Notes under the pieces: generated by a model
The model's input: the letters and a program-made list of their open reading frames with translations, nothing else
Told to the model about the DNA's origin: nothing
The model's database searches: none
Source of the DNA: a virus
Lineage: Duplodnaviria > Heunggongvirae > Uroviricota > Caudoviricetes
DNA length: 64,000 bases
IMG/VR virus record: IMGVR_UViG_3300010354_007935
Coordinates: 46,284-110,283 of that record
Strand: one strand, 5' to 3'
In this document: positions 1-64,000 of the stretch, piece by piece
Layout of the letters: every line of letters starts with the position of its first letter
How positions within the stretch are numbered: position 1 is the stretch's first letter
Made by a program: the position numbers and the translations under genes

Positions 1-3000
1 CTATAATCACCATTTGTGAGTTTGTTAATTGATTTAGTTAGATCTAAAGCAGTAAATGTTCCGCCACTGCCACCAGTCTTAGCCACGGTACTCTTAACTA
101 CAGCACCTGGTAATGTTGTTGTACCATCTGTGCCAAATTGCCAAATCTTATTTGCTACTGAACTAAATGTAACTGTTTGTGGTCCACTATTAAATCCCGC
201 AGTAATATCTTGATCAAAGTGCAGAGCCCAAGTGCCTACACCAATGTCTTGTACAATATCGGTAATGGTAGCAGTTATAGGAGTTCCCCAGGCCGTAGTT
301 ACGGTGTCGCCTACTTGAACAGTTGTACCTAAATTAGGATAATCTGCGTCAAGAAAAAACATACGCCAAACGCCGCCTGGTGGCACAAGTTCGTCTACTA
401 CATCTACATTGAAATTTAATACTAAATCACCTACTATAATTGATGCGGCAGTTTCTTTGTGTATGTTACCTGGGATAGTTAGTGTGCCATCTGTGCCAAA
501 GGTCCAAGTGTTACTGTTTGTGCCAATAGAAATAACACCGTCTAGACCTAGTTTTAGATACTTGTTATCATTGCCAAAGTATTGATCATAAGTTGCTGTG
601 TCACCTACACTGAGATGTAGGTGTGTTGGATTATCTCCGCCGTGTATTCTAAAATACATATTGGCCGCAAGATTAGGTCCTGGTGCTAGATTTAGTCCTT
701 GGAACCCGTCGTTAGTACCTGTGCCTTGGAGTTTGTTTCCTACTACTGTTAGATCACCGATAGGTGTGCTGAGCACATACTTGGTTGGAACTAGGAAGTT
801 AGTAGCATCTGTGGGAGGAGATTCAGTAGCTGTAGTTATGTTTAAAGCGTTGTCACTGTCAGTTTTTCCAGCATTAGTAACTGTAATATCTGATGCGGTG
901 TTGTTTAGCAAGCCACTGAAACTGGCTCCTTTGAAGTCCCAATCACCTGTGGTAAACAGTGAACCTGCGGCACTGACCTGTGCTATAAACGCAGTATCGG
1001 CGGAAGGTCCTGGGTCACCAAATGATCCAGAAACAGCCACATAGCCATTTTTAACAGCGATATTACTACCACCACCCGACCCAAACCAATTACTACCAAA
1101 TGTCCAGGTTGTGGTATTGTCTAATAGGCGCTGCCATAGAACTACGCCTGATGTGCTGTATTTTGCTATAACAAAAGTAAAGTCACTGTTGGCGTTGTTA
1201 CCAGTTACACCTGATAGATATAAACAGTTGTCTGGGCCTACTACCACACTGGTAGCAACGTCTTGACAGTCACCTACTACTCTTCGGCTCCACTGTTTAG
1301 CACCGTTGCCATCCATCTTTAGCAGACTCATTGCTAGATCCCAAGGATTTCCAGCACCATCGGTTCTCACGTAATTACCGCAGATGTAGATATTGCCGTT
1401 GCTGTCTATGTCAGCATCTGCGCCTGAGCAGTTATAGCCTGCATCAAATTGTACGGCCTTTTGCCATTGTATAAATCCTGCGCTGTCGTACTTGACCACC
1501 AACATCTTATCATATACGTCGCCGGCAGTTACTGTGCCAACTTTTACAGTCATATCGTCTGCTGGTGTAGTCCCGCCAAATCCTGTGCCGTTGAATGTTC
1601 CTATTACATCGTCAACATTTCTATTTCCAGTGCCATCAACTATGTTAGTAAAGTTAGGAACGCCATCTGTGAATGTGACAGCAAAAGTCAGTGCTCCAGC
1701 CGTTCCGCCTGTATTACTTGTCCAATTAACATTACTAACAGGATCTGAATATAGTGTAGCGGCGGCATTTATTACACCAATGTTATCCATGTAACCTATG
1801 ACTACAATTTCACCCGCAGGACCTACAGCCATACCATAACTATATTCACCGTTTTGTCCGTCTAGTTTTCTGCTCCAGATGATGTTGCCAGTGTCTTTGT
1901 CAACCTTGGTAGTAGTGACAAATGCCTGTCCACCGCTGTAGGCATAGCCAACCATGACAGGGTTGCCGTCGCTGGCTACATCTACTACAGAACTGTAACT
2001 TTCTTCGCCAAAGTCGTAACTCTTCATCCATATGACATTGCCGTTGGCTGTGTTTAACTTCATCAATGAACTGACTTGATACTCCGCAGGACTTCCTGTG
2101 CCTTCTAATTCTCCTGCTACATAGATTGAAGTACTGTCTACTGCTAGACCCCAACCATCTGAATACTGTCCAGCGGCAAATCTCTGTTGCCATAGTTTAC
2201 CGCCACTGGTATCAAACTTGGCCACACTGATGTATCTTTCACTGTTGTTGGTATCATCGTGACTGAATAGTGCTATGACGTTGCCATCCGCATCATATTC
2301 TACACTGGTAGCACTGATTACATTGTCGCCTGGTGTATTTGAAGCAAATGTTTCTACCCAGATGTTAGTGTCTACTGCGGCATTGCCACCTAGAACCGAG
2401 TTGCCACTACTGTCTAAAATATCTCCGCCCGCAGGCAACGTTAGATTGCCGCCGTTGTCAAACTGCCATTCGTATTCTGAGTTGGCTCCTGTGCGTATGT
2501 TGACATTACCGTTGTTGCCAGTGCCTTGTTTCCTACCGCCACGAATGTTTACATCACCACCGTTGCCGTTGCCACCACCAGTAGCATCACCTGCTGAGAT
2601 TTCTATGTAGCCGCCTGTGTTAGAGCCGCCGTTGAAATCTGCGGCACTACCGCCTTCAATCTTTACATAACCACCAGCATTGTTCTGACCCTGTCCACCA
2701 CGGATCTTGATGTCACCACCGGAGCCACCGTAATAATTTCCGTTGTTGGATCCTTCACCTCCAGTACCGCCCCAGATGTAGACATCACCGCCTTCGCCTG
2801 CGGCAGTTTGATTCCAATCACCATAACCACGCTGTCCTTGGATAACAAGACGCTGTGCGTTGGCACTATTGCTGTTTGGCTGTGGCCCTGTGATGATAAC
2901 TTGATCGTAGGGATCGTTTTCTCCACCTAGACGTAGTGTAGGACCGTTCAGACCGTAACCGTTTTGATAGCCCGTGTTGTTTAGACTGGGTAGTTGTAGG

Positions 3001-4091
3001 CTACCATTTTGGGCAAATGTCCAAGCGTGATTGCCGTCGTCACTTTCAATAACAACATTAGTGTTTGCTTGAATACTTACTTCGTCACCGTTGGCAGTAA
3101 TAAACACATCGTCTGCGGCATATAAGTTAAGATCGCAGTCTCCTGTGTAGCCTTGAGGACGTAGTGTTTCAATGGTTAAGTCACCTTCACTGCGCCAATT
3201 AATTTCTCCGTAGCCTTCACCACCTTGCTGTAGATCAACTAGACGTTTCCAGATTGGTGTTTGCGTTCCGCCACCAGTATACGCAATAGTTACACTACTT
3301 CCTTGTGCTAGTTCTTCAGGATCTTCAGCACGGTGCAGCCATAAAATTGACATAATACCTGTTTGATCATTATAACCGGTACTGGTAACATTTTGTGCTC
3401 CACCGTAGGCTACACCAGCATCAACGGTAAATTGACCTTCTGACCAACTGCCATATCTTAAAATGTTATAAATTTCTGGTTCGTCTGCTATTGACAGCAC
3501 AGCACTATTAAAACTTCCACCACTTTGACTTACGTTGTATAGTTGGGTAGTTACAGCAGAAAAAGTTCCTTGTAGTCCTGATGAAGCATCTTGCCAGTCT
3601 TCTGTACAGATGTAGGTCTCACCGTTAGGTGTCAGAGCGATTGTGCCTCTAGTGTCGCCTGCTTCACCGTTTGGAAAAGATATACTACGTTCTACAACTC
3701 CGCCAGCGCCTCCGCTAATTTCACTAGTAGCATCGCTGTCTTCTGGATCTTCTGCTTCGTTTTCTTCTCCTGGATTAACGACTTTTGTAGCAACAAATTT
3801 ACCACCAACATTAGTAAGTTTAATATTGTCCAAGTAGATACTGCCGCCTGCTGTATAAACGTGACGCCATTGTTTTGTAGGACTACCTAAATCGTAAGTA
3901 TTGTCAACAGCAGGAACTATGTTAGTAGATGGGTCATATATGCTAGGCAAGGCTGTCCAGGTATCAGTACCGTTACCAATTTTTAATATATTATTTGTAG
4001 TATCTAAACCAGGTTCGCCCTCTGCTAAAATTGGATTTTCTATACCCCAATTAACAGCCGTATCTCTTCTTAATTTTATTTGTGTTGCCAT
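1..4091 (-). CDS. tail-fibre-like structural protein, 5' partial (runs off window start; at least ~1,360 aa). Not in the ORF track because there is no in-window stop.
   Basis: Manual minus-strand translation from ATG (rc of 4089-4091) with AGGAAA SD upstream. It reads through to position 1 as coherent protein (MATQIKLRRDTAVNWGIENPILAEGEPGLDTTNNILKIGNGTDTW...). Gly/Asn-rich repeats and beta-propeller-like motifs (DGNGNIYICGNY). Start lies 13 nt after the stop of the upstream gene. Confidence 0.5.
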   Translation of the reverse strand, partial: MATQIKLRRDTAVNWGIENPILAEGEPGLDTTNNILKIGNGTDTWTALPSIYDPSTNIVPAVDNTYDLGSPTKQWRHVYTAGGSIYLDNIKLTNVGGKFVATKVVNPGEENEAEDPEDSDATSEISGGAGGVVERSISFPNGEAGDTRGTIALTPNGETYICTEDWQDASSGLQGTFSAVTTQLYNVSQSGGSFNSAVLSIADEPEIYNILRYGSWSEGQFTVDAGVAYGGAQNVTSTGYNDQTGIMSILWLHRAEDPEELAQGSSVTIAYTGGGTQTPIWKRLVDLQQGGEGYGEINWRSEGDLTIETLRPQGYTGDCDLNLYAADDVFITANGDEVSIQANTNVVIESDDGNHAWTFAQNGSLQLPSLNNTGYQNGYGLNGPTLRLGGENDPYDQVIITGPQPNSNSANAQRLVIQGQRGYGDWNQTAAGEGGDVYIWGGTGGEGSNNGNYYGGSGGDIKIRGGQGQNNAGGYVKIEGGSAADFNGGSNTGGYIEISAGDATGGGNGNGGDVNIRGGRKQGTGNNGNVNIRTGANSEYEWQFDNGGNLTLPAGGDILDSSGNSVLGGNAAVDTNIWVETFASNTPGDNVISATSVEYDADGNVIALFSHDDTNNSERYISVAKFDTSGGKLWQQRFAAGQYSDGWGLAVDSTSIYVAGELEGTGSPAEYQVSSLMKLNTANGNVIWMKSYDFGEESYSSVVDVASDGNPVMVGYAYSGGQAFVTTTKVDKDTGNIIWSRKLDGQNGEYSYGMAVGPAGEIVVIGYMDNIGVINAAATLYSDPVSNVNWTSNTGGTAGALTFAVTFTDGVPNFTNIVDGTGNRNVDDVIGTFNGTGFGGTTPADDMTVKVGTVTAGDVYDKMLVVKYDSAGFIQWQKAVQFDAGYNCSGADADIDSNGNIYICGNYVRTDGAGNPWDLAMSLLKMDGNGAKQWSRRVVGDCQDVATSVVVGPDNCLYLSGVTGNNANSDFTFVIAKYSTSGVVLWQRLLDNTTTWTFGSNWFGSGGGSNIAVKNGYVAVSGSFGDPGPSADTAFIAQVSAAGSLFTTGDWDFKGASFSGLLNNTASDITVTNAGKTDSDNALNITTATESPPTDATNFLVPTKYVLSTPIGDLTVVGNKLQGTGTNDGFQGLNLAPGPNLAANMYFRIHGGDNPTHLHLSVGDTATYDQYFGNDNKYLKLGLDGVISIGTNSNTWTFGTDGTLTIPGNIHKETAASIIVGDLVLNFNVDVVDELVPPGGVWRMFFLDADYPNLGTTVQVGDTVTTAWGTPITATITDIVQDIGVGTWALHFDQDITAGFNSGPQTVTFSSVANKIWQFGTDGTTTLPGAVVKSTVAKTGGSGGTFTALDLTKSINKLTNGDY

Positions 4092-4103
4092 CACTATTTC
4101 CTA

Positions 4104-4373
4104 TTAGTTAAAACTAGCAGCATTACCGCCATCTATAATCACAGTAATATTTAATTTGTTTTGATTATCTAAATATTGTACTGTTACTCCGCTATGGTTA
4201 CCATTGGTAAACATAGCAGCAGCATAATCTTGGGCTAGCTCTGTAAAACTTGATACCGCTGTTAAATTATACAACTCAGTAAAATTATTGTTGATTTTAC
4301 TAAAAGCTGTACGCAACGGATCGCCAGTCTTGTCGTTAGCGGTTGCACCAATGTTTATTGTTTGTTTAGCCAT
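4104..4373 (-). CDS. small fibre-associated protein consisting of the conserved fibre N-terminal motif
   Basis: The 89-aa N-terminus INIGATANDKTGDPLRTAFSKINNNFTELY is nearly identical in pattern to the N-terminus of the adjacent 3,607-aa protein ([30 protein letters not shown]). Its start overlaps the giant gene's stop. Confidence 0.45.
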   Translation of the reverse strand: MAKQTINIGATANDKTGDPLRTAFSKINNNFTELYNLTAVSSFTELAQDYAAAMFTNGNHSGVTVQYLDNQNKLNITVIIDGGNAASFN

Positions 4374-7300
4374 TATACTCTCCCGATAGCGACTTGGATT
4401 ACACCAGCTTCGCCGTTGTCTTTGTCTTCTAATGCTTTACCAATAATACTGCCTAACTTAGGATCTAATGCCTTAACAGCATATCCTGGTGTAGAACTTG
4501 TAGTTAGTAAATCGCCTTTCTTAATACGTCCAACAACTTTAACAGGAACTCTACCAGCTAGTGCAATACAAACTTTGATTCCTTTTTGACCACTGTTCAT
4601 AACATAAGCAGGATCAGTTGTAACAACTCCAGCTGCACGAGTGTCGTCTCTTAAAGTAGTTGTAGTAACTTCTTTATCTCCGCCAAATACTAAAACAGTT
4701 CCTGGTTCATACTCGTTGTCTCCTTCGTAGTATTCTGCCAAGTCAGCATAAGTTGCCTGTAGTTGGCTACCAGCAGACAAGGACCAATTTCCAGTAATTG
4801 TACCTGCTGTGCCCGATGCACCAGTAGTTAGTGTTGTGGATCTTAATGTTCCACTACTTAAATCAATTTGACTTCCACTAGCTAAAGACCATGCCCCAGT
4901 CAGTGTACCAGCAGTACCACTAGCACCAGTTGTTAGTGTAGTAGATCTCAATAGTCCGTTAGTGACATCTAGTGTTCCAGTACCAAATGTAATACCACTT
5001 GAACTTTGTAGTGTCCAAGAACCTGTTAACTGTCCTGCTGTTGCTGCGCCACCAGTTGTAAGTGTAGTGGATTTTAGTGTACCGTTAGTTGCATCAAATT
5101 GGCTTAAACTACCCAGCGACCATTGTCCAGTAATTGTTCCAGCAGTTCCTGGAGCACCTGTTGTTAGTGTAGTAGATTTTAAGCTGCCTCCGCTTACATC
5201 TAACGTTCCGTATTGAGAAACAATACTTGTACTTGCATCAGTACCTTTAACACTTTGATAGTTGTAGCCGCCTGGAGTATAAAATTCAACACTTAGGTTA
5301 GATGGTGTTGTATCAATAACCCTATAACCGTCTACTTTTAATTGTCTAACATCGATGACACCGTTTGCATCAGATTTAACAATTGCATTATTAGCAGCAA
5401 CAGTGGACACAGTCTGCACAGAATATGAGTTGTTTGATGTATTAGTTCCATCATAAGTAACAGACATTACACCGGTAGCACTGAATCCTGCGTTCTTAAT
5501 ACCGTCACCGGCTGATACAACAGACCCAGGTGTTAGTTCGCCCGGAACAGCACTAGTTCCGCCTAAGTTACCTAAAATACTATTAGAACCAATGTATTGA
5601 ATTTTTGCTAAGGTTACACCAGTTGTTGCGTTGGTTGAATTTTTAATACTAATCCAACCACTATTTGCATCAAATTGACTACTATTAAAACTTGCTAAAC
5701 CTAAATCTGCTTGCACAATTCCTGTAGCATTTGCACGGGTACTTGCCGCAGTCATGGCCAATTTACTCTGTGTAATAGCAGCCGTTTCGCTAACCATGCT
5801 GTTTATAACAACATTTGGTTGTAATACTGTTGTATATCCTCCAACTACTACAGTTGTACTTGTTCTTGTTAAAGAAGTTGTGCCACTTCCATAAATGCCA
5901 GGATCGGCAGCATAGCTCAATTGAATTGTTGTAGCACTACTGCTATTAACCAAGTAAACACCGTTATAAAGGGCATTACTGTTACCGGTAACTGCATAGT
6001 ATTGACCAGCAGCCGCATTCCCAGCTAATGATGGTGTGTTAGGAATATTAAATGTAACTAGGTAAGGACCTGTTCCAGTCTTACCGTTAAATCCTGAACT
6101 TGTTATAGATGTGTAAGGCGTATAAGTTCCAGGATCGGTTGGGTACTGTAATGTTACACTTGAAGTTGTACTCGATGTAGCAATAAAGATACCGTTATAG
6201 TTACTATTTGGATCACTTGCAACGGTATAGACTACGCCAGTGCTTGGAGCACTACCTTGTGTAGGTATACTATAAGTTACTAAGAATGGACCAGTTCCAG
6301 TTTTTCCTACACTTGTTACTCTGATATTTGTGCCAGGAGCAGTATATGTTAAGTTTACATGTCCCCTTGGTTGGAAAGATCTGTTAACCCATTTTACAGC
6401 AGTTCCGTCGTATACGAGGAAGTCGGCGTTAGCTGGACTAGTCAATGTAACATCTGTCAATTCAGATAGCTGGTCCGTTGCGGCAGCTACAGTATCAACA
6501 TATAATTTAGTAGCAGCATCGGCTGGGTTAGTTGGCGCAGCAATATTACCAATCTTATAATTGGACATGTTAAGGTCGCCCTTCATACCCAACGCACCGT
6601 TCAATGGTAAGAAGCCAGAACCAATTAGATCTGCTTGAGTTACTGGACCTCCGCCATAGTCAATACCTAAACGCTTGTCGATATAAGTTCTAATAGCACT
6701 TTGTACTGGAACAATATCAGGAGCATTTTCTGTCATTCCTGAGTCTGTTGAGAACTGAGTAACAACAACACCGCGCTTAAATCCTAAACCATCTAAGTTA
6801 CTCAACGCAATACTTGCAGAGAATGTAACTGTACCTGTACCTTGGTCAACTGTAAAGAATCGACCTACACTGAAGATACCGTTTTGGTCAGTGGTTGCAT
6901 AGAATACACGACCTACACCTTCTTCATAAACTTCCTGTGTTTGACTTGCAGGAATAGCAGGGTTGCCGTAAATCTGATATGGATAGTTGGTAGTTGAGTA
7001 ACCGCCAGTACCAATATCTAGCAAGTCGTGTCCAGTTACACGGCAAGTACTAATACGTGTGGTAATTTGACCGCCCTGGCCAGCAGCTCTTCCAAGTCGT
7101 AGTGTACTTGCACTAGTTAAACTAAATGGTTTATTAATACCTAGTGGACTACTTGTAGCATTTGACAGACCGTTAGTTACAGTAGTGGTTGTAGCGGCAC
7201 TCCATGTTCCTGGGTCATATTCAAAACTTAATGTTATGCTAGTCGAACTACTTGCAGCACATTGATAAATTCCGTTGTATAGTGGGTTAGTATTTCCTGA

Positions 7301-10300
7301 AACTTTAAACCAGTTACCAACAGTCGGTGCAGTTGTTGAACTGAACGCAAGTACAACGGCATAGCTACTTGTGATGGTAGTTGATGTTACAGTTTGACTA
7401 GTACTTACAGTCCAGCTTAAACCTGCGCCAGCCGTGATATAAGTTCCACTTGCAACTCCTGTTCCTGTAATCTTCTGTCCAATTGCAATTGTTCCAGAAG
7501 TTACACTTGTTACGGTTAATGTTGTTCCAGCAATAGAACCAACAAATACAGCTGGCCCAGTATTACTTGTAAAGCCGGTAATTGTTATATCAGTACCAGC
7601 AGTCCAAGTACCTGGATCGCTCTCGTATGCAACTGTAATAGTATTAGTGTTGACACCAGCACTAGCAGTTGTGCTGACTGTGGCACTTGCACTTAAGATA
7701 GGAGTTAATACAGCATTGCCTGTTGCTACTAGAATAGTTGGTGTACTGGTATATCCATATCCTGGGCTAACAATTGTCACTGCTGAAATACTTCCGTTGG
7801 TAATTGTACAGCTAATAATAGCAGGACTTACTGCGCCTCCACCTTGTACTGTAAGTAGTGGAGGGGTAGTATATCCGCTACCTGCATCAGTAATAGTTAC
7901 ACCGGCTAGAACAGCAACAATAGTTGAGCTAACACTTGCACCAGCAGGAACCCAGCATGCTGGTGTAACTGTAAATTCTGTTACGCTATCAATACTAGCA
8001 ATAACAGCGCCAGCAGGAACATAAGCACCAGGGCTGGCGCTTGATACAACCATGCCCACACTTAATGCACTTGTACTAGGTACAGTAACTCTTGTCTGGC
8101 TTACTCGTGCAGTGATTTGTCTATAACCATTATAACCTGTAGTAGTATTTGTTCCAAAGAAATAATAAGCATCTACGATTGGTAAACTTGATGGTCTCCA
8201 AGCTACGTCGTAGGTAACAAATTTTAATCCGCTTGCTGGAACGTTTTTCGAAACATAATATAAACCAGGTATAGTTGTTCCGTCACCTACGATATTATAA
8301 ACAGGATTTGGATCAATATTCAACCAACCGTTTCTGTTAACACCAAATGTAATAGTACCACTAGGAGTACTATCTGCAACTGCACTGATAACAACGGTGC
8401 TATTGGGTGTTCCTTGTGTGAAACTTACAACGTATTGGTTGCTAGTAAAGCCTGTGCCTGCAAGAACTTGTCCTGGTAGTATAGAACCAGCAACAGTACT
8501 AACAAACATTGTTGTACTAGCAACGCCTCCGCTAACATAAGTTGCGCTAGATTGGTATGTCGGAGTTGTATAACTTGCAACTCTGTGTACACGGCCTTGC
8601 CATGCAGTTAGATAAGTTCCTTTATTAATTTGGTCAACAGTAGTTTGCGTACTAACGGCTAACACAGCAATCTTATTGTCCCCAACTAATGCACCTTGTG
8701 CTTTGTTAGCAACAAGGCCTACACCGCTGACAAAACCAACAGACCCAGTTGTTGTGTTAGCATACTGTACTTGTGTAGCAGTACAACCAGTAACAACATA
8801 AGTTCCGTTATATCCAGTTGGAATTAAATCTTGTACAACAATAGTAGAACCAACTGTATACGGTGCCGACCCTTGGCTAGCAAATGTTATTGTTGCAGTA
8901 CTACCTGTTCCACTAACACCAGTAATGGCAATAGCTACATCTCTATCAACTTGATTAACCTTAGCAGGATCGTGTGTAAACTTGTAGTATGCAAACGATT
9001 GGTCAGTAGACAGAATAGCAACGTTTGAAGGTAGTGCTTCTCCAGATGCTTCAACTAGGTTGTAAGCAATAACGCGATAAATTTCAGCAAGGTTATCGTT
9101 ATACTGAACAGCAGTACTTGGACGAGTTGGGTTTACGTTATCAATGCCTAGGAACTTAATATTCTGTAAGTTACGAATTGTAACTTGTTGTCCGTCGTAC
9201 AAAGCAGTAACTAAACCAACACTAGATGTTCCGTTATTACCTGCGGTACTTAAACCTAATGCTAATACGTTTTGTCCGTTAATTGTAACTGCGGTATGTG
9301 ACACGCTGTTTACTTCATAACGAACAATTCCTAATCCTGCAACACCGTGGTCAATTTCTAGTTCACTAATGTTGTAAGGAATATAGCTGTATCCTAAAAT
9401 ATAAACAGTAATTGCCTGCTGAGTTACAGTAGGTGTCATTGCACTGGCAAAAGTTCCCTGTTTGTAAACACGAGCAACTTGAACCATATCATTTGCTAGT
9501 GTAACTGCATCGGGTTTTTCAGTTACGTCATAACCTGTAGCACGTAACGCATAAACACCGTAGCTGTTAGAACCAGCAACAGAACGAACTTGTCCACCGT
9601 CTGCTGCCCAATAGTGTGTATAGCAGTAGTAACTGAATGTTGAAACTTGTTCAGTTACAGCACCGTTCTTGGCAACAATAGCGTAGCCCAAGTCATTAAT
9701 CATCGCAAAGTCGTTAGCAAGCATAGACTTGTTACCGCCCATTTCGATGTTAATTGGTTGTTCGCCGCCGTTGTTCAAATAGGTAATAACTGAAGTTTGA
9801 ATAGTTGATTTTCCAGCTAGTATGGATGTTCTAGCAGAAAGTAGACCGGCATCTAAACTTGTTAATGTTGGTGTAGTTCTTGGTGTTAGAGGAGCATCGT
9901 CATCGCCATCATATGTATAGTCAACAATTAAGTCACACAAGGTACCCATGCTAGCATACTCTGTAGTACCGCTTCCAATTACATAACCTGCATTAATTGT
10001 TTGTGAGGATAGGTTACCAGCAGACTTAGTAACTGTTGTGTTTGTAGCAATCTGTTGTAAAACAGTTTTAAATCTAGTAAATGCTGCTTGGAATACTGCT
10101 TCTTCGCCTGCTATTTGGCTACCAGCACCTACTTCACCTACAACGCTTCGACCATAGTAGGCCAAGCATGCATCGTAAGTCATGCTATTACCACCATACA
10201 TTAAATCGTAGCACATGGCATCTAGTAAGTAGCCAACGTCTCGACTGCATACAACTGCGCTGTATCCGGGAATCGCATTGGTAATAAAATTACTGGCGAT

Positions 10301-13300
10301 CCAAGCTACAATTTCATCTCTGATAAATTGTTTGTTAGCTACTAAATTATTTTTTAATTTTACTGCATCAGCAGTAGAGTTAGCGTTTGAAGGATATGTA
10401 ACTGCTGGCGCAGCGCCTACACCTTGTTCAATAATAGTTTGAATGATGCTATAGCTGGTAGTTAACGAACTTAATGCAGTAGGGTTAGTTGTATAGGTCT
10501 GTGCTAAATCTCTTGACTTTAAGATACCAACAACGGTTTGACTTTGTTGTGCGCCAACAACTATTGAAGCGTCAGCTCTTAGATAAGCAAGTCCAGCTTT
10601 AACTGCTTGATAGTTAGAACCAACAGTCATATCATATGTAACAGCATCTAAAATTAAACCAACATCTCGAGCACATACTGTATTATCATAGAAGCTAGCT
10701 GCATCATATGGAGTATTAACGTCCATACGTAGAACAACGGTTGCTGTTGTAGAGTCGTAACTTAATATATCGTTAATCTGATAACGATAACCTTGTACAT
10801 AGAATGCACATGGGGGTAGTGGTGCTCTTACATCTAAACCGCTATTAGGATAACCAGTAACAGTAACAGTGAGCCCACTATCAGCAACAGCAGTGATATT
10901 TCCTTTTAGACGCCCTGCGAACCCGTCAATAAACTGTCCACCAGCAAAACGTTTGTAATTGTTAGACTGACTAAACGATGAACAAACTTGTCCGTACGGT
11001 GATTTGGTTTTAATCTGTCCTTCTGGGTCAAGTACCATGGCAAATCCGCCGTGGCCCTGAATTGTAACGTTATTAACACGTACTGCATCGTTACATAGGA
11101 ATACGTCAATATCTCTATTGTTCTTAGGAGTTGAAGTAACATCTAAAGGATCGGTTAGGTAGAATCTTCCGTAGTTGATTGGAGAGTACAAGTGCCAAGA
11201 ACCTGGCGCATAAACTCCGCTGGTTTCGAATGGATAAATCACAGACAAGTTAGCAACGTTGCCGCTAACGCTGTCGATAACAGCTCGGCCAGGGTTGGCG
11301 TTATTTGCAGGATTGTTATCTTCTAGTACCTTACCAATCCAACTACTAGGTACTTGACCTGTACCTAGTGTAAAGGTAATCTTGTTAGTTGTACCACTTA
11401 ATGTAATTGTGCCACTTGCATAGTCAGTATCTCTATCTAAAATACCAACTAACATTGCGTCAATAACGGCATCTCGATAGAAGAATACTTTACGCCATGG
11501 ACTTTGGCTTATGCGATTCTTTGGACGAATAATTGTTCTGCGGAATTCGTCACCTTTAATACTAACGTTGGTAGGTAATTTAATTGGATAATCTTCGTAG
11601 TAAATTCCTGCTTCAACGAAAATAACAATTTGTAAATCAGTTACACTTTCACCAAACTCTAGTTGTTCTCCTGTTTGGAAGAAGCCCGGGCGTGTTAATC
11701 GATATGTAATAGTATCGATTGCTGTACTCACTCCAGGATCGTAGCTTACAACAGTAGCAAATGCATTACTGTCGATACCAACAAGTACCTTAGCTGGAAT
11801 AATATCAACATTACCTGGTGATCCTTGGTCTACGTAACCATTACCACCGTTATCAAATTTGATTGTCCATAATCCACTTCCGTATGTTGGAGTAGGAGCT
11901 GCACCAAAGCCGTACTGGATAATGTTAATCATTATATCCATGTTGGCAATAAAATCGTTCACTGCGGCAATACTAGCATTTTTACCACTTGGTGTTGATT
12001 GTGTAACAAGGGTTTGATAGCGTGTTCCAGTAATTTTATTAAGTACTTGAATACCTAATTCTTTAGCAAAAAGGATTCCGTCTAATGTTTCAGTAAATTG
12101 AGTTCCAATTGCAATAGCTTTTGCGCTGGCATTTTTGTAATAACTCTTTCCTGCAAATACACTTTGCCATGTTCCGTCTGTGAGTAAATCAATACTCATG
12201 GCATCGATAATATATCCAACATCTCGGTAACAAATTGCTTCGTCGTAGTTGAATCCTCCAGAGAATGTTTTATCAATGAAGTCTGTTGTTTCATAACCAA
12301 TAGTAGTTCTATTGTTTAATATAATAGTCCTTACCGCAATTAAATCAGGATCGTATACAAGAGATGTAATTGCTGGTTCAGTTAACGTTAATGTTGGTGT
12401 TGGTAAGACACTAGGATTATCTTCGGCGACTTCTCGCACAGCGGCCCAGGAGTCGGTTATTGCTTGGTTAGCAGCCGCGCCTCCAGTTAATGCTGGATTT
12501 ATTACCTGCGGTGTAGCAGAATATAAAATTCCAGGAGTTGTATTAGTACTAACTAGTAAAGTTAATGACTGTGCAAAAGCAAAGGCAGCGTATGTTGCTG
12601 TTTGCTCAGCCAGTGCAATTTGACTAGTATTTCCAATCCAATATTGATATCCTGCAAATATACCCGCACTATTTCCGCCATAAGTGATGTCATAGCAAAC
12701 TGCTTCTAAAATATATTGTAAATCTCGCTTACATGTATCATTGTTGTAGACAAGACCTGGGTAATTAGTATTAATCCAACCAATAGTCTCATCTTTAATA
12801 AAGTTAAAGTTAGCTTCGATTAACAATCTTGCATTTGTGATTCCGGTGCTTAATCCAGTAGGGCTATTGTTTATCGGTAAGGATCTAGTTACTAGTCCAT
12901 CTTGTAGTAAATCGATGATAACTTGGAACTTGTCGTTTATTGTTGATAATATTACTGGATCATTGACAACAGGATAATTATCGGAAATATAATCAATTGC
13001 TACGTTTTCTAAATTATTTGTTTGTGCAAGCACAGCAGTTCTTGCAGTTTGTAGCACAGATGGTGCTGCCGCAACAGTTGGAGCAACAACTGCTGGGGCA
13101 TTATTATAATCATTAATGATAGCAGCTATGTATCCAATGTTTAACGAGATAGAACTGTTAGCTGCACCACCGCCTTGTCTGGTTTCGTTTCTGTATTGTT
13201 TTACACTAGTTTGATAGAGTATAGAAGGATTTCCGTTTGTTGTAACAACTTGTGCAAGTACGCCTAAGTAATTAACTGCTGCTATTGTTGCAGTAACTTC

Positions 13301-22216: not shown

Positions 22217-23034
22217 GTGGCTGCAAAACCAAATTTTGGGTCGCTTCTTAGTTTTTGGGCAATTTTTTTGGCTGTGTCTATATGGTAATTTCTCCCCCAA
22301 TGAGAACCGTCCCTAGCCATATTTTGGGGTTCGTGGTCTCTGTCAGTTGGAAAATACAAATCGCATACATGCTCTTCGGCTGTTTTATTGTATTCAGTAT
22401 TCATACACCAATTGTATACTGGTACTCCAACAGCATTCCAAATTGCCTGAGTAGATTTAAAAGCAATATAACTATCAAACAAATAAGATTCTGTTTTAAC
22501 CGAATAGTCCCATTGAGCCAATGCTTCAGGAACTTTAAGGACTTTGCCCATAGACTGTGGAACCATATCAGTCCACACATCTAGTCGTTTAAAGATTTGT
22601 CTTGCAATAGACGGCCATTGGCACACTACAAATTTGGGCCTAAGTTTTGTGTTTGATATAAAACACATGCTATTTAAAAAAATTACTTGAGACCCTGTTC
22701 CTCCTAACCCGTGATTTAAATAATCCATTTCTAGTTCAGAGCCGAGAACATAAGGCCATGTTTCATCTTCTGCCAGGCCGACACCTTCTGTGTAACTACA
22801 ACCGTATGTAATAAAAAAATTTGATTTATCGATTTCGTAAAGATTCTTTGATCGATATCCTAAATCATCGCGTCGGTAAAAAACTTCTTTGCTTCTATAG
22901 TGCCAGTCCGCTGGCATTTTTTGCAAATTAGCTTCCCATAGTTCTCTCTTGTCTGTAGCTGAAAAATGGTTTGGTTCAGGATCCATGAACCTGGGGTGTA
23001 CAGCATACCTGTTAAATTTATATCGAAAATCCAT
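22213..23034 (-). CDS. SGNH/GDSL-like hydrolase paralogue (GCSYT variant)
   Basis: 273 aa. YGCSYTEGVG (block I with Cys in place of Asp), GLGGTG, C-terminal DGSHW (DxxH). Confidence 0.4.
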   Translation of the reverse strand: MDFRYKFNRYAVHPRFMDPEPNHFSATDKRELWEANLQKMPADWHYRSKEVFYRRDDLGYRSKNLYEIDKSNFFITYGCSYTEGVGLAEDETWPYVLGSELEMDYLNHGLGGTGSQVIFLNSMCFISNTKLRPKFVVCQWPSIARQIFKRLDVWTDMVPQSMGKVLKVPEALAQWDYSVKTESYLFDSYIAFKSTQAIWNAVGVPVYNWCMNTEYNKTAEEHVCDLYFPTDRDHEPQNMARDGSHWGRNYHIDTAKKIAQKLRSDPKFGFAAT

Positions 23035-23806
23035 ATTCTTCTTTTGTTAATTCTGTGAATAGCCAATCGGCATAAAATTTATGTGCTTCTCTTCCTAAGT
23101 GCCATAACTTATTACTTGTGTCTTGATTTTTAAAACCTGCATCAGAGCACATCCAGTAATAGCTCATATCTTTACGATTGTAATAAGGAAAGTATTTAGT
23201 GTCCAGTAATTTAGTAAGTTTTTGAAACGTTGGAGTATTGCAATAATCGACATAGAAAGAGTCGCCAAACCAATAAGGAATATTAAATTGTTTAAGGATA
23301 CCTTGCAAAGATATAATGTTTTTTATTTTGTTGTCCGACCAAGTTTCGAAACTATTTAAGAACATTGTTTTATACGCCCTAACTACTTCCTGGGTTTCCC
23401 TCCTGCCCCAATCCGGCACTGGGCTTTGGTTTGTAAATGATTGATAATGAGGATCTTCGCAGTAAGAAGAAAATTTTATTTTTAATAAATCCGGATCACC
23501 GAAACGCTCTTGAGAAAAATGGTAATCAAATCTTTCGAACCCAGTCCAGTGTACAAGAAAAAATACATCGAGCTCTTTATTTAAAATCTTTTCTAAATTA
23601 TCTCCAAGCCAAGCCATACTACTTCGACATATACGTTCGTTACTGCCTCCAGGATAGGCCATGTTAATTGCTTCTCTCCCAACCCTTTCTGCAATTAAAT
23701 TTCCAAAGCTATTGCTTCGACAAGTTGGACTATCTCCAACCCCTGCTCCATCTATTTCGCTTCCAGCTGTATGACTACAACCGTTAATTACCAGTACCTT
23801 TTTCAT
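23018..23806 (-). CDS. SGNH/GDSL-like hydrolase paralogue (GCSHT variant)
   Basis: 262 aa. INGCSHTAGSE, YPGGSNERI (GxSN block). Confidence 0.4.
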   Translation of the reverse strand: MKKVLVINGCSHTAGSEIDGAGVGDSPTCRSNSFGNLIAERVGREAINMAYPGGSNERICRSSMAWLGDNLEKILNKELDVFFLVHWTGFERFDYHFSQERFGDPDLLKIKFSSYCEDPHYQSFTNQSPVPDWGRRETQEVVRAYKTMFLNSFETWSDNKIKNIISLQGILKQFNIPYWFGDSFYVDYCNTPTFQKLTKLLDTKYFPYYNRKDMSYYWMCSDAGFKNQDTSNKLWHLGREAHKFYADWLFTELTKEEYGFSI

Positions 23807-24764
23807 ATTTAAACTTTGGTATAATAATGTCTGTTCCGCAAGTGCAATGATGTTTGCCGCATGTTATTTCTTTAGGACCAACTTTAGATACATCATCTAA
23901 TATATGCCCAATATTATCGCCCTGCCCACAACTGGCCATACTAACATTACCTCGTGGATTTATAAAAATACTGTCTCCAATTTTACATTTCCACCCTTTA
24001 AAGAAGTTCTGTCCTTTAACAATAATATCATTGGAACTTAATGGGGATTTCTCCCCATCTGCCCATAGTCCATAACTTACTGCTCCGTTATTTTTTTGCG
24101 GTTTAGGTCTAGTAAACTTCATTTCAACATTGTGTTTATTAATAAACTCAACTTTGCTTGGATCCTTATAGTGCCACGGACCAGCGTTTATGCTTATTTC
24201 ATCAAACAACGGGGTCCACTCAATAAAATAGTTAGGTAAGTTTTCTTTTAAATATTCGCCATATTCTACTACTTCCCAAAATCTTTCATCGTGCATGAGC
24301 ATTTTACTACTTAGATAGTTTACTTTATCGCATAAAAATAAACTGTTCTGAAAGTATTTTATTTTATCTGCAAATTCTATATGGAAGCTAGCTACGACAT
24401 CGTCAAATAATTTGTAGTGCTTTTCCCACCAACCCAGAGGTCGACTAAGGTTAGTATTAACTGCTATAGTAGCATCGGGTAGTTCATTTCTAATCCATTC
24501 ACATATAGGAATAAAATTTCTCCATGCAGTAGGTTCTCCACCACTAAAGAAAAATTTAAATGACTTATATCCAACAGACTTGTATTTTTCAACAATAATT
24601 TGTAGATTTTTTAAGTAAACATCTAAGTTACCGTCGTTAGAGTATGTACCACTCCAGTTTCCTTCATTGCAGTAGCTACATCTGAAGTTACAAAAATTAT
24701 TAACTTGCCATGTTACAGCAAGATAAGGCTGTTGCGGTTCAACAGCGATTAGCTGTGGGCCCAT
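23784..24764 (-). CDS. radical SAM enzyme (N-terminal CxxxCxxC, Cys-rich C-terminus)
   Basis: 326 aa. FCNFRCSYCNEG motif at residues ~23-32, FFSGGEPTAW glycine-rich SAM motif, C-terminal CGQGDN...CGKHHCTCG cluster. Confidence 0.75.
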   Translation of the reverse strand: MGPQLIAVEPQQPYLAVTWQVNNFCNFRCSYCNEGNWSGTYSNDGNLDVYLKNLQIIVEKYKSVGYKSFKFFFSGGEPTAWRNFIPICEWIRNELPDATIAVNTNLSRPLGWWEKHYKLFDDVVASFHIEFADKIKYFQNSLFLCDKVNYLSSKMLMHDERFWEVVEYGEYLKENLPNYFIEWTPLFDEISINAGPWHYKDPSKVEFINKHNVEMKFTRPKPQKNNGAVSYGLWADGEKSPLSSNDIIVKGQNFFKGWKCKIGDSIFINPRGNVSMASCGQGDNIGHILDDVSKVGPKEITCGKHHCTCGTDIIIPKFKYEKGTGN

Positions 24765-26002
24765 TTATAAACCTCCCACAGACCAGGAATGGTTTCGAAA
24801 ATGTCTTCTTTCCTATGTTGATCTAATTTATAGTTGAAATGGAAGAATTCTTTCATACCTTCTTTGTTTTCTTGTCCAGATTGAAGAGTATTCATTACTG
24901 CTTTATATGCATATCGTTGAGTATCAGAATAAGAATAATCGTTGCGAACAGGTTCGTATAATTCTAGTAACTGTTTTTTATAAAACTCTGGAGCTATTAA
25001 TATTGATGCATACCATGGATTGGTCAGTAAGTTTAGTCTTATTTCTTGAGTTTTAGAAAGTAACCCTTTTTCAATCCAGTCTTTGTGAAATTCAGGAAAC
25101 TGATGAACGTTCCATAATGAAATAGTCGGTGTTAATTCGAATAAAACATGCGGCACTTCTTTTTTAATCATTAGTGCATTTAATTCTATATCGTCCCATA
25201 CGGTTCCTTTGCGTACATACTCTGCTAATGGTCCGCTAGCATCTAAACTTGCGTATATTGCCACTTTAGGAAATTTTTTCCAATAGTCTAGTACATTTTT
25301 ATCTTTGTATTTGAATACACTAAAGTTGGTAGTGTACGTTATTTGTACATCAGTTTTTCCTTTCTCTAACCAGTAATCTAAAATTCTATAGTGTTCTGGA
25401 GTAATAAGGGCTTCGCCGCCAGCAAAATAGACTTCCTCGACGTCGTCGAGATAAGGTTCTAATTTATTCCAAAAATCGTCGCCCTCATTATTAGTGACTA
25501 CAATCTTATGCAAGCCAAATCTATCTCTTAATGTAACTTCTCCGTGTCTATCTTTGTATTCTTGGGCCCACTGACTACTACAACTTGGTCCGCAACTACG
25601 GCATTTCATATTGCAGATGTTGCTAAACCTAATGTCCATGTATTTTAGTTGAAAATTTTCAATGGTTCCGTCTTCTTTAGTTTCGTTAACAAGGTGCAAG
25701 TATGTGTTACCTCTTACACGGTTCTGACTTTGTCTTAGACTCCAAGTACCAAGCAATTCTACATCGTAACATCGTTGACATACTTCACTAGGCTCGTTAT
25801 TAATCATCCTCAGACGAAGTTTCTTGTACTCATCCGAGTTCATCATTTTGATAATACTTTCGTCTGTAGTATGAGCTACCGGTTTAGATGAATCGGCCAT
25901 ACAGCAAGGAAACACTTTTGTGTCCGGCCATGCATGGAAATGAATCCACGGTAGGATACAAAAATTTTTTGTATAAAAAATATCTTCTTCAATTTTTCTC
26001 AT
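24749..26002 (-). CDS. radical SAM enzyme with unrecognised N-terminal Cys/His domain
   Basis: 417 aa. N-terminal FCILPWIHFHAWPDTKVFPCC, then the core CNMKCRSC (CxxxCxxC) and YFAGGEALITPEHY. Confidence 0.75.
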   Translation of the reverse strand: MRKIEEDIFYTKNFCILPWIHFHAWPDTKVFPCCMADSSKPVAHTTDESIIKMMNSDEYKKLRLRMINNEPSEVCQRCYDVELLGTWSLRQSQNRVRGNTYLHLVNETKEDGTIENFQLKYMDIRFSNICNMKCRSCGPSCSSQWAQEYKDRHGEVTLRDRFGLHKIVVTNNEGDDFWNKLEPYLDDVEEVYFAGGEALITPEHYRILDYWLEKGKTDVQITYTTNFSVFKYKDKNVLDYWKKFPKVAIYASLDASGPLAEYVRKGTVWDDIELNALMIKKEVPHVLFELTPTISLWNVHQFPEFHKDWIEKGLLSKTQEIRLNLLTNPWYASILIAPEFYKKQLLELYEPVRNDYSYSDTQRYAYKAVMNTLQSGQENKEGMKEFFHFNYKLDQHRKEDIFETIPGLWEVYKWAHS

Positions 26003-26003
26003 A

Positions 26004-27224
26004 TTAACTCATCATAGATTTTAATTCAGGAAAAGTCTTTGTAAAATCTTCTCCTCGTATTTCGTCAACTCTTTTTATTTGAGATTGGAATTCCAATTTA
26101 TATTGATCCCATGTATTTTCAGCATTTGCAAATGAAATAGCGTTTTGCAAACTTTGTGTAGAATAATAATACTCTAATTTTAATTTATAAATTAAGTGCT
26201 GCAATTTTACACTACCTAATTTTTTAAGTTCTTCGGGCATTAGTTGAGAAGAAAAATAAGCAGGGTCCATGCAAGGAAATAGTGATATATTATCTTTAGG
26301 TCGATAAAATCCTTTTACCTTCATATAAGAATAGAATTCTGACAAGGTTAAAAAATTAAACACGCTCATAACAGTATTGAATTGATAATCAATAAAGTCA
26401 TACTGAGTAATTTGTTTTAGATTAGTTTCTATGACGCCCCAGTCAGTTCCGTGCCTAATATACTCTGCACGTTCTCCAAAATGATCGATACTAGCCGACA
26501 ATTCAATTTTTTTAAATTGTTTCCAAAGACCAATCAAATCATTGTTTTTAAATTTAAAATTGCTTAGGTTAGAGTTATATCTTAAAATAATATTTGTTTT
26601 ATTTCTTTTTATAAGCTCTTCTAAAATTGTATAATGTTCTTCTGTAATTAATGGTTCGCCACCTGCAAAATATGCAATTTCAATATTATCAATATGCTCG
26701 TCTAACACTTCTTGAAGTAAGGCTCCTTTGTTATCATCTGCATGTATAATGATAGGAAAATCTTTATTATAAATTCTATTTTCAGCGCCCCATGAGCTAC
26801 TAAATGCAGAACCGCATGTTCTGCATTTAAAATTACAGATATTACTAAAACGAATATCGTAATAGTACATTTTGAAATCTTTGAGGCTACCGTCTTCGTT
26901 GGTGTTTTCTAAGACTTCGTCTAAATGATGAATAAATTTTTCATTTGCATACGTCCTAAAACTCCAATTTTGAGTCTTTTCAGTTTTATAACAAAATTTA
27001 CAAGACGGGCTTTCGACACCATTCATCATGTTTAACCGTATTTGTTTATATCCGTCGGCATTTTTTATTACATCCTTCAAGGTACCATTCTTTACAGACC
27101 CAAAAGGAAGTTTACCGTCTGTAGTACAACAAGGTAGAACATTACCTGAAGGTTCTACGTAGGCGTGTATCCAGGGTAATATACAAAAAGTTTTATTATC
27201 AACTACAGATTTTTTAGATTCCAT
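26004..27224 (-). CDS. radical SAM enzyme, paralogue of 24749..26002
   Basis: 406 aa. FCILPWIHAYVEPSGNVLPCC, then CNFKCRTC and YFAGGEPLITEEHY. Confidence 0.75.
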   Translation of the reverse strand: MESKKSVVDNKTFCILPWIHAYVEPSGNVLPCCTTDGKLPFGSVKNGTLKDVIKNADGYKQIRLNMMNGVESPSCKFCYKTEKTQNWSFRTYANEKFIHHLDEVLENTNEDGSLKDFKMYYYDIRFSNICNFKCRTCGSAFSSSWGAENRIYNKDFPIIIHADDNKGALLQEVLDEHIDNIEIAYFAGGEPLITEEHYTILEELIKRNKTNIILRYNSNLSNFKFKNNDLIGLWKQFKKIELSASIDHFGERAEYIRHGTDWGVIETNLKQITQYDFIDYQFNTVMSVFNFLTLSEFYSYMKVKGFYRPKDNISLFPCMDPAYFSSQLMPEELKKLGSVKLQHLIYKLKLEYYYSTQSLQNAISFANAENTWDQYKLEFQSQIKRVDEIRGEDFTKTFPELKSMMS

Positions 27225-28587
27225 TTTGGTATTCTTTACATAAATTATAAAAATTTGCTAACTCAGGAAATGTTTCTAGAAAATTAACATTCCTTCTTCG
27301 ATCGTATTCATTAAACCAATTATAAAAGTCTTTTCGACCCTCTTTTAATTTATCTTCGGAGTAGTGTGTTGTTTCCATATATGTTACAACACGACGAAAC
27401 TTTTCATACTCCATTTCACTAAAATGAAACCCAGACGAATCATTTAAATTATTTTTGATAAATGATAGACAATCGTGCATATAGGGCATAAACTCATCTT
27501 TAGGTAATATGTTCATGTCATATTGTAGAGGTTCTTTTAAATGCGGAGTATCGAAACGAATTCTATGTTTAGACAAATGTTCATACCATCCGTATTGTCC
27601 GCGCCATTCTAAGATTTTTTCTAGTAAACTTTTAAAATTACTAACGGTAAGAATATTAAAAGTAATCATAAAAGTTACAGGATATTTTGTTTTACTAAGG
27701 TATGTATGAAAATTTCTTTCCCACAGATCTATATCTAGTCCTGTACGAATATATTCTGCACGTTTACCCCATGTATCTAGGCTAGTAAACAACTTAAAAG
27801 ATTTTATTTTATTTTCTAATCTTAATTTTTCAACTTTTTCAGCTAATCTTTCTACTAAAATAGTCTTTACACCTAAGTTACTGTTGAGATTTAACTCTAA
27901 ATTGGGCAAAGGATTCTTATCTAGGTCCTCAAGCAACCGCCAGGTGCTGCGTTGTAGCAAAGGCTCACCACCGGTTATACGCAAGATGTTTAGAGTTTTA
28001 CTGACTTCAGGCCACCATTTCCACCATGCCTCTACATAAGGGTTAGTTTCTTCCTCATAGGTAGTAAACCAATCAATGTCGTTGCGATGATGTTTGACCA
28101 TAGTATAAGGACCAAAGTCTCTTATTTCTTTATGATAAGCACTACTATGTTTAGGATGGCAGTAACCGCATTTAAAATTGCACTCGCTACCAAAACTAAC
28201 TTCAATGTATTCGGGATTTATATTAAAGTCCCAATTGTTCTTTTGTATTTCTTCTATTCTTTCGGGTCTGTAAATACTGGCATTACGTTCGTGCCGATCA
28301 CTAATATAGTCAGGACCAAGTGCCTCTATGTTCCAGCAATACTGACAACCACTGGGTTGATCGCCATCTAACATGGCAGCACGTTGTAGCTTCTTTTCCT
28401 GTGTATTGTGTAATGCACTAGGATTGTCTTTTAATTCGTGTAAAGGAATCTTATGAGGTGCTGGATGATAACAACTATGTGTTTCTCCAGTTTGTAGGTA
28501 TATTGTTGTATGATGCCATTTTGCAAGGCAAAACGTAGGACTAATTTTATTAGTAATGTCCTGTATTTGAATAATTCTATCTTTCAA
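27214..28587 (-). CDS. radical SAM enzyme, distant paralogue with the same N-terminal domain type
   Basis: 457 aa. FCLAKWHHTTIYLQTGETHSCYHP, then CNFKCGYC and ILRITGGEPLL. Confidence 0.7.
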   Translation of the reverse strand: MKDRIIQIQDITNKISPTFCLAKWHHTTIYLQTGETHSCYHPAPHKIPLHELKDNPSALHNTQEKKLQRAAMLDGDQPSGCQYCWNIEALGPDYISDRHERNASIYRPERIEEIQKNNWDFNINPEYIEVSFGSECNFKCGYCHPKHSSAYHKEIRDFGPYTMVKHHRNDIDWFTTYEEETNPYVEAWWKWWPEVSKTLNILRITGGEPLLQRSTWRLLEDLDKNPLPNLELNLNSNLGVKTILVERLAEKVEKLRLENKIKSFKLFTSLDTWGKRAEYIRTGLDIDLWERNFHTYLSKTKYPVTFMITFNILTVSNFKSLLEKILEWRGQYGWYEHLSKHRIRFDTPHLKEPLQYDMNILPKDEFMPYMHDCLSFIKNNLNDSSGFHFSEMEYEKFRRVVTYMETTHYSEDKLKEGRKDFYNWFNEYDRRRNVNFLETFPELANFYNLCKEYQNGI

Positions 28588-29414
28588 TTTAACCTTAAAC
28601 CTTTGAAAGTTGAATGGTGCTGATACTTCCCGCTGATAACTTTACCTATAGGCATGTATTGCCACGCTGTATTGTAGACGTGTCCTTTTTTTAAAAATTC
28701 TGTAAATTCTTTTGATTTTAGGATTTTATTTCTTTCACCATTTGTATCGATGTAAAAGTAATTATAGTAAGAGCACCATTGGGCAGTTATATCCCATTGC
28801 CTCGGATCATCGTCGTCGATGTATGCTTGAAAGTAATCTTTCCCGCAAATAGCCCATGTCATAAAAACATCATACTCGCAATCGTAGTCGAGGTATCTCC
28901 AGTCGCCGGGCTTATGGTCAAAGTATTGATCGTTTTTTAAACTGTTTAATTTAAAGAATTGATAGTTTACATGTTTACTATGAGCTTTTGCAACACCATC
29001 GTAGTAGTTTTCTAAAAAATGCACAACGTCGTTAATTGCAGAAGCCTTTTCATAGAAGATTGAATAATCTTCTCTACTAACGATAGGTCCAGTATCTAAC
29101 GACCAGCAGGTAAAAGATGTACCAGTTGTAAACCATCTATGGATCAAATTTAAATCTTTTCTTGTAAATTGTGTATCTTTTGTCACTTGAAAAGGAAATT
29201 TAACTTTATTAGTAGCGTTAAAGTCTTCAATAGCGGCAATCATTTCTAATCTATATTTTTCTTTTTCGCCGTTATCCTCATAAACACATTGTGGGACGTT
29301 CCAGCAGTCCCACAGATCAGTTGTGTTTAAATGTAAGGCCCAGTCTCTAACTAACGGATTATCTATTAGTTTAATAATAACTGTGTCTTTTTCAAAATCT
29401 AAAATTAGGTCCAT
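28584..29414 (-). CDS. hypothetical protein (276 aa, Trp/Tyr-rich)
   Basis: ORF with start/stop overlap to its neighbours. No motif recognised. Confidence 0.35.
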   Translation of the reverse strand: MDLILDFEKDTVIIKLIDNPLVRDWALHLNTTDLWDCWNVPQCVYEDNGEKEKYRLEMIAAIEDFNATNKVKFPFQVTKDTQFTRKDLNLIHRWFTTGTSFTCWSLDTGPIVSREDYSIFYEKASAINDVVHFLENYYDGVAKAHSKHVNYQFFKLNSLKNDQYFDHKPGDWRYLDYDCEYDVFMTWAICGKDYFQAYIDDDDPRQWDITAQWCSYYNYFYIDTNGERNKILKSKEFTEFLKKGHVYNTAWQYMPIGKVISGKYQHHSTFKGLRLN

Positions 29415-30244
29415 AAGCTGTTGCGAATTTTTATTAGACGAATCATCATTTCTTCGTCTTCTTTATTGTATGCATCTTCTATCTCTTGAGTTTTATCTAA
29501 GGCAACTCTAGACATCTCAGCTTCTTCGGGTGTGCGATCTTCCAGGTCCAACATATGATCGCCTCTTTCACGGCGCATATCACAGTAGGCAGTCCAGCCA
29601 CTGGCATCGTGTGGATCAGGACGCTTAGGATAAACTTCAGTCCACCACTTGTAGAGTGCAAGGATTTCTAAAGCCTTTTCTGCTTGATAAGTAGGCTTTC
29701 CAATTTTAGGATCGCCTGGCTCAAAACCTTCGTCCTCTTTCCAGACAAGCTCGCTTTGCCATTTGAGGTTATCAAGACCGGCCTGCGGACAACGCCATGT
29801 ACGAATTCGCCACCAACCTACTGCCCACCAAGGCATGTTATACTTAGGTCTTTCTTCGGGACTCCAGGCAAGATGCCACCAAGCAAGTTCAACTTCAACA
29901 AAGTCTACAAGCTCGTTGAACAAGCAAGGTAGGAACCGGTTGCCCACGTCGCACCACTGACCGGGCTTGATGTCGCGAGGGTGAGCGGTAAGACTATGAG
30001 TGCGACTAATCCAACGGTTATTAATATAATACTTAATGTCATAAATTTTATCCATAGGCCACCAGATAAAGTTCTGGATAGCATCTAGTGCCTCTTCGGC
30101 AATCCAATAGCGTATGGGATGCAATTGTTTGCCTTCTTTTTCCCATTCGCGCCAGCCGCGACCAGTTTTAGCGCCGCCTTTTTTGATGCCACGAACCCAG
30201 TCGGCAAATTTTGAACAACTCCAGTAATTACTTCTTTGTGCCAT
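29405..30244 (-). CDS. hypothetical Trp-rich protein (279 aa)
   Basis: Unusually high Trp content (WWPM, AWWHLAW, PWWAVGWWRIRTW). Co-operonic with the rSAM genes. Confidence 0.35.
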   Translation of the reverse strand: MAQRSNYWSCSKFADWVRGIKKGGAKTGRGWREWEKEGKQLHPIRYWIAEEALDAIQNFIWWPMDKIYDIKYYINNRWISRTHSLTAHPRDIKPGQWCDVGNRFLPCLFNELVDFVEVELAWWHLAWSPEERPKYNMPWWAVGWWRIRTWRCPQAGLDNLKWQSELVWKEDEGFEPGDPKIGKPTYQAEKALEILALYKWWTEVYPKRPDPHDASGWTAYCDMRRERGDHMLDLEDRTPEEAEMSRVALDKTQEIEDAYNKEDEEMMIRLIKIRNSLWT

Positions 30245-30999
30245 TATTTTTTCCAGTTAAAAGGACATTTACTTTTTTCTTCTTGTTTATCGATTATTTG
30301 TTTTTGCACTTTGTATTTGTTTAAAAAAGATGTAGGTATTAACCTTTCTCGCATATTAAAGTATTCTTCATTGTTTACTTTGTGCAAGTGAATTTTTAAT
30401 TTTCTTTCTGAAACAGGAACTATATTAACTAATGGTGTTCCTTGCTTAATAAACAATGGTTGTCCAGGGTTGCTAAAATGTAAAAACAAATTAATATCTG
30501 TGTTTGTATTGTATTTGTAATTCAGTGATGCTGGAGGAATAACAATTTCGTGAGGGTTATGAAACGCCCAAGTATTTCCAATCCAACTAAACTGAATATC
30601 TTCTTTACAACTAATAAGCCACGGTGAGTGTAATTTTAAATGAATAAAATCTTTTTGGTCAAGATATCCAGACATTTGTCTGAAATCGTGACTCATTGCA
30701 CCGCTTACACTATCGCTATATTGCCAATTAAATGTTCCGTTGTTTCTATCAACTCCAACTAACAAATCAGACCACATTGGAATCGTCATTCCGTTTTTAT
30801 AAAAATCTAAAAACCCCGCACAACTTTTCATAGTTGGTATCGGGGCCATCGAGCCTTCTTTGTTAAAACTTTTCGGTAGTGATTTCCACCAATCCGGAAA
30901 AAATTTATGGCTATAATCTATAGGGTAAAGGTCATGCACATATTGTCTACTTGTAAAACAATCGACGTGCAGGACCTTCTTTTTAAAAAAAAATAACAT
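30244..30999 (-). CDS. hypothetical protein (251 aa)
   Basis: ORF with ATGA-type coupling. No motif recognised. Confidence 0.35.
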   Translation of the reverse strand: MLFFFKKKVLHVDCFTSRQYVHDLYPIDYSHKFFPDWWKSLPKSFNKEGSMAPIPTMKSCAGFLDFYKNGMTIPMWSDLLVGVDRNNGTFNWQYSDSVSGAMSHDFRQMSGYLDQKDFIHLKLHSPWLISCKEDIQFSWIGNTWAFHNPHEIVIPPASLNYKYNTNTDINLFLHFSNPGQPLFIKQGTPLVNIVPVSERKLKIHLHKVNNEEYFNMRERLIPTSFLNKYKVQKQIIDKQEEKSKCPFNWKK

Positions 31000-31694
31000 T
31001 ACTCTTTCTTTTCACCAAACAACTGTAGCAGGTTCAAGAATAGATTAATAAAGTCCAAATAAAGTGTAAGAGCACCACGAATTTCTGCAATGCCGTCGTT
31101 CTCCATACTGACTTCTTCTCTAATCTGCTGTGTATCGTAGGCAGTAAGTCCGAGGAAAATTAGTATAGCAATAGCACTAATAACCATTTGCATAACTGTA
31201 CTACCAATAAAGATATTTACAATACTAGCAATGATGATAGCAATCAATCCGACAAACAACAAACTACCCAATCCACTAAGATCCTTTTTAGTAAAGTACC
31301 CGTAGCCGCTCATAACACCAAACAGGATTGCACCTCCCATGAAGGCACTGACAATACTGCCCATGTTATAAATGACAAAAATTGTAGCAAAGCTCAAACC
31401 CATTAGTGCGGCAAATCCGTGTAGGCAAAGCTGAGCCATGCTCTTAGTAGGACTCGCATTAAGCAGAATAGTAACACCAAAAATTGCAACTAATGGTGCA
31501 AAAATAACAATCCACTTCATAATTCCTGTAAAGAAAAACGCCATAAGACTGGCATTTGTTCCTACAAGGAAACTTACAATCATACTGGTCAATACTGCTA
31601 GAGCCATATGTCCATAAACACGGCCCATTGCGCTGTTGATTTCGCTAGCAGAGCGATAACTAACAGTATTATCCATGTAACTAGTTCCAAACAT
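30999..31694 (-). CDS. Bax inhibitor-1 / YccA (TMBIM) family membrane protein
   Basis: 231 aa, 7 predicted TM helices. C-terminal LTLYLDFINLFLNLLQLFG matches the conserved BI-1/YccA LYLDFINLF block. Confidence 0.75.
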   Translation of the reverse strand: MFGTSYMDNTVSYRSASEINSAMGRVYGHMALAVLTSMIVSFLVGTNASLMAFFFTGIMKWIVIFAPLVAIFGVTILLNASPTKSMAQLCLHGFAALMGLSFATIFVIYNMGSIVSAFMGGAILFGVMSGYGYFTKKDLSGLGSLLFVGLIAIIIASIVNIFIGSTVMQMVISAIAILIFLGLTAYDTQQIREEVSMENDGIAEIRGALTLYLDFINLFLNLLQLFGEKKE

Positions 31695-31697
31695 ATT

Positions 31698-32069
31698 TTA
31701 CTCCTTGTTTAAAAATGGTTTCAAATTAGGCGGTGTCCAGCCTTCGGGCTTGAGAACTTTACCATCTTCACGCTTACGAACTTTGCCTGTAACAGAATCA
31801 ATCTTAGCAAAGTTAGTACGCATTACTTCGTTCCAAGCACCTTCACCGTCGGCGCCCATGCTATTTATTGCACCAATAGTTACCACTAAAATATCTATTA
31901 GAGCATCTAATTGTTCAACAGGATCGTTAGCTAAGTAGGCTTCGTTAAGTTCTGTAAATTCTTCTGCGATTAAATCGTAGTAAAGTTTGTATTGTGCGCT
32001 ATTATTTTCGCATACAGTTTGATCGCAAGCGACCATAAATTTAGTTTGATCTGCAAACGGATTAGTCAT
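31698..32069 (-). CDS. MazG-like nucleoside triphosphate pyrophosphohydrolase domain protein
   Basis: 123 aa. LIAEEFTELNEAYL...LDALIDILVVTIG resembles the EExxE/ExxD helix pair of MazG/HisE-type NTP-PPases. Confidence 0.45.
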   Translation of the reverse strand: MTNPFADQTKFMVACDQTVCENNSAQYKLYYDLIAEEFTELNEAYLANDPVEQLDALIDILVVTIGAINSMGADGEGAWNEVMRTNFAKIDSVTGKVRKREDGKVLKPEGWTPPNLKPFLNKE

Positions 32070-32283
32070 TTGTTAATTTTTCCCAAGTTAATTCTTTTCC
32101 TTGAACATGAGCCACACATTTAATGTAGCCGTTTTCGTATGCCCATTGTACCTGTTCTCGAATACGCGATGGACAGTCCGGTAGCACATGTAGCATTGCT
32201 CTAGGATAGACAGCAAGGCCGTCAGTGAGGGTAAAGTTAGGATCACCCTGTCTAATAGTCTTAATGTCTGTACACTTAATCAT
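32062..32283 (-). CDS. hypothetical protein (73 aa)
   Basis: Short ORF in the operon. Confidence 0.3.
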   Translation of the reverse strand: MIKCTDIKTIRQGDPNFTLTDGLAVYPRAMLHVLPDCPSRIREQVQWAYENGYIKCVAHVQGKELTWEKLTND

Positions 32284-32498
32284 TTGAGTGCTTCTAGAGT
32301 TTGTCGTTTTGCCTCGTCTGCAACTTCCATTTTATGAATAGTTTGCAAACCTCTAAACATTTCTTCTACAACATGAATTATAGCTTCTTTACCTTCTTCG
32401 GTCAAGTGACTATATTCCGCTCCAACAGAACTTTCATGCCAAACACGTTGATTTTGACTTAGCTCTAACAACGCACCGTAGATGATGTCTTTGTTCAT
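32280..32498 (-). CDS. hypothetical small protein (start revised)
   Basis: The track ORF 32280..32717 overlaps the ligase 3' end by ~200 nt in another frame. An internal Met (MNKDI) at 32498 removes the overlap. Confidence 0.25.
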   Translation of the reverse strand: MNKDIIYGALLELSQNQRVWHESSVGAEYSHLTEEGKEAIIHVVEEMFRGLQTIHKMEVADEAKRQTLEALK

Positions 32499-32511
32499 TG
32501 AACGTCTTATA

Positions 32512-33834
32512 TTAAATTTTCTCGCCATCTTTAAAGCCTCTGAAACGGATAAACCTCGGAAAACGTAGCGAATAAGAACCATCCTGATTCTGAGTGACTG
32601 CGTCAGCTCGTACTTCCACGACTTTCCCAACCACTTCTTCACGAGCTGTCCAGTAATCATCGCGGTTAGCGTCACTGAAGCCGCTACCAACATTAACTCG
32701 TATAGATTTTTCGTCATCTACACCCTCACAAACCAAGGCACCTAATTTACCTACATTACGACCAGTGCCTTCTTCTACAGCCGTAACAGTCAACGAAACT
32801 TCGATAAAAGGTTTAAGTTTAAGCCAAGCCACACTACGCTTGCATTCATACGGAGCAGTTGGCTCTTTAATCATAATACCTTCGTAGCCGCCTTCGATAG
32901 CCTTTTGATTAATTTCTTTAAAACGCTTTTTACCTTCAGGGGTATCGAGATCGACAGCTTCGTGGTCAAGGCAAGTAACATTAGGTAGTGCATCTTGATG
33001 CTTTTCTACCCACGCTTTGACATAAGCACTACGAGTCAGTTGATCTTTGTCCCAGCTACCTTCTTGGAACTTATCCAACGGGCACATATCAAACAAGTGT
33101 AGCACAGCATCGTCTGCGGCTACATCGCTCTTACGATGAACCTGTTTCATCAAGTCTTGGAAACTGCTAGACATAATTTCGCCGTCTAGTACAAGGTCAT
33201 ACTTAGGAGGATCTTTTTTAACTACGGCACTAATTTGTGATTTAATAGTTTCAAAGTTCACCAGTTCTTTGCCGTTGCGAGAAAACTGATCAACACGGCC
33301 ATCAGTACGAACAATCGTAATAACTCGGACACCGTCGAGTTTGACTTCAATAAGTTTCTTTCCTGTGACCTTTGCCTCATGATTAGCACTATCATGAGCA
33401 AGCTGGCAAGTAAAAATGGGTACAGCATAATTGGGCCATTTCTTTTCTACAACCTTGTTGATTGTTTTTTCGCTGGCGCCGCAACGCAGATCCTTGATAA
33501 GGATGCGACGATACCAACCATTCCACTCAGATTGAGTGGCAGTATTCATCAGTGCCTCAACGGCACTCCTGGCAACATTGCCTGTGAGCTCACGATTAGA
33601 TAAACGCTGAGCAACACTATTAAAAGCATCCCAAGATAAGCCAGGCCCGTCTTCATTAGTTTTCTCCGGTATTTGTTTAAGTCCAAACGTAATCATTGGA
33701 TCTAATGCAAGCTGTGCGCCTTCAAAAAATTCGTTATTACCAGCTTCGGCTTGGGCAAGAATAATTGCTTCTTTATCCAAACGACTATTGTGGGTTTCTA
33801 ATGCGGAAATAACATATTGACAAGGATCGCTCAC
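32512..33834 (-). CDS. lig: ATP-dependent DNA ligase
   Basis: 440 aa. KxDG adenylation motif (EVKLDGVRVI) and downstream ligase motifs (DGEIM..., EGIMIKEP). Confidence 0.85.
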   Translation of the reverse strand: MSDPCQYVISALETHNSRLDKEAIILAQAEAGNNEFFEGAQLALDPMITFGLKQIPEKTNEDGPGLSWDAFNSVAQRLSNRELTGNVARSAVEALMNTATQSEWNGWYRRILIKDLRCGASEKTINKVVEKKWPNYAVPIFTCQLAHDSANHEAKVTGKKLIEVKLDGVRVITIVRTDGRVDQFSRNGKELVNFETIKSQISAVVKKDPPKYDLVLDGEIMSSSFQDLMKQVHRKSDVAADDAVLHLFDMCPLDKFQEGSWDKDQLTRSAYVKAWVEKHQDALPNVTCLDHEAVDLDTPEGKKRFKEINQKAIEGGYEGIMIKEPTAPYECKRSVAWLKLKPFIEVSLTVTAVEEGTGRNVGKLGALVCEGVDDEKSIRVNVGSGFSDANRDDYWTAREEVVGKVVEVRADAVTQNQDGSYSLRFPRFIRFRGFKDGEKI

Positions 33835-33879
33835 AGTAAACTCCAGTAGTTAGTTTACCACTATTATATACGATCTTGT

Positions 33880-34611
33880 TTAGTAAGTCAAGTAGTTGTT
33901 TGTTCGAAATGGCTTGCCAAGTTCAACGTTTGGTAATTGCGAAATGGCTTTTCTTTTGATACGTTTGATAATCGGATGATTATGGTTATGCCCAAACGTT
34001 TCCATATATTTGTAAAACGTAGTTCTCTTATGGCGCTTGTATTGGTTGGAATCCAAATATTTTGCAGCCGCATCAAAGTCATTGTCAAATCGATCATAAA
34101 GATCGCAAGCAATGTTGAAACTAAATGCACCCATTTCATCTCGATCTCCGTAATACTGCTGAGCTTTACGATCACGGGCATAGTACGCTGTGCTTTCGTA
34201 TCCAGGAATGGCTTTAAAGTTTCGGCTGCGGTATTGTCTGCAATGAATTATCTCATGTAACATTGTATCTGCAAATAGCGTACATAGTCGTAGCCAACGA
34301 TGTCTGCTTAATTTGAAATACTGTTGTGTGCTATTATAGCTAAAGATTACTTCAATGTAACGACCCGATTGTGTTTTGTCTGGCACACTATAGTAAGTAC
34401 CGCCAACATAAACATAGCCCTTGTCATTTTTTGGATCTCTATCCATTTTGACTTTAATAGGCATATGGCGCTTGATGTGCTTGGCCATTAATTCGTGTAG
34501 CTTTTCTACACTGAGTCTTTGATCAACAACTTTGCTTTGTATGCTGTTTAACATACAAAATAAAGCGTCTCTTGTGAGCAAACTCCAGTTAAAGGGTTTA
34601 CGGACTACCAT
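33880..34611 (-). CDS. HExxH zinc-metalloprotein family protein (paralogue of 43910..44575)
   Basis: 243 aa. MLHEIIHCRQYRSRN... aligns with IHEYRHQGQYRKRN... in the paralogue. Confidence 0.4.
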   Translation of the reverse strand: MVVRKPFNWSLLTRDALFCMLNSIQSKVVDQRLSVEKLHELMAKHIKRHMPIKVKMDRDPKNDKGYVYVGGTYYSVPDKTQSGRYIEVIFSYNSTQQYFKLSRHRWLRLCTLFADTMLHEIIHCRQYRSRNFKAIPGYESTAYYARDRKAQQYYGDRDEMGAFSFNIACDLYDRFDNDFDAAAKYLDSNQYKRHKRTTFYKYMETFGHNHNHPIIKRIKRKAISQLPNVELGKPFRTNNYLTY

Positions 34612-34669
34612 GATTAACTCCTACACAAAGTATTTATAGCTTACATGATAGTCCAATTAACTGCTACTA

Positions 34670-35260
34670 TTATGGGCGTTTTTCCACAATCTCGTCAATC
34701 AACCCATATTCTAGGGCTTCTTGTGCGCTCATGAACTTATCACGTTCCATATCTACACTAAATTGGGCAAAAGTTTTACCCTTACTATTGTGCTTGACAT
34801 AGATTTCTGTCAAAGATTTCTTCATTTTTAGAATTTCTTCGACTTGAATCTGCATGTCTGTAGCCTGTCCACGAGCACCGCCCGAGGGCTGGTGAATCAT
34901 GTGTCTTGCGTTTGGGAGCATTTTTCGCTTGCCTGGAGCTCCTGCTGTGGCAAGGAGACTGCCCATACTGCAAGCCTGGCCCATAACAATGGTGCTAACA
35001 TCGGGTTTGATAAACTGCATAGTATCGTAGATTGCCATTCCCTCAGTAACGACTCCGCCTGGACTGTTGATAAAGAAGTGTATGTCTTCATTTCCTTGAC
35101 TCTCCAAAAATAGTAGCTGTGCTACAATAAGGCTAGCACTATGTTCGTTAACATCTGTATCTAGCATAACAATTCTATCCTTGAGCAAACGACTATAAAT
35201 GTCGTAACTGCGTTCTCCGCGTCCTTCTTGCTCAATAACCATTGGTACCAAATTAGGCAT
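34670..35260 (-). CDS. clpP: ATP-dependent Clp protease proteolytic subunit ClpP
   Basis: [23 protein letters not shown]...GQACSMGS (Ser)...MIHQP (His). The track ORF extends to 35311, but the ClpP-like N-terminus begins at the Met at 35260. Confidence 0.9.
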
Positions 35261-35435
35261 CTTTCTCTCCAAAAATATACGCATCCATTTTGCGCTTAGT
35301 TGTTTCTTCATCCTTCATAGCACAATCAAAACAGATATTCTCATCGTTTGGCCCATAAGGTCTGCACTCGTCTACAACACCACACATTTCACATACTTCG
35401 TCTGGTTGTTGTGCAATAAATCCAGGTCCACTCAT
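35253..35435 (-). CDS. small zinc-ribbon protein (60 aa)
   Basis: [10 protein letters not shown]...CFDCAMKDE (two CxxC pairs). Confidence 0.35.
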
Positions 35436-36235
35436 TAGCGACCGCCGATGTTGCCTAGAGCAGTCATATTGCTAGGAACAATAATAGTGTTGACTTTACC
35501 ATTCTTAATACCTTCGGAGATATTAAGTTCAGCTTGGGCTCGCATGTAAGCAATAGCGGCTGAGTTTTGATTAGCTAGAGCAGCCATACGACGAGCTTCT
35601 GCTTCGGCAGTTTTCACTTCAACTTCCTTTTGTTTGAGTTCGTTTTTACTACGAACCAATTCGTTAGCACTAGCGACAACTGAGTCAGCAGGTACGATGT
35701 TACGAATCAGTACTTGGCCGATAACCAAACTGCCGTCTAGCTTTTCTTCTGCTAGAGTCTTTTGGATCTGCTCCTTGATGCTTTGTTCCATAGTCTGACG
35801 ATTATCTGCCATATCCAATGCTTCGTACTTACGTGCTTCTTTGTAGATAGCATTACGAGCAGTTTGAGTGATGTAATTGTACATCAAATAAATGTCGCCG
35901 TTATGTTTGGCATGAAATGCTTGACTTTTGGTGCTATACAACTCTGCAACTTGTGCTTGATTGATGTTATAGATAACCACAGCATCAAAGTCTTTCATTG
36001 TGCTATTATCTTTAGCAACAGGAGTCATGTCATCAAGTTTGACGTTAACATCCTTGATAGGAAAAGTAAGAACGTCGCCAATCAAAACTTGGTTGAAGGA
36101 TCCGGGCAGAAGCTCGCCACTTTGGACCTGCTTGTCAAAACCAACACGTACACCAACCTCACCGGTTTCGATACGGGTACAGCCAGTAGCGAGAACAGCG
36201 GCGGCGATTAAAGAAAGAGTTGCGATACGTTTCAT
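35435..36235 (-). CDS. SPFH/band-7 (HflC/prohibitin-like) lipoprotein
   Basis: The likely start is MKRIATLSLIAAAVLATGC (lipobox), with a GGAG SD upstream. SPFH-domain pattern (GEVGV...VKLDDMTP...) and an Ala/Glu-rich coiled-coil C-terminus. Confidence 0.65.
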   Translation of the reverse strand: MKRIATLSLIAAAVLATGCTRIETGEVGVRVGFDKQVQSGELLPGSFNQVLIGDVLTFPIKDVNVKLDDMTPVAKDNSTMKDFDAVVIYNINQAQVAELYSTKSQAFHAKHNGDIYLMYNYITQTARNAIYKEARKYEALDMADNRQTMEQSIKEQIQKTLAEEKLDGSLVIGQVLIRNIVPADSVVASANELVRSKNELKQKEVEVKTAEAEARRMAALANQNSAAIAYMRAQAELNISEGIKNGKVNTIIVPSNMTALGNIGGR

Positions 36236-36329
36236 TACATTACTCCAATTGAAAAAAGATAAACTGCCAAAACAAAGCCTAGTGCGGTATACGCAAGGCG
36301 CCCCAAAATTGCTAAAACCATTTTGATTC

Positions 36330-36507
36330 CTTAAAAAATTACAACAATAGCAATTAATGTTGCCAGAGTTAGTATAGCACAACCTAGGCTGTACGTCAAG
36401 AGTTTAGACATGGACCACAGTTCTTTTCCAGTCATTTCTCTCACAGCACGAATACCAAAAAAGAACAATCCAAATACCACAATAAATGCCAAAACTAATC
36501 TAATCAT
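36330..36507 (-). CDS. small hydrophobic membrane peptide (58 aa)
   Basis: Manual translation MIRLVLAFIVVFGLFFFGIRAVREMTGKELWSMSKLLTYSLGCAILTLATLIAIVVIF. ATGA overlap with the upstream gene. A second ~28-aa hydrophobic ORF follows at ~36236..36320. Confidence 0.3.
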
Positions 36508-37208
36508 TTTAATATCCTAAAGTCAAACATTTTATAATAATCAAACGGATAATCTACTTTAGTAATATGTGTTTCGAATTTAGTAGTTGACTGGGTCAAA
36601 ACTATATCTTCGAAAAACTTTCTAAGCAAATTACCTTCGTCTAATTGAATATTATACACAAACCGATTGTCGTCAGCGAACCAGTAAAAAATAAATTTCT
36701 TTTTGTTAACCCAACGACTAGTTTGATGGATATAGACTAATTCTCTTTGAAACTTTTTTAGATTAGGTTTAACTAACGGGCAGTCAGTGACTTGATAATT
36801 TTTGATAATTGAGTCTAGTACCTGATCTTCTTGGTAAAAGTGAGGCAAAGTTACAACCATGCCAACTTCTTTTTTACTCAGTGTTGACTTAACTTGTGAC
36901 AAAAATTGCACTAGATTGCTACGATAGTCACTTAGACGCGAGTCTTTTAAGTTAACCCACATCATTTTCTTGCTGTAATACTCTTTAATAACTTGAGCAT
37001 CGTTAAAGTCGTCCCCTGTTAAGGCGGCTTTAACATTTGGGTCATCGAGTCGATACCATTTAGACGGATCTTCGTCTCGTATTTTCTTAAGACGTACACT
37101 AAGCACCAACGGATCGACATCAAACTTAGTTGGTGCTTCTCGATACTCTGCGTTGAAAATACTGGATAGAGTATCTTCTGTTGTAAGATCTACAGTAGCT
37201 ATATTCAT
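36504..37208 (-). CDS. hypothetical protein (234 aa)
   Basis: ORF with start/stop overlap to its neighbours. Confidence 0.35.
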   Translation of the reverse strand: MNIATVDLTTEDTLSSIFNAEYREAPTKFDVDPLVLSVRLKKIRDEDPSKWYRLDDPNVKAALTGDDFNDAQVIKEYYSKKMMWVNLKDSRLSDYRSNLVQFLSQVKSTLSKKEVGMVVTLPHFYQEDQVLDSIIKNYQVTDCPLVKPNLKKFQRELVYIHQTSRWVNKKKFIFYWFADDNRFVYNIQLDEGNLLRKFFEDIVLTQSTTKFETHITKVDYPFDYYKMFDFRILK

Positions 37209-37759
37209 TAATCAAGCTCTTTCAATGCTTGTGGCGCACGAGCTGCCGCAATTTCGCGTTGGCGATTTGCTTCTTTAGCACGTTTTAGAACGTTGGCATC
37301 GCCGGTAGGCAGGGCAACTAGAACATAAGTCCTGTAACGACCGCCTTCATTGATACGTTTAATTTCTTTGACTTCAACTCCAGTCAAGTCAACTTCTTTG
37401 CAACTAGAACGCAGAGCCATTTCACTAAACTCAGTGCTGGTTGCTTCACTATCAGTGCGATAAATTTTAGTACGTTGGCTAGTAGTACCACCAGCAGTCA
37501 TACAGATTTTACCGTAAGCATCTGCCTTAGCTTTTTGGTCTGCCATGCTGAAATCCGAACTCACCGCAGTACCTGCTTCGTAGACTGCACTTTTGCTAAC
37601 TGGTAGCTCAGTCATCCACTTAGGTGCTTTGTCAATAACACGTTCAGCAAGTTTTTCTCTGCGTTCGTATTCTTGTTCTGCACGTTTTTGATACGGGTCA
37701 CTAGTACCACAAGCTGTCAATGCCGCAATAATTGGCAATAGAATAAAAACCTTTTTCAT
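37208..37759 (-). CDS. lipoprotein (183 aa)
   Basis: MKKVFILLPIIAALTACGTS, a signal peptide with an L-T-A-C lipobox. Confidence 0.5.
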   Translation of the reverse strand: MKKVFILLPIIAALTACGTSDPYQKRAEQEYERREKLAERVIDKAPKWMTELPVSKSAVYEAGTAVSSDFSMADQKAKADAYGKICMTAGGTTSQRTKIYRTDSEATSTEFSEMALRSSCKEVDLTGVEVKEIKRINEGGRYRTYVLVALPTGDANVLKRAKEANRQREIAAARAPQALKELD

Positions 37760-37761
37760 TA

Positions 37762-37884
37762 TTTTCCACCCATCTTTTCTTTAGTCCACTCTGCTGTGGA
37801 TTGAATATCCTTACCAACACCTGCTACAGTTGAGCAAGCAGATAGAGTAAGGGCCAAAATTAATGCTGTAAATGTTTTCATTTT
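37762..37884 (-). CDS. entericidin-like small lipoprotein (40 aa)
   Basis: Manual translation MKTFTALILALTLSACSTVAGVGKDIQSTAEWTKEKMGGK. The LSAC lipobox followed by GVG.DI resembles entericidin EcnA/B (TACNTTRGVGEDI). ATGA overlap with the preceding 42-aa TM peptide (37881..38009). Confidence 0.4.
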
Positions 37885-38042
37885 GCCATCTCCTGTGACT
37901 GTGTTTTAACGGTATCAATGCCCCTATCAAGAATTCGAGCAACGCCCGAAAAACCAACAGTAGCAACTACCAAGCCTAAAATAAAGCCTATTGCAATTTT
38001 AACCATATGTGCCTCTGTGTGAGTTGTAACGACTTTATTATA

Positions 38043-38513
38043 TTACACTTCGGTAATAGCGTCAACTTTTTTGGCAGAAAGGTAATCTTTTTCTTTATAA
38101 GTTTTGATCATGTGGCATCGGCAACATAGTGTTTGGATATTTTCGGCAATATCTTTTCCACCATCCGCTTGGCGTTCCAAATGATCGCCGTGCATCACGC
38201 CCCGCATACAGCGAAGTTTATGGAACGGATCTTCGATGTCATCGAATTGAGAATCTTCTCTTGGATCGTATTTGCATTTAACACAAACCCAACCACGATA
38301 GAATGTGTATGGGCGGTCGGCCTTACCCATTCCACCGTATTCAGCTAGCATTAGTTGGTGCTCGCGACAGTAACTATCACTGCCCGGGCCTTCGTAGTGC
38401 GTTAAGGGATTGCAACAATCTTCGAGCGCACAAGTTAGACCCTTACCAATCTGTTCCTTTAAGACTCCACGACTTTTACGCTTGTCGTATTGCGGATCAC
38501 GCAACTTGCTCAT
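38043..38513 (-). CDS. HNH endonuclease family protein
   Basis: 156 aa. CVKCKYD...HGDHLERQADGGKD...CCRCHMIK (CxxC ... H-N-H-like ... CxxCH). Confidence 0.55.
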   Translation of the reverse strand: MSKLRDPQYDKRKSRGVLKEQIGKGLTCALEDCCNPLTHYEGPGSDSYCREHQLMLAEYGGMGKADRPYTFYRGWVCVKCKYDPREDSQFDDIEDPFHKLRCMRGVMHGDHLERQADGGKDIAENIQTLCCRCHMIKTYKEKDYLSAKKVDAITEV

Positions 38514-39678
38514 CTTTAATCACTTCCCAAAGCCATGCTTTTTTAACAGTAAAACCATTGTTAGCTTCGTACTTAGGTACAGCCAGTTTGGTACTAGCCT
38601 TAAGTTGGGCAATCAAGAACGGAATACCTGTACGCATTTCTGTAGTAAACCCACGAACGATTAGCTCGCCTTTGGCATTGTATTCCTTTTGGTCTGGAGG
38701 AGTGATAGATTCGTACCAATTTGTGTACGCATCTTTAACTTTACTCCAGAAAGGACCATTAGGACTGAAGTCTGCGTCAAAGTAGTCTTTGGTAAATTGG
38801 GTAAACTTAATCAAGTATTCTCGATTAACTTTAATTCCTTGTTCGTGACAAATATTGAAATACTCGTAAAGCTGTCTAGCCTCCTTGGGCTCAACTGGAC
38901 GTTCTTGTCGTAGCAGTGACCAATACTCGGCAAACATTCGAGTAACATCGATATCCTTAAGACTCTTCTCGCTGTCGCTCATAATGGTGCCAGCTAACAG
39001 AGTAAATGCACCTGGTTGGTCTTCGTCACCCATTTTTTCATGGGTAACAAACAGTCCTGCATTTTGGAGATACTCTTGCTTCTTTGCGGCTGCTTCCCAA
39101 ACAGGATCGTTAGAACCGTCGATCAAAACTCCACAAACCATTTGTCGATATTTGTCGTAGAAGTCCAGAGGCTTCTTTGCTTCTCCGTTAAGCAAAATGA
39201 AGTTACGACGGATTTCTGCTTTCATTTTAACAGGGTAGACTACAATTGGAACGGTGATATCTCCAGCCCGTTCGCCGAAAATCTTAGTTGCCAAAATATA
39301 TAATACTATAGCAGTATGTTGCCCGTCCCAGGCAACATAATAACCCGGCTTCTCAGGATCTTCGTAGACCTGAATAGCCATTACCATTGTTTCTTTAAAA
39401 TGGTCCAAAATACTCAGAACGTGCTCAAAATTTACTTGACGTTGCATAGTGGTATCAATAAGGATCTTGTCCATAGTGGTACTCAAACTCTGGCACAAAT
39501 GCAAGTCGCCAAACTTTTTCCATTGTTTATTTCTACGTTTGAATTCGGCAATCGCGGCATCCATTTCGGCAGGAAAGGTACCAGTCAAACATTCGTTCAA
39601 ACGTTCGCGCAAACTAATAAAATGACTACTTGTTTTTTTGAAAAAGTCATTTACTTTTTGAGCATAATTTTTCATCAA
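38497..39678 (-). CDS. hypothetical protein with DGQH motif (possible ParB/DndB-like nuclease fold)
   Basis: 393 aa. VAWDGQHTAIVLYILAT resembles DGQHR-domain proteins (Arg replaced by Thr). Confidence 0.25.
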   Translation of the reverse strand: MMKNYAQKVNDFFKKTSSHFISLRERLNECLTGTFPAEMDAAIAEFKRRNKQWKKFGDLHLCQSLSTTMDKILIDTTMQRQVNFEHVLSILDHFKETMVMAIQVYEDPEKPGYYVAWDGQHTAIVLYILATKIFGERAGDITVPIVVYPVKMKAEIRRNFILLNGEAKKPLDFYDKYRQMVCGVLIDGSNDPVWEAAAKKQEYLQNAGLFVTHEKMGDEDQPGAFTLLAGTIMSDSEKSLKDIDVTRMFAEYWSLLRQERPVEPKEARQLYEYFNICHEQGIKVNREYLIKFTQFTKDYFDADFSPNGPFWSKVKDAYTNWYESITPPDQKEYNAKGELIVRGFTTEMRTGIPFLIAQLKASTKLAVPKYEANNGFTVKKAWLWEVIKDEQVA

Positions 39679-39722
39679 TTGAATCCTGTGTGTTAGTTGA
39701 TGTGTATATTATACGGCTTTTC

Positions 39723-40241
39723 TTACCATTTGTCAACCACGATCCAATCATTGTCGTTAACTTGACAAATTACACCGTGGTTTACACGCAACTTATTATT
39801 TTGGACATACCGTTCTTTAAACAATCGGCATTTGGAATTATTATATTTGAAATATCCAGTTTGGCGTTCAGCGCGAAGTAATTCGTTTTCCATAACCACT
39901 TCACCAACTTTAACCGGCTTATCAAATAGTTCTCCACCTTCTTTACAAGTGGTAACTACTTCGGTTCGATACTTACCAGCCAGTGTTACCAGCAGTTCAT
40001 TCTTACCACGCTCAATAGCTTCGGCACAATCTTTATGGGCAGAGTTTACCTTGTGCTCAACACCATTAACCAAAATAGAATAACTAACTTGACAACTATC
40101 GCCTTTGACAGTTTTAATCAAATTGAGTACAGGCCCGGTTTCTACTTCCTGTATCATTTGGCTAGCTTCTTTTACACGGCAATCGGCAAGAGCTTCTTTG
40201 AAAACAAATAGTGCAACAACAGCCAATATAAAGTATTTCAT
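39723..40241 (-). CDS. secreted protein (signal peptide)
   Basis: MKYFILAVVALFVFKEALA signal sequence. Several Cys. Confidence 0.4.
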   Translation of the reverse strand: MKYFILAVVALFVFKEALADCRVKEASQMIQEVETGPVLNLIKTVKGDSCQVSYSILVNGVEHKVNSAHKDCAEAIERGKNELLVTLAGKYRTEVVTTCKEGGELFDKPVKVGEVVMENELLRAERQTGYFKYNNSKCRLFKERYVQNNKLRVNHGVICQVNDNDWIVVDKW

Positions 40242-40489
40242 TCTACACCGCATTTCCAAGTGTACCACCAAATAGTAGCTTTGAGTCTACTATTGTAAGC
40301 ACGATCTTCTTCGTTTAGGTTGTCTGGATTAGGGTCAAAGTTTTTACGCATCTGAACCTTACGCAACTGTGCCAATTGCTTGTCGGCTTTGGCACATTGC
40401 ATAGGGTAGTCTACTAATTGCTGATAAGTTAGATTGGTATCTTCGCATCCAACTAACAGACAAAATAGTAGTGGTATCATGTATTTCAT
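40238..40489 (-). CDS. small lipoprotein (83 aa)
   Basis: MKYMIPLLFCLLVGC lipobox. Confidence 0.4.
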   Translation of the reverse strand: MKYMIPLLFCLLVGCEDTNLTYQQLVDYPMQCAKADKQLAQLRKVQMRKNFDPNPDNLNEEDRAYNSRLKATIWWYTWKCGVE

Positions 40490-40932
40490 TGTGCAGATTC
40501 ATCTAAACGAACGTTAGACAAACCTGCAACTGTTTGGAATTTTTCCCAAGCAATTTTAGCAGACGGATTATTTTCCAGCTCATCGCTAGGTAGTACAGTT
40601 TCCAGCCAGTAGTAGGGCATACGACGAGGATGGGCACCAAACTGTCGAGGCTGGTGAAGTTTACCCGACTCCCAGAGTTCGATGCTGACGCTACGGAATA
40701 GATCTTCGTCCTCATCGCCGTAGCTACCCCATTCTGGGTTGCTACCACCGAACATTCTAATCATACTTCCGCGATTGCTACCACCGGCATAACCTTGCCA
40801 AATGCCCTGCCATTGTTTATCGTCGTGCGGATCAAAATCCGTACGAGAAATAACAACAAGGACATCTGCAATGTCTACTTTGCCTTCGACAATATCTCTA
40901 ACACAACGGCTATAACTGAGACCAATTTTCAT
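40486..40932 (-). CDS. hypothetical protein (148 aa)
   Basis: ORF with start/stop overlap to its neighbours. Confidence 0.3.
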   Translation of the reverse strand: MKIGLSYSRCVRDIVEGKVDIADVLVVISRTDFDPHDDKQWQGIWQGYAGGSNRGSMIRMFGGSNPEWGSYGDEDEDLFRSVSIELWESGKLHQPRQFGAHPRRMPYYWLETVLPSDELENNPSAKIAWEKFQTVAGLSNVRLDESAQ

Positions 40933-41294
40933 AGTGTAAACTCGATTCGTTTAATGCTATCCCAACGGAAGCTACGCCATTCTTTAACTTCTAGGTCATA
41001 GACTGACATAACATCCTCGTTCTTTTTCTTTTCCTTTTTAGGAACTGCTACTTCTTCAGTAAGGACGGGAACTTGCGGAACAAGATCTGAACTGGTAGTG
41101 CAGTTCATTATTCTTTCTGTTCCGTCCTTCTTAGTAAATGTAACAGTTATAGGGCCGAAATTCAAGTGGCCTTTTAGCCACTTTTTAAAAGCCTTAAACT
41201 CCTTCTCGGTTTTCAGTATTGTCTGAATTCCGAAGTTCGAGTTGTCGTTTGAGTTCTGCATTTTCAGCCTCCAATTTTTCGATATGGTTTGCAA
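40929..41294 (-). CDS. hypothetical protein (121 aa)
   Basis: ORF with start/stop overlap to its neighbour. Confidence 0.3.
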   Translation of the reverse strand: MQTISKNWRLKMQNSNDNSNFGIQTILKTEKEFKAFKKWLKGHLNFGPITVTFTKKDGTERIMNCTTSSDLVPQVPVLTEEVAVPKKEKKKNEDVMSVYDLEVKEWRSFRWDSIKRIEFTL

Positions 41295-41361
41295 TATGAG
41301 TTACGAATTCGGCAAGATTCTTGCCAGTTTGTCTAGTCATTTCGACAATACTAATTTCCAT

Positions 41362-42210
41362 TTAAATCTCCAATACAATGTTAGGGTTCCAACCTGTTTC
41401 TTCGTATCCTTCATAACCACGTGGGTTACAAACAACACGAGTTTCTCCGATCATATAATCAAAGGGATGATGTGTATGACCATGTGTCCATAGTTTGATC
41501 TGAGGGTGATCCAAAATGAATTCGCTTAGATCACTGTGGTACCCGCCATTCATTACCTTGTCGTTGGCATACATTGGGTGTACACTTTGATGACTAGGGC
41601 TATGGTGACCTACAACAACAACCTTACGATCTTTAAGATCAGCAAGCACTGACTTAAAGTAACCTAGTGTTTGTCTGTGTCTTTCCATAATATGCGCCGG
41701 ACGCAGTTTAGTATAGCCATGACCATCATGTCGAATGATACGGAAATCATTCATTAAATCAGTCAAAGCATGCAAGGTCAAAGGATCACCCTTGTTGCAG
41801 TCAGTCCATAGTGTAGCACCGATAAACACAACACCATCAATTTCTTTAGTGTCTCTTTCCAAGAAATGAATGTTAGGAAATTTGCCGCACTCGTTACGCA
41901 GGTCGGTTAGACTAGACACAAACTTACCATGGTAAAATTCGTGATTACCAGCAACATAAACAACATGCGGAAACTGAAAACTGCAACGCTTTAAAAAGTC
42001 ACGGAAGCGAAGTGCAGTAGCTTGTCTACGGCCCAAGTCAGCAAGATTAACATTGCTGTACATGCCGTAGTCCATTTCTGGATGGTCGTGCAGATCCTGG
42101 GCAACCATAATGTCGCCACTGAGAATTAAGACATCGCAACCTTCACCATTCTTGATGTTGATGTCACTAAATTCTAAATGCAGATCTGATACTACCTTAA
42201 TTTTCATCAC
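41362..42210 (-). CDS. calcineurin-like metallophosphoesterase
   Basis: 282 aa. VSDLHLEF, ILSGDI, GNHEFY and the distal GHTH/GHHS blocks. Confidence 0.75.
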   Translation of the reverse strand: MMKIKVVSDLHLEFSDINIKNGEGCDVLILSGDIMVAQDLHDHPEMDYGMYSNVNLADLGRRQATALRFRDFLKRCSFQFPHVVYVAGNHEFYHGKFVSSLTDLRNECGKFPNIHFLERDTKEIDGVVFIGATLWTDCNKGDPLTLHALTDLMNDFRIIRHDGHGYTKLRPAHIMERHRQTLGYFKSVLADLKDRKVVVVGHHSPSHQSVHPMYANDKVMNGGYHSDLSEFILDHPQIKLWTHGHTHHPFDYMIGETRVVCNPRGYEGYEETGWNPNIVLEI

Positions 42211-42646
42211 TATTTCTTTCGTTATACCTAGCTTGGCGTTCTGCTTCGTGTTTGTCGCAAAGAGTCCTTATCCAGCCGCCACTACGAGTGGTTCCAGGCT
42301 GACCACATTCTTCACAAGTGAATGCCGCCCACGACTCCGCCATACGAACCATCCCATCCACTGTGTCGTCACCGCCATCATAGTAAAAACGCAGGCCGCC
42401 AAATTTTTCTTTGATTTGCCTAACAACAACATCCGGGCAACCTTGTCCACGTTGATACTTTTCCAATTGATTCTGCTTCCATTCAACATGATGATGAATT
42501 TGGTGGCAAAGTGTTTCAAGAATGGGCCACCAACCAATACCTACAGCAAAGCCACCATATTGGTCTGCAAACATCTTTGGATACTTTTCTTCCATTCGAC
42601 GAGCAAATTCCTCGTACTGATCTTCATCATACATTAGTCTGCCCAA
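42197..42646 (-). CDS. hypothetical Cys/His-rich protein (149 aa)
   Basis: HQIHHHVEW...CEECGQPG...CDKHE. Confidence 0.3.
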   Translation of the reverse strand: MGRLMYDEDQYEEFARRMEEKYPKMFADQYGGFAVGIGWWPILETLCHQIHHHVEWKQNQLEKYQRGQGCPDVVVRQIKEKFGGLRFYYDGGDDTVDGMVRMAESWAAFTCEECGQPGTTRSGGWIRTLCDKHEAERQARYNERNSDEN

Positions 42647-43173
42647 ACCTTTGCTCGTTGTTTCATACCCTCTGGGTCACGCTTGTATTCGTCAAGCAGG
42701 TCGCGCAGAGCTTCCTCGACAAATGCGTTAAAAGTCATATCACGTTCGTGCGCGGCAATCATGAACTTTAGTAGTTCGTTGTCAGGAATATCCAGCGGAA
42801 CTTTTACACGGGTATCGTATTCTTCTCCAGCAACCATAGCAGTAATCTTTTCCAAAATATCGTCTTCTACTTCCAAATCAGTAAACTTGCGATCGCAAGC
42901 AGCCTCAAAATCTACATCTTTAAGTACGCATTCAGCCTTGTACTTTTCTACATACTCTGGGCTAATCCAGCGATACTCACGTTCATTTACGTAGTCCCAC
43001 ATTTCGCACATATACACTTCGAAAGTAGCACTATCGAAAATAATATTTGTGCTGTAGTGATCTTCTTTGTCGCAATCTAAATAACGTGCCTCTGGACCAA
43101 ATGTAGTCCAGCCAAACTGTTCACCGCCAGTAATGCGGTATTGTGTAGCTTTAAGAAAGTCTTCGATTCTCAT
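42634..43173 (-). CDS. hypothetical acidic protein (179 aa)
   Basis: ORF only. Confidence 0.3.
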   Translation of the reverse strand: MRIEDFLKATQYRITGGEQFGWTTFGPEARYLDCDKEDHYSTNIIFDSATFEVYMCEMWDYVNEREYRWISPEYVEKYKAECVLKDVDFEAACDRKFTDLEVEDDILEKITAMVAGEEYDTRVKVPLDIPDNELLKFMIAAHERDMTFNAFVEEALRDLLDEYKRDPEGMKQRAKVWAD

Positions 43174-43889
43174 TGTGCAACCTTTACATAGTTAAGTCTT
43201 GTTACAGTACCTTTAGTTTTCCAGTGGAAGCCATGATCTTTAACTTTGGCCTTAATGACAACCGCAGGACCTACGGTTACATTTTTTTGGCTCATCCAAC
43301 TGACTAATTTATTTTCTATTATAGCATCAACATTAAAAGCTTCAAAGTTTTTCGACTTAATGCAGGATAATACTTCGCAGTCCAAATCCAGTAAAGTTTT
43401 ACCAACTTCCCCCAACCAACCTTCTTCTAATGTTTTGGTTTTCTTATGAAATTGGTGTTTGCTCAGGTCTCGTTTGTAAACACTGGGCAAGCAGGCAATC
43501 CAACCAAATTTATTAGTAGTTGTGTTTTCCTTAGTAAGAATTGCATTTAGTTCAGTTTTGAACTCGTCTTCACCTTGAATGGCATTAAACATCAAACGGC
43601 GATAAAACTTTATAATGTCTTCCGTTAATTGCTTATCTTCCATATTGGTTGTGATAAGCTGAGGCTTCATCAAAGGATCTACACCGTTGTAATTGGTTTT
43701 ATCTTCTCCCAACGCAGACAGCATCAATAGCTTGTTTGGCATACGATAACCAATTATTTTATAGTCATCGGTATAAATGGCTTCTGCCGTTTTAATGTAA
43801 TCTTTATTATACCGATAGGCAGCGCATGCCAATTCCAATACCGTTTGGACTGGGTACTCTTTTTCCGGCGCTGGCATAACTTGCTCCAT
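43170..43889 (-). CDS. hypothetical protein (239 aa)
   Basis: ORF only. Confidence 0.3.
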   Translation of the reverse strand: MEQVMPAPEKEYPVQTVLELACAAYRYNKDYIKTAEAIYTDDYKIIGYRMPNKLLMLSALGEDKTNYNGVDPLMKPQLITTNMEDKQLTEDIIKFYRRLMFNAIQGEDEFKTELNAILTKENTTTNKFGWIACLPSVYKRDLSKHQFHKKTKTLEEGWLGEVGKTLLDLDCEVLSCIKSKNFEAFNVDAIIENKLVSWMSQKNVTVGPAVVIKAKVKDHGFHWKTKGTVTRLNYVKVAQ

Positions 43890-43909
43890 TAATTGATAAT
43901 AGTCTTATT

Positions 43910-44575
43910 TTACATGAAAATCAAGTCTGTGTCAACCTTTTGGAGCCTAGTATATACTTTTTTAGTTAACCGATTTATTACAGGGTCGTTGTATTTTGGA
44001 AACTCTGTCTTATACATTCCCAAACTAGGAGCAACAAATTGGCCGTTTAACCTAAGCCTGCTCAATTTGTCTGTGTTGTGCAAATAACGTAAGGCTCTAT
44101 GCTTGCCTAAATTTCTGCAAAGTTCAAATGCTATACTGATTGAATAAGCATCTATTTCATCTGGATCACTTAGATACCTTCCGTGATTGTTATCGTGTTC
44201 TCGGCCAGATTTATAATTACGTTTTCGATATTGCCCTTGATGTCGATATTCGTGTATTAACGAATCGTAAATTTGTATTAAAAGTTCTGTAGAATTTTTT
44301 TCATGCCACGCACCAGTTTTATTAAAATTGTGCGTTATTATTAATTCAATAGGACACTCGTTATTTTTATCGTCTTCAGGATCATAAAAACCGTTAACAT
44401 AAAAAACATCTGTGTTGAGATTTTTATCTTTAACGGTCTTTATTTTTAATTCAATTTCATGTAACTTTAATTCTTTACGAATCATAGCTAACAGCTTTTG
44501 GAAACTAACTCCTCCCTGAGTTCTACGTCTTATGCTAGTACATATTTCGCAGACAGTTTCCATTATACCATTCAT
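43910..44575 (-). CDS. HExxH zinc-metalloprotein family protein (paralogue of 33880..34611)
   Basis: 221 aa. SLIHEYRHQGQYRKRNYKS...DPDEIDAYSISIAFEL is colinear with the other copy. Confidence 0.4.
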   Translation of the reverse strand: MNGIMETVCEICTSIRRRTQGGVSFQKLLAMIRKELKLHEIELKIKTVKDKNLNTDVFYVNGFYDPEDDKNNECPIELIITHNFNKTGAWHEKNSTELLIQIYDSLIHEYRHQGQYRKRNYKSGREHDNNHGRYLSDPDEIDAYSISIAFELCRNLGKHRALRYLHNTDKLSRLRLNGQFVAPSLGMYKTEFPKYNDPVINRLTKKVYTRLQKVDTDLIFM

Positions 44576-44577
44576 AG

Positions 44578-44796
44578 TTACAACCTATAAATTACCCTAC
44601 CTTTTGACAAGTCGTATGGGCTGACTTCTACTTTCACATTATCACCTAAGATAATGCGAATCTTGTTTTGCTTTAACCTACCACCCATGTAACAGAGTAA
44701 AGGGTTGGGCATATTGTCCACTTTAACCCTAAACATGTTTCCTGGTAATACTTCGTCTACTTTGCCTGTGAGTTCAATAATATCGTCTTTAGCCAT
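44578..44796 (-). CDS. infA: translation initiation factor IF-1 (S1-like OB fold)
   Basis: 72 aa. ...[54 protein letters not shown] is colinear with bacterial IF-1 (...TMFRVELENGH...[33 protein letters not shown]). Confidence 0.85.
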   Translation of the reverse strand: [72 protein letters not shown]

Positions 44797-44799
44797 TAT

Positions 44800-44964
44800 T
44801 TCTTTTCTAGAATGATTGATCCTTCTTCAACTGTAACCGTAATTACATCGCCTTCTTTCCAGCCTAGCTTGTCACGAATTTCTTGGGGGATATTCATGAG
44901 GACGTTTTCAGGGTCCCCGTTGATTTCTTCAAAAATTTCGCTTGCATCGTAAGTGTACTTTTCC
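44800..44964 (-). CDS. small protein (53 aa), possible swapped-hairpin (AbrB/MazE-like) fold
   Basis: Manual translation MEKYTYDASEIFEEINGDPENVLMNIPQEIRDKLGWKEGDVITVTVEEGSIIL. Not in the ORF track. Confidence 0.25.
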
Positions 44965-44985
44965 ATAGCAGTATTTACTCTTAAT

Positions 44986-45534
44986 TTAATTTGTGTCAGA
45001 ATCTTTTACAACTAGCCAACCTAGTTTATATAAATCGTTTTCGATTTCTTCAGTAACTACACTTTCTGCAACGTAGTCTCTTCCGTCCCAAAGTTTATTT
45101 TCTTCCTCGTCGTGACTAACATTTCGAATACCAGAACAGTACCAATCAATGTAATCACCTTTTTGTTGCATGTGAGCAATAATACCTCCAGCATAGCGCC
45201 AAGAGCATGACCATTTTTGGTCTTTTAGCAAAGGCCACATTTCTCGTTTGATAAAATCATTATTACACATTGCGGCATACAAGTTTTGAGCATAAGCATC
45301 GTTGGCACGAACCTTTTCTAAAATCCAATCGGTGGTACGCAGATCCCATTCTAGGTTATCTTTTCGCCATTTAGGGTCTGCTTCCTGGGCATCTTCTCGC
45401 TCATCCCAAGACTCGTAGTACTCAACCATGGCGCGAGTATTTTCGTCGTTCTCGGGAGTCTTGCCTTTTTCAGCTTGACGTTTGAGATAGTTTTCCTTTT
45501 GGAAAGTATTACGCTGAGGGCTTTTGCTAATCAT
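44986..45534 (-). CDS. hypothetical protein (182 aa, Trp-rich)
   Basis: ORF only. Confidence 0.3.
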   Translation of the reverse strand: MISKSPQRNTFQKENYLKRQAEKGKTPENDENTRAMVEYYESWDEREDAQEADPKWRKDNLEWDLRTTDWILEKVRANDAYAQNLYAAMCNNDFIKREMWPLLKDQKWSCSWRYAGGIIAHMQQKGDYIDWYCSGIRNVSHDEEENKLWDGRDYVAESVVTEEIENDLYKLGWLVVKDSDTN

Positions 45535-45844
45535 GATAGTTACCTTGCAAGCAATGTAGCATTTCGTGACCTAGATTGTCAATAGTGAACTTTTTCGGAA
45601 TAATTATAGTGCAAGTGTTAGCTTCCCAAAACGAGCAGGCTTGCATGGCGAATCCAAATCCATTTCGTCCTCGTTTACGGCTTTCAGTTTCACAGACTTT
45701 GTCAACATTATCGACAGCCCGAATCGTAACAGTTGTTTTATTTGTGAAGTTGTTTTTGGCATCGTACTTAAAATTAGGATTTTGCCAATCGGCGAGAACA
45801 TTAGTCGAAACCAAAATGGTTGTCAAAACAAGTGCCTTAATCAT
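45527..45844 (-). CDS. small secreted protein with HExxH motif
   Basis: MIKALVLTTILVSTNVLA signal peptide. C-terminal NLGHEMLHCLQG. Preceded by the conserved 5'-UTR motif CACACAGAGGCACAA. Confidence 0.4.
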   Translation of the reverse strand: MIKALVLTTILVSTNVLADWQNPNFKYDAKNNFTNKTTVTIRAVDNVDKVCETESRKRGRNGFGFAMQACSFWEANTCTIIIPKKFTIDNLGHEMLHCLQGNYHD

Positions 45845-45870
45845 TTGTGCCTCTGTGTGTAGTTAATCGG

Positions 45871-45966
45871 TGCAGACGGTAGGATTCGAACCTACAAAGG
45901 CAGCTAATAGCCTAGCCCTGTTCCCTCCCCGAAGGGAGGAGGTCTACCAATTCCACTCACGTCTAC
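45871..45966 (-). tRNA. tRNA-like element (class-II-like, atypical core)
   Basis: rc gives GTAGACG...GGAATTGGTAGA...GTAGG-TTCGAAT-CCTAC-CGTCTGC-A. This forms a 7-bp acceptor stem, a canonical T-arm (GGTTCGAATCC) and a Leu/Tyr-type D-loop. The central 45 nt contain a perfect 6-bp hairpin with a UUCG loop and do not fold into a canonical anticodon arm. Confidence 0.45.
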
Positions 45967-46011
45967 GGTTATATTATAACAGCATTTGAACAAAAAGTCA
46001 ATCTGTTTTGG

Positions 46012-46452
46012 TTACATATCTAGCGGTTCGTTTCTTGTCTTTTGAATAATTGAACCATCAAACATTCTATGTACTGCACCCAACGGAGTGATACTGGAAA
46101 TTAGCCCTCTACGATCTAGCCCGTCGTACATAAATTCAATTAATAAACTATGCCCATTATCTTGATAATACCGTGCCCGATCAAATCGTAACTCTGGATC
46201 AGTTTCTAAGGCTAGCTTGAGCCATTCTCTAAAAGCATCAACATCCGGGAATGTCCATTCGGTTTCAATAGTAAGAGCATCAGCGTTTGTAGATGGTTGG
46301 GGCCTTGAAGAAACTAGCTCAGGTCGACTATCCGCTAAAGCATATAAAGCCGACGTTCTAGTTTTGCCCTCCGTTGTATCTTCGTAAAAGGGTTGTGTAG
46401 CATCAGGTCTGCTTTTTGTAAAATATTGAGTAACGGGCATTTTTGTCTCCAA
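46012..46452 (-). CDS. hypothetical protein (146 aa)
   Basis: ORF only. First gene of the long minus-strand block. Confidence 0.3.
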   Translation of the reverse strand: METKMPVTQYFTKSRPDATQPFYEDTTEGKTRTSALYALADSRPELVSSRPQPSTNADALTIETEWTFPDVDAFREWLKLALETDPELRFDRARYYQDNGHSLLIEFMYDGLDRRGLISSITPLGAVHRMFDGSIIQKTRNEPLDM

Positions 46453-46522
46453 TGGATATTAGTTATTTATACTACCACTTAACACTAAATAGTCAGGTAT
46501 TTTAATATTTATCGAAGGAAAT

Positions 46523-48001
46523 ATGGAAGTCATATTATTAACATCAGTTTTGCCCTATCGTCTAGATGACAAAAATGTACAAGGAAGATCCTTGTACAGG
46601 GGTATGGGTGCCTATCAAGTAGCTTGGTATTTGCGAGAACACAATTATAACGTTCAAGTTATCGACTTTGTTTTCCAACGATCCGAAGCAGAGGTTGTTG
46701 ACGCTGTTAGCAGATATGTAACAGACGAAACAAAAGTAATTGGATTTGGGGTATTGGGGAACACAGTATATGATAGGCTACTATATCTTAGAGTCGCTAG
46801 CTTAATGTTTAAGCTCAAGGAAAAATTTCCTCGATTAAAATATGTTGGTGGCGGCCCAACTGCCAATCGTTTTGATTGGTTTTTGCCTCCGAAGTTGTTT
46901 GATCATATTATTGTAGGGCATGCCGAAGACACTATGCTTGCCTACTGTAATCATGTATTTAGAAACGGGCCTGCTGTTCCTTTTGAAATTAGTGCTCGCG
47001 GGAATAGACTTATCAAAGAATCGTTCTCAGTTCCAGTTGAAAAAAAATTTGATATACAGCATGATCGACATAGGTGGCACGAACGCGACTTTGTACAACC
47101 CGGCGAATCTTTACCAATTGAAACTACACGCGGCTGTATCTTTAAATGTAAGTTTTGTCAGTATCCGTTAATTGGAAAGCATAAGCTAGATTTTCTTCGA
47201 GATATGGAACTAATTAAAGAAGAAATGATAGATAATTATAATAAGTTTGGAACTACAAACTATTACATGTTAGACGATACTTTTAATGCCGACAAAGATC
47301 GTGTCGAAGCTTTTGCTAACATGGCTGCTAGTTTGCCTTTTAAAATAAGATACGCAACATATCTTAGATTAGATCTAATAGAAGCTCACAGACAAACAGA
47401 AGATATGCTTAAAGAGAGCGGTCTATTTGGTGCATTTTTTGGTGTAGAAACTTTTAATAAGGAAGCTGCGTCTCTCATCGGAAAATCTTTTAGTGGAAAA
47501 AAAGCTAAAGACTACCTTCCAGAGCTAGCCCATCAAAAATGGAATAGTGAGATCATTATCTTCTGCGGAATGATAGCAGGCATTCCTCCAGAGACAGTCG
47601 AAGAACTTTGGGAAACAAATCAATGGTTAAAGGATAACAATATCAATGGGTGGCATTGGAACGGTTTACATTTAAGTAATCACCACATCAAAGAATGGTC
47701 CAGCGAATTTGAACAAAATGCAGAGCAATACGGATTTAGATTTACAGGCCCTGATCAATGGGCACACGGCGAATATCATACATCGCAGAAAGCTCGTCAG
47801 TGGGCGCTGGACTTAGTTAAAGATTCTATTTCTCATCAACGTACTGCTTCATGGAACGGAATTGAATTGTTAAATTATCCTTCTATGACCACGCATGAAA
47901 TCTTAACTCGCCGAGTTAAAGACTATAATTTAGATCATCCTGTGCATGCTGACAGGAAAAAATTCCTAGATAATTATTGGTATCAAATTATGAATTCTTA
48001 A
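46523..48001 (+). CDS. B12-binding (class B) radical SAM enzyme
   Basis: 492 aa. N-terminal Rossmann-like B12-binding region (...VIGFGVLGNTV...), then ETTRGCIFKCKFCQYP (CxxxCxxC). Only plus-strand enzyme gene at the island edge. Confidence 0.7.
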   Translation: MEVILLTSVLPYRLDDKNVQGRSLYRGMGAYQVAWYLREHNYNVQVIDFVFQRSEAEVVDAVSRYVTDETKVIGFGVLGNTVYDRLLYLRVASLMFKLKEKFPRLKYVGGGPTANRFDWFLPPKLFDHIIVGHAEDTMLAYCNHVFRNGPAVPFEISARGNRLIKESFSVPVEKKFDIQHDRHRWHERDFVQPGESLPIETTRGCIFKCKFCQYPLIGKHKLDFLRDMELIKEEMIDNYNKFGTTNYYMLDDTFNADKDRVEAFANMAASLPFKIRYATYLRLDLIEAHRQTEDMLKESGLFGAFFGVETFNKEAASLIGKSFSGKKAKDYLPELAHQKWNSEIIIFCGMIAGIPPETVEELWETNQWLKDNNINGWHWNGLHLSNHHIKEWSSEFEQNAEQYGFRFTGPDQWAHGEYHTSQKARQWALDLVKDSISHQRTASWNGIELLNYPSMTTHEILTRRVKDYNLDHPVHADRKKFLDNYWYQIMNS

Positions 48002-49253
48002 GATCACCTATACTTGTAAGTATAGTTGGTGCGTCTAGAAGATCTTGGTCTAAATCATACACCGGTTGGAAATTAACTACAGGACCAAGTTTATAGTATT
48101 TCCTCCAAGATTTAAAACCAAGTAATCCTTTTACTGGGTCGTAATCTAAAAATTTCTTATCTAGAGATCCAACTAGATTTTCCAAGTCTGATACCATCAT
48201 TTCCCATATCTTAGTACCGGAGTGATGGCGATAGAACCAGTCGTCGTGTCTGCCTAGTAACATTCTGTCAGGCTTGCCTGCTTGATAACTCCATTTCTTG
48301 ATTGCTGGATAGATAGCAGGGACAATGCCTCTTTCATAAACACCTGCATTAAATGTAACAGAATCGACTCTAGGCAATGCTGTTGGTGTATCAGGTCTTT
48401 TAAGCCTGTCATCGTTGATCAGCATCATGTCGTAAACATTCCTATTTTCTGGCCGCATTAAAAATCTGGCTGCTAAATGTGCCTGTTTGACTATCATTAA
48501 GGGAAGTTCAGGACTATGATAAAAAAATATTTGATCCGTGTTTGGATGATTTATTGAATTATACTTGTTATTATAAATGTTATCTCTAAACATAATATAA
48601 AAATGATCTTTAGATCTAACAATTGAGGGTTTATCAATACCTTGAACAACCGCAATCCTTTTTCCAGACTCTGCAATACGTTTTAAATGTGTAAGGCGAT
48701 CTAAATTATAACGGCCAGCCATAGTTGGGTGTAACCAGTCGTTACATTTAAGTAACCAATCGTCTGCTTTATAATTCAGCATGTCCTGAAAGTAATCATG
48801 TAATGTAACTTTGATTTTAGGATATTTTTCTCGTATTGTATTAAGCCACGGAATCTGAGTTAAGAAAGTTTCTTCTATAGTGTTTTCAACTCTCGTATCC
48901 GACGGATCAGGATTCTTCCAATCTCGTAATCCTTCTAACGGAGCACTTCCAACTACTTCATCTATGTGCAACCCGTTATTTACAAAAGCGTGAAACATGT
49001 TTGTACTGTCAGCGCCGCCACTACAGAACATTACAATATAATCGTATTTTTCTCTTATCTGTCTAGCTCGTATAGCATAAAATTCATCTATGCTAGTTGT
49101 CGGCTCTTGTGTCCAGTCTATTGCTGAAAAGATATTATCATTGAAAACCCACTCCATATCTGTTCGTAGTTGCTGGGCTTTAAACATGGCCATAATTTTA
49201 TTATGAAATTTTTCTGTACCAACTTTATAATACCCTAAATCGTCTAAGTTCAT
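47988..49253 (-). CDS. PP-loop ATP pyrophosphatase family protein (AsnB-C-terminal / amidotransferase-like), paralogue 1
   Basis: 421 aa. YIVMFCSGGADSTNMFHAF (SGGxDS PP-loop). Confidence 0.55.
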   Translation of the reverse strand: MNLDDLGYYKVGTEKFHNKIMAMFKAQQLRTDMEWVFNDNIFSAIDWTQEPTTSIDEFYAIRARQIREKYDYIVMFCSGGADSTNMFHAFVNNGLHIDEVVGSAPLEGLRDWKNPDPSDTRVENTIEETFLTQIPWLNTIREKYPKIKVTLHDYFQDMLNYKADDWLLKCNDWLHPTMAGRYNLDRLTHLKRIAESGKRIAVVQGIDKPSIVRSKDHFYIMFRDNIYNNKYNSINHPNTDQIFFYHSPELPLMIVKQAHLAARFLMRPENRNVYDMMLINDDRLKRPDTPTALPRVDSVTFNAGVYERGIVPAIYPAIKKWSYQAGKPDRMLLGRHDDWFYRHHSGTKIWEMMVSDLENLVGSLDKKFLDYDPVKGLLGFKSWRKYYKLGPVVNFQPVYDLDQDLLDAPTILTSIGDLKNS

Positions 49254-50584
49254 TCTAAGTATCCTATATCCCTTCTATAGGTAAATTGACCTACATATTG
49301 TGTATCTAAGTAATCATAAATTCGTTTCGCTGCTTCCTGTCTTGAATTAGCTGTAGTTGTAAACAACGAATGTTTAATATAATATCTTTCAATGCCCATT
49401 GTTGCTCCAGCACATGTTTCAATACTTTGAATTATATTATCAGGTATGTTTTCAAACTTTGGTAGAAATGATGCAGGCCTGAGCCAGTCGTAAACACGAT
49501 TAAACACTCGTACAGAAACTGTAGACTTATTATTATGGATTACATCGGGGATCGGAAGATCTGCACTTGCCGCATAAAATAATTCAGATAAGTTATTTTC
49601 AACAGAGCCTAAAATTGAGCATAATTCAGGGTCACCACTTCGAGTATTAATTTCTAAAATATACGGAACATTATTCTTGTCAACAGCTATGCCTAAAAAT
49701 ATAAATCCCCGATAAAAGTCGTTTGATTTGCCGAGGTAGTCTTTTAAAAAATTAAAAATTTTATCGGCATATTCGTGTACTATCGGATCAGGATCGACGT
49801 TGTAACAACCAAGCCCAACAGTATTATACCCGCTGTCGCCGTCTTTTAATTTTTTATAATCTCTTGCAGAACCTAAATATTTCCAGCCGCTACGATTAAA
49901 CAATGCATGATAAGAGTACTCTCGTTTAATTTCCATGTATTCTTCTAGTACAATTTCTGTATCAAGATTTATGTTTGTAAGTTGTGCGTCACCGTTAACT
50001 AAGTACCCAAATAGTTCTTCAAAAACTGTTTCGTAATTGTCGTCGTCGACAATAATTGTTTGTCTGCCTGACTGATATACAAAATCCAACTTTACTACAA
50101 ATGGTCGTGCAAGACTTTTAAAATTTTTATAAAGATATCGCCCGTCCATTTTTTGATATTTTGGTGTTGGAATACCACATTTAGCAAGAAGTTGTTTGGT
50201 TAGATGTTTACTTCTTTCTAAATCTGTAATTTTTGGATTAACAAAAAAATAAGGTATTTTTCTATCTTGCAAATAATTGTGTATAAATGAACTTCGAGGA
50301 ACTGGGAGCCCGGACGCTAAAACAAAGTCGATTTTTTTATCTTCTGAAAATTCAGCAAATCGTTTCATGGCATTACCTACATTGAGATCGTAAGGTAACC
50401 ATGTAGTTATAGGTTCGTAGTTTTCAGTTGCCTTTACTCCAACAGCAGCTCCAAAATGATAAACGTGTGAATCCTTTTTTAGTAGCTGTGCTAAATGGTG
50501 GTAAGGGCACACCGATGACAATATAGCAATATTCATTTTTGAATTAATTTTATTACCCAGAATGTTGGATCTAATTCCCACCAA
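49250..50584 (-). CDS. ATP-grasp ligase, PurD (GAR synthetase)-like
   Basis: 444 aa. ERSKHLTKQLLAKCGIPTPKY (cf. PurD EGSKAFTKDFL...IPTAEY) and ILEINTRSGDPE (cf. PurD EFNxRFGDPE). Confidence 0.65.
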   Translation of the reverse strand: MVGIRSNILGNKINSKMNIAILSSVCPYHHLAQLLKKDSHVYHFGAAVGVKATENYEPITTWLPYDLNVGNAMKRFAEFSEDKKIDFVLASGLPVPRSSFIHNYLQDRKIPYFFVNPKITDLERSKHLTKQLLAKCGIPTPKYQKMDGRYLYKNFKSLARPFVVKLDFVYQSGRQTIIVDDDNYETVFEELFGYLVNGDAQLTNINLDTEIVLEEYMEIKREYSYHALFNRSGWKYLGSARDYKKLKDGDSGYNTVGLGCYNVDPDPIVHEYADKIFNFLKDYLGKSNDFYRGFIFLGIAVDKNNVPYILEINTRSGDPELCSILGSVENNLSELFYAASADLPIPDVIHNNKSTVSVRVFNRVYDWLRPASFLPKFENIPDNIIQSIETCAGATMGIERYYIKHSLFTTTANSRQEAAKRIYDYLDTQYVGQFTYRRDIGYLE

Positions 50585-51321
50585 TGACGACCGCCGTAAT
50601 TGGGATTTTTAGGGTCTCCATGATGATTGTTGTGCCAGCATTCTCCTTGTGTTAAAGGAAACAACCAAGGTATATTTGTACTATCGTCCTTTGTTGCGTA
50701 GTTTTTATATCCAAGATTTGGATAATGTACTACACTAGTCTGCAAACAAAATACATGTAATGTAATTAGCGCAGGCAACACTAGTAGGTAAAAGAAAAGA
50801 TCGATACTAATTAGTGCAGTGATTCCGTAAACTAACCAAATTATTTCTGTGTAGTATTTGTGAGAGAATACTACATCAGGATCTCTTAATAATTCTGGAA
50901 CTCTCCTGACACTTACATCGCCTTCTTTTAAAGTAAACATCCACGTAATATAACTGTGCCAAAATCCGTGCTTCGGACTATGGGGGTCCAAATCTGTGTC
51001 ACTGTGACGATGGTGTGCTCCTCTATGTATTCCTACCCACAAAATAGCACTTCCTTGTACTGCAATCGTTCCGCAGAACAGTATAAATCTTTTCATCAGT
51101 CTGCTAACTTCAAAACCATGATGGCTAAACAGTCTGTGGAATCCTGCCCCTATTCCAATAAACTTCATAAAGAACCAACCAATAAGAGTAGCTATCCACC
51201 ACCAGGCAGGTGCTGTGCCGGCGATTAAATTATAAATTGCCCAAATACCAAAAATATGTAGAGGTACGATTCCTCCCCATAGATGTTTAATTGTTATGAT
51301 ATTTTTAATTACTTGGTTCAT
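50533..51321 (-). CDS. membrane fatty-acid (acyl-lipid delta-9-type) desaturase
   Basis: 262 aa. Three His boxes: HRLFSHH, HRGAHHRHSD, WHNNHHGDP. Multiple TM helices. Confidence 0.8.
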   Translation of the reverse strand: MNQVIKNIITIKHLWGGIVPLHIFGIWAIYNLIAGTAPAWWWIATLIGWFFMKFIGIGAGFHRLFSHHGFEVSRLMKRFILFCGTIAVQGSAILWVGIHRGAHHRHSDTDLDPHSPKHGFWHSYITWMFTLKEGDVSVRRVPELLRDPDVVFSHKYYTEIIWLVYGITALISIDLFFYLLVLPALITLHVFCLQTSVVHYPNLGYKNYATKDDSTNIPWLFPLTQGECWHNNHHGDPKNPNYGGRHWWELDPTFWVIKLIQK

Positions 51322-51866
51322 TTACTTTTCCAGCTACGTAGTGCATCAATGTTGCCTTGATAGATAATGTGCTGCCAACAGGTTTCGTCACATTCGTTTG
51401 GGCATGTTAGGTATTTATTTGTAGCTATCTTGAAGTCTAAATTAAATTGTTTCTTAAAATTCTTTGAAACCCATTTCATCCAATTATCAGTTTGCCTACT
51501 GATAAAAAATAACTCGTACTCCGTATTATCTTTTAACCACCGGATTTGGCTTAACGTTGTCTCACCCATTGCTAAACTTATTTCTTTCATTATTTGTTTT
51601 TTGTTAGTATGTTTCCATGTTCTATTTAAAATCCTGTAGGAATTATTTGGCCAGCATTCGCGTAAAGAAATACTTGAGCACATTTCAGGATTATTGTTGT
51701 CATCAAAACAAATAGTATAGGCCACAATACCAGCATAGTCAAAAGATTTTTTACTATAATTTTCCCATAACCGATGAGATCTATCGTTGTACTGCTGTTC
51801 TCTTAAGTTATCAAAAAGTTGATCCAGGTAATTGTTTGCGCCTGGGCGCCATGTTACTGTATACAT
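51318..51866 (-). CDS. hypothetical protein (182 aa)
   Basis: ORF only. Confidence 0.3.
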   Translation of the reverse strand: MYTVTWRPGANNYLDQLFDNLREQQYNDRSHRLWENYSKKSFDYAGIVAYTICFDDNNNPEMCSSISLRECWPNNSYRILNRTWKHTNKKQIMKEISLAMGETTLSQIRWLKDNTEYELFFISRQTDNWMKWVSKNFKKQFNLDFKIATNKYLTCPNECDETCWQHIIYQGNIDALRSWKSK

Positions 51867-52723
51867 ATATTTTTTAAGAATTCATTATAATCTAAAGACC
51901 ACCGGCCATCCCATTGTTTTCCTAGTGTGTATAGTTCATTGAAGCTTTCATGTTTAAAAATTTCTAACTTTTCAATCTTTTCATACCCATGATACTTGGG
52001 ACGTTCTTCAAGTTCAAAGTTACTGTCTCTATTATAAATTATGTACTTGCTAGAATCAGACCCAAGTTTTCCAGGAACTTGATTTAACGATAAATCTTTT
52101 ATTCGTGGATCTTCTAAAAACGTTCTCATCATCTCAGGAGTGTATCGATTAAAATGAGGAGTGCCGTCAATGTTATAGAGTTTATAATAGTTAACAATAG
52201 CATAGTCGTGTTGATATATAGTCACGTCCCACGAATCATTTTCGTTTTTTCTCAAGTAGGGTTCGCCTTCTCCGCATATAACAGTTCCATCTAATTGCCC
52301 AATTGCATATGCCGTAGCAGCCCTGTGATGTACAGCTGATTTTATTTCTTTTGATATCTCTAGCATCATGCCACTTTTTACAAAGTGATCAAAATCGATA
52401 TCAATAATTAAAGGTTTTAGATTTTTGTATCTGCAAAATTTTAATGCATATTCAAGGTCATGTGAGTTATAATCATTTTTGAATTTTATTATCACAGGAG
52501 TAAAATCTATCCCAGCATCTTTAAAAACTGAAACAGTATATTCACTATCAACACCGCCGCTATACATAATATAAATTTTTCCAGTTTTTATTGATTCAAT
52601 TTTTTCAGCAGCAATTAGACTTTCTTTGTAGTATGTTAGCCCTGGAGTGATTGGAGAAATGTCTACAAAGAAAGAGTTTCCTGAACCCCTAACTGTAATA
52701 TAGTTATTTTCTGATATATTCAA
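51854..52723 (-). CDS. PP-loop ATP pyrophosphatase family protein, paralogue 2
   Basis: 289 aa. KIYIMYSGGVDSEYTVSVF. Confidence 0.5.
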   Translation of the reverse strand: MNISENNYITVRGSGNSFFVDISPITPGLTYYKESLIAAEKIESIKTGKIYIMYSGGVDSEYTVSVFKDAGIDFTPVIIKFKNDYNSHDLEYALKFCRYKNLKPLIIDIDFDHFVKSGMMLEISKEIKSAVHHRAATAYAIGQLDGTVICGEGEPYLRKNENDSWDVTIYQHDYAIVNYYKLYNIDGTPHFNRYTPEMMRTFLEDPRIKDLSLNQVPGKLGSDSSKYIIYNRDSNFELEERPKYHGYEKIEKLEIFKHESFNELYTLGKQWDGRWSLDYNEFLKNICIQ

Positions 52724-53328
52724 GTTGTTATATCCTTGTATACTACATTTGAAAATGCTTCATGCGTTTTTGGGCCTGGATGTAACTTGTCGCTGCATAA
52801 ATCTAACATTGGATTAAACGTCGATTTTACATCTTTTAAATTAGATAATTTAATAAACTCAGGTTTATATTTTAACATTGGTGCTTGTTCAGCTATGTAA
52901 CTATAGTTGTTTAAATTTAAACTTTTTAGATAAAGCTCTGCGTGATGAATATAAACCCATGACATGAATATCAGGTGCTCCTCTGTTTGTGCACCAAGCC
53001 ATTTTGAATATCCTGGAAGCCAAGCACCATACCTTTCAATTTTACTTTTGTCAATAATTGCACCTCGGGAGAACATGGTCCATAATATAACAATTAAATC
53101 ATCATGGTTGAATTTAAAATTTAAAATTTTATATAAAATTTCTAAATTGCTTGCGCCTGGATCACTACAATTTATTAAATCGATATTTAATTTGTTACTT
53201 AATAATTTTGGCCAACTGTAATTGCTTGGTGTAGCACTATCTGCTGGGCAATCTTGAAGCAGACTACCATATGTGTAGGAGCAGCCAAATGCTACCAGCC
53301 TTGTCATTTTAATTTTTTGCCCATCCAA
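52720..53328 (-). CDS. SGNH/GDSL-like hydrolase paralogue (GCSYT variant)
   Basis: 202 aa. VAFGCSYTYGS, DPGASN, DKLHPG (DxxH). Confidence 0.4.
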   Translation of the reverse strand: MDGQKIKMTRLVAFGCSYTYGSLLQDCPADSATPSNYSWPKLLSNKLNIDLINCSDPGASNLEILYKILNFKFNHDDLIVILWTMFSRGAIIDKSKIERYGAWLPGYSKWLGAQTEEHLIFMSWVYIHHAELYLKSLNLNNYSYIAEQAPMLKYKPEFIKLSNLKDVKSTFNPMLDLCSDKLHPGPKTHEAFSNVVYKDITT

Positions 53329-53765
53329 TGGAATACAGGAACCATACCTACTTTATCAGCAGATGCTAATCGAACTTTATTGTTTTTGTGTATGTGACTG
53401 CTAATAGCCCAGCAACCTTTTTCTTTGGCTATTTGTTCAAAATATCCATGGAGTATTGTATAAATTCCTAACCCTCGAGAGTCTTCGTCAACAGCACTTA
53501 ATGTTATCCACAACAGTCCTTTATTTTCGTAATGTTCGTAAACAATATGTCCAAGGATTTTTCCATTCTCGTCTGTGGCGTACACCGCTGAACAATCGCT
53601 ATCGTTCCATGATGTAAACGGATATGCAAATCCGTTATCGATAAGAGTTGCCATTTGTCGTAAAAAGAAAGTAAATATTGGACTCATGCCTAAACTATCA
53701 GTGTGCATGATTTTAATTTCCTTCCCGGACTTATCGTATTCTGTGCCAAGTTGAGTAATCTTCAT
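53304..53765 (-). CDS. GNAT-family N-acetyltransferase
   Basis: 153 aa. SRGLGIYTIL (R-x-x-G-x-G/A acetyl-CoA loop). Confidence 0.45.
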   Translation of the reverse strand: MKITQLGTEYDKSGKEIKIMHTDSLGMSPIFTFFLRQMATLIDNGFAYPFTSWNDSDCSAVYATDENGKILGHIVYEHYENKGLLWITLSAVDEDSRGLGIYTILHGYFEQIAKEKGCWAISSHIHKNNKVRLASADKVGMVPVFHWMGKKLK

Positions 53766-53805
53766 GTTATTATTCTCCTGCCGTTATTTATAGAGCCAAG
53801 AATGT

Positions 53806-53845
53806 GTAGCCAAAAAAAAAGGCTCCGAAGAGCCTTTTAAAGATG
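53806..53845 (-). terminator. rho-independent terminator
   Basis: Minus strand reads AAAAGGCTCTTCGGAGCCTTTTTTTTT, downstream of the SBP-like gene. Confidence 0.55.
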
Positions 53846-53852
53846 TTACATT

Positions 53853-54809
53853 TTAGTGTAATTGAATCTTTTGTACTAAACCTGGTGTGAAGTAGTCTTC
53901 AAATTTGGCATAAACTACTTTAGTAGCTTCTGCAAAACGAGCTTGCTCATCGGCGCTCATCTTAACAACTTCGATACCATCTGCTTCAGCGCGAGCTTGA
54001 ACTAGAGCAATGTCTTCAATGCTCAGTGTGCGCTCGTGACGTGCAGCAACTTTAGCACTTTCAGCAACAACAGTTTGTAGCTCTGGGCTCAATGTGTTCC
54101 AGAAGTCTGTACCAATTAGAATACTTGTTAAGAACAAGCTGTGTTCTGTATGGTTAATAACTTTAGATACTTTGTCATGTCCAAGTGCATAAACACGAGG
54201 ATATGTACTTTCGCCAACTGTTACATTAGCTGTACCTAAGTTCTCACTTAGTTCTTCTAGTTCCATTGGAACTACATCAGCGCCAAGTGTCTTGAATGTT
54301 TCAATAGCAACTGGGCTGAAACTTGTACGCATCTTCATACCACGTAGGTCTTCAATCTTAGCAACGGTTTCGTTACCAGGAATAATACGGAAACCACCTG
54401 AATATGTAAATGCTAGTCCTTTAACTTTCTTGCTAGCTTCTAAGCTGTTTAGCAACTCTGCACCAACTTCGCCTTCAAACACACGACTAGCATGGTCGTG
54501 ATCCTTAAACAAGAATGGCAAGTCTAAAGCATAAAAGTCTTTGTTAATCTTACCTAATGTGATTGTATAAGTTTGGCTCATTTGGATAGCACCGCTGTCT
54601 AGCAAATCAACTAGACTGTGCTTGTCAACTACAACACCGTTGTTATACTTTTCAGCATATTCGCTCATGGTCATAACTTCGATTTCTAGTTGCTCTGGCG
54701 CACGAGCATTTACTTCGTCAGCAAATACTTTTGCAGCACGAATAAACAACTCGATTGGCTCGTGGGCTAAAACCCATTTTACGTGACGTTTTGTCATATG
54801 TTTCTCCAT
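53853..54809 (-). CDS. TRAP-transporter DctP-like solute-binding protein homologue, no signal peptide
   Basis: 318 aa. LDLPFLFKDHDHASRVFEGEVGAELL is colinear with DctP LDLPYLFRDYEHARKVLDGEIGQELL. No DctQ/DctM genes are present. Confidence 0.5.
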   Translation of the reverse strand: MEKHMTKRHVKWVLAHEPIELFIRAAKVFADEVNARAPEQLEIEVMTMSEYAEKYNNGVVVDKHSLVDLLDSGAIQMSQTYTITLGKINKDFYALDLPFLFKDHDHASRVFEGEVGAELLNSLEASKKVKGLAFTYSGGFRIIPGNETVAKIEDLRGMKMRTSFSPVAIETFKTLGADVVPMELEELSENLGTANVTVGESTYPRVYALGHDKVSKVINHTEHSLFLTSILIGTDFWNTLSPELQTVVAESAKVAARHERTLSIEDIALVQARAEADGIEVVKMSADEQARFAEATKVVYAKFEDYFTPGLVQKIQLH

Positions 54810-54874
54810 TTAACGTTAAATTAGCAGGTCATGACTCCTGCTCAATTATTTATGTCTTTTGGATATAGTAGCCG

Positions 54875-55774
54875 TTATCTGGTACTTTTTTGACTGTCTT
54901 CTATCTGTTTACGGTATTTAGACTGTAACCTTTTAACTTGATCTGTAGATTTTAAATAGAATTCTTCTGAGCTAACACCGTCAAATTGCGGTGGACGCAT
55001 AGCAGATAATTTAAAAATCTCTGCTTCTCCTACCCTGTCCGTAGCCTTAGTTAATATAAGTCCTATGGCTTTTCTGCGCCCTTCTGACATTTGTCGTTGA
55101 GCAACGGCTATGTTAAAAATATAAGGAGCATCTATGCCCATTTCTTTTAAAGTTTTAATCTTAGGTTCTTGCGGTAATCTAGTAGGACAACTGGCTGCAA
55201 TCATTTGCATCTTTGGATTTTTAGTTCGCAACGATTCGTAGCCTTCGTACTTGTCTATCACAAACTCGATTCCATTGTTGCCCACCATATTAACAAGGGC
55301 ATCATTGTTGCTTCTGAATACAATGTATCTAACATCAAAATTGTATTTTTCGCCAAGAGCAAGTGCTGTTAGATGCGCGGCATTACCAAATCCTACTCCG
55401 CCCACAACAAATTCTTTTTGTCCAGCCAAAGGTTTGTTGGTAACCACAGCCCAGCAAGCATCGCCAAACGCATATACAGGAACATAGTCATTTTCGTTTA
55501 ATCTTCCTGCGGCAACGTTTTCGACATATGCCGGTGCAATAATGGCAATACTATTTTCATCTAAACTCTTAACTGCGATAACTTGATTGCCTCCAGGTTT
55601 AAATTCTACTACAAATTTATAGATAGACTGCATAGCATTAGCTTCGTCTACTACTTTAAATAGTGCAGGGGTTGCACTATGTCCCGGACTATAAGGGCTA
55701 TAAATTTTAATTGTTTCTGTGGCATAAGCAATACTTGCAAAGTACAGTAAAACACTAACTAACAATTTCTTCAT
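54875..55774 (-). CDS. secreted periplasmic-binding-protein-like protein (possibly Bug/TctC-like)
   Basis: The likely start is MKKLLVSVLLYFASIAYA (signal peptide). ~300 aa alpha/beta-type composition. Family uncertain. Confidence 0.3.
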   Translation of the reverse strand: MKKLLVSVLLYFASIAYATETIKIYSPYSPGHSATPALFKVVDEANAMQSIYKFVVEFKPGGNQVIAVKSLDENSIAIIAPAYVENVAAGRLNENDYVPVYAFGDACWAVVTNKPLAGQKEFVVGGVGFGNAAHLTALALGEKYNFDVRYIVFRSNNDALVNMVGNNGIEFVIDKYEGYESLRTKNPKMQMIAASCPTRLPQEPKIKTLKEMGIDAPYIFNIAVAQRQMSEGRRKAIGLILTKATDRVGEAEIFKLSAMRPPQFDGVSSEEFYLKSTDQVKRLQSKYRKQIEDSQKSTR

Positions 55775-55775
55775 G

Positions 55776-57023
55776 TTATCTCCAATCAATTTTGTAATTT
55801 TGTAAGTTATGTCTGTAAAAATCCCGTACACTCGGATCATCCATATATAAAATTTCAAAGTTTTTATTTAAACCAAGTCTGGATACTGGTCGTCGATTAT
55901 TGGGCACACCCTCTACATCTTGCCTGTGCCCAATGACCCAAAGAGATTCTAATTTAACTTTAAAATTTTTATACCAGTCATTCCTGTCTAGATCCCAAAT
56001 ATAATTTTTAGCTGCTGTTTTATATGTTGAAGGAGTTTTTTTAATTTTTTGTCCGTTGTTATTGTTAACCATGCTCCATCTCTGATAATCGGGATAATTA
56101 AACCAATTAACAATTCTGTTCATAACGAGTTTTGTTTCTAGTGTATCGTTCATATAGATACTTCCGCGAACAGCACAGTTCAAATATTTAATATTGAAAA
56201 TCATCCACCAAAAGAAGTCGTGTAGACTTTGTATCGGCACAGTGGCGGTGTCAATGTTGCGAACAAGTTTTTCGTAGAATAATTTTCCAAATTTAGGATC
56301 TGATTGTATTCCTAAATAATTTATTAATAAGTCTTTATATTGAGAATAATGTATATCAGGATCGGAAATTTTGTATTTGATATTTTGTAATTCGATCTTA
56401 GATTCCGGACTTAGATTGTTTGTGTAAGCATCATAATTGTTATATAAAATTAACCCAAATAAAGTTCCAAAAATACAGTCGCCTTCATCAGCAGTAATAG
56501 GTGTATACCCAAGTGCTATAAGTTCATCATACTTGTGTTTGTCACTATCAAGTATAGTAAACTGATCTTGTATATACTTGTGCCAAAAATGAGGATTCTC
56601 TATTATAGTTTCGACGCTAGCGCATACTGCAACACTTTGTAATTCATCTTTAGTCAAATTTTTCAACAAAGCAGACATTACCATAGTACTGTCAATACCC
56701 CCTGATAGCATGACAGCAAACCTTTCGCCGTGTGATATACGCTGTTTAATGAGTAACGCTTGCTCATTAGAAATTTGATCAAACGTTTTATTAAAAGTTG
56801 GATCATATATAGGCATCTCGTAACCTGGAATTAGCTCCTGTTTCCAGGGCATGCTCCAGTCTCCGTTACGACTTACAAATCTACAAGGATTAAGTCTTTT
56901 GGCCATGTTAATATAAAATTGTCCACCATCTCCACAATTCTTATGGACTTCACTCCAAAAAGCATCGTGATAATAATTGAAACTTATACTTGAAAAATAA
57001 AGTGTATCGTCTGGTTTAATCAT
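55776..57023 (-). CDS. PP-loop ATP pyrophosphatase family protein, paralogue 3
   Basis: 415 aa. RFAVMLSGGIDSTMVMSAL. Confidence 0.5.
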   Translation of the reverse strand: MIKPDDTLYFSSISFNYYHDAFWSEVHKNCGDGGQFYINMAKRLNPCRFVSRNGDWSMPWKQELIPGYEMPIYDPTFNKTFDQISNEQALLIKQRISHGERFAVMLSGGIDSTMVMSALLKNLTKDELQSVAVCASVETIIENPHFWHKYIQDQFTILDSDKHKYDELIALGYTPITADEGDCIFGTLFGLILYNNYDAYTNNLSPESKIELQNIKYKISDPDIHYSQYKDLLINYLGIQSDPKFGKLFYEKLVRNIDTATVPIQSLHDFFWWMIFNIKYLNCAVRGSIYMNDTLETKLVMNRIVNWFNYPDYQRWSMVNNNNGQKIKKTPSTYKTAAKNYIWDLDRNDWYKNFKVKLESLWVIGHRQDVEGVPNNRRPVSRLGLNKNFEILYMDDPSVRDFYRHNLQNYKIDWR

Positions 57024-57024
57024 T

Positions 57025-57783
57025 TTAAAACAGCATGGTTGAAATATTTTTATAGATGTCTTTAGACAGAGGAATAAGTTTTTCTGGCATAGGTTTATTC
57101 AAAATTTTATAATAACCATTCATCAGGTAAGTTTGGTCTGTATAATTATGAACCCAGAAGTCAACTATTTTTTCTTCAGCTTCTTCGGGACTATGGGACA
57201 GATATAAAATTTTCCTAAGCTCAAAAAACAGTCCCTTCTTAAGTGTAGATCTGTCTGCCCTTGAGGATATGTTTTCTAAACAGTCGTCATCAACGTACTT
57301 GTCAGCAAATGTTTCAGTATTTTCAAAATTATAAAATGCATTTGTAATGTTGAGAACATACACTTGATCTTGCACAAATCTTGCATACCTTAACAATCTG
57401 TCTAGTATTTCTGTATTATCTACATAATCTTCAGGAATGCCCACTTCGGCAACCATGTCTTTATCATATAAGAATTTAAGCATCGGATGCTGCCTGCCAC
57501 CAACAATTGCGCTTGGGCCGATGCGTTGCGTTCTTTTATCTTCAATTGTATAGTTGATACAGTTTTGATTAGTCATAGTAAATGCATTTGGAGGCAACAT
57601 ATAAGCTATTGTTGGTAATTTAGAACTTAGAATTTCTGCTGTCTCAAGAGTTAGCCAAAAATCTTTATCATCTACTAAAATAAATCTATCCAGCCCTGGA
57701 GCAAATATGGCGTGCCTTCTTCGCTCTCCCGTTGAGTCAACATAAAAATGTCTATAAAAATTATTAAATTGATCCTGGATCAT
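57025..57783 (-). CDS. hypothetical protein (252 aa)
   Basis: ORF only. Confidence 0.3.
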   Translation of the reverse strand: MIQDQFNNFYRHFYVDSTGERRRHAIFAPGLDRFILVDDKDFWLTLETAEILSSKLPTIAYMLPPNAFTMTNQNCINYTIEDKRTQRIGPSAIVGGRQHPMLKFLYDKDMVAEVGIPEDYVDNTEILDRLLRYARFVQDQVYVLNITNAFYNFENTETFADKYVDDDCLENISSRADRSTLKKGLFFELRKILYLSHSPEEAEEKIVDFWVHNYTDQTYLMNGYYKILNKPMPEKLIPLSKDIYKNISTMLF

Positions 57784-58646
57784 AACAAAATTTCTCTAGC
57801 TTCGCTTGGGGATGCTGCCTGATAGCCCAATAATCGTAAAACATCAACAGCCATAGTTACTAGTTCTGCATTGTTTTTTGCTAATACACCTTTGCTAGTA
57901 TAGATGTTATCTTCTAAACCAACACGAACATGCCCGCCCATAATAGCTGTCATAGCAACCATGGGCATTTCCATACGTCCAATACCAAATGCACTCCACA
58001 CAGAGTTAGGAGGCAAGTCTCTGTAAGCATACATAAGTGCATTTGGTGTTGCATCCCACCCATACTTGATTCCCATTGCAAACTGCCAGAACGGGGTTCC
58101 TTTAATAGTTCCATCTGCAACAAGCTCCTTTGCTATTCGAAAATCACCACTATCAAAAATTTCTAGTTCTGGTTTGGTTCCTGCTCGCTGTACTAGTTCA
58201 ACCATTCGCTTGGTTACTAGTTTATGATTAATCCGTATGCCGCCTTCCGCTTGATGCATTGTGTTAAAGTCCATGCTGCATAAATCAGGTTTAATCATTT
58301 CAATGTGTTTAACTCTTTCTACAGCATGTAAGAGTAGACTCCCTGGAGCACCTTGAGCCAATTTATCTTTGCTAGGAATGTATAACGCACCCGGGCCTGT
58401 AGTTAAATTTATTAGAACACTAGTATTGTGTTTTTTAATTCTATCTACAGTATCTCTATACAGATCTACATCCATACTAGGGCGAGCACTTTCAGGATTA
58501 CGAACATGTATATGTACAACTGCGGCGCCTGCTTCAGCTGCTTCTAAAGCACTGGTAGCAATTTCTTCCGGAGTAACTGGCAAATAAGGTGTTTGTTCTT
58601 TACTAGTTACTGCTCCTGTAATAGCACAGGTAATAATGGTTTTCAT
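57780..58646 (-). CDS. beta-keto acid cleavage enzyme (BKACE/DUF849, 3-keto-5-aminohexanoate cleavage enzyme-like)
   Basis: 288 aa. MKTIITCAITGAVTSKEQTPYLPVTPEEIATSALEAAEAGAAVVHIHVRNPE, the N-terminal signature of the BKACE family. Confidence 0.7.
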   Translation of the reverse strand: MKTIITCAITGAVTSKEQTPYLPVTPEEIATSALEAAEAGAAVVHIHVRNPESARPSMDVDLYRDTVDRIKKHNTSVLINLTTGPGALYIPSKDKLAQGAPGSLLLHAVERVKHIEMIKPDLCSMDFNTMHQAEGGIRINHKLVTKRMVELVQRAGTKPELEIFDSGDFRIAKELVADGTIKGTPFWQFAMGIKYGWDATPNALMYAYRDLPPNSVWSAFGIGRMEMPMVAMTAIMGGHVRVGLEDNIYTSKGVLAKNNAELVTMAVDVLRLLGYQAASPSEAREILL

Positions 58647-59362
58647 AAGCTAATGCCCCCATCGACAACAATTGTTTGTCCTGTTAAGTGCTTGTTGAAT
58701 ATAACACTTTCTACCATCTGTGCAATATCTTCAGCTTCTCCTACACGTTTTAACGGAGTCATATTAGCAATCTGCTCGTTAGCGCCCGGAGGTTTAACTG
58801 CGCCAGACGTAGCTTTTTCAAGATATCCTGGTGCTATTCCAATTACTCTAATTTTAGGTGCAAGACTTTTTGCAAGTGTCTTTGTCATCAAGTCAATTCC
58901 GGCCTTAGCAGCACCGTAGGCCAGGTTACTAGTACTTGCTCTTAGACCAGCAGTCGACGAAATGTTTATAATAACACCATCGGACATGAAGGGGTGAAAC
59001 GCACGTATGGTAGAAAATGTTCCTCGAAGATTTGTGTTAATTATTTCGTCAAATATATCGTCAGTTAGTTCTTGTAGTTTTATAGGCTGGATACTTCGTG
59101 TATATCCTGCTGTATTAATTAAGATATCACAGCGTCCAATTTTTTGTGCTGCGGATACTAGGCTAGCAGAATCAGTTACATCGGCAAGAACCGCACAACA
59201 TTTTGGAGAAAGAAGACGCATTCTTGCATTGTATTCTTCCAAATCTCGTCTTACTAGTGCAACAACTGTGGCACCCATTCCTGCTAATCGATTTGAAATA
59301 GCCCAACCAACTTGTCCACAGCCTCCGGTTATTACTACAGTTTTTTCTCTTAGTGTATTCAT
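58643..59362 (-). CDS. short-chain dehydrogenase/reductase (SDR)
   Basis: 239 aa. TGGCGQVG (TGxxxGxG NAD(P)-binding), NTAG, YGAAKAG (YxxxK). Confidence 0.8.
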   Translation of the reverse strand: MNTLREKTVVITGGCGQVGWAISNRLAGMGATVVALVRRDLEEYNARMRLLSPKCCAVLADVTDSASLVSAAQKIGRCDILINTAGYTRSIQPIKLQELTDDIFDEIINTNLRGTFSTIRAFHPFMSDGVIINISSTAGLRASTSNLAYGAAKAGIDLMTKTLAKSLAPKIRVIGIAPGYLEKATSGAVKPPGANEQIANMTPLKRVGEAEDIAQMVESVIFNKHLTGQTIVVDGGISL

Positions 59363-60723
59363 ATATTATATAGTAGTTTAAATGCATCCTCTTTTAATTT
59401 TTTCTTATCAACTTTATGCACACTTGTTAATGGCATAGTTTTGATAATCCAAATATCTCGAGGGCACGAGTATGCCGGCAATTTTTGTAAGGCAAAACTC
59501 TTTATTTCTTCAATTGTAACATCATTAGTAATAGTGATAAAGGCATATGGCTTCATTCCTTTAATTTCGTCTTCTACACCAACAACCGCTGCTTCTCTTA
59601 CACAATCATGTTCTTCTAAAATAGATTCGACTTGTCTTGGATAAACATTATTTCCTCCGCACACAAACATATCATCGGCTCTGCCAACGAAATAGAAAAA
59701 TCCGTGTTCATCTTCTCTAAACAGGTCGTTAGTAATGAAAAAGTTGTCTTGGGTAAAATTATTAGATGTATTATTGTATCCAATCATCATAGATGGACTT
59801 TTTACTTGCAGTATACCGTCAACTATTCGATATTCGATACCTGGTATTCGACAACCAACGCTGAGTTCAGGCGTGGGTTTTGTTTTATGAAATCCAAAAA
59901 GCCCAGGGCCGACTTCAGTACTACCGTATGCAATTGATACGCCGGCACTGGGTATTCTATTTTTAACTTCTCTATATAGACTTAAACTTACAGGTGCGCT
60001 GCCCATAGCTATATGTTTTACGCAAGACAGATCTTGATCTGATAGTTCATTGAGTAGCAAAGACATCATAGTAGGAACTGAACTGACATAATTGATACGA
60101 TGTTCTAAAATTAAATCGATAGCTTTTTTGGGTTCAAATTTTACCATCAAGCATGCTGTTGCTCCGCTACAAAGACAAACTTCTATATTCGATAGCCCGT
60201 TCATGTGATACATTGGTGCTGCAACTAACATTCTAACTTTCGGCCAAAAATCAGATCGAGTCTTTTCTTTGAGTGTCCAAAGATGCCTGTGTGGGATTAT
60301 TACTCCCTTTGGTTTGCTAGTTGATCCAGACGTGTATAGAATAAAGGCTGGATCCGACTCGGCCATGTGCTCTACAATAACTGGGCCGGCTTCAAGGTAG
60401 TTTTTAAAATTGTTTTCTGTAAGAACAATTTTAGATTTGCTATCCTCTATTATGTAATTAACAAGAGTTTCAGGTAATCTATCGCTTATTAATACTGCAA
60501 CTGCACCAAGTCTTAATATTCCAAGATATGCAGTAATTAGATTTATACTATTTTCAGACTTAATAGCTACCCTGTCACTTTTACCAATACCGGCTTTTTG
60601 TAAACCGTTGGCATATTGATTGGCTAGGTCATCAACATCGTTAAAAGTATAGGAGCCATTATGGACTACTGCAACTTTATCATCTTTTCTGTTTAGTAGG
60701 TTACCTAGGTTGTAAGGGTACAT
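59359..60723 (-). CDS. AMP-dependent synthetase/ligase (acyl/aryl-CoA ligase-type adenylating enzyme)
   Basis: 454 aa. YTSGSTSKPKGVIIPH (AMP-binding core motif), YGSTE, GDMF... Confidence 0.8.
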   Translation of the reverse strand: MYPYNLGNLLNRKDDKVAVVHNGSYTFNDVDDLANQYANGLQKAGIGKSDRVAIKSENSINLITAYLGILRLGAVAVLISDRLPETLVNYIIEDSKSKIVLTENNFKNYLEAGPVIVEHMAESDPAFILYTSGSTSKPKGVIIPHRHLWTLKEKTRSDFWPKVRMLVAAPMYHMNGLSNIEVCLCSGATACLMVKFEPKKAIDLILEHRINYVSSVPTMMSLLLNELSDQDLSCVKHIAMGSAPVSLSLYREVKNRIPSAGVSIAYGSTEVGPGLFGFHKTKPTPELSVGCRIPGIEYRIVDGILQVKSPSMMIGYNNTSNNFTQDNFFITNDLFREDEHGFFYFVGRADDMFVCGGNNVYPRQVESILEEHDCVREAAVVGVEDEIKGMKPYAFITITNDVTIEEIKSFALQKLPAYSCPRDIWIIKTMPLTSVHKVDKKKLKEDAFKLLYNI

Positions 60724-61615
60724 TTTGATAAAATCTTTTAGTAATTGCTCCTGGGGTTTTAATAAAATTTATAATTTCATCGTAGGGGATTATAACTGCC
60801 TTATGTCTAAATTTTTTATTTCCGTGCAGATATTCAATAGGTTCAAACCCTGCATACTTAGGAAAATATGTTAATTCGTCGCCCCAATATTTTCCGTAGA
60901 GCAAAGGCTTAATGTAGTAATCCCATCTATCAACAGTTTTTAAATATTTGTTTGGATGTGTTACACCGTTACCGTCAAAGTATCTGGCGCTCATTAATGC
61001 CGCTTTAAAAATGTCATCACCAATAATACTAAGCAAAAACTCTTCTGTATTTCCATAAAAGATGTTTGCACCTTTTCGATTCAAACTTTCAAACGCCCGG
61101 GATCGTGTTATTTCTGGTAAGTAATACCCTTGCATGTAGCCAAATTTTTCATATCCGGGATACACATAGACAAACGGATCATGTACCATTTGTATAAAAT
61201 TATAGTCGTCGGGTAGCATGCTAAGAAATTTTCTTTGCAAAACATTGTTGCGGGAAGATATATCTAATTGATCAGAAATTTCAATAATCTCATCTTGACA
61301 AGCAAACGGGTCGATATCGATGATATATGTATTAAGACCGTATTTTTTATCAATCAGCTTTACTTGTTCTAGTTCATTATCATTATATCCAGGCAGGTGT
61401 AAGAATGCTGTCTCTAAAGGAATTCCTTGCGTGACAAAACTATGTATGACACTTTGACTATCAAGACCGCCACTATTTCCTAGCATAAACTTTCCGCCGT
61501 ATTGGTCAGCCAGGTCTCTAGCTCTGCGGTCAGACTCTTCACGCATATTACCAACTTCTCTGTTCCTAGAAGTCAGTTCGATAAAAAATTTGTCATCTTC
61601 AAATCCGTACTTCAT
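60701..61615 (-). CDS. PP-loop ATP pyrophosphatase family protein, paralogue 4
   Basis: 304 aa. KFMLGNSGGLDSQSVIHSF. Confidence 0.5.
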   Translation of the reverse strand: MKYGFEDDKFFIELTSRNREVGNMREESDRRARDLADQYGGKFMLGNSGGLDSQSVIHSFVTQGIPLETAFLHLPGYNDNELEQVKLIDKKYGLNTYIIDIDPFACQDEIIEISDQLDISSRNNVLQRKFLSMLPDDYNFIQMVHDPFVYVYPGYEKFGYMQGYYLPEITRSRAFESLNRKGANIFYGNTEEFLLSIIGDDIFKAALMSARYFDGNGVTHPNKYLKTVDRWDYYIKPLLYGKYWGDELTYFPKYAGFEPIEYLHGNKKFRHKAVIIPYDEIINFIKTPGAITKRFYQNVPLQPR

Positions 61616-62418
61616 TTATCAAACCATTCTCTGTAATGTTCTTTAGCTTCTTCTAAATGGGCGGATGGAAATCTAAACATTTGTTCTGCTTGTACTTTGT
61701 CTTGAGAAAACGCAGTTTCCCACATATCTGAATTAATTGCATAATCTTTTTCTGAACAGTCTTTGCTTTTGTATTTCCATACTGCTATACGGGTGTGGTC
61801 GATCGCACAAGTTACAAACAAATACCCAGCTTGCCATTCAATCATAGTAAACGGATATACAGCTATCCATCGAGCCACTATTGTATTAGATTTATCTGTA
61901 ACCGTTTGAACACTTCCCCAGTCTGTAAAGTCCCATTTAACATTAGCATCGCCTTCGATTCCTAGTAAGTCATATACTCCATTATGTACTACGGGTATAT
62001 GATCAACGTCTAAAAATATATCCATAACCACCCTAGGATCTGCATTGATACTATCAATCCTGAATTCATCTAAAAAAAGATTTTCAAACGACATATCGCC
62101 TAAAACTGTTAAGTCTATAGGGCTATCGAATAACAATCCTTTATACTCAAATACATCTTTAAAATGTAAGGGAACTTTATTACATACTTTGCTAGATCCT
62201 GAGTCATTTGGAGAACCATCAATTTTCCACGACCACCCGTGATACTGGCATCTTATTTCTGTTGTTGTTCCAGAAATAATTCGACTATTTTGATGAGGAC
62301 ATATATTACTACCTAACTTATATTTTCCGTTGTCATTGGTTAAAATACGATTGTGTTCTAATATATCTAATGATTTTGATTGTCCAGGTTGAAGGTCGGA
62401 TACGTGTCCTAGAAACAT
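61612..62418 (-). CDS. Rieske [2Fe-2S] domain protein (oxygenase alpha-subunit-like)
   Basis: 268 aa. CPHQNSRI...(15 aa)...CQYHGWSW (CxH...CxxH). Confidence 0.65.
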   Translation of the reverse strand: MFLGHVSDLQPGQSKSLDILEHNRILTNDNGKYKLGSNICPHQNSRIISGTTTEIRCQYHGWSWKIDGSPNDSGSSKVCNKVPLHFKDVFEYKGLLFDSPIDLTVLGDMSFENLFLDEFRIDSINADPRVVMDIFLDVDHIPVVHNGVYDLLGIEGDANVKWDFTDWGSVQTVTDKSNTIVARWIAVYPFTMIEWQAGYLFVTCAIDHTRIAVWKYKSKDCSEKDYAINSDMWETAFSQDKVQAEQMFRFPSAHLEEAKEHYREWFDK

Positions 62419-62454
62419 GAAGGCTCCTTTTTGAATATTTATATGGGCTAAAAA

Positions 62455-63375
62455 GTGTTAGATAAATATCTGATGACAACATCTATAATTAATTTCTATT
62501 ACGAACAAGAGCCAAAAAATTGTTCTTTCTACAGCGTATTTGTTGATATTACGCACAGATGTAACATGGAGTGCGCTAACTGCTACACACCAAATAGAGA
62601 TGTTCCAGACCTAGACCTTGATAAATTTTATCACGCACTTGCTCAGTTTCCTAAGAAAACAGAAATACGATTAATCGGTGGCGAGCCTACTGTACGTACC
62701 GATTTGATAGATATTGTAGCAAAGATTAAAGAATTAGGGCATCGCCCAACGATGATGACTAATGGGCTCATGCTAGCTCGACCCGGGTATGCAAGATCAT
62801 TAGTAGATGCAGGAATGCGTAGTATCTATATTAGTCTCAACGGTGCGGATGATGACGATGTGTACGAAGTAATGGACGGTGTTAGATGTGCAGATCGTAA
62901 GCTACTAGGATGGCAAGAATGCGTTAAAGCTAAAATGAATGTTAATGTTGGTGCTATTCTACAAAAAGGAGTTAACGACCATATTCCTGGAAGGCTTTTA
63001 GAACTATCTAACCAATATGGTGGGAACTCTATTATACGTTTCCGAAATGTAGGACAAGTTGGTCGTTATAGTTTAGAAAAAGATCAGAACTGGACATTTG
63101 GACAAATGGTGGGATTAGTATGCGATCAATTTAATAAAGATCCGTCATGGGCTGTGAAATGGAATCGCATCAATGGTTGTGATGAAAAAAATGTTATTTT
63201 CTTCCCTATGGATGAAACTAAGCGCATGAAAACCACTTGGGTAAAAATTACTGATTGGAGTCCCGCTTCAAGTAACTTCCCCGATCCTGGAAACAATCGT
63301 CGTGGTCGATTAACACAAGATTTTAAAGTTGCGCCGTTCTTTGAACATGTAAAGATATACGAAAATGTATATTAA
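62455..63375 (+). CDS. radical SAM enzyme
   Basis: 306 aa. DITHRCNMECANCYTP (CxxxCxxC), IRLIGGEPT, MMTNGLML. The start may be the ATG at 62473 rather than the GTG at 62455. Confidence 0.65.
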   Translation: MLDKYLMTTSIINFYYEQEPKNCSFYSVFVDITHRCNMECANCYTPNRDVPDLDLDKFYHALAQFPKKTEIRLIGGEPTVRTDLIDIVAKIKELGHRPTMMTNGLMLARPGYARSLVDAGMRSIYISLNGADDDDVYEVMDGVRCADRKLLGWQECVKAKMNVNVGAILQKGVNDHIPGRLLELSNQYGGNSIIRFRNVGQVGRYSLEKDQNWTFGQMVGLVCDQFNKDPSWAVKWNRINGCDEKNVIFFPMDETKRMKTTWVKITDWSPASSNFPDPGNNRRGRLTQDFKVAPFFEHVKIYENVY

Positions 63376-64000
63376 TAAATCGTGGGGAGATAGTATAGAT
63401 ACTATAAAACATTCGTTGCCATTAGACGAATGGTATTCCTCCCACCCAAAGTTACCGTATAATTATTTTAAACTTCCTGCACGATATAGTTTTGATTTAT
63501 CAGAAATGCGTGAGCATGTTGAATCTATGAACACGGTATCTATACAGGCAAGCTCTAACGGTAGACGATTTAGTAAGTACAGGGGTTTAGGATTCTTTGC
63601 TAGAGAGGAAAGCGATAGTCCTTTAGAAGATCACTTTGTTAGACGAGATGAGGAATATGGCCAAGTATTTCCGGACGACTTACACTTACAGGATCGTTTA
63701 CCGAAACTATACGAAGACGACTTCAGCAAGCCAACCGAAATACTTGATAGCTATTTTACAAAAGTATTTTCAGTATTCAATCAGCCAATAACCAAAGCTA
63801 GTGTATTAGAGCTTCGTGCTGGTGGGTGGCTAGGCAGTCACGTAGATTTCCCTTATTACAAAACTATACGCCTACACGCTAGCATCCGAGGTTGCAATAA
63901 TGCTTGGTATGAAATAGAAGGAGAGCGTTTTCAAATACCCGAAGACGGCCACTGGTATTTTATAGATACGGGAAAATATCACAGTATATGGAACGAAGGG
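63365..64000 (+). CDS. aspartyl/asparaginyl beta-hydroxylase-like 2OG-Fe(II) oxygenase, 3' partial (runs off window end)
   Basis: Manual translation MYINKSWGDSIDT...AGGWLGSHVDFPYYKTIRLHASIRGCNNAWYEIEGERFQIPEDGHWYFIDTGKYHSIWNEG. It follows the H.D...R.H...GE...W.FD....H..N pattern of the AspH family. Not in the ORF track because there is no stop. Overlaps the stop of the preceding gene. Confidence 0.45.
   Translation, partial: MYINKSWGDSIDTIKHSLPLDEWYSSHPKLPYNYFKLPARYSFDLSEMREHVESMNTVSIQASSNGRRFSKYRGLGFFAREESDSPLEDHFVRRDEEYGQVFPDDLHLQDRLPKLYEDDFSKPTEILDSYFTKVFSVFNQPITKASVLELRAGGWLGSHVDFPYYKTIRLHASIRGCNNAWYEIEGERFQIPEDGHWYFIDTGKYHSIWNEG

Follow-up and report, generated by a model that had tools for sequence, protein, structure and literature searches.

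A four-gene radical SAM cassette with N-terminal twitch domains in an uncultured large phage

BtrN, a 2-deoxy-scyllo-inosamine dehydrogenase that carries out an alcohol oxidation, is the founding twitch-domain radical SAM enzyme. BlsE (PDB 7vob) is a cytosylglucuronate decarboxylase, and viperin (RSAD2) acts on the ribose of a nucleotide. In the SPASM/twitch RiPP maturases (SkfB, CteB, PqqE, and anSME), the SPASM or twitch domain is C-terminal, an RRE or a partner protein is usually present, and the precursor gene is adjacent. NCBIfam also holds the family NF033640, "N_Twi_rSAM", in which an N-terminal twitch domain is followed by a radical SAM core and a helical C-terminal region. The model carries a name only, and searches of the literature and databases turned up no paper on the family and no function or structure for it.

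The four radical SAM ORFs called in the first-pass annotation of the window (the whole 64-kb stretch of viral DNA analyzed here) were confirmed, all on the minus strand:

27214..28587, minus strand: A, N-terminal twitch radical SAM enzyme, 457 aa, TTG start
26004..27224, minus strand: B, N-terminal twitch radical SAM enzyme, 406 aa
24749..26002, minus strand: C, N-terminal twitch radical SAM enzyme, 417 aa
23784..24764, minus strand: R, radical SAM enzyme, 326 aa

The A/B, B/C, and C/R junctions overlap or abut (-11, +1, and -16 nt), and the cassette lies inside a gene string that is gap-free from 22213 to 32717. The CxxxCxxC motif, previously placed about 110 residues into A, B, and C, is present but in fact lies at about residue 130 (A 136-143, B 130-137, C 130-137); in R it spans residues 25-32. 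All four proteins have the GGE SAM-binding motif. The SAM-cluster cysteines are C136/C140/C143 in A, C130/C134/C137 in both B and C, and C25/C29/C32, at the N-terminus, in R. A and B both match Pfam Radical_SAM, A at 31.8 bits and B in addition to its SPASM match. The AF2 model of C has a pLDDT of 91 and a pTM of 0.85, and the exact C protein was found on 23 public contigs.

A, B, and C are paralogues (19-34% pairwise identity) and almost certainly members of NF033640, a catalogued but uncharacterized family with the same architecture. They score 321.8, 361.6, and 370.3 bits, respectively, about twice the cut-off of 170 bits, with model positions 1-398 covering residues ~10-447 (16-447 in A); the full-length HMM E-values, 1e-96 to 1e-110, are far beyond chance. 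PHROG 14086 also contains proteins of the A/B/C type (E 4e-13 to 2e-9). Clustering at 50% identity gives at least 4,473 clusters for the family, which occurs, in some cases as arrays, in jumbo phages that have been cultured: Vibrio KVP40 (and KVP40-like phages) and K566, and Ralstonia RsoM2USA, whose A orthologue is 36% identical to A. The phage copies are annotated merely as "radical SAM" or "hypothetical". The earlier suggestion that such enzymes are undescribed in phages therefore holds for the literature, where no paper on the family was found, but not for the databases and the phages just listed.

The N-terminal regions of the three paralogues were assigned as follows:

28240..28542, minus strand: twitch domain of A, residues ~16-116 (alignment A1, the profile of which aligns to the BtrN twitch domain)
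26895..27197, minus strand: twitch domain of B, residues ~10-110 (Pfam SPASM; SPASM regions of the NCBIfam PqqE and GeoRSP models)
25673..25969, minus strand: twitch domain of C, residues ~12-110 (Pfam SPASM; alignments A1 and A2)

The first-pass annotation had described a shared F-C...W.H...C module here and considered it distinct from SPASM/twitch and every other named accessory domain. The module itself is real: F14, C15, H21, and C34 are invariant among nine aligned orthologues and paralogues, which also share a CxxC (C75, C78) that had been missed. Including this CxxC, the module has four cysteines and thus provides for one extra cluster; these are C20, C39, C81, and C84 in A, C14, C32/33, C75, and C78 in B, and C15, C33/34, C75, and C78 in C. 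In all, seven cysteines are invariant, and the GGE motif is present. The statement that the module is unmatched was wrong. Pfam SPASM (PF13186) scores above its gathering threshold at residues 15-79 of C and 14-78 of B (E 3.8e-9 in B), the SPASM regions of the PqqE and GeoRSP models align to B residues 22-81, the A1 family profile aligns over residues 14-84 with BtrN twitch residues 168-259 (E 3e-3), and NF033640 covers the module. Since it matches both Pfam SPASM and the BtrN twitch domain, it is not an undescribed domain; from these profile matches it is almost certainly a predicted twitch (half-SPASM) auxiliary [4Fe-4S] domain, lying ahead of the core rather than behind it. The twitch domain of BtrN is C-terminal, so the domain order is reversed in A, B, and C, and the cores are not close, with no equivalog-level similarity. 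R is smaller and has its Cys-rich, twitch-like region in the conventional place, at the C-terminus; five cysteines there (C260, C279, C302, C307, and C309) are invariant and probably bind a twitch-like auxiliary cluster, which would make all four proteins two-cluster enzymes.

Genes of both the A and the R type were found together on 77 viral contigs, and most of these repeat the order A-B-C-R on one strand, bearing out the earlier view of a multi-enzyme radical module. Related loci have one to three B-like copies, and a minority of the 77 have rearranged gene orders. Orthologues of the cassette proteins are 42-74% identical across viral loci (58-73% for the A type), and Bdellovibrio MAGs also carry a pair of C-type and R-type genes. 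The fixed order, with a fourth enzyme from another family, lies outside the definition of NF033640. The domain is a known one, but its family is uncharacterized and the cassette was not already a known one: the four-gene cassette itself appears to be new, and the module is conserved in many large uncultured phages. No function is known for either NF033640 or the cassette.

The cassette is part of an accessory island, ~22213-29414, inserted in the genome of an uncultured large phage with a conserved gene on either side:

29405..30244, minus strand: Trp-rich conserved phage gene, 279 aa (W279), upstream edge of the island
28584..29414, minus strand: 276-aa protein without family match, next gene upstream of A (overlap of 4 nt)
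23018..23806, minus strand: SGNH-like protein, 262 aa, DUF6071 (PF19547, E 4e-8), motif GCSHTAG, just downstream of the cassette (23-nt overlap with R)
22213..23034, minus strand: second SGNH-like protein, 273 aa, motif GCSYTEG, member of alignment A7, last gene of the island
20977..22155, minus strand: conserved phage gene p392 (phrog_11903, E 3e-63), downstream edge of the island

The SGNH-like character of the two downstream genes, proposed in the first-pass annotation, is supported by alignment A7 of their group, in which G-C-S...H is invariant and N near-invariant; most of the PDB entries that its profile matches are GDSL/SGNH hydrolases (best E 0.004). The 23018..23806 product has homologues downstream of the cassette in many of the viral loci, and that of 22213..23034 in about 13. 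The 276-aa protein had no match in Pfam, NCBIfam, or PHROG, and homologues were found in near-identical contigs only, with none in locus L007 or any other locus. Comparison showed no relation to the 317-aa family found ahead of A elsewhere; the 276-aa protein probably belongs to the island. The upstream border gene is truly Trp-rich (23/279 residues, 8.2%), as noted previously, but it is a conserved border gene and not a partner of the cassette: W279 has 5,292 homologues (the best 120 of them at 72-86% identity), and relatives without the cassette keep it in front of other genes. Homologues of p392 occur in PA5oct and T4-like phages. A cassette-less relative has, at the equivalent spot, a 396-aa gene a few small genes downstream of its W279 homologue, which we take, on size and position alone, to be the p392 counterpart.

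Our best guess, offered tentatively at somewhat short of an even chance, is that the enzymes of the cassette tailor a sugar or nucleotide-sugar by radical chemistry, step by step. In each enzyme, the CxxxCxxC cluster would cleave SAM to give a 5'-deoxyadenosyl radical, which would abstract one hydrogen from a carbohydrate carbon, and the four-Cys twitch cluster next to the substrate would accept or return an electron, as in BtrN and BlsE. The four enzymes might catalyze successive or site-specific steps on a sugar, nucleotide-sugar, or glycan, candidate steps being oxidation, epimerization, dehydration, decarboxylation, and C-C bond formation. The neighboring SGNH-like proteins could add or remove acyl groups, and glycosyltransferase-like proteins, encoded beside tail-fibre genes in most related phages, could attach the product to a macromolecule, with the giant fibre protein as a candidate target.

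Among the 77 viral loci, a glycogenin/GT8-like family adjoins the cassette in 58, a B12-radical SAM enzyme in 44, an NAD-dependent sugar epimerase/dehydratase in 32, and a UDP-glucose-dehydrogenase-like protein in 19; an FkbM methyltransferase and four SGNH-like families are also among the neighbors. Fusions of family members with a GT2 glycosyltransferase (P0323, E 2e-31) and with a Methyltransf_24/TylF-like, sugar-O-methyltransferase-like domain (P0304) point the same way, as do the nearest characterized enzymes, BtrN, viperin, and BlsE. BtrN shares the four-Cys auxiliary cluster and has a small, carbohydrate-like substrate. BlsE is 11-15% identical, its margin over other radical SAM enzymes is small, and the NCBIfam BlsE model matched none of A, B, C, and R. 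Against sugar tailoring, the GT8 call comes from a PDB profile match of E 3.6e-4 over ~100 residues, the commoner TPR/Sel1 fusions point to protein partners, and single-copy Flavobacteriales members adjoin haem genes instead. No recognizable glycosyltransferase or NDP-sugar enzyme lies next to the cassette in the 64-kb window, and profiles of the three commonest neighbor families of the main clade had no match there.

Those TPR and Sel1 repeats, the commonest fusion partners in a set of 19 examined proteins and more numerous than the GT2 and methyltransferase ones, would suit an unlikely alternative, maturation of a protein or peptide, in which cross-links, epimerizations, or other radical changes are made on a ribosomal product (either a phage structural protein, for example the giant fibre, or a RiPP precursor with its gene elsewhere). 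The giant 3,607-aa fibre-like ORF has a homologue immediately ahead of the cassette in most viral loci. The RiPP maturases belong to the same broad subgroup, with a radical SAM core and auxiliary Fe-S cluster(s), and one of them, SkfB, gave the top Foldseek match. However, none of their C-terminal SPASM/twitch, RRE or partner protein, and adjacent precursor gene was seen at the cassette. No nearby ORF fits the precursor peptide that the first-pass annotation proposed to look for: the gene string of the island has no intergenic room for a small ORF, and none is conserved across the 77 loci. An RRE-like beta3/alpha3 element is absent from the secondary structure of the confident AF2 model, the NCBIfam peptide-maturase models score far under their cut-offs, and this explanation does not account for the GT2 and sugar-O-methyltransferase-like fusions or the sugar-enzyme neighbors.

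Chemistry on a free nucleotide, as by viperin or MoaA, or on a base or sugar in the phage DNA, for hypermodification or anti-defence, is improbable. In the PDB, the closest sequence match to the core is viperin (E 5.7e-6), which is also the second-best NCBIfam model and, together with MoaA, supplies the next-best models after NF033640; viperin, however, has no auxiliary cluster, and its model gives 19-32 bits where 180 are required, so that the proteins are not viperins. With the viperin, MoaA, and QueE models together, the scores reach 13-36 bits, the cut-offs being 180-284. The DNA ligase and MazG genes sharing the gene string, the QueD-like PTPS gene, and the pairing of Bdellovibrionota A-type copies with a 320-aa protein that has a nucleotidyltransferase-like G.SDLDLT motif (read by eye, without HMM support) would fit nucleotide chemistry, but most relatives' cassettes sit among fibre and sugar genes rather than replication genes, and no thymidylate-synthase-like enzyme, DpdA, or DNA glycosyltransferase was seen adjoining the cassette.

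Least probable of all is cofactor, tetrapyrrole, or lipid chemistry, with phage copies remodeling a host cofactor or membrane lipid: about ten Flavobacteriales/Vicingaceae genomes have a single short member in the gene order hemB-hemL-hemE-...-rSAM-ChaN, the last encoding a haem-binding protein (PF04187, E 8e-57), GDGT-MAS, HemN, AhbD, and NirJ-type enzymes turn up as weak matches in the structural and HMM comparisons, and the window has a fatty-acid desaturase, but the Flavobacteriales subgroup is distant (34-38% identical), with shorter proteins in single copy, none of the 77 viral loci has a tetrapyrrole or lipid gene beside the cassette, and the four to six paralogues would be left unexplained.

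In the 57-nt gap after the island lies a match to the sigma-70 consensus:

22188..22216, minus strand: TTGACA-17-TATAAT, 12/12 match

This putative promoter probably serves the transcription unit that follows; the region has no more promoter-like sites than shuffled sequences do, so the site is suggestive only. The gene string of the island also encodes a DNA ligase and MazG, and the window a QueD-like PTPS protein and, elsewhere, a fatty-acid desaturase.

Four radical SAM genes in tandem had been proposed for this region, and all four open reading frames were found, as follows:

27214-28587, minus strand, gene A, 457 aa, TTG start
26004-27224, minus strand, gene B, 406 aa
24749-26002, minus strand, gene C, 417 aa
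23784-24764, minus strand, gene R, 326 aa

The successive spacings A/B, B/C and C/R are -11, +1 and -16 nt (the genes overlap or abut), and the cassette is contained in a co-directional, gap-free string of overlapping or abutting genes at 22213-32717. A CxxxCxxC motif is found at residues 136-143 of A, 130-137 of B and C, and 25-32 of R, together with a GGE SAM-binding motif in all four proteins. The first-pass annotation was right about the cysteine motif in A, B and C but placed it about 110 residues in, the actual position being about 130. PF04055 scored above its gathering score in A, B and R, while C reached 21.9 bits, below the 29.5 bits required, and AF2 models match radical SAM cores. 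[quoted passage not shown]

The module upstream of the core in A, B and C had been held to be an undescribed Cys/His domain, with SPASM/twitch explicitly excluded. Profile matches refute the first statement and contradict the second. NF033640 (N_Twi_rSAM, twitch domain-containing radical SAM protein; curated cut-off 170 bits) covers all three proteins end to end, from model position 1 or 2 to 397 or 398, with 370.3 bits for C, 361.6 for B and 321.8 for A. R was rejected as a member, with 31.6 bits only. The SPASM model PF13186 is above its gathering score in C (residues 15-79) and B (residues 14-78); a separate Pfam SPASM match is absent from A, yet all four twitch cysteines are kept there. 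Similarly, the family profile (residues 14-84) aligns with residues 168-259 of BtrN, its C-terminal twitch domain (E 3e-3), and B shows a weak match (E 0.04-0.07) over residues 22-81 to the C-terminal SPASM regions of the PqqE and GeoRSP models. In BtrN the twitch domain is C-terminal, whereas in the N_Twi_rSAM proteins A, B and C it precedes the core. Extra cysteines N-terminal to the barrel have been described for some members of the SPASM/twitch megacluster in the RadicalSAM.org paper (PMC9477430).

The module also contains a CxxC about 40 residues past the PCC/SCY element, which had been overlooked. When the three paralogues are aligned with their orthologues on two further contigs, C15, C34, C75 and C78 are invariant, as are C130, C134 and C137; the four twitch cysteines are invariant across the three paralogue groups. 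The first four are the predicted ligands of an auxiliary cluster and the last three those predicted for the SAM cluster. A full SPASM domain has seven to eight conserved cysteines binding two extra [4Fe-4S] clusters (CX9-15GX4C...CX2CX5CX3C...C), and this assignment was rejected for A, B and C, where only four cysteines are conserved outside the SAM motif, which argues for a twitch domain with one auxiliary cluster. Judged from these alignments, the N-terminal module is a well-known auxiliary-cluster domain positioned before the core and not behind it. Since the claim of a new domain fails, this is not a new protein architecture. The exclusion of MTTase, LipA and B12-type domains was borne out, with B12-binding, UPF0004 and LipA motifs unmatched in the four proteins in Pfam and NCBIfam.

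A, B and C are newly recognised members of a family already catalogued, though uncharacterised. When 1.84 billion representative proteins were searched with its profile, the number of clusters was 13,524 at E <= 1e-3, falling to 9,601 at E <= 1e-10 and to 4,473 at E <= 1e-30; this is a large enzyme family, with no fewer than 4,473 clusters when grouped at 50% identity. PHROG 14086 includes these N-twitch proteins. Large phages are where the family is concentrated, in cassettes of several paralogues, and it is expanded in Bdellovibrionota too. By tblastn, distant copies (22-25% identity) were seen in phages of the Vibrio KVP40 type, in K566/K567 and in Ralstonia RsoM2USA. Three or more genes annotated as "radical SAM" form an array in K566, which has one further unannotated copy, and RsoM2USA has an A-type gene, 36% identical, annotated as "hypothetical". 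Since RsoM2USA, Vibrio K566 and KVP40 are in culture, genetic work and glyco-analysis of virions can be done with them. No paper characterising the family was found in literature on N-terminal twitch/SPASM proteins, the family name, KVP40 or RsoM2USA.

The viperin, BtrN, MoaA and QueE equivalogs of NCBIfam were all rejected, with best scores of 13-36 bits against cut-offs of 180-450, and the NCBIfam BlsE model matched none of the four proteins. In phmmer searches of the PDB, no solved structure matched B by sequence and R gave spurious PotF matches only; a profile of R gave marginal MoaA matches only. The AF2 model of C is confident (pLDDT 91), and its fold matches are generic radical SAM cores only. 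R found nothing in phages by tblastn, and window positions 22000-30500 had no megablast match among 50,697 phage records.

The cassette appears to be undescribed in the searchable literature. The exact window proteins are present on 23 public contigs, and the four genes occur in the same order on more distant contigs of 96-301 kb. Scanning IMG/VR gave at least 600 stretches, the best 80 loci coming from contigs up to 518 kb; the viral loci carrying both A- and R-type genes number 77. In most of these, BLAST mapping placed A, one to three B-like genes, C and R in this order on one strand, with a few subclades showing the order A-C-C'-R-B or longer arrays. Orthologues are 42-74% identical across loci, and paralogues only 19-34% identical to each other, which indicates that the triplication is old and that each copy has been kept. 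The "multi-step radical pathway" suggested at first is thus supported as regards a conserved phage cassette, A-B-C-R, in most of the 77 loci.

Outside viruses, Bdellovibrio MAGs carry a C-type and R-type pair (41-43% identical), and on Bdellovibrionota chromosomes the family forms arrays with two to eight members. Arrays of up to eight members adjoin rplU-rpmA-obg on chromosomal contigs. In Bdellovibrionota (L010, L028, L047, L049, L055 and L056) the A-type copies are paired with a 320-aa protein having a nucleotidyltransferase-like G.SDLDLT motif, with no Pfam or NCBIfam match. Flavobacteriales/Vicingaceae MAGs (L025, L029-L032, L034-L037 and L039-L040) have a single family member of about 350 aa in the order hemB-hemL-hemE-...-rSAM-ChaN, ChaN being haem-binding (PF04187, E 8e-57). 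This context suggests a tetrapyrrole-related role for the subgroup, so the family is probably not mono-functional.

For W279, a Trp-rich gene (29405-30244, minus strand; 8.2% Trp), the homologues number 5,292, with 72-86% identity among the 120 best listed. Related phages without the cassette have W279 too, and it was rejected as a cassette partner. A 357-kb relative has W279, small genes, a 396-aa gene at the position of p392 (20977-22155, minus strand), PTPS and UvdE, as in the window. Because W279 is kept without the cassette in relatives, the accessory island spans about 22213-29414, and its content is, in order, u276 (28584-29414, minus strand), A, B, C, R and two SGNH-like genes, flanked by the conserved W279 and p392 (phrog_11903; related to PA5oct and T4-like genes). 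At another locus, in a related phage (L142 9877-11394), a different 505-aa radical SAM gene directly follows the W279 homologue, and the slot after W279 may be a preferred site for radical SAM cargo.

SGNH/GDSL enzymes are recognised by a conserved Ser (block I), Gly, Asn and His (block V). In an alignment of 33 sequences, the SGNH-like pair (22213-23034 and 23018-23806, minus strand) has an invariant G-C-S and C-terminal His and a near-invariant Asn, with the block I Asp replaced by Cys. The PDB matches of their profile are mostly GDSL/SGNH enzymes, weak (best E 0.004), and the second gene matches DUF6071 (E 4e-8). One promoter-like site adjoins the island:

22188-22216, minus strand, perfect sigma-70 consensus in the 57-nt gap just after the island

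Sites with 11/12 of the consensus were seen at 33863-33891, 32377-32405 and 19423-19450 (minus strand). At least 22188-22216 and 33863-33891 are intergenic and all four lie on the coding strand; the total of promoter-like sites is not above that of shuffles.

In 70 of the 77 loci, the gene directly before A encodes a 317-aa protein. This family has invariant SYDEP and DGD motifs and no Pfam or PDB profile match; a GT-A enzyme, guessed from DGD, gave an insignificant hhalign match at the DxD site. A 408-aa family, present in 66/77 loci, likewise has no Pfam or PDB profile match, and a 268-aa family (58/77, usually two copies) has no Pfam match, its profile matching glycogenin (GT8) at E 3.6e-4. 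These are the three commonest neighbour families of the main clade, and none of them has a homologue within the window. We compared u276, W279 and the Bdellovibrionota 320-aa partner as possible kin of the 317-aa family and found them unrelated. RsoM2USA_350 belongs to this family (hhalign probability 100%, E 2e-85, 43% identity), and it overlaps and lies just upstream of the A-type gene RsoM2USA_349 (L141 5025-7386). The pair of 317-aa and A-type genes is therefore common to the cultured soil jumbo phage RsoM2USA and the uncultured clade, and is absent from the window.

In addition, a B12-radical SAM enzyme adjoins the cassette in 44 of the 77 loci, an NAD-dependent sugar epimerase/dehydratase is a neighbour in 32 and a UDP-glucose-dehydrogenase-like protein in 19, with four SGNH-like families and an FkbM methyltransferase as further neighbours. 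Upstream, related loci have tail-fibre-like proteins and a gene homologous to the 3,607-aa ORF of the window. One family member is fused to a GT2 glycosyltransferase (P0323, E 2e-31), one to a Methyltransf_24/TylF-like O-methyltransferase (P0304), and several carry TPR or Sel1 repeats. Some proteins of 800-1,466 aa contain two or three tandem N-twitch radical SAM units; further members with such fusions or tandem units are P0282, P0316, P0360, P0242, P0383 and P0320. Within the window, no recognisable glycosyltransferase or NDP-sugar gene was found near the cassette; this speaks against a role in sugar chemistry, as do the TPR and Sel1 fusions and the haem-gene context in Flavobacteriales.

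Our best mechanistic guess, somewhat short of an even chance, is that a sugar, nucleotide-sugar or glycan is tailored by radical chemistry. A, B, C and R would act stepwise, with the twitch cluster as redox partner and the SGNH-like proteins working alongside as acyl-handling enzymes. If the sugar hypothesis holds, phages carry an oxygen-sensitive, Fe-S-dependent glycan-tailoring pathway. Modification of a protein or peptide is unlikely. The TPR and Sel1 fusions suggest protein partners, but RiPP radical SAM maturases have an adjacent precursor-peptide gene and an RRE (a PqqD-like winged helix) or partner protein, and neither a candidate precursor beside the cassette nor an RRE-like element was found. 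The gap-free string leaves no intergenic room for the precursor ORF that the first-pass annotation proposed to look for, and across the 77 loci the surroundings of the cassette have no small ORF in common; a precursor encoded farther away is conceivable. An RRE domain had no Pfam or NCBIfam match, nor is there an RRE-like element in the AF2 model of C, which outside its core has the twitch hairpin and helices N-terminally and all helices C-terminally. The enzymes of known function nearest to the family, with distant resemblance, do radical sugar and nucleotide chemistry; nucleotide or DNA chemistry is improbable for the cassette itself, and cofactor or lipid chemistry even more so.

Going beyond sugar tailoring as such, it is possible, if rather doubtful, that A-B-C-R is a self-contained, horizontally mobile radical pathway building an unprecedented sugar or glycan decoration. 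The decoration could be placed on the giant tail fibre, or on some other surface molecule of virion or host, in a widespread uncultured jumbo-phage clade; such a pathway would bring new chemistry, and a function for the first time, to the N-terminal-twitch radical SAM family. The giant 3,607-aa ORF (4373-15196, minus strand) is a candidate target, since most of the related viral contigs have a homologue of it (32-49% identical) immediately before the cassette. It has no Pfam match; its N-terminus is tail-fibre-like and its C-terminal region resembles fibre intramolecular-chaperone or Peptidase_G2-type ends. Next to it are:

15196-15537, minus strand, HesB/IscA-like Fe-S carrier (PF01521 on an identical public contig)
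15834-16397, minus strand, Fe/Mn superoxide dismutase, adjoining the giant ORF

The IscA-like carrier and superoxide dismutase are also kept as a pair in a related contig (L007), and could support oxygen-sensitive Fe-S enzymes.

Other features of the window include:

17054-18073, minus strand, UvdE UV endonuclease
30999-31694, minus strand, Bax-inhibitor-1/YccA-type membrane protein (E 2e-53)
31698-32069, minus strand, MazG/PRA-PH-like pyrophosphohydrolase
35435-36382, minus strand, SPFH/Band-7 protein

Rfam gave no match on the window. At 45869-45966 (minus strand), ARAGORN called a 98-nt tRNA-Arg (TCG) for which Rfam gives no tRNA at gathering score; this may be a tRNA with an intron or of odd form, unless the call is false. 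Two extra radical SAM genes, at 46523-48001 and 62455-63375 (both plus strand), bring the window total to six; one is of the B12-binding type, with weak PhpK/HpnJ-like matches, and the other has a MoaA/TrsS-like core without an equivalog-level match. Finally, a long run of metabolic genes, unusual for a phage, was observed at 47988-62418 (minus strand), with a PurD-like ATP-grasp, a fatty-acid desaturase, weak QueC-like and GDSL-like proteins, one clear TRAP DctP and one weak TctC-like solute-binding protein, an Asn-synthase-like protein, a BKACE beta-keto-acid cleavage enzyme (E 1e-93), an SDR, an AMP-binding ligase and a Rieske protein.

Follow-up and report, generated by a model that had tools for sequence, protein, structure and literature searches.

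FtsH-type proteases are inhibited by YccA and TMBIM5 (PMC9379554), and phage lambda encodes in CIII a protein that is both an inhibitor and a substrate of FtsH (PMC1838920). ClpP has a patchy distribution among jumbo phages, and its deployment against the host has been proposed (PMC7824862). SPFH lipoproteins have been annotated in several phage groups, with their function there unclear (PMC13239085, PMC10892097). Genes for a BI-1/TMBIM protein, a ClpP and an SPFH lipoprotein occur together in the phage sequence analyzed here. No phage-encoded BI-1 was found in the literature searched, and such genes are nearly absent from deposited phage records.

The sequence analyzed, here called the window, is a 64-kb stretch of the IMG/VR virus record IMGVR_UViG_3300010354_007935 (positions 46,284-110,283). 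It is identified as phage DNA by a tail-fibre-like ORF of 3607 aa and by related contigs in IMG/VR of up to 364 kb. The other window content is accessory metabolism, including fatty-acid desaturases, ACP, an acyl-AMP ligase, SOD and radical-SAM enzymes. The phage is most likely an uncultivated jumbo phage from a large environmental clade, and the interval under study part of its long arm of accessory genes. The sigma-70-type promoters, Shine-Dalgarno sites and lipoprotein processing pointed to a Gram-negative host, possibly a proteobacterium. The closest cellular BI-1 homologues (38-44% identity) came mostly from Bacteroidota MAGs, which as a host clue agrees poorly with the sigma-70 promoter and Shine-Dalgarno evidence.

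All the genes named in the initial annotation are present on the minus strand, at or adjoining the places given there. The cluster of membrane-integrity genes it described is real, and the clustering exceeded chance: the interval has 15 genes, 7 of them for membrane proteins or lipoproteins, whereas the window as a whole has 11 such genes among 73 (hypergeometric P = 8e-4). The other eight interval genes are non-envelope genes, namely a DNA ligase, a MazG-like protein, an HExxH protein, a Zn-ribbon protein, ClpP and ORFs without a family. We give a probability of about 60% to the reading that the interval is a concentration of envelope- and proteostasis-directed genes, in which at least four independently inherited cassettes are interleaved with DNA-metabolism genes. 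These comprise the BI-1 gene (cassette 1), ClpP with its flanking genes (cassette 2), the SPFH lipoprotein with its small membrane partners (cassette 3) and a lipoprotein group under its own promoter (cassette 4). The cassettes most likely represent independent, early-expressed host-takeover units, not one cell-death or lysis-timing machine. Gene identities and the conservation of catalytic residues, sensor residues and promoters are established at the level of sequence. From them we infer the biochemical activities, partners and timing of all the cassettes, and the broad idea that the phage acts on the host envelope and on proteostasis is plausible. The two AF2 models obtained were of low confidence (pLDDT 55 and 63).

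Cassette 1 encodes a 231-aa multi-pass inner-membrane protein (30999-31694, minus strand) with six TM segments in a hydropathy scan. Membership in the BI-1 family was firm (Pfam Bax1-I, PF01027, with E 2e-53 and 181.7 bits, where the cut-off is 34.1), and the protein also matched the B. subtilis YetJ structure 4pgw (E 1e-11). The YccA half of the BI-1/YccA label first given to it did not hold, as the protein scored 48 bits on the NCBIfam YccA equivalog model, whose cut-off is 353, ruling out a YccA orthologue. Both pH-sensor aspartates of YetJ (in YDT and LYLDFINLF) are aligned in the phage protein, and among 55 phage homologues D187 was kept in all and D214 in 48. With this di-aspartyl sensor, the protein might act as a pH-gated cation-leak channel. 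Alternatively or additionally, it might damp the FtsH protease of the host by serving as a YccA-like pseudo-substrate. Either activity would keep the inner membrane of the infected cell functional. The neighboring gene (31698-32069, minus strand) encodes a MazG-like NTP pyrophosphohydrolase (Pfam PRA-PH, E 2.4e-9) and adjoined BI-1 in 14 of 27 related loci.

The central member of cassette 3 is a 266-aa SPFH/Band-7 lipoprotein (35435-36235, minus strand), and this assignment was firmly confirmed (Band_7 E 5e-19). Its signal peptide ends in the lipobox LATGC, cleaved before the Cys, and is followed by the SPFH domain and long coiled-coil helices. The two tiny hydrophobic peptides noted ahead of it proved to be real ORFs of 28 and 58 aa that are conserved in relatives. 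The larger one, tm58 (36331-36507, minus strand), is a two-TM protein of conserved length and the constant partner of SPFH, lying directly upstream of it in 80 of 97 loci; of 20 non-redundant loci, 16 showed this arrangement. The smaller one (36235-36321, minus strand) is a single-TM mini-ORF that overlaps the SPFH start. Of 73 tm58-SPFH loci, 13 have ~87 additional nt, which its conserved sequence (LRPLYFxLGFxVCFxLFSxGVI) occupies; it is an optional member. Phage BUCT-ZZ01, with an SPFH at 44.5% identity, has a 58-aa two-TM ORF at the equivalent place, and in a T4-like Acinetobacter phage the SPFH lipoprotein likewise follows two small TM ORFs. The phage SPFH protein may form a periplasm-facing ring or cage, anchored by lipid instead of a TM segment, which would organize or enclose a membrane protein, either the small partner or one of the host. 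Between cassettes 3 and 4 lies a variable insert of 234 aa (36504-37208, minus strand); a homologue was found in just 2 of 161 loci, and the Pfam, PHROG and NCBIfam scans gave no family match.

Cassette 4 begins with tm42, a 42-aa single-TM peptide (37878-38006, minus strand) with the conserved tail ATVGFSGIARMLDKGVDTVKTQSQEMAK. As the initial annotation proposed, it is coupled to the 40-aa lipoprotein ecn40 (37759-37881, minus strand); the two genes overlap by 4 nt, and tm42 extends 122 nt past the end assigned to the block there. The entericidin likeness of ecn40 stood in part. After the lipid-anchor Cys, it shares with E. coli EcnA and EcnB the signature C-[SN]-T-x-x-G-[VFLI]-G-[KEQ]-D-[IV], it aligned with E. 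coli EcnB at an hhalign probability of 96.8% over 28 columns, and 10 of 13 family members matched Pfam Entericidin and no other family. However, ecn40 itself reached only 20.1 bits with Pfam Entericidin (E 6e-4; curated cut-off 23.3) and 27.1 bits with NCBIfam EcnB (E 2.4e-6; curated cut-off 94), and its C-terminus differs from that of the entericidins. Because of these sub-threshold scores and the differing C-terminus, the assignment is only partly supported. A paralogous relationship of tm42 to ecn40 was rejected (hhalign probability 0.6%). The small ORFs are under purifying selection, with pN/pS values of 0.31 for ecn40 and 0.47 for both tm42 and tm58. The third gene, lipo183 (37208-37759, minus strand), encodes a 183-aa lipoprotein that probably has an LPP20-like periplasmic fold with long helices on both flanks. 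In every case examined (25-27 loci) tm42, ecn40 and lipo183 were contiguous.

Upstream of tm42, an HNH endonuclease gene (Pfam HNH, E 8e-8) and a 393-aa ORF occupy 38043-39678 on the minus strand. HNH was found in none of the 161 related loci and the 393-aa ORF in one, and in relatives sec176 abuts tm42. On this comparison, the two genes are an insertion peculiar to this phage, dividing an ancestral envelope block. The secreted protein sec176 (~176 aa with a signal peptide; 39723-40253, minus strand) was kept directly upstream of tm42 in 25 loci of relatives. The 83-aa lipoprotein lipo83 (LLVGC|E; 40238-40489, minus strand) preceded sec176 directly in 20 loci and forms the upstream end of the conserved block, so that the envelope island reaches upstream as far as 40489. 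Neither has a Pfam family. Cassette 4, preceded in relatives by this lipoprotein and secreted protein, may be transcribed early by host RNA polymerase and may alter the periplasm or outer membrane, leading to envelope stabilization or the exclusion of competing phages.

Exclusion could also account for more than cassette 4. T5 Llp, the Cor lipoproteins and T4 Imm and Sp are precedents for exclusion-type envelope proteins. The interval might be a superinfection-exclusion or receptor-masking island, whose early lipoproteins (SPFH, lipo183, ecn40 and lipo83) and small membrane proteins would alter the outer membrane and periplasm to block adsorption or injection by other phages, with BI-1 and ClpP as unrelated neighbors. 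The window yielded four lipoproteins, and all of them fall within 35.4-40.5 kb. None has Asp at +2 after the lipidated Cys, and by the E. coli sorting rule, under which lipoproteins without that Asp go to the outer membrane, they are predicted to locate there, but this rule may not hold in the host of this phage. A cassette with its own conserved host-type promoter and the moron-like gain and loss of cassettes would also fit. However, the Pfam, PHROG, NCBIfam and PADLOC searches revealed no similarity to known exclusion proteins, and SPFH, with 83-97% identity among the best 120 homologues listed, shows unusually high conservation for an arms-race gene. We consider this explanation unlikely.

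The reading as separate cassettes is based largely on linkage in 161 related viral loci. These were the 80 best matches per query, viewed within +/-10 kb, so the co-occurrence counts represent a biased sample. In 27 BI-1-anchored loci, ClpP was present in 18, ligase in 19, ecn40 in 14 and SPFH in 9; BI-1 is thus linked as strongly to ligase as to ClpP. In 20 non-redundant SPFH-anchored loci, tm58 was present in 16, ClpP in 5, and BI-1 and ecn40 in 1 each. SPFH was missing from five otherwise collinear loci (L020, L022, L028, L038 and L047), and many loci had BI-1 by itself. These gene orders delimit the cassettes and document their dissociation in relatives. The nearest relatives (L021, L034, L041, L065, L071 and L152) retained the whole order, and a loose functional association among cassettes is possible because of this collinearity over about 8 kb. 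In the divergent contig L172, moreover, ClpP immediately adjoined BI-1.

The block is also split by at least two conserved host-type promoters, predicted purely as consensus matches. One lies ahead of tm42 (TTGACG-17-TATAAT; 38037-38065, minus strand) and is followed by a GAGG Shine-Dalgarno site; this promoter and 5'UTR (ACACACAGAGAGGC) were common to 10 of 13 relatives. The other (33891-33863, minus strand; 11 of 12 positions matching) precedes an ATP-dependent DNA ligase (32512-33834, minus strand; Pfam DNA_ligase_A_M E 3.5e-20, OB_2 E 4e-13), and a promoter of at least 11/12 was found there in 14 of 15 relatives. Being sigma-70-type, they suggest early rather than late expression.

These observations bear on the earlier proposal of a holin/antiholin-like lysis-timing or anti-abortive-infection module, in which the entericidin-like lipoprotein and the TM peptides would permeabilize membranes while BI-1, SPFH and ClpP restrain them. 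The envelope-gene enrichment, the entericidin signature of ecn40 and the order retained in the nearest relatives would agree with a single module, as would gene starts and stops that overlap or nearly abut from tm42 through ClpP. BI-1 proteins are cytoprotective in eukaryotes, and YccA restrains FtsH (PMC9379554). However, ligase, MazG and other unrelated genes intervene between the parts, the promoters divide them, and the cassettes come apart in relatives. No endolysin, holin, spanin or ClpX/Clp ATPase was found in the window among genes scanned against Pfam and PHROG or called genes with Pfam hits on record, a set smaller than all its ORFs. PADLOC gave no significant defence-system match; its only hit, of 22.6 bits, was in the SPFH region, with no stretch passing alone. 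The ~20-residue tail of tm42 and the 24-residue mature ecn40 appear too short for a two-component spanin. Because of the interruptions, the promoters, the absence of lysis and ClpX genes from that set and the dissociation, neither form of the single-module proposal is supported, and we consider it improbable.

In the preferred reading of separate cassettes, cassette 2 centers on ClpP (34670-35260, minus strand), whose ORF is open from 35311 (34670-35311) with a likely start at M18. Its identification as a canonical ClpP serine protease subunit was firmly confirmed (Pfam CLP_protease E 2.8e-77). Identity to E. coli ClpP is 62% over the full length, including the N-terminal segment, and the protein passed the cellular ClpP model PRK00277 of NCBIfam (298.7 against a cut-off of 249) but not the head-maturation model (107.8 against 120). 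The Ser-His-Asp triad was kept in 30 of 30 phage homologues, and the predicted enzyme is catalytically intact. Its closest cultured relative is from the Agrobacterium jumbo phage Atu_ph07 (71.5%). Since no unfoldase was found in the window among the genes scanned or with Pfam hits, the phage ClpP would assemble with host ClpX or ClpA, so that regulated proteolysis is raised or redirected. That it is instead a virion prohead protease placed here by chance, with small neighbors as assembly factors, is very improbable: the best ClpP-like PHROG matches are named 'head maturation protease' (phrog_94, E 4e-51), as is the Atu_ph07 homologue in one copy of its record, but the canonical full-length match to E. 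coli ClpP and the model scores speak against it, the match covers no more than positions 56-252 of the phrog_94 profile (622 positions), and capsid, scaffold, portal and terminase families were absent from the called genes within about 10 kb.

Two further proteins flank ClpP. Between SPFH and ClpP lies a 60-aa zinc-ribbon protein (CxxC...CxxC; 35253-35435, minus strand) with four invariant Cys and an ECRPYGPN motif. It matched phrog_18256 (function unknown; E 5e-9), hhalign found no similarity to the zinc-binding domain of ClpX (probability 1%), and the location of its gene differed among relatives. On the other side is a candidate zinc metallopeptidase of 243 aa (33880-34611, minus strand) that matched nothing in Pfam or the PDB. 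Its motif HExxH..Q.R.R...Y....DE was invariant across 29 unique homologues, some of them paralogues with 26% identity, and its gene came next after ClpP in 17 of the 27 BI-1-anchored loci.

The window encodes a 3607-aa tail-fibre-like protein along with further PHROG virion families, which marks the element as a phage. The large protein is a single ORF (4373-15196) that carries multiple PHROG tail-fibre and virion-structural domains. Homologues at 70-89% identity were found in hundreds of IMG/VR viral contigs with lengths up to 364 kb, and no near-identical DNA matched among deposited phage genomes. In this abundant, uncultivated jumbo-phage clade, the region around 30999-37884 is probably a mosaic of independently inherited cassettes directed at the host envelope and proteostasis and expressed early.

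Every gene at 28-46 kb lies on the minus strand. A hydropathy and lipobox scan over ~73 window genes revealed 11 credible envelope proteins, 7 of which fall among the 15 genes at 30999-37884 (hypergeometric P = 8e-4). The clustering of envelope genes proposed in the initial annotation is therefore real, and it extends slightly beyond the interval first drawn. The lipoprotein lipo83 (83 aa, 40238-40489) and the secreted protein sec176 (~176 aa, 39723-40253) are two further envelope proteins just upstream, so that the island reaches ~40489. In transcription order, the genes downstream include the TM peptide tm42 (42 aa, 37878-38006), the lipoprotein ecn40 (40 aa, 37759-37881), the lipoprotein lipo183 (183 aa, 37208-37759), a 234-aa ORF (36504-37208), the two-TM protein tm58 (58 aa, 36331-36507), the TM peptide tm28 (28 aa, 36235-36321) and an SPFH lipoprotein (35435-36235). 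A 60-aa Zn-ribbon protein (35253-35435), ClpP (34670-35260) and a 243-aa HExxH protein (33880-34611) come next, followed by an ATP-dependent DNA ligase (32512-33834), two ORFs of ~72 aa each, a MazG-like enzyme (31698-32069) and finally the Bax inhibitor protein BI-1 (30999-31694). The tiny ORFs are real genes, as shown by their length and sequence conservation across relatives and by pN/pS values of 0.31-0.47, at which synonymous sites were near saturation.

An HNH endonuclease gene and a 393-aa ORF (38043-39678) separate sec176 from tm42 and are absent or nearly so in 161 related viral loci. In the relatives, lipo83 and sec176 directly abut tm42, and the HNH gene and 393-aa ORF are therefore an insertion specific to the window phage, apparently a recent one by a mobile element. 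The HNH gene reaches with its 3' end into the conserved tm42 promoter.

The arrangement in relatives was examined by tblastn of the window proteins against the 161 loci, followed by co-occurrence counts in non-redundant loci. With BI-1 as the anchor (27 loci with at least 7.5 kb available upstream), the ligase was within reach in 19, ClpP in 18, ecn40 in 14 and the SPFH gene in 9. With the SPFH gene as the anchor (20 loci), tm58 was within reach in 16, ClpP in 5, and BI-1 and ecn40 in only 1 each. BI-1 occurred without any of the other genes in many loci, and the SPFH gene was missing from several that were otherwise collinear (L020, L022, L028, L038 and L047). As the linkage of BI-1 to the ligase matches its linkage to ClpP, BI-1 is tied to ClpP no more than to the ligase, which is the pattern that plain collinear descent predicts. 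The promoters are also separate. Upstream of tm42 lies a sigma-70-type promoter close to the consensus (TTGACG-17-TATAAT) with a GAGG ribosome-binding site behind it, and 10 of 13 relatives have it in the equivalent position. The ligase has a sigma-70-type promoter of its own, conserved in 14 of 15 relatives. Host RNA polymerase thus probably reads the block as two or more units, and promoters of this host type suggest early rather than late expression.

The phage-encoded BI-1/TMBIM protein is the most noteworthy element of the region. It matched Pfam Bax1-I (PF01027) with 181.7 bits (cut-off 34.1) over positions 2-207 of the 207-position profile, and showed six strong TM segments in the hydropathy scan, as expected for a six-plus-one multi-pass topology. 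Residues 35-227 aligned to the Bacillus subtilis YetJ structure (E 1e-11), and both aspartates of the YetJ di-aspartyl pH sensor (D171/D195) have aligned Asp residues in the window protein. D187 was retained by all 55 phage homologues and D214 by 48 of them. The original assignment to the BI-1 family is firmly supported by these matches, and the protein shares with the YetJ/YccA/TMBIM family its full-length domain, its multi-pass character and both sensor aspartates. However, the more specific label of YccA fails, since the score against the YccA equivalog (NCBIfam NF007765) was 48.1 bits and the cut-off is 353; the window BI-1 is not a YccA orthologue. In contrast to cellular BI-1, it is phage-encoded, with only 38-44% identity to the cellular homologues found.

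Members of the BI-1/TMBIM family have been described as cytoprotective channels and as modulators of FtsH-type proteases, and here the family is encoded by a very abundant environmental phage clade. IMG/VR contained at least 253 matches, and the protein search scored at least 8000 candidates, viral and cellular pooled, with identities of at least 79% to the phage protein among the 120 matches listed. The gene is widespread in the clade and essentially absent from deposited phage records, as tblastn against 50,697 of them returned only two weak, unannotated matches. No description of a phage-encoded BI-1 was found in the searched literature. Like the GAAP proteins of poxviruses, the phage BI-1 is a viral version of a cytoprotective channel from cells, which makes it a tractable bacterial-virus analogue of GAAP. 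Its most plausible site would be the inner membrane, where it would serve as a cation-leak channel gated by pH and/or a YccA-like FtsH pseudo-substrate. FtsH-type proteases are inhibited by YccA and by mitochondrial TMBIM5, which are themselves substrates (PMC9379554), and lambda CIII is a phage precedent for this inhibitor/substrate strategy (PMC1838920). The phage BI-1 would also allow a test of whether phages exploit the YccA-FtsH relationship as lambda CIII exploits FtsH.

The SPFH lipoprotein scored above threshold for Band 7 (PF01145), as first annotated, and its model combined an SPFH fold with a coiled-coil extension. The best structural matches were HflK, prohibitin, stomatin, flotillin and QmcA; confidence in the AF2 models is low to moderate, owing to too little divergence among the available homologues. 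At the sequence level, neither the single sequence nor a profile matched a solved SPFH protein in the PDB. The protein resembles the HflK/HflC, QmcA-YbbJ and SPFH-NfeD cages in its Band_7 domain followed by long coiled-coil helices, and SPFH-NfeD operons in its pairing with a small membrane-protein gene. Unlike these cage proteins, however, it is anchored by a lipoprotein signal instead of a TM helix or hairpin, and its partner tm58 is a two-TM protein of 58 aa lacking the NfeD OB domain. No NfeD was found beside the SPFH gene, where the 58-aa and 28-aa partners are TM-only peptides with no NfeD match in Pfam. The tm58-SPFH pair is tight, being adjacent in 80 of 97 loci, and tm28 joins it as an optional third gene in 13 of 73.

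The protein shares its PHROG, phrog_200 (SPFH domain band 7 family lipoproteins), with Vi01-like phages, T4-like Acinetobacter phages and others. The SPFH lipoprotein of phage BUCT-ZZ01 is likewise preceded by a two-TM ORF of 58 aa, and that of a T4-like Acinetobacter phage by similar small TM ORFs. Published annotations call the function of the phage SPFH lipoprotein unclear (PMC13239085, PMC10892097), and the searched literature contained nothing specific on it. The lipid anchor corresponds in topology to the membrane anchor at the N-terminus of HflK/C, and the SPFH protein and tm58 would probably form a periplasm-facing ring or cage. With its constant, tiny two-TM partner, the SPFH gene makes a minimal two-gene module suited to experiments. 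We also noted a sigma-70-like sequence (TTGACG-17-TATACT, with an extended -10 TG) at 36371-36399, inside the tm58 coding sequence. Promoter-like matches at 10 or more of 12 positions, no more than 100 nt upstream of the SPFH gene, occurred in 26 of 57 relatives and in none of the shuffled controls. This hexamer pair may be an internal promoter of the SPFH gene or a by-product of conserved codons.

ClpP was recognized by Pfam (E 2.8e-77) and passed NCBIfam PRK00277 (298.7, cut-off 249), although it fell below the TIGR00493 equivalog (280.4 against 308.6). Its 62% identity to Escherichia coli ClpP extends to the N-terminal segment and takes in the Ser-His-Asp triad. Among cultured relatives, the closest ClpPs are those of two jumbo phages, Atu_ph07 (Agrobacterium; 71.5% identity) and Phosso. 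In the alignments covering each position, phage homologues kept the Ser in 30 of 30, the His in 30 of 30 and the Asp in 29 of 29. The ClpP call of the initial annotation is borne out by the profile score and the identity to the E. coli protein, and the enzyme is a canonical cellular-type ClpP. In contrast to the E. coli and Atu_ph07 situations, no cognate ClpX, ClpA or ClpS, nor any other AAA+/Clp ATPase, was present among the window's called genes with Pfam hits on record, and the gene is flanked by a conserved Zn-ribbon mini-protein and the HExxH protein. As no unfoldase is annotated in the window, ClpP would need host ClpX or ClpA as its partner. ClpP has already been listed among the jumbo-phage proteases that are patchy in occurrence and probably directed at the host (Iyer et al., PMC7824862).

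Several other roles around ClpP were rejected. A prohead or head-maturation protease was disfavored by a score of 107.8 against 120 for NF045542 and by the lack of structural-gene families among the called neighbors. An NfeD/stomatin (STOPP-type) pairing of ClpP with the SPFH protein is contradicted by the canonical full-length ClpP, by the NfeD1b_N score (15.2 against 40) and by the dissociation of the pair in relatives. The 60-aa Zn-ribbon did not resemble the ClpX zinc-binding domain (hhalign probability 1%) and had no Pfam or NCBIfam support as a mimic of it. On the other side of ClpP, the HExxH protein contains an HExxH..Q.R.R...Y....DE motif that was invariant in 29 homologues and was kept even by paralogues of 26% identity encoded on the same phage contigs. 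The family scan gave no Pfam match, and no PDB entry matched at the sequence level; the protein may represent a new zinc-metallopeptidase family.

The entericidin assignment of ecn40 survived only in part. The protein stayed below the cut-offs of both Pfam Entericidin (PF08085; 20.1 against 23.3 bits, 11 of 20 profile positions) and NCBIfam EcnB (NF007487; 27.1 against 94 bits). In its phage family, 10 of 13 members matched Entericidin at E < 0.01 and no other Pfam family, the best value being the window protein's own 6e-4, at the same sub-threshold 20.1 bits. The motif is what stands: right after the lipidated Cys, ecn40 and E. coli EcnA/EcnB share C-[SN]-T-x-x-G-[VFLI]-G-[KEQ]-D-[IV], in which C, T, G, G and D are invariant, within small lipoproteins of 40-50 aa. 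The hhalign probability against EcnB was 96.8%, to which the signal peptide contributes part. On sequence grounds, ecn40 is thus entericidin-like at a sub-threshold level.

Beyond the mature N-terminal motif, ecn40 departs from EcnA/EcnB in several ways. Its C-terminal half reads AEWTKEKMGGK, whereas the Ecn tail is rich in Gly, Ala and Ser. Its partner is the unrelated 42-aa TM peptide tm42 and not a second Ecn-like lipoprotein, and a probably LPP20-like lipoprotein, lipo183, comes after it. A tandem paralogous lipoprotein pair of antidote and toxin was not found at this site, where tm42 lacks a lipobox, and tm42 was also rejected as a lipobox-less entericidin paralogue (hhalign probability 0.6%). 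Judged by their sizes, tm42 and ecn40 are too short to bridge the periplasm, and a two-component spanin was rejected on this ground. Compared with the LPP20 family (Helicobacter pylori HP1456) and Francisella FTT_1539c, lipo183 has no sequence-level family match, and its core is flanked by long N- and C-terminal helices in a model of moderate confidence (pLDDT 63). The three genes tm42, ecn40 and lipo183 form an invariant trio in the relatives. This cassette, which has a promoter of its own, looks like a moron that would act on the periplasm or outer membrane, and its role would be either envelope stabilization or superinfection exclusion, two readings that are not separable here. The searched literature contained nothing specific on phage entericidins, and the family, itself poorly understood, appears here in a new context, an entericidin-like cassette under a host-type promoter of its own.

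A more unified reading would have BI-1, a lipid-anchored periplasmic SPFH cage and ClpP re-wire the host FtsH-HflKC/Clp axis. BI-1 would serve as an FtsH pseudo-substrate and the SPFH protein as an HflKC mimic or competitor, so that suicide triggered by envelope stress, or abortive infection, would be blocked while the long jumbo-phage cycle runs, with the entericidin-like cassette as a controlled membrane effector. If true, this would be a viral counterpart of the anti-death genes of eukaryotic viruses; we regard it as improbable, at long odds. The single cell-death or lysis-timing module of the initial annotation is not supported, because the cassettes dissociate in relatives, the promoters are separate, and lysis genes are missing among the scanned and recorded genes. 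No endolysin, holin or spanin appeared in the Pfam/PHROG scans or among the recorded Pfam hits of the window's called genes; these records span ~7-64 kb and are look-ups short of a scan of every ORF. They include fatty-acid desaturases, acyl carrier protein, acyl-AMP ligase, ketoreductase, BKACE, a Rieske protein, a DctP-type binding protein, superoxide dismutase, PTPS and seven radical-SAM/SPASM-type enzymes. PADLOC defence models gave only a weak 22.6-bit match in the SPFH region, with no stretch passing alone. For the mosaic of cassettes, every domain belongs to a known family and such accessory islands are ordinary in jumbo phages; no concept is changed unless function is shown.

A Gram-negative host, possibly a proteobacterium, is indicated by the promoter and Shine-Dalgarno signals, the lipoboxes and the entericidin-type protein. 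Bacteroidota MAGs were the source of most of the closest cellular BI-1 homologues (38-44% identity). Three contigs binned to Bacteroidota MAGs (L171, L172 and L173) encode BI-1 at 67-76% identity among phage-type neighbors. In L172, a Crocinitomicaceae MAG contig (JBDNIA010000102.1, 5377-6672), ClpP lies directly upstream of BI-1, and the BI-1 neighbor is the ligase in L171 and a 279-aa ORF in L173. Because of the phage-like neighbors, these three closer contigs are probably mis-binned phage contigs, or else a weak hint of the host.

Other accessory genes surround the region. Directly downstream of the BI-1 transcription unit, four consecutive radical-SAM/SPASM-type enzymes of 457, 406, 417 and 326 aa (23784-28587, minus strand) are followed by a DUF6071 protein (23018-23806), and this set could be a phage-borne peptide- or nucleotide-modification pathway. 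A lipid/acyl-modification gene set occupies 47988-63375, with an ATP-grasp GARS_A protein (49250-50584), a fatty-acid desaturase (50533-51321), an acetyltransferase (53304-53765), a DctP-type solute-binding protein (53853-54809), BKACE (57780-58646), a short-chain dehydrogenase/KR (58643-59362), an AMP-binding acyl ligase (59359-60723), a Rieske protein (61612-62418) and two radical-SAM enzymes; a second desaturase and the acyl carrier protein lie past the window end. The content of this set suggests that the phage may also remodel host membrane lipids. At 15196-19337 are stress and cofactor genes, namely an IscA-like Fe-S biogenesis protein (15196-15537), Fe/Mn superoxide dismutase (15834-16397), an EF-hand/dockerin-like ORF on the plus strand (16438-16827), a UvdE endonuclease (17054-18073), a 2OG-Fe(II) oxygenase (18202-18834) and a PTPS/QueD-like protein (18831-19337). 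A MazE-antitoxin-like gene (56 aa) followed by an IF-1/eIF-1a-like gene (72 aa) is located at 44578-44966, and a tRNA-Arg(TCG) at 45869-45966.

Follow-up and report, generated by a model that had tools for sequence, protein, structure and literature searches.

We report that a 72-codon gene in a 64,000-nucleotide stretch of viral DNA (hereafter the window) is, as judged from family models and full-length alignments, a genuine but strongly diverged bacterial-type translation initiation factor IF-1, and that its carriers are uncultured giant (jumbo) phages that make up a large group. We favour the reading, to which we give a probability of roughly 0.65, that this long-resident jumbo-phage IF-1 binds the host 30S subunit at its A site and maintains or biases initiation during infection. 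Virus-encoded IF-1 is already known in huge phages; what is new is the conserved setting of the gene, made up of an AbrB-fold ORF that overlaps it (86/86 related loci), a near-consensus sigma-70-type promoter heading the transcription unit and, directly after this promoter, a covariation-supported, CCA-ending tRNA-like RNA devoid of an anticodon.

Family assignment of the 72-aa protein

The IF-1 (infA-like) gene occupies positions 44578..44796 of the minus strand, with its ATG at 44796 and its stop codon, counted within these coordinates, at 44578-44580. The 72-aa ORF described at this place in an earlier, sequence-only reading is thus present exactly. The protein matches the infA equivalog model TIGR00008 over its full length (88.9 bits for a cut-off of 61.15, model positions 1-69 of 69), as it does PF01176 (68.4 bits for a cut-off of 30.2, model positions 1-64 of 64). 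Twelve distinct IF-1 sequences from the PDB align to it with E values of 5.6e-20 to 1.8e-13, most of them covering phage residues 1-71 or 1-72 with a single 1-residue insertion, and the identity to these solved bacterial IF-1s is 49-54%, a similarity well above anything that chance would give. The alignment is colinear from end to end, as had been proposed for bacterial InfA.

The alternative of a generic cold-shock or S1 protein is excluded: the IF-1 models are above threshold, and neither CSD (PF00313) nor S1 (PF00575) was found in the 72-aa protein at E <= 0.01 in Pfam. Beside PF01176, the one Pfam match was RsgA_N, which remained below threshold (16.9 bits vs 27). No second IF-1-like sequence was found elsewhere in the 64-kb window. 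AlphaFold2 produced five strands with a pLDDT of 61.8, from a shallow alignment of 30 clade sequences that are 82-94% identical, and a Foldseek search of the PDB with this low-confidence model returned only noise; it is the identity of about 50% to solved structures that points to an OB fold for the phage protein.

Ribosome-contact residues

The positions at which the C. difficile and T. thermophilus IF-1s contact the 30S subunit were taken from PMC10913371, and the essential C-terminal Arg of IF-1 from PMC4611024. From bacterial to phage IF-1, these contacts become K39 to K/R40, R41 to K42, R46 to R47, H35 to Y36, Y60 to Y61, R/K64 to K65, R66 to R67 and R70 to R71, and the eight phage residues are 97-100% conserved in the clade (n=149 sequences). 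Hence the residues for the 530 loop, A1492/A1493, helix 44 and S12, together with the C-terminal Arg, are either the same or conservatively replaced. There are deviations, with Q43 in the place of M/K42 and a G in that of N19 (helix-44 loop), but the basic surface is still there.

Compared to the bacterial factors of known structure (1AH9, 1HR0, 6C00), the phage protein has the same size (about 72 aa), the same single S1-like OB domain by homology and the same basic contacts and C-terminal Arg. It differs by its 1-residue insertion, its altered ENGH loop, the loss of the terminal basic residue (Lys/Arg), and the fixed substitutions N19G, A34C, H35Y, S37G, R41K and K42Q. Five of these changes (N19G in the helix-44 loop, A34C, S37G, R41K and K42Q) are fixed in the clade at positions that are 85-95% conserved among the bacterial matches listed, while the ENGH loop has become D/E-N-M-P-N, with one inserted residue and G29 and H30 replaced. 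Because conserved bacterial positions have been fixed to other residues in the clade, the activity of the phage IF-1 could be altered, and not merely supplied.

An old and constrained phage gene

Within the phage clade, the mean identity between IF-1s is 86.5%. Against bacterial IF-1s it falls to a mean of 48.9%, with a maximum of 60.6% to any clade member and about 54% for the nearest match to the window protein, whereas the bacterial proteins share a mean of 68.9% with one another; the bacterial values apply to the matches listed, a sample biased toward sequences resembling the phage protein. The best bacterial matches listed (46-55%) come from Proteobacteria, Firmicutes, Cyanobacteria, CPR and further groups, and point to no host. 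Among the 1.84 billion representatives searched, only two sequences were found at 71-74%, the next being at 59%. In a neighbour-joining tree the phage clade is monophyletic in 98/100 bootstraps, and no other internal branch of this sampled tree is as long as the one that leads to it.

Selection on the gene is purifying, with a mean pN of 0.069 for a saturated mean pS of 0.71 and a median dN/dS of 0.04. It is also the best-conserved gene of its neighbourhood (mean identity of 88.6% over 87 loci vs 46-70% for the neighbour genes). Since the clade is tight and isolated, its dN/dS low and its conservation the highest in the neighbourhood, we regard IF-1 as a phage gene that is old and under constraint, rather than one lately captured from a host.

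The phage origin of the gene, also put forward in the sequence-only reading, is borne out by several observations. The window contains virion PHROGs and a giant tail-fibre-like ORF of 3607 aa within a one-directional array of small ORFs, without bacterial housekeeping neighbours. The same synteny is found on 203 related IMG/VR contigs, the relatives reaching about 390 kb, and the gene order was verified on contigs of 13-368 kb. The IF-1 clade comprises more than 800 protein clusters. It has been suggested that such a gene is uncommon; this holds for the 50,697 phage records searched by tblastn, only 36 of which match, but not in general, as IF1 has already been published in huge phages and this clade alone is so large. 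At least one of the 36 matching records is mislabelled bacterial DNA: in the 'Acinetobacter phage MD-2021a', leuBCD and truA adjoin infA. This example lends some substance to the idea that our IF-1 is not a phage gene, being instead host DNA (from a bacterial contig, a prophage flank or an assembly chimera) or a host infA that travels as a recent passenger and has no phage-specific role. We consider this idea essentially refuted, given the gene content of the window, a gene order that recurs on hundreds of viral contigs, the gap between internal and bacterial identities with no intermediates besides the two sequences at 71-74% among the 1.84 billion representatives, and a dN/dS of 0.04 over saturated synonymous divergence. 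When the 10 kb around IF-1 were compared by megablast to the same 50,697 records, no match was found, and as the phage has no close relative among them there is no annotation to borrow.

An AbrB-fold gene overlaps the IF-1 gene

All features of the transcription unit lie on the minus strand, in the order sigma-70-type promoter, tRNA-like RNA, 105-aa ORF, 182-aa ORF, AbrB-fold gene, IF-1 and 221-aa HExxH protein. The gene just upstream of IF-1 (44796..44966) encodes a small acidic protein of 56 aa with an AbrB/SpoVT-MazE fold. It scores 37.3 bits with PF04014 (cut-off 24.7) and 39.9 with TIGR01439 (cut-off 28.3), and a profile of its family matches SpoVT/AbrB structures. In the window the last nucleotide of its stop codon is also the first of the IF-1 start codon (a 1-nt overlap, TAATG), and in 86/86 related loci a homologous ORF overlaps the IF-1 start by 1, 4 or 8 nt. 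Because of this overlap the two ORFs are probably translationally coupled, which suggests that the two proteins are co-produced in a fixed proportion. No AbrB-like neighbour was found at 80 bacterial IF-1 loci (0/80), whose genomic context is unrelated to that of the phage gene, nor beside IF-1 at the Phosso, Lak-C1, LR756511, LR756508 and SJC03 loci.

The AbrB-like protein has a mean net charge of -8.5 (span -5 to -10), vs +2.4 for IF-1. It is a bare domain: it ends with the domain and carries no C-terminal toxin-binding tail. Basic residues are not conserved in the family at the positions aligned with R8, R15, R23 and R24 of AbrB, which we take to be its DNA-binding arginines, the AbrB, SpoVT and MazE sequences used here being our assumed references. 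Without these arginines, the acidic protein is less likely to be a repressor than a partner (protein or RNA mimic) or a regulator of IF-1. The PADLOC defence and anti-defence models gave no match with eight proteins of the locus, AbrB-like and IF-1 included. Neither the acidic AbrB-fold partner nor the tRNA-like RNA is part of the bacterial infA setting, and their obligatory association with the phage gene may indicate a role beyond plain factor supply.

The other protein genes of the unit have no assigned function. A conserved 221-aa protein (43910..44575, minus strand) begins 2 nt past the IF-1 stop and displays the invariant motifs H108-E109-x-x-H112...Q115 and D137-P-x-E140-x-D142-A-Y144, its HExxH being HEYRH in the window; comparison with PDB sequences returned nothing meaningful. 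A conserved 182-aa protein (44986..45534, minus strand) recurs in 86/87 loci, always at the same distance upstream of IF-1, and has no family or PDB sequence match. The first ORF of the unit (45527..45844, minus strand; 78/87 loci) encodes a 105-aa protein without family match, with a hydrophobic signal-like segment at its N-terminus and a C-terminal HEMLHCLQGNYH motif; its HExxH is HEMLH. The two flanking HExxH ORFs had been taken for paralogues. This is unsupported, as BLASTP of 43910..44575 against 45527..45844 gave an E value of 0.079 over 33 aligned residues. The description of IF-1 as flanked by unknown genes is right for these unannotatable genes, but not for the immediate upstream gene, with its AbrB/SpoVT-MazE fold.

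A tRNA-like RNA without anticodon loop

Immediately downstream of the promoter lies a tRNA-like RNA (45868..45966, minus strand), defined from an alignment of 45 variants and its covariation. A 7-bp acceptor stem is combined here with a GG-bearing D arm, a variable arm that is long, and a T arm (GGTTCGAATCC); the variants measure about 96-119 nt. At its 3' end, the discriminator A is followed by CCG in the window; ACCA is found in 43/45 variants. In place of the anticodon arm there is a rod-like hairpin of 18-40 nt closed by the conserved UCCUCC/GGAGGG stem, often with an AGUA/GAA internal loop; it is a 6-7 bp stem with a UUCG cap in the window, and a longer rod with variable tetraloops in the relatives. 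Over the 45 variants, 98.1% of the cells are paired, vs 42-54% in slid controls, and compensatory changes affect 13 pairs, vs 0-3 in the controls.

This RNA resembles class II tRNAs (Leu type) in its acceptor stem, T arm, D-loop GG, long variable arm and A73-CCA end, but a canonical tRNA was rejected. The cloverleaf and CCA end are there; the 5-bp anticodon stem with its 7-nt loop is not, being replaced by the rod-like hairpin, and no Rfam gathering score was reached (30.3 vs 47 for tRNA-Sec, 23.1 vs 29 for tRNA, RF00005). The ARAGORN calls are inconsistent, giving Arg-TCG in the window and Pro-GGG in relatives, and they differ between near-identical copies. A tmRNA was rejected as well: ARAGORN found none, no Rfam tmRNA appeared even at E <= 1, and the RNA measures only about 96-119 nt. 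It shares with the tRNA-like domain of tmRNA the lack of an anticodon, but has neither an mRNA-like tag region nor the G3:U70 pair.

The RNA is linked to IF-1 in 49/49 independently retrieved loci, and is present in 78/87 loci retrieved by IF-1, the remainder being mostly without upstream DNA. Five IMG/VR motif matches, lying inside unrelated GC-rich coding DNA, were attributed to chance and left out. We found no report of an anticodon-less phage tRNA-like RNA in our literature search.

Relation to other phage IF-1s

IF1 genes were described in the huge phages of Al-Shayeb et al. 2020, where they were read as a redirection of host translation (PMC7162821), and also in soil huge phages (PMC11748809), as a core gene of Jug phages (PMC12880540) and in the isolated freshwater Flavobacterium jumbophage FTs-1, of about 390 kb (PMC13573597). 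The cases on record (Lak megaphages, Sinorhizobium phage Phosso and others) have in common with ours a small IF-1 homologue in a very large genome and a presumed aid in taking over host translation. However, each of the other phage IF-1s sampled has a nearer relative among bacterial IF-1s than in this clade, and a grouping of all phage IF-1s is recovered in 0/100 bootstraps. By sequence, the IF-1 of this clade is thus an acquisition or a lineage separate from the others sampled. A literature search returned no functional work on phage IF-1.

Initiation factors appear in several huge-phage surveys, as possible recent pick-ups or as possible adapted viral genes. An old, isolated and best-conserved IF-1 in a fixed operon argues for an adapted viral function over gene dosage, and the locus offers concrete partner genes, along with clade-fixed substitutions at the ribosome-contact surface. 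Should the protein do no more than supply IF-1, it would be a sound but unremarkable entry among the known jumbo-phage translation genes.

Possible roles of the phage IF-1

In the reading that we prefer, the phage protein would fold as an OB barrel, attach to the host 30S subunit at the A site (helix 44, 530 loop, protein S12) and, with host IF2 and IF3, stimulate and proof-read the formation of the 30S initiation complex. Made from a dedicated transcription unit headed by a sigma-70-type promoter and the tRNA-like RNA, it would uphold or bias the capacity to initiate on phage mRNAs during the shut-down of host genes. Ribosome binding, an effect on initiation, the moment of expression and any contact of IF-1 with the AbrB-fold protein or the RNA are what we infer; the direct remodelling of host translation initiation, already suggested in the sequence-only reading, would be a reasonable expectation.

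The diverged IF-1 may instead be a mimic that serves host shut-off, possibly in the manner of a toxin-antitoxin (TA) system. Once at the 30S A site, it would come off poorly or cooperate wrongly with the host factors and thereby block host initiation, with the acidic partner, made just before it, neutralising or timing its action. An inhibition of bacterial growth is reported for a peptide derived from IF-1 (PMC10913371). A small AbrB/MazE-fold ORF that comes first and overlaps the ORF of a small basic protein does recall type II TA operons (MazEF, VapBC with an AbrB-type VapB, Doc partners), all the more so as the first product is strongly acidic and the second basic, and the substitutions fixed in the clade are concentrated in the helix and loops that contact the ribosome, with the His of the ENGH loop gone. 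We nevertheless regard this mimic as unlikely: the second protein is an IF-1 equivalog and belongs to no toxin family, be it MazF/PemK, PIN or Doc, the PADLOC models are silent, and the phage protein still has the basic 30S contacts of working IF-1s. Moreover, by comparison with the references that we assumed above, the first protein has neither the toxin-binding tail nor the conserved autoregulatory DNA-binding arginines, and the pair belongs to the fixed syntenic core of a lytic-looking jumbo-phage clade, and not to a patchy mobile module. E. coli IF1 has reported roles as an RNA chaperone and in cold shock, and the phage operon carries a structured RNA, so that an S1-like OB protein could conceivably act here as a general RNA chaperone or cold-adaptation factor (melting of RNA structure, antitermination, aid to translation in cold waters), and not as a stoichiometric initiation factor. 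This is quite improbable in our view, as only the IF-1 models are above threshold, with no CSD or S1 match, and the most strictly conserved residues are the ribosome contacts of IF-1.

The RNA itself raises a different scenario, by analogy with SmpB and the tRNA-like domain of tmRNA, in which IF-1 and the tRNA-like RNA would form a pair for entry into the A site, an RNA that can be aminoacylated without an anticodon being assisted by a small OB protein that binds the decoding centre. The acceptor stem, T arm and A73-CCA end (43/45), the missing anticodon loop, the strong covariation, the linkage to IF-1 in all the independently retrieved loci and in 78 of the 87 retrieved by IF-1, and the one conserved promoter that would drive both are what such a pair would look like. 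Yet this linkage may merely reflect a tRNA-derived element for 5' processing or stability, phage tRNA genes being often found inside mRNA operons. There is furthermore no tag-like reading frame, ARAGORN and the Rfam tmRNA families give no support, and in the A site a rod-like arm at the anticodon position ought to collide with IF-1; we judge the scenario very improbable. A broader version, distinctly unlikely as well, would be a three-part phage translation module under one promoter, in which an anticodon-less, aminoacylatable tRNA mimic, the acidic AbrB-fold protein and the diverged IF-1 act at the decoding centre. If true, it would mean amino acid delivery or A-site occupancy without decoding, in the tmRNA-SmpB manner, or alternatively initiation switched to phage messages, with the HExxH neighbour possibly inactivating a host factor.

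Expression signals

The promoter heading the unit (45973..46001, minus strand) is of the sigma-70 type, TTGACT-17 nt-TATAAT with an extended -10 TG, and its 11/12 matches make it the best in the region. It ends 6 nt ahead of the first base of the tRNA-like RNA, and the same 6-nt distance to the conserved G1 is found in nearly all of the 45 relatives listed. In 85/85 relatives scanned, a promoter matching at 10-12 of 12 positions is the best sigma-70 match upstream of IF-1. Flavobacterium jumbophages of related size encode their own sigma factors (PMC13573597); for this reason, sigma-70-type promoters do not identify the host, and an 'early, host-RNAP-dependent' expression cannot be claimed. 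No enrichment of the Bacteroidota-type TAnnTTTG promoter was found. Near-consensus sigma-70-type promoters are, for their part, enriched on the IF-1 strand, with 8 occurrences vs 1.6 +/- 1.2 in shuffles. A Shine-Dalgarno signal is weakly detectable, at 22% of crude gene starts vs 8% in the background, with an enrichment in G at -11 to -8.

Results

The ATG-initiated ORF of 72 codons at 44578..44796 (minus strand) is near certain to belong to the IF-1 family. Indeed, it covers the whole of the Pfam eIF-1a/IF-1 model (68.4 bits against a cut-off of 30.2) and of TIGR00008, the NCBIfam infA equivalog (88.9 bits against 61.15), and 12 of 12 distinct IF-1 sequences from solved structures align to it at about full length (E-values from 5.6e-20 to 1.8e-13), mostly over its residues 1-71 or 1-72, with 49-54% identity and a single one-residue insertion. 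Judged by these scores, the similarity is not marginal. The sequence-only reading had called the gene an IF-1 colinear with the bacterial protein, an identification that these end-to-end matches bear out; the generic cold-shock or S1 protein that it had named as the alternative fails, as neither family was among the family-model matches of the ORF. No second IF-1-like sequence was found elsewhere in the 64-kb window.

The phage origin that it had assumed also holds, given the virion PHROGs, the tail-fibre ORF and the synteny across viral contigs. The window consists of closely packed ORFs, almost all in one direction, of which one of 3607 aa (4373..15196, minus strand) is matched at several places along its length by PHROGs for tail fibres and virion proteins. 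Other ORFs encode a UvdE endonuclease, a DNA ligase, a conserved PA5oct-like protein and a structural protein of the virion, and host-like auxiliary genes are numerous. No close relative of the window was found among 50,697 deposited phage genomes. The identical IF-1 protein does occur in metagenomes, where its close relatives run into the hundreds: at 90% identity they form 823 clusters, the best 120 of which are all 82-100% identical, on contigs of up to 387 kb. IMG/VR contains 203 viral contigs with a related IF-1, and the same gene order surrounds it on NCBI, JGI, ENA and Logan contigs, including a 368-kb scaffold.

The comparison covered 149 unique sequences of the clade (the close relatives of this IF-1 in uncultured jumbo phages), 74 bacterial IF-1s and five other phage IF-1s. 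Mean identity was 86.5% within the clade; among the matches listed in the genome scan, which supplied the bacterial sequences and is biased towards those most like the phage protein, it was 68.9% between bacteria and 48.9% (maximum 60.6%) between clade and bacteria. HMMER, run on 1.84 billion cluster representatives, returned two sequences at 71-74% and everything else at or below 59%; the two bear the clade signature, which identifies them as outlying members. Neighbour-joining recovered the clade as monophyletic in 98 of 100 bootstraps, and its branch was the longest internal one (0.288 against a median of 0.022). The phage IF-1s (Lak, Phosso, two huge-phage genomes, Bacteroides phage SJC03 and the clade) grouped jointly in 0 of 100 bootstraps, and each of the other five is closer to bacterial IF-1s, among the matches listed, than to the clade; phage IF-1 genes thus appear to have arisen several times. 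Synonymous sites are saturated within the clade (mean pS 0.71, pN 0.069, median dN/dS 0.04), and across 87 loci the mean identity of IF-1 is 88.6%, while most neighbours have 46-57% and a metallophosphatase has 69.5%. By these measures the clade IF-1 is old and constrained, and host contamination or recent capture is essentially excluded.

Directly upstream, a 56-aa protein of AbrB/SpoVT-MazE fold (44796..44966) ends in a stop codon that overlaps the start of IF-1. In all 86 related loci with enough upstream DNA, a homologous ORF overlaps IF-1 by 1, 4 or 8 nt, against 0 of 80 bacterial infA loci and 0 of 5 other phage IF-1 loci. With a net charge of -5 to -10 the protein is strongly acidic; basic residues are not conserved at the AbrB DNA-binding arginine positions, and there is no extra tail. 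Because of these three traits we read it as a putative co-translated partner or regulator of IF-1, not as a repressor.

On the other side, a 221-aa gene starts 2 nt downstream of IF-1 and is kept alongside it in 72 of 74 loci. It has invariant HExxH...Q and DPxExDAY motifs, and its structure, predicted with confidence (pLDDT 91.4), has no related fold in the PDB. The paralogy with another HExxH ORF proposed in the sequence-only reading was not detectable. The first ORF of the unit, of 105 aa (45527..45844, minus strand), is present in 78 of 87 loci and has a signal-peptide-like N-terminus; its protein ends, right before the stop, in HEMLHCLQGNYHD, which resembles a metzincin motif but for a one-residue difference in spacing.

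The head of the unit carries a near-consensus sigma-70-type promoter (TTGACT-17-TATAAT, with TG), and the best promoter-like site upstream of IF-1 matches 10-12 of 12 positions in all 85 relatives scanned. Six nucleotides past it, in nearly all relatives inspected, lies the conserved G that is the first base of a tRNA-like RNA (45868..45966, minus strand; L078:8810-8920 and L002:3248-3365 in two retrieved loci). In A4, our alignment of 45 variants, this RNA is 96-119 nt long and has an acceptor stem of 7 bp, a GG-bearing D arm, a long variable arm and a perfect T arm; the discriminator A (A73) and CCA are encoded in 43 variants, the window copy having CCG. The cloverleaf is strongly supported by pairing in 98.1% of cells, against 42-54% in slid controls, and by compensatory changes at 13 pairs. 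The anticodon loop is absent, its arm being a rod closed by a conserved UCCUCC/GGAGGG stem and capped by UUCG in the window copy; in relatives the rod is 13-25 nt longer and includes an AGUA/GAA internal loop, and the tetraloops vary. ARAGORN anticodon calls disagree (Arg-TCG or Pro-GGG), and no Rfam family reached threshold. An independent motif scan of IMG/VR gave 54 loci that continue for 1.7 kb or more downstream, and 49 of them have IF-1 at a distance of about 1.2 kb on that side; the other five were rejected as chance matches inside unrelated coding DNA, so that RNA and IF-1 appear strictly linked.

The stem in the anticodon position (45925..45942, minus strand; A4 columns 27-33 and 58-63) is conserved in sequence and not just in pairing. 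The 5' strand of the stem, ACCUCCUCC, looks like the anti-Shine-Dalgarno end of 16S rRNA, and the 3' strand, GGAGGG, like a Shine-Dalgarno sequence, a likeness that may be coincidence.

Near-consensus promoters (11-12 of 12 positions of TTGACA-17-TATAAT) number eight on the coding strand, against 1.6 +/- 1.2 in shuffles, and occupy 7 of 21 intergenic gaps. Their -35 hexamers are at 46001, 43935, 39736, 38065, 33891, 32405, 22216 and 19450 (minus strand), and most of the promoters lie close upstream of a gene, in a short intergenic gap. The Bacteroidota-type TAnnTTTG motif is not enriched in the window. Since the FTs-1 and FKo-1 phages carry their own sigma factors (PMC13573597), we do not read the sigma-70-type promoters as evidence on the host or on early timing.

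Discussion

What could such a protein do? On the 30S subunit, IF-1 places K39 and M42 on the 530 loop, R41 and R46 at the flipped A1492/A1493 and its strand 1-2 loop in the helix 44 minor groove, with H35, Y60, R64 and R66 facing S12 (PMC10913371), and 30S binding requires its C-terminal Arg (PMC4611024). The clade equivalents K/R40, K42, R47, Y36, Y61, K65, R67 and R71 are each 97-100% conserved, so that the ribosome-binding surface is retained, and it is on this ground that we propose that the protein binds host 30S subunits at their A site, like IF-1 itself. Relative to the sampled bacterial consensus, the clade has fixed N19G in the helix-44 loop, A34C, H35Y, S37G, R41K and K42Q in the contact helix; it also has one extra residue, an ENGH loop that has lost its Gly and His, and no terminal basic residue. 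As the rRNA targets of IF-1 are, to our knowledge, universally conserved, it is more plausible that these changes adjust how tightly the protein binds, how it is released or how it cooperates with IF2/IF3 than that they alter the target.

The best-supported reading, to which we give a probability of roughly two in three, is a working, phage-adapted IF-1 that would bind host 30S subunits and sustain or bias initiation during infection. The layout of the AbrB-fold gene and IF-1 is toxin-antitoxin-like, and one could imagine an IF-1 mimic that shuts off the host and is neutralised by the AbrB-fold protein; however, no toxin family was matched, the antitoxin tail is absent and the locus is a fixed core one, which makes this unlikely. 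We consider a role as general RNA chaperone somewhat less probable again, and joint action with the tRNA-like RNA, by analogy with tmRNA-SmpB, the most doubtful of these alternatives.

To call a phage-encoded IF-1 uncommon, as the sequence-only reading did, was an overstatement. IF1 has been reported in huge phages from many ecosystems, where it was read as interception of host translation (PMC7162821), in soil huge phages (PMC11748809) and in the gut Jug phages, where it is a core gene present in single copy (PMC12880540). FTs-1, an isolated freshwater Flavobacterium jumbophage of ~390 kb, has 'a translation initiation factor', which one not being named (PMC13573597), and a comparative jumbo phage study notes IF3 (PMC7824862). 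We found no functional study of phage IF1 in the literature searched. As a kind, phage IF1 is already known; what the clade adds to it is a new and well-defined lineage. In Rfam and the searchable literature there is no description of the conserved AbrB-fold partner or of the tRNA-like leader without an anticodon, both of which pertain to the locus more than to the IF-1 claim. Strict conservation, isolation from bacterial IF-1s and unusual operon partners make this more than a routine annotation.

One record filed as phage, L169 (CAKLQH020000005.1, 'Acinetobacter phage MD-2021a'), looks like bacterial chromosomal DNA, with leuBCD, truA, ansA and a regulator of GadX type beside infA; not all of the 36 'phage' IF-1 matches are thus phage genes.

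Elsewhere in the window, a host-like stress and proteostasis run (15834..16397, 17054..18073, 18202..19337, 30999..32069, 34670..36382 and 41362..42210, all minus strand) includes an Fe/Mn superoxide dismutase, the UvdE UV endonuclease, a 2OG-Fe(II) oxygenase, a 6-pyruvoyl-tetrahydropterin synthase (QueD-like), a Bax-inhibitor/YccA-like membrane protein, a MazG-like pyrophosphohydrolase, ClpP protease, an SPFH/band-7 protein and a metallophosphatase. Radical-SAM enzymes are unusually concentrated (23784..28587, minus; 46523..48001, plus; 62455..63375, plus; also 49250..51321, minus): four are consecutive, two of these carrying SPASM domains, a B12-binding one is on the opposite strand and one more is near the window end. 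The adjoining ATP-grasp (GARS_A-like) and fatty-acid-desaturase-like proteins complete a cluster that suggests a modification or small-molecule pathway.

Follow-up and report, generated by a model that had tools for sequence, protein, structure and literature searches.

A tRNA-Leu-like RNA lacking an anticodon arm at the head of a phage operon

Phage tRNAs are currently explained by codon-usage matching or by the replacement of host tRNAs destroyed by anticodon nucleases. Neither explanation applies to an RNA that has no anticodon, and the locus described here raises the question of what such an RNA is and what it could do. It lies in a 64,000-nt stretch of tailed-phage DNA (hereafter, the window), in which the original prediction, made from the letters alone, had recognized a tRNA-like element with a UUCG-capped hairpin at its core. 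Several readings had been offered, among them a tRNA carrying a small intron or insert, a degenerate tRNA, an attP core remnant and a tRNA-derived structured element. Our analysis agrees with the last of these: the element belongs to a conserved, covarying family derived from class II tRNA-Leu.

The only tRNA-like gene that ARAGORN reports in the 64 kb lies at 45869-45966. Read on the minus strand from 45966 to 45869, it folds into a cloverleaf of 98 nt: the acceptor stem has 7 bp, the D arm is of Leu type, the variable arm is long, the T arm is canonical, the 3' end is A73-CC, and a UUCG-looped 6-bp hairpin occupies the place of the anticodon arm. The acceptor stem, T arm, Leu-type D loop and hairpin of the original prediction are thus all present. 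From 45966, the 5' to 3' order is GUAGACG, UG, AGUGGAAUUGGUAGACCU, CCUCCC-UUCG-GGGAGG, GAAC, AGGGCUAGGCUAUUAGCUGCCUU, U, the T arm, CGUCUGC, A and CC. The parts are as follows.

45869..45966, minus strand: tRNA-like RNA, read as an anticodon-less tRNA-Leu mimic, including the encoded CC (ARAGORN call; 100 bits with covariance model R1; covariation)
45960..45966, minus strand: 5' strand of the acceptor stem, GUAGACG, pairing with 45872-45878
45940..45957, minus strand: D arm AGUGGAAUUGGUAGACCU, with a Leu-type 11-nt loop and a 3-bp stem plus an extra U (RNAalifold; tRNA-Leu(UAA) of related phages)
45924..45939, minus strand: anticodon-position hairpin CCUCCC-UUCG-GGGAGG, 6 bp, or 7 with U27.G44; tetraloop at 45930-45933
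45897..45919, minus strand: variable arm AGGGCUAGGCUAUUAGCUGCCUU, made of AGGGC / UA bulge / GGCU-AUU-AGCU / GCCUU (RNAalifold; covariation)
45896, minus strand: U48, directly after the variable arm, invariant in the family
45879..45895, minus strand: T arm GUAGG-UUCGAAU-CCUAC, fully paired across the family
45872-45878, minus strand: 3' half of the acceptor helix, CGUCUGC
45871, minus strand: A73
45870-45869, minus strand: C74 and C75

The D loop contains A14, A15, G18, G19, U20 and A20a, and RNAalifold builds the D stem from A10-U, G11-C and G13-C, with U12 bulged. The interval first proposed ended at the discriminator; the CC at 45870-45869 most likely belongs to the RNA as well. Despite a varying trailer, 134 of the 137 loci encode ACCA; the window is one of the three ACCG loci: the base after C75 is a G here and A76 in most family members. 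The RNA is far beyond chance, as indicated by the ARAGORN call, by a match to tRNA-Sec and by homologues with compensatory changes in many viral contigs. At gathering and E-value thresholds, Rfam returned no family entry and only this tRNA-Sec match, which is sub-threshold (30.3 bits, E = 4e-4) and has D-stem mismatches. A nil score with covariance models had been proposed as grounds for dismissing the element. Rfam does indeed score nothing at its gathering thresholds, but the RNA is real nonetheless; the nil score reflects a family missing from Rfam and not an unreal RNA.

Among the elements of a canonical decoding tRNA, the acceptor/CCA end, the T stem-loop and the G18G19 D arm are present, but the window has no anticodon arm of the standard kind, in which a 5-bp stem carries a 7-nt loop with U33, the anticodon and purine 37. 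The claim that the middle cannot be folded into such an arm is borne out by ARAGORN itself, whose tRNA-Arg(tcg) assignment is forced: it accepts a C.A mismatch and slides the 6-bp UUCG hairpin, itself perfect, out of register. Homologues are reported as Arg(tcg), Pro(ggg), '???(cggg)' or not at all, and only the UUCG subtype is called Arg. The gathering threshold of the Rfam tRNA model RF00005 (29 bits) is not reached by the window or by five other subtypes, whereas odd tRNAs in locus L002 pass it. tRNA-Sec (RF01852) was rejected, as it needs an 8/5 or 9/4 architecture, a 6-bp D stem, a UCA anticodon and at least 47 bits, against the 7/5 architecture and 30.3 bits found. tmRNA was also discarded: ARAGORN makes no tmRNA call, the RNA is 98 nt long and its 3:70 pair is A-U. 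An intron-containing tRNA, and with it the small intron or insertion suggested originally, finds no support in the ARAGORN intron search (-i), and no halves of an anticodon loop are conserved on either side of the insert in 87 distinct homologues.

Across the family, the hairpin in the anticodon position measures 12-34 nt and is closed by UUCG, UUUG, CUUG, GCAA, GUGA or C-rich loops; a 7-nt loop is never present. Its basal pairs covary, and between the basal CC/GG pairs nothing is conserved in the 87 homologues, which show no conservation of U33, an anticodon or purine 37 in this region. Three different hairpins were found on scaffolds with an identical variable arm and few base differences in the acceptor stem and D loop. 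The anticodon arm has been replaced by a stable capped hairpin that is free to vary in length and sequence. Since this hairpin stands in for the anticodon arm, the RNA should be unable to decode.

Family members, 96-119 nt long, were detected in more than 180 IMG/VR viral contigs. The family is defined by its score with covariance model R1 and by three features, all of them found in the window: a -10 hexamer that ends about 6 nt short of position 1 on the upstream side, an encoded (A)CC(A) and, following it, the AU-rich leader of a same-strand operon. R1 was built from 87 distinct sequences, including that of the window, which as a training sequence scores 100 bits. Members found independently through the neighbouring protein score 98-125 bits; the range of the whole family is 95-125 bits, and genuine tRNAs do not exceed 39 bits. 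In the alignment, 95.6% of helix cells are paired, compared with 37-55% when partners are slid, both sides have changed in 18 of 28 pairs, and none of 500 shuffles reached the observed score. The acceptor stem is paired in 99.2% of cells, with both-side changes in five of its seven pairs, and the variable arm, which RNAalifold predicts independently, has such changes in seven of nine. In the T arm, paired in 100% of cells, pair 50:64 covaries (UA, CG, AU, GC), and a G52-C62 to A-U change occurs in the protein-selected set. RNAalifold recovered the acceptor, D, variable and T helices unaided. Flanking proteins are only about 37-52% identical between loci, whereas the RNA core is almost invariant. 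These patterns argue for purifying selection with compensatory changes, and they oppose the earlier suggestion of a degenerate tRNA.

Searches for the family elsewhere were negative, and all members found come from uncultured phages. In 50,697 records of cultured and deposited phages, blastn with the region and with the RNA and tblastn with the 182-aa neighbouring protein gave generic T-arm matches or nothing. A hairpin-independent pattern had 18 matches in 185,579 cellular genomes, all of them chance occurrences in unrelated sequence, and no family member was among them. Our literature searches did not find a published description of an anticodon-less phage tRNA mimic.

What the RNA has kept points to leucine. 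In Escherichia coli, the leucine determinants are exactly U8, A14, A15, G18, G19, A20a, U48, T54, T55, C56, A58 and A73, and the anticodon and variable arm are dispensable, to the extent that a minimal tRNA-Leu without both is still charged (PMC9976931). All 12 residues are invariant in 33 distinct sequences selected through the neighbouring protein and thus free of the search pattern. The corresponding E. coli-type elements (A15-U48, G18G19, A20a, U8-A14, G18:U55, G19-C56, U54:A58 and A73) are also invariant in the set of 87; in the largest sample the search pattern fixed most D-arm and T-loop positions, and the invariance of these positions rests on the smaller independent samples. The D loop, likewise invariant in the pattern-free set, is the same as in tRNA-Leu(UAA) genes found at the equivalent locus in related phages. 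When genuine tRNAs were scored with R1, tRNA-Leu came top at every locus tested, T4 included, with 30-39 bits, the best matches outside the family. Derivation from a class II tRNA-Leu is supported by these sequence comparisons. The RNA is also probably leucylatable by the host leucyl-tRNA synthetase (LeuRS), judged by E. coli rules, which may not be those of the host.

The surroundings of the RNA on the same strand suggest how it would be made.

45996..46001, minus strand: -35 hexamer TTGACT, sigma-70 type (promoter scan)
45973..45978, minus strand: -10 hexamer TATAAT (promoter scan), its end separated from G1 of the RNA by 6 nt
45845..45867, minus strand: AU-rich 23-nt leader AUUAACUACACACAGAGGCACAA, carrying a Shine-Dalgarno-like AGAGG and followed by the operon's first gene
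43170..45844, minus strand: co-transcribed operon of six ORFs (ORF list, Pfam/NCBIfam matches, synteny)
45527-45844, minus strand: secreted Cys-rich HExxHCxxGxxH protein, 105 aa, first gene of the operon
44986-45534, minus strand: 182-aa protein
44796-44966, minus strand: AbrB/MazE-fold protein
44578-44796, minus strand: IF-1 homologue
43910-44575, minus strand: 221-aa protein
43170-43889, minus strand: 239-aa protein

The promoter, TTGACT-17-TATAAT, has 11 of 12 consensus matches and a TG preceding the -10 hexamer. Transcription is predicted to start at G1 or within a base or two of it, and among 96 distinct upstream regions from the family, 73 keep the 6-nt gap between the -10 hexamer and the RNA. 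No terminator was found between the RNA and the first gene of the operon; the RNA could therefore act while joined to the mRNA, a point against action in trans. Operon synteny is kept in 69-73 of 74 main-type loci. Comparison of the neighbouring genes with PHROGs, PADLOC, NCBIfam and Pfam named only IF-1, the AbrB/MazE fold and radical SAM enzymes; none of the genes showed a domain of a tRNA enzyme or aminoacyl-tRNA transferase, or one with a defence or anti-defence role.

None of these genes behaves as a dedicated protein partner, a possibility that co-occurrence tests rejected. Among 80 loci selected by the 105-aa protein, 49 carry the RNA, ending about 25 nt before the ORF in all 49, and the other 31 lack it and have the same promoter immediately followed by the same leader. 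Conversely, the RNA occurs without the 105-aa protein as the first downstream gene in 27 of 124 loci (22%). The RNA is missing from 76 of the 80 loci with the 182-aa protein; IF-1 is present in 16 of these 80, only three of which have an intact RNA. An infA homologue lies about 1.2 kb downstream of the RNA in 72 of 74 main-type loci, but in the GUGGUCG subtype the RNA has no nearby IF-1 in 13 of 13 loci. No syntenic gene is specific to RNA-bearing loci, and in locus L193 only a 3' remnant of the RNA is left. The RNA is an accessory, dispensable module, and the operon genes are its context and not established partners.

We tentatively favour, with somewhat less than even confidence, a stand-alone RNA of about 96-98 nt that acts in trans as a CCA-ended, probably leucylatable, non-decoding mimic of tRNA-Leu. 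Host RNA polymerase would start at or beside G1 from the consensus sigma-70 promoter, in which case RNase P trimming would be little needed or unneeded. Cleavage in the AU-rich stretch that follows (A)CC(A) would then release the RNA from the mRNA downstream, and the 3' end of the RNA would be trimmed or repaired to CCA, as with bacterial tRNA genes that encode CCA. Host LeuRS would recognize and probably leucylate it, which is feasible without an anticodon because bacterial LeuRS reads A73 and the D-loop/T-loop hinge (A15-U48, G18G19, A20a, U8-A14). Having no anticodon, the RNA would stay outside decoding and act in trans by competing for, or decoying, a factor that binds a class II tRNA body and CCA end. 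As to this factor, our speculative first choice would be a host enzyme of defence or toxin type that is directed at tRNA. Defences that attack the class II tRNA body have a precedent. The original prediction had mentioned a processing signal and a decoy for tRNA-targeting defence nucleases, and both are conceivable; among such nucleases, those that cut anticodons are unlikely targets of a decoy, since the RNA has no anticodon loop. We know of no defence that targets tRNA-Leu outside that loop. It may be added that a stoichiometric RNA is an inefficient decoy for a catalytic enzyme unless binding is very tight. It is also conceivable, at low probability, that a LeuRS-charged phage tRNA has lost its anticodon deliberately, so as to be used off the ribosome only, either as a high-affinity decoy that neutralises a host immune enzyme directed at the class II tRNA body or CCA end, or as a private leucine donor to an aminoacyl-tRNA-dependent transferase, with the rapidly swapped hairpin serving as an arms-race or partner-specific surface.

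The RNA might instead be a cis-acting leader, whose tRNA-shaped 5' end works while attached to the operon transcript or through its own removal: the acceptor helix could hide the 5' triphosphate end and slow 5'-end-dependent decay, or a defined RNase E/Z site could fix where the mRNA begins, in the manner of tRNA punctuation or of the mascRNA of MALAT1. Such a role would suit an RNA whose first base is at the predicted +1, which no terminator separates from a start codon 23 nt away and which keeps a constant position before the ORF, and the promoter and leader that exist without it make it resemble an add-on to the transcript. However, an acceptor/T minihelix suffices for processing enzymes, and a mere processing or stability signal has no need of a constrained Leu D loop, A15-U48, a variable arm, A73 and CCA; moreover, the different first gene in 22% of loci means that the RNA is not bound to one mRNA. 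We regard a cis-acting leader as unlikely. Less likely again is an off-ribosome leucine donor for an aminoacyl-tRNA-dependent transferase that would spare the decoding tRNA pool; such a transferase might be an L/F-transferase that supplies the N-degron/Clp pathway, for example, or a biosynthetic enzyme of the Fem or PEARL type. A donor would explain why the LeuRS identity set and CCA end were kept while decoding was lost, and the window also encodes a ClpP protease, GNAT, AMP-binding and ATP-grasp proteins and many radical SAM/SPASM enzymes. Nevertheless, no aminoacyl-tRNA transferase domain was found among the scanned window ORFs of at least 150 aa, the syntenic genes show no specificity for loci that carry the RNA, and the link to ClpP is mere co-residence in 64 kb.

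The IF-1 homologue in the same operon suggests a ribosome-directed mimic resembling the tRNA-like domain of tmRNA with SmpB, in which the OB-fold protein would fill the decoding centre of the 30S A site and the RNA would provide the acceptor end. The downstream gene is a bona fide infA homologue in nearly all main-type loci (72/74), 'ACCUCC' is invariant in the RNA, and the CCUCC/GGAGG base of the hairpin can be likened to a Shine-Dalgarno/anti-Shine-Dalgarno duplex. This is nonetheless very improbable: IF-1 and the RNA are each found without the other (an intact RNA in only 3/16 of the IF-1 loci above, and no nearby IF-1 in 13/13 loci of the GUGGUCG subtype), some subtypes have CCAG/CUGG or CCGG/UUGG at the base of the hairpin, and both an mRNA-like part and an ARAGORN tmRNA call are absent. 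Two further readings are contradicted by the data and barely credible. An ordinary decoding tRNA would be either the tRNA-Arg(UCG) of the ARAGORN call or a tRNA-Leu with a small spliced intron, tRNA-Leu(UAA) genes being classic intron hosts. Yet the Arg reading breaks a perfect hairpin and turns into Pro, '???' or nothing in homologues, the window and five other subtypes stay below the Rfam tRNA threshold, and the insert, not called as an intron by ARAGORN, is only 12-34 nt long and has no conserved U33, anticodon or purine 37 about it. tRNA genes are frequent phage integration sites, and the 3' remnant in L193 could be taken as a trace of a decaying tRNA pseudogene or an attP tRNA-derived core, as the original prediction had considered. 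The RNA in the window is, however, full length, with its own promoter and with compensatory changes in four helices of its family; no integrase domain was found among the scanned window ORFs, and no matching cellular tRNA gene in the 185,579 genomes.

Compared with known systems, the trans-acting mimic that we favour is closest to tRNA-Leu. With bacterial and phage class II tRNA-Leu, such as the tRNA-Leu(UAA) genes at the same locus in related phages (L176, L181 and L221) and T4 tRNA-Leu, the RNA shares the 7-bp acceptor stem, U8, A15-U48 and A73; both have the Leu-type D loop GGAAUUGGUAKAC, a variable arm that is long, the T loop GGUUCGAAUCC and a CCA present in the gene. It differs from them in its 12-34-nt capped hairpin, which replaces the 5-bp/7-nt anticodon arm, in the extra D-stem U, the invariant 'ACCUCC' and a longer, bulged triloop variable arm, in a promoter that starts transcription at position 1 and in the failure of the Rfam tRNA model. 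The extra U or the overlong variable arm could impair LeuRS binding. The tRNA-like domain of tmRNA (SsrA) likewise has an acceptor, a T arm and CCA without an anticodon, and is aminoacylatable outside normal decoding. However, tmRNA carries G3.U70 for alanine identity, contains pseudoknots and a tag ORF, has its D arm reduced, needs SmpB and is about 260-400 nt long or in two pieces, whereas in the present family 3:70 is A-U, G-C or G.U, the D arm is complete and the length is 96-119 nt.

Phages are known to encode other stable small RNAs associated with tRNA genes, such as T4 RNAC and RNAD (species 1 and 2 RNAs), to which no function has yet been assigned (PMC3014915, PMC9697503). At its end, RNAC has a T arm and a helix resembling an acceptor stem, but rnaC scores only 16 bits with R1, which indicates no kinship by sequence or model. 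The two T4 RNAs are 119-139 nt long, have no Leu-type D arm and no CCA encoded in the record, and lie inside a tRNA cluster, whereas the RNA in the window heads an mRNA operon. Mimicry of tRNA that draws in the host's tRNA enzymes (RNase P/Z, the enzyme that adds CCA and sometimes an aminoacyl-tRNA synthetase) without decoding is also known for plant-virus 3' TLSs, MHV-68 vtRNAs and mascRNA. These eukaryotic mimics either stand at the 3' terminus of a genome or are made as pol III/lncRNA products, often with a pseudoknotted acceptor and degenerate D or variable arms, in contrast to the present RNA, which is encoded by a bacteriophage and has a class II tRNA body close to perfect.

The family is thus widespread, strongly constrained and apparently restricted to phages, and it retains the leucine identity set and CCA end by which tRNA enzymes could recognize it. 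If the RNA is charged or bound by a host factor, it would represent a non-decoding use of the tRNA shape in bacteriophages and a testable handle on tRNA-directed conflict between host and phage. It may already have been sampled: DNAVirus_2961, a covarying candidate RNA from IMG/VR, overlaps an ARAGORN tRNA-Arg 'only sometimes' (PMC10690425), which is how a family with Arg calls confined to its UUCG subtype would behave. The likeness is one of description only, and that paper gives no anatomy, Leu assignment or context. tRNA finders miss the RNA or mislabel it as tRNA-Arg, tRNA-Pro or 'undetermined', and a dedicated covariance model would correct these phage annotations.

The 98-nt gene at 45966-45869 on the minus strand is the sole tRNA-like gene that ARAGORN detects in the 64-kb window, and it was called tRNA-Arg(tcg). 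Its parts, read from the sequence in 5' to 3' order, are as follows.

From 45966, minus strand: acceptor 5' strand GUAGACG, then UG
Following these, minus strand: D arm AGUGGAAUUGGUAGACCU
Between D arm and variable arm, minus strand: hairpin CCUCCC-UUCG-GGGAGG, then GAAC
Minus strand: variable-arm hairpin AGGGC-UA-GGCU-AUU-AGCU-GCCUU, then U
Minus strand: T arm GUAGG-UUCGAAU-CCUAC
Minus strand: acceptor 3' strand CGUCUGC, then A and CC

The acceptor stem, T arm, D loop and 6-bp UUCG hairpin listed in the original prediction are thus all present, and its statement that the middle cannot be folded as a 5-bp/7-nt anticodon arm holds. The arginine call is wrong, because ARAGORN obtains a 7-nt loop only by shifting the register of a perfectly paired hairpin and tolerating a C.A mismatch. 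Rfam 15 at its gathering thresholds gives no match; in E-value mode the top match was tRNA-Sec, with 30.3 bits where 47 are required. The intron, organellar and tmRNA modes of ARAGORN added nothing, and the small intron or insertion once suggested is not supported. No ORF of at least 40 aa overlaps the element on either strand. As a decoding tRNA, the element fails on both its anticodon arm and the Rfam model.

Homologues were retrieved from IMG/VR with three patterns: one requiring only TTGGTAGA, TTCG and the T loop (three homologues), one combining hairpin and T loop (22 more loci) and a hairpin-independent one combining D arm and T loop (at least 120 matches). Together they yielded at least 137 loci and at least 87 distinct sequences of 94-119 nt, a lower bound on family size. 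In the largest sample most bases of the D arm and T loop were set by the search pattern itself, so invariance is claimed from the samples drawn through the hairpin or a neighbouring protein. The hairpin-independent pattern had 18 matches in 185,579 bacterial and archaeal species (one genome each), none of them a family member, and among 50,697 deposited phage records neither blastn nor tblastn retrieved a relative. The window's own phage was seen again only in metagenome assemblies. In these searches the family is confined to phages, on viral metagenomic contigs.

Between the D and variable arms, family members carry hairpins of several forms.

12 nt: CCAG-CUUG-CUGG
Window type: CCUCCC-UUCG/UUUG-GGGAGG
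Longer form: CCUCC-U-AGUA-GC-UUCG/GCAA-GC-GAA-C-GGAGG
30-34 nt: forms with an ACCCCC loop
Further form: hairpin with a GUGA cap

None of these forms contains a 7-nt loop, a conserved U33 or a purine 37; the RNA has no anticodon. The free exchange of tetraloops suggests that the apex is a structural cap. The hairpin module evolves far more rapidly than the remainder of the RNA, as three different hairpins occur on scaffolds (the window and L009; L042, L065 and L117; L118 and L132, all related viral loci) that have the variable arm GGGCUAGGCUAUUAGCUGCC in common and otherwise differ only at a few bases of the acceptor and D loop. In the longer forms, the AGUA/GAA internal loop presumably resembles a bulged-G (loop E) module. 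Just 3' of the D loop, ACCUCC (window 45938-45943, minus strand) is invariant in all family members, usually with a following U that completes the anti-Shine-Dalgarno heptamer ACCUCCU, and is paired with GGAGG on the other side of the hairpin; genuine tRNA-Leu genes of related phages have ACAC at this position.

The cloverleaf-type fold is under selection. When a structure made up of the acceptor, the D arm, the base of the hairpin, the variable arm and the T arm was tested on the alignment of 87 sequences, 95.6% of cells were paired, against 37-55% when partners were slid by 1-3 columns. Both sides had changed in 18 of the 28 pairs, and none of 500 shuffles reached the observed covariation score. 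Without an input structure, RNAalifold recovered the acceptor, D stem (with an extra U bulged), variable arm and T arm. The helices covary and the RNA core is almost invariant beside proteins only ~37-52% identical between loci, which rules out a pseudogene and with it the degenerate tRNA previously considered.

To avoid ascertainment by RNA patterns, 80 loci were fetched via the downstream 105-aa protein; the RNA was present in 49, scoring 98-125 bits with R1, the covariance model of the family. Invariant in the 33 distinct sequences so selected were U8, A14, A15, G18, G19, U20, A20a, U48, T54, T55, C56, A58, A73, C74 and C75. E. coli tRNA-Leu needs A15-U48, G18G19, A20a and the D/T-loop tertiary pairs; A73 is crucial, the anticodon and long variable arm are not, and charging persists in truncated versions from which the anticodon arm or the variable arm is missing (PMC9976931). 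The RNA therefore carries a Leu-type identity set, by the rules of E. coli LeuRS, which may not be those of the host. Among real tRNAs, R1 placed tRNA-Leu genes top at every locus tested (38.9, 38.4, 36.3 for T4, 34.4 and 32.4 bits, against 27.7 for Ser and 24 for Tyr). In some related phages the equivalent site in front of the 182-aa gene holds a tRNA cluster (Met, Arg, Leu-UAA, Val), and the cluster's tRNA-Leu(UAA) shares with the RNA the GGAAUUGGUAUAC D loop, A73 and an encoded CCA. The simplest origin would be a phage tRNA-Leu whose anticodon arm was swapped out.

The geometry of promoter and CCA end is well defined. The promoter TTGACT-17-TATAAT (11/12 matches, TG-extended) ends 6 nt upstream of G1, a spacing kept in 73 of the 96 distinct upstream regions among the loci listed, and position 1 is a purine in all family sequences. 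ACCA stands at the 3' side in 134 of the 137 loci listed, and ACCG in three, including the window. An AU-rich leader (AUUAACUACACACAGAGG...) follows, with the first gene after 23 nt and no terminator between the RNA and that gene. The downstream operon encodes:

45527-45844, minus strand: gene 1, secreted Cys-rich 105-aa protein with C-terminal HExxHCxxGxxH
182-aa protein
44796-44966, minus strand: AbrB/MazE-fold 56-aa protein, adjoining the IF-1 gene
44578-44796, minus strand: true IF-1 homologue (TIGR00008, 88.9 bits; cut-off 61.15)
Two further proteins without assigned family

This very small protein of ~105 aa has a signal peptide; four of its cysteines are invariant, as is the HExxHCxxGxxH, a metzincin-like zinc motif. 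Relatives are encoded on at least 335 IMG/VR contigs.

Of the 74 main-type loci with enough sequence, 64-73 have the operon genes after the RNA, and the IF-1 homologue is kept in 72. No operon gene is specific to the RNA, and its distribution is accessory: the 182-aa gene mostly lacks it (76/80 loci), as does the 105-aa gene in 31/80, and a 13-locus RNA subtype heads another gene set, without IF-1. In RNA-less loci the same promoter is fused directly to the same leader, and in one locus (L193:1955-1999) all but the 3' third of the RNA is gone; it is therefore an optional module, placed exactly at the predicted +1 of the operon. The L193 remnant, a natural deletion derivative directly behind a TATAAT box and ahead of the usual leader and 105-aa gene, retains the variable-arm 3' strand, T arm, acceptor 3' strand and ACCA. 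The RNA-headed operon is probably early, because host polymerase reads it.

Transcription would start at G1, and a cut within the AU-rich trailer would free the RNA, which would then mature to a CCA end. LeuRS would recognise and probably leucylate it, and it would take no part in decoding. We favour, speculatively, a competitor or decoy acting in trans on a factor that recognises the body and CCA end of class II tRNAs, because the module, like anti-defence genes, is accessory and probably early, because loss of the anticodon would render the mimic harmless to translation, and because there is precedent for defences directed at the body of class II tRNAs. Leucine donation to an aminoacyl-tRNA-dependent transferase is a further speculative role. 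A cis-acting leader or processing module, also speculative, would account for the position of the RNA but leaves the constraint on D loop, A15-U48, variable arm, A73 and CCA unexplained. The RNA might likewise be a ribosome-directed partner of the IF-1 homologue, a speculation weakened by the occurrence of each without the other.

By anatomy, class II tRNA-Leu genes are the closest relatives. By function it comes nearest to the tRNA-like domain of tmRNA, although that domain has another identity, size and set of partners, to the tRNA mimics of eukaryotic viruses, and to T4 RNAC/RNAD, which still lack an assigned function (PMC3014915, PMC9697503). No tRNA lacking an anticodon loop is described in reviews of non-canonical tRNAs (PMC7609411). 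One candidate of an IMG/VR structured-RNA survey, DNAVirus_2961, sometimes overlaps ARAGORN tRNA-Arg calls (PMC10690425) and may be this family. We rate the RNA as a new family among tRNA mimics.

Other odd RNAs were encountered. Two class-II-like tRNAs lie on a different phage contig (L002:11495-11591 and L002:2790-2905, both minus strand). One scores 47 bits with the Rfam tRNA model and combines a Leu-type D loop, long variable arm and A73 with the 7-nt loop UUCUCUG (anticodon CUC, Glu); from its sequence it could place Leu at GAG codons. The other (113 nt, 37.6 bits) has an additional T-arm-like hairpin. Immediately after two tRNA-Leu genes, a ~165-nt RNA (L016:5530-5694, minus strand; GGGGAAG...CUUCCCC-ACCA) carries a T arm and a CUCCCUUCGGGGAG hairpin identical to that of the window element; ARAGORN made no tmRNA call on it. 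Amber-suppressor-like 'tRNA-Pyl (cta)' calls by ARAGORN lie just 3' of the 182-aa gene in two related contigs (L164:3970-4046 and L198:3945-4019).

Auxiliary genes are unusually numerous in the window (15834-16397, 17054-18073, 24749-28587, 46523-48001, 49250-50584, 53853-54809, 59359-60723; 4373-15196). They include at least four radical SAM/SPASM enzymes, a B12-binding radical SAM enzyme adjoining the RNA, an AMP-binding enzyme, a GARS-like ATP-grasp enzyme, a DctP solute-binding protein, UvdE, an Fe/Mn superoxide dismutase and one 3607-aa ORF. A pooled scan of the window ORFs also detected ClpP, Bax1-I, PTPS, BKACE and GNAT.
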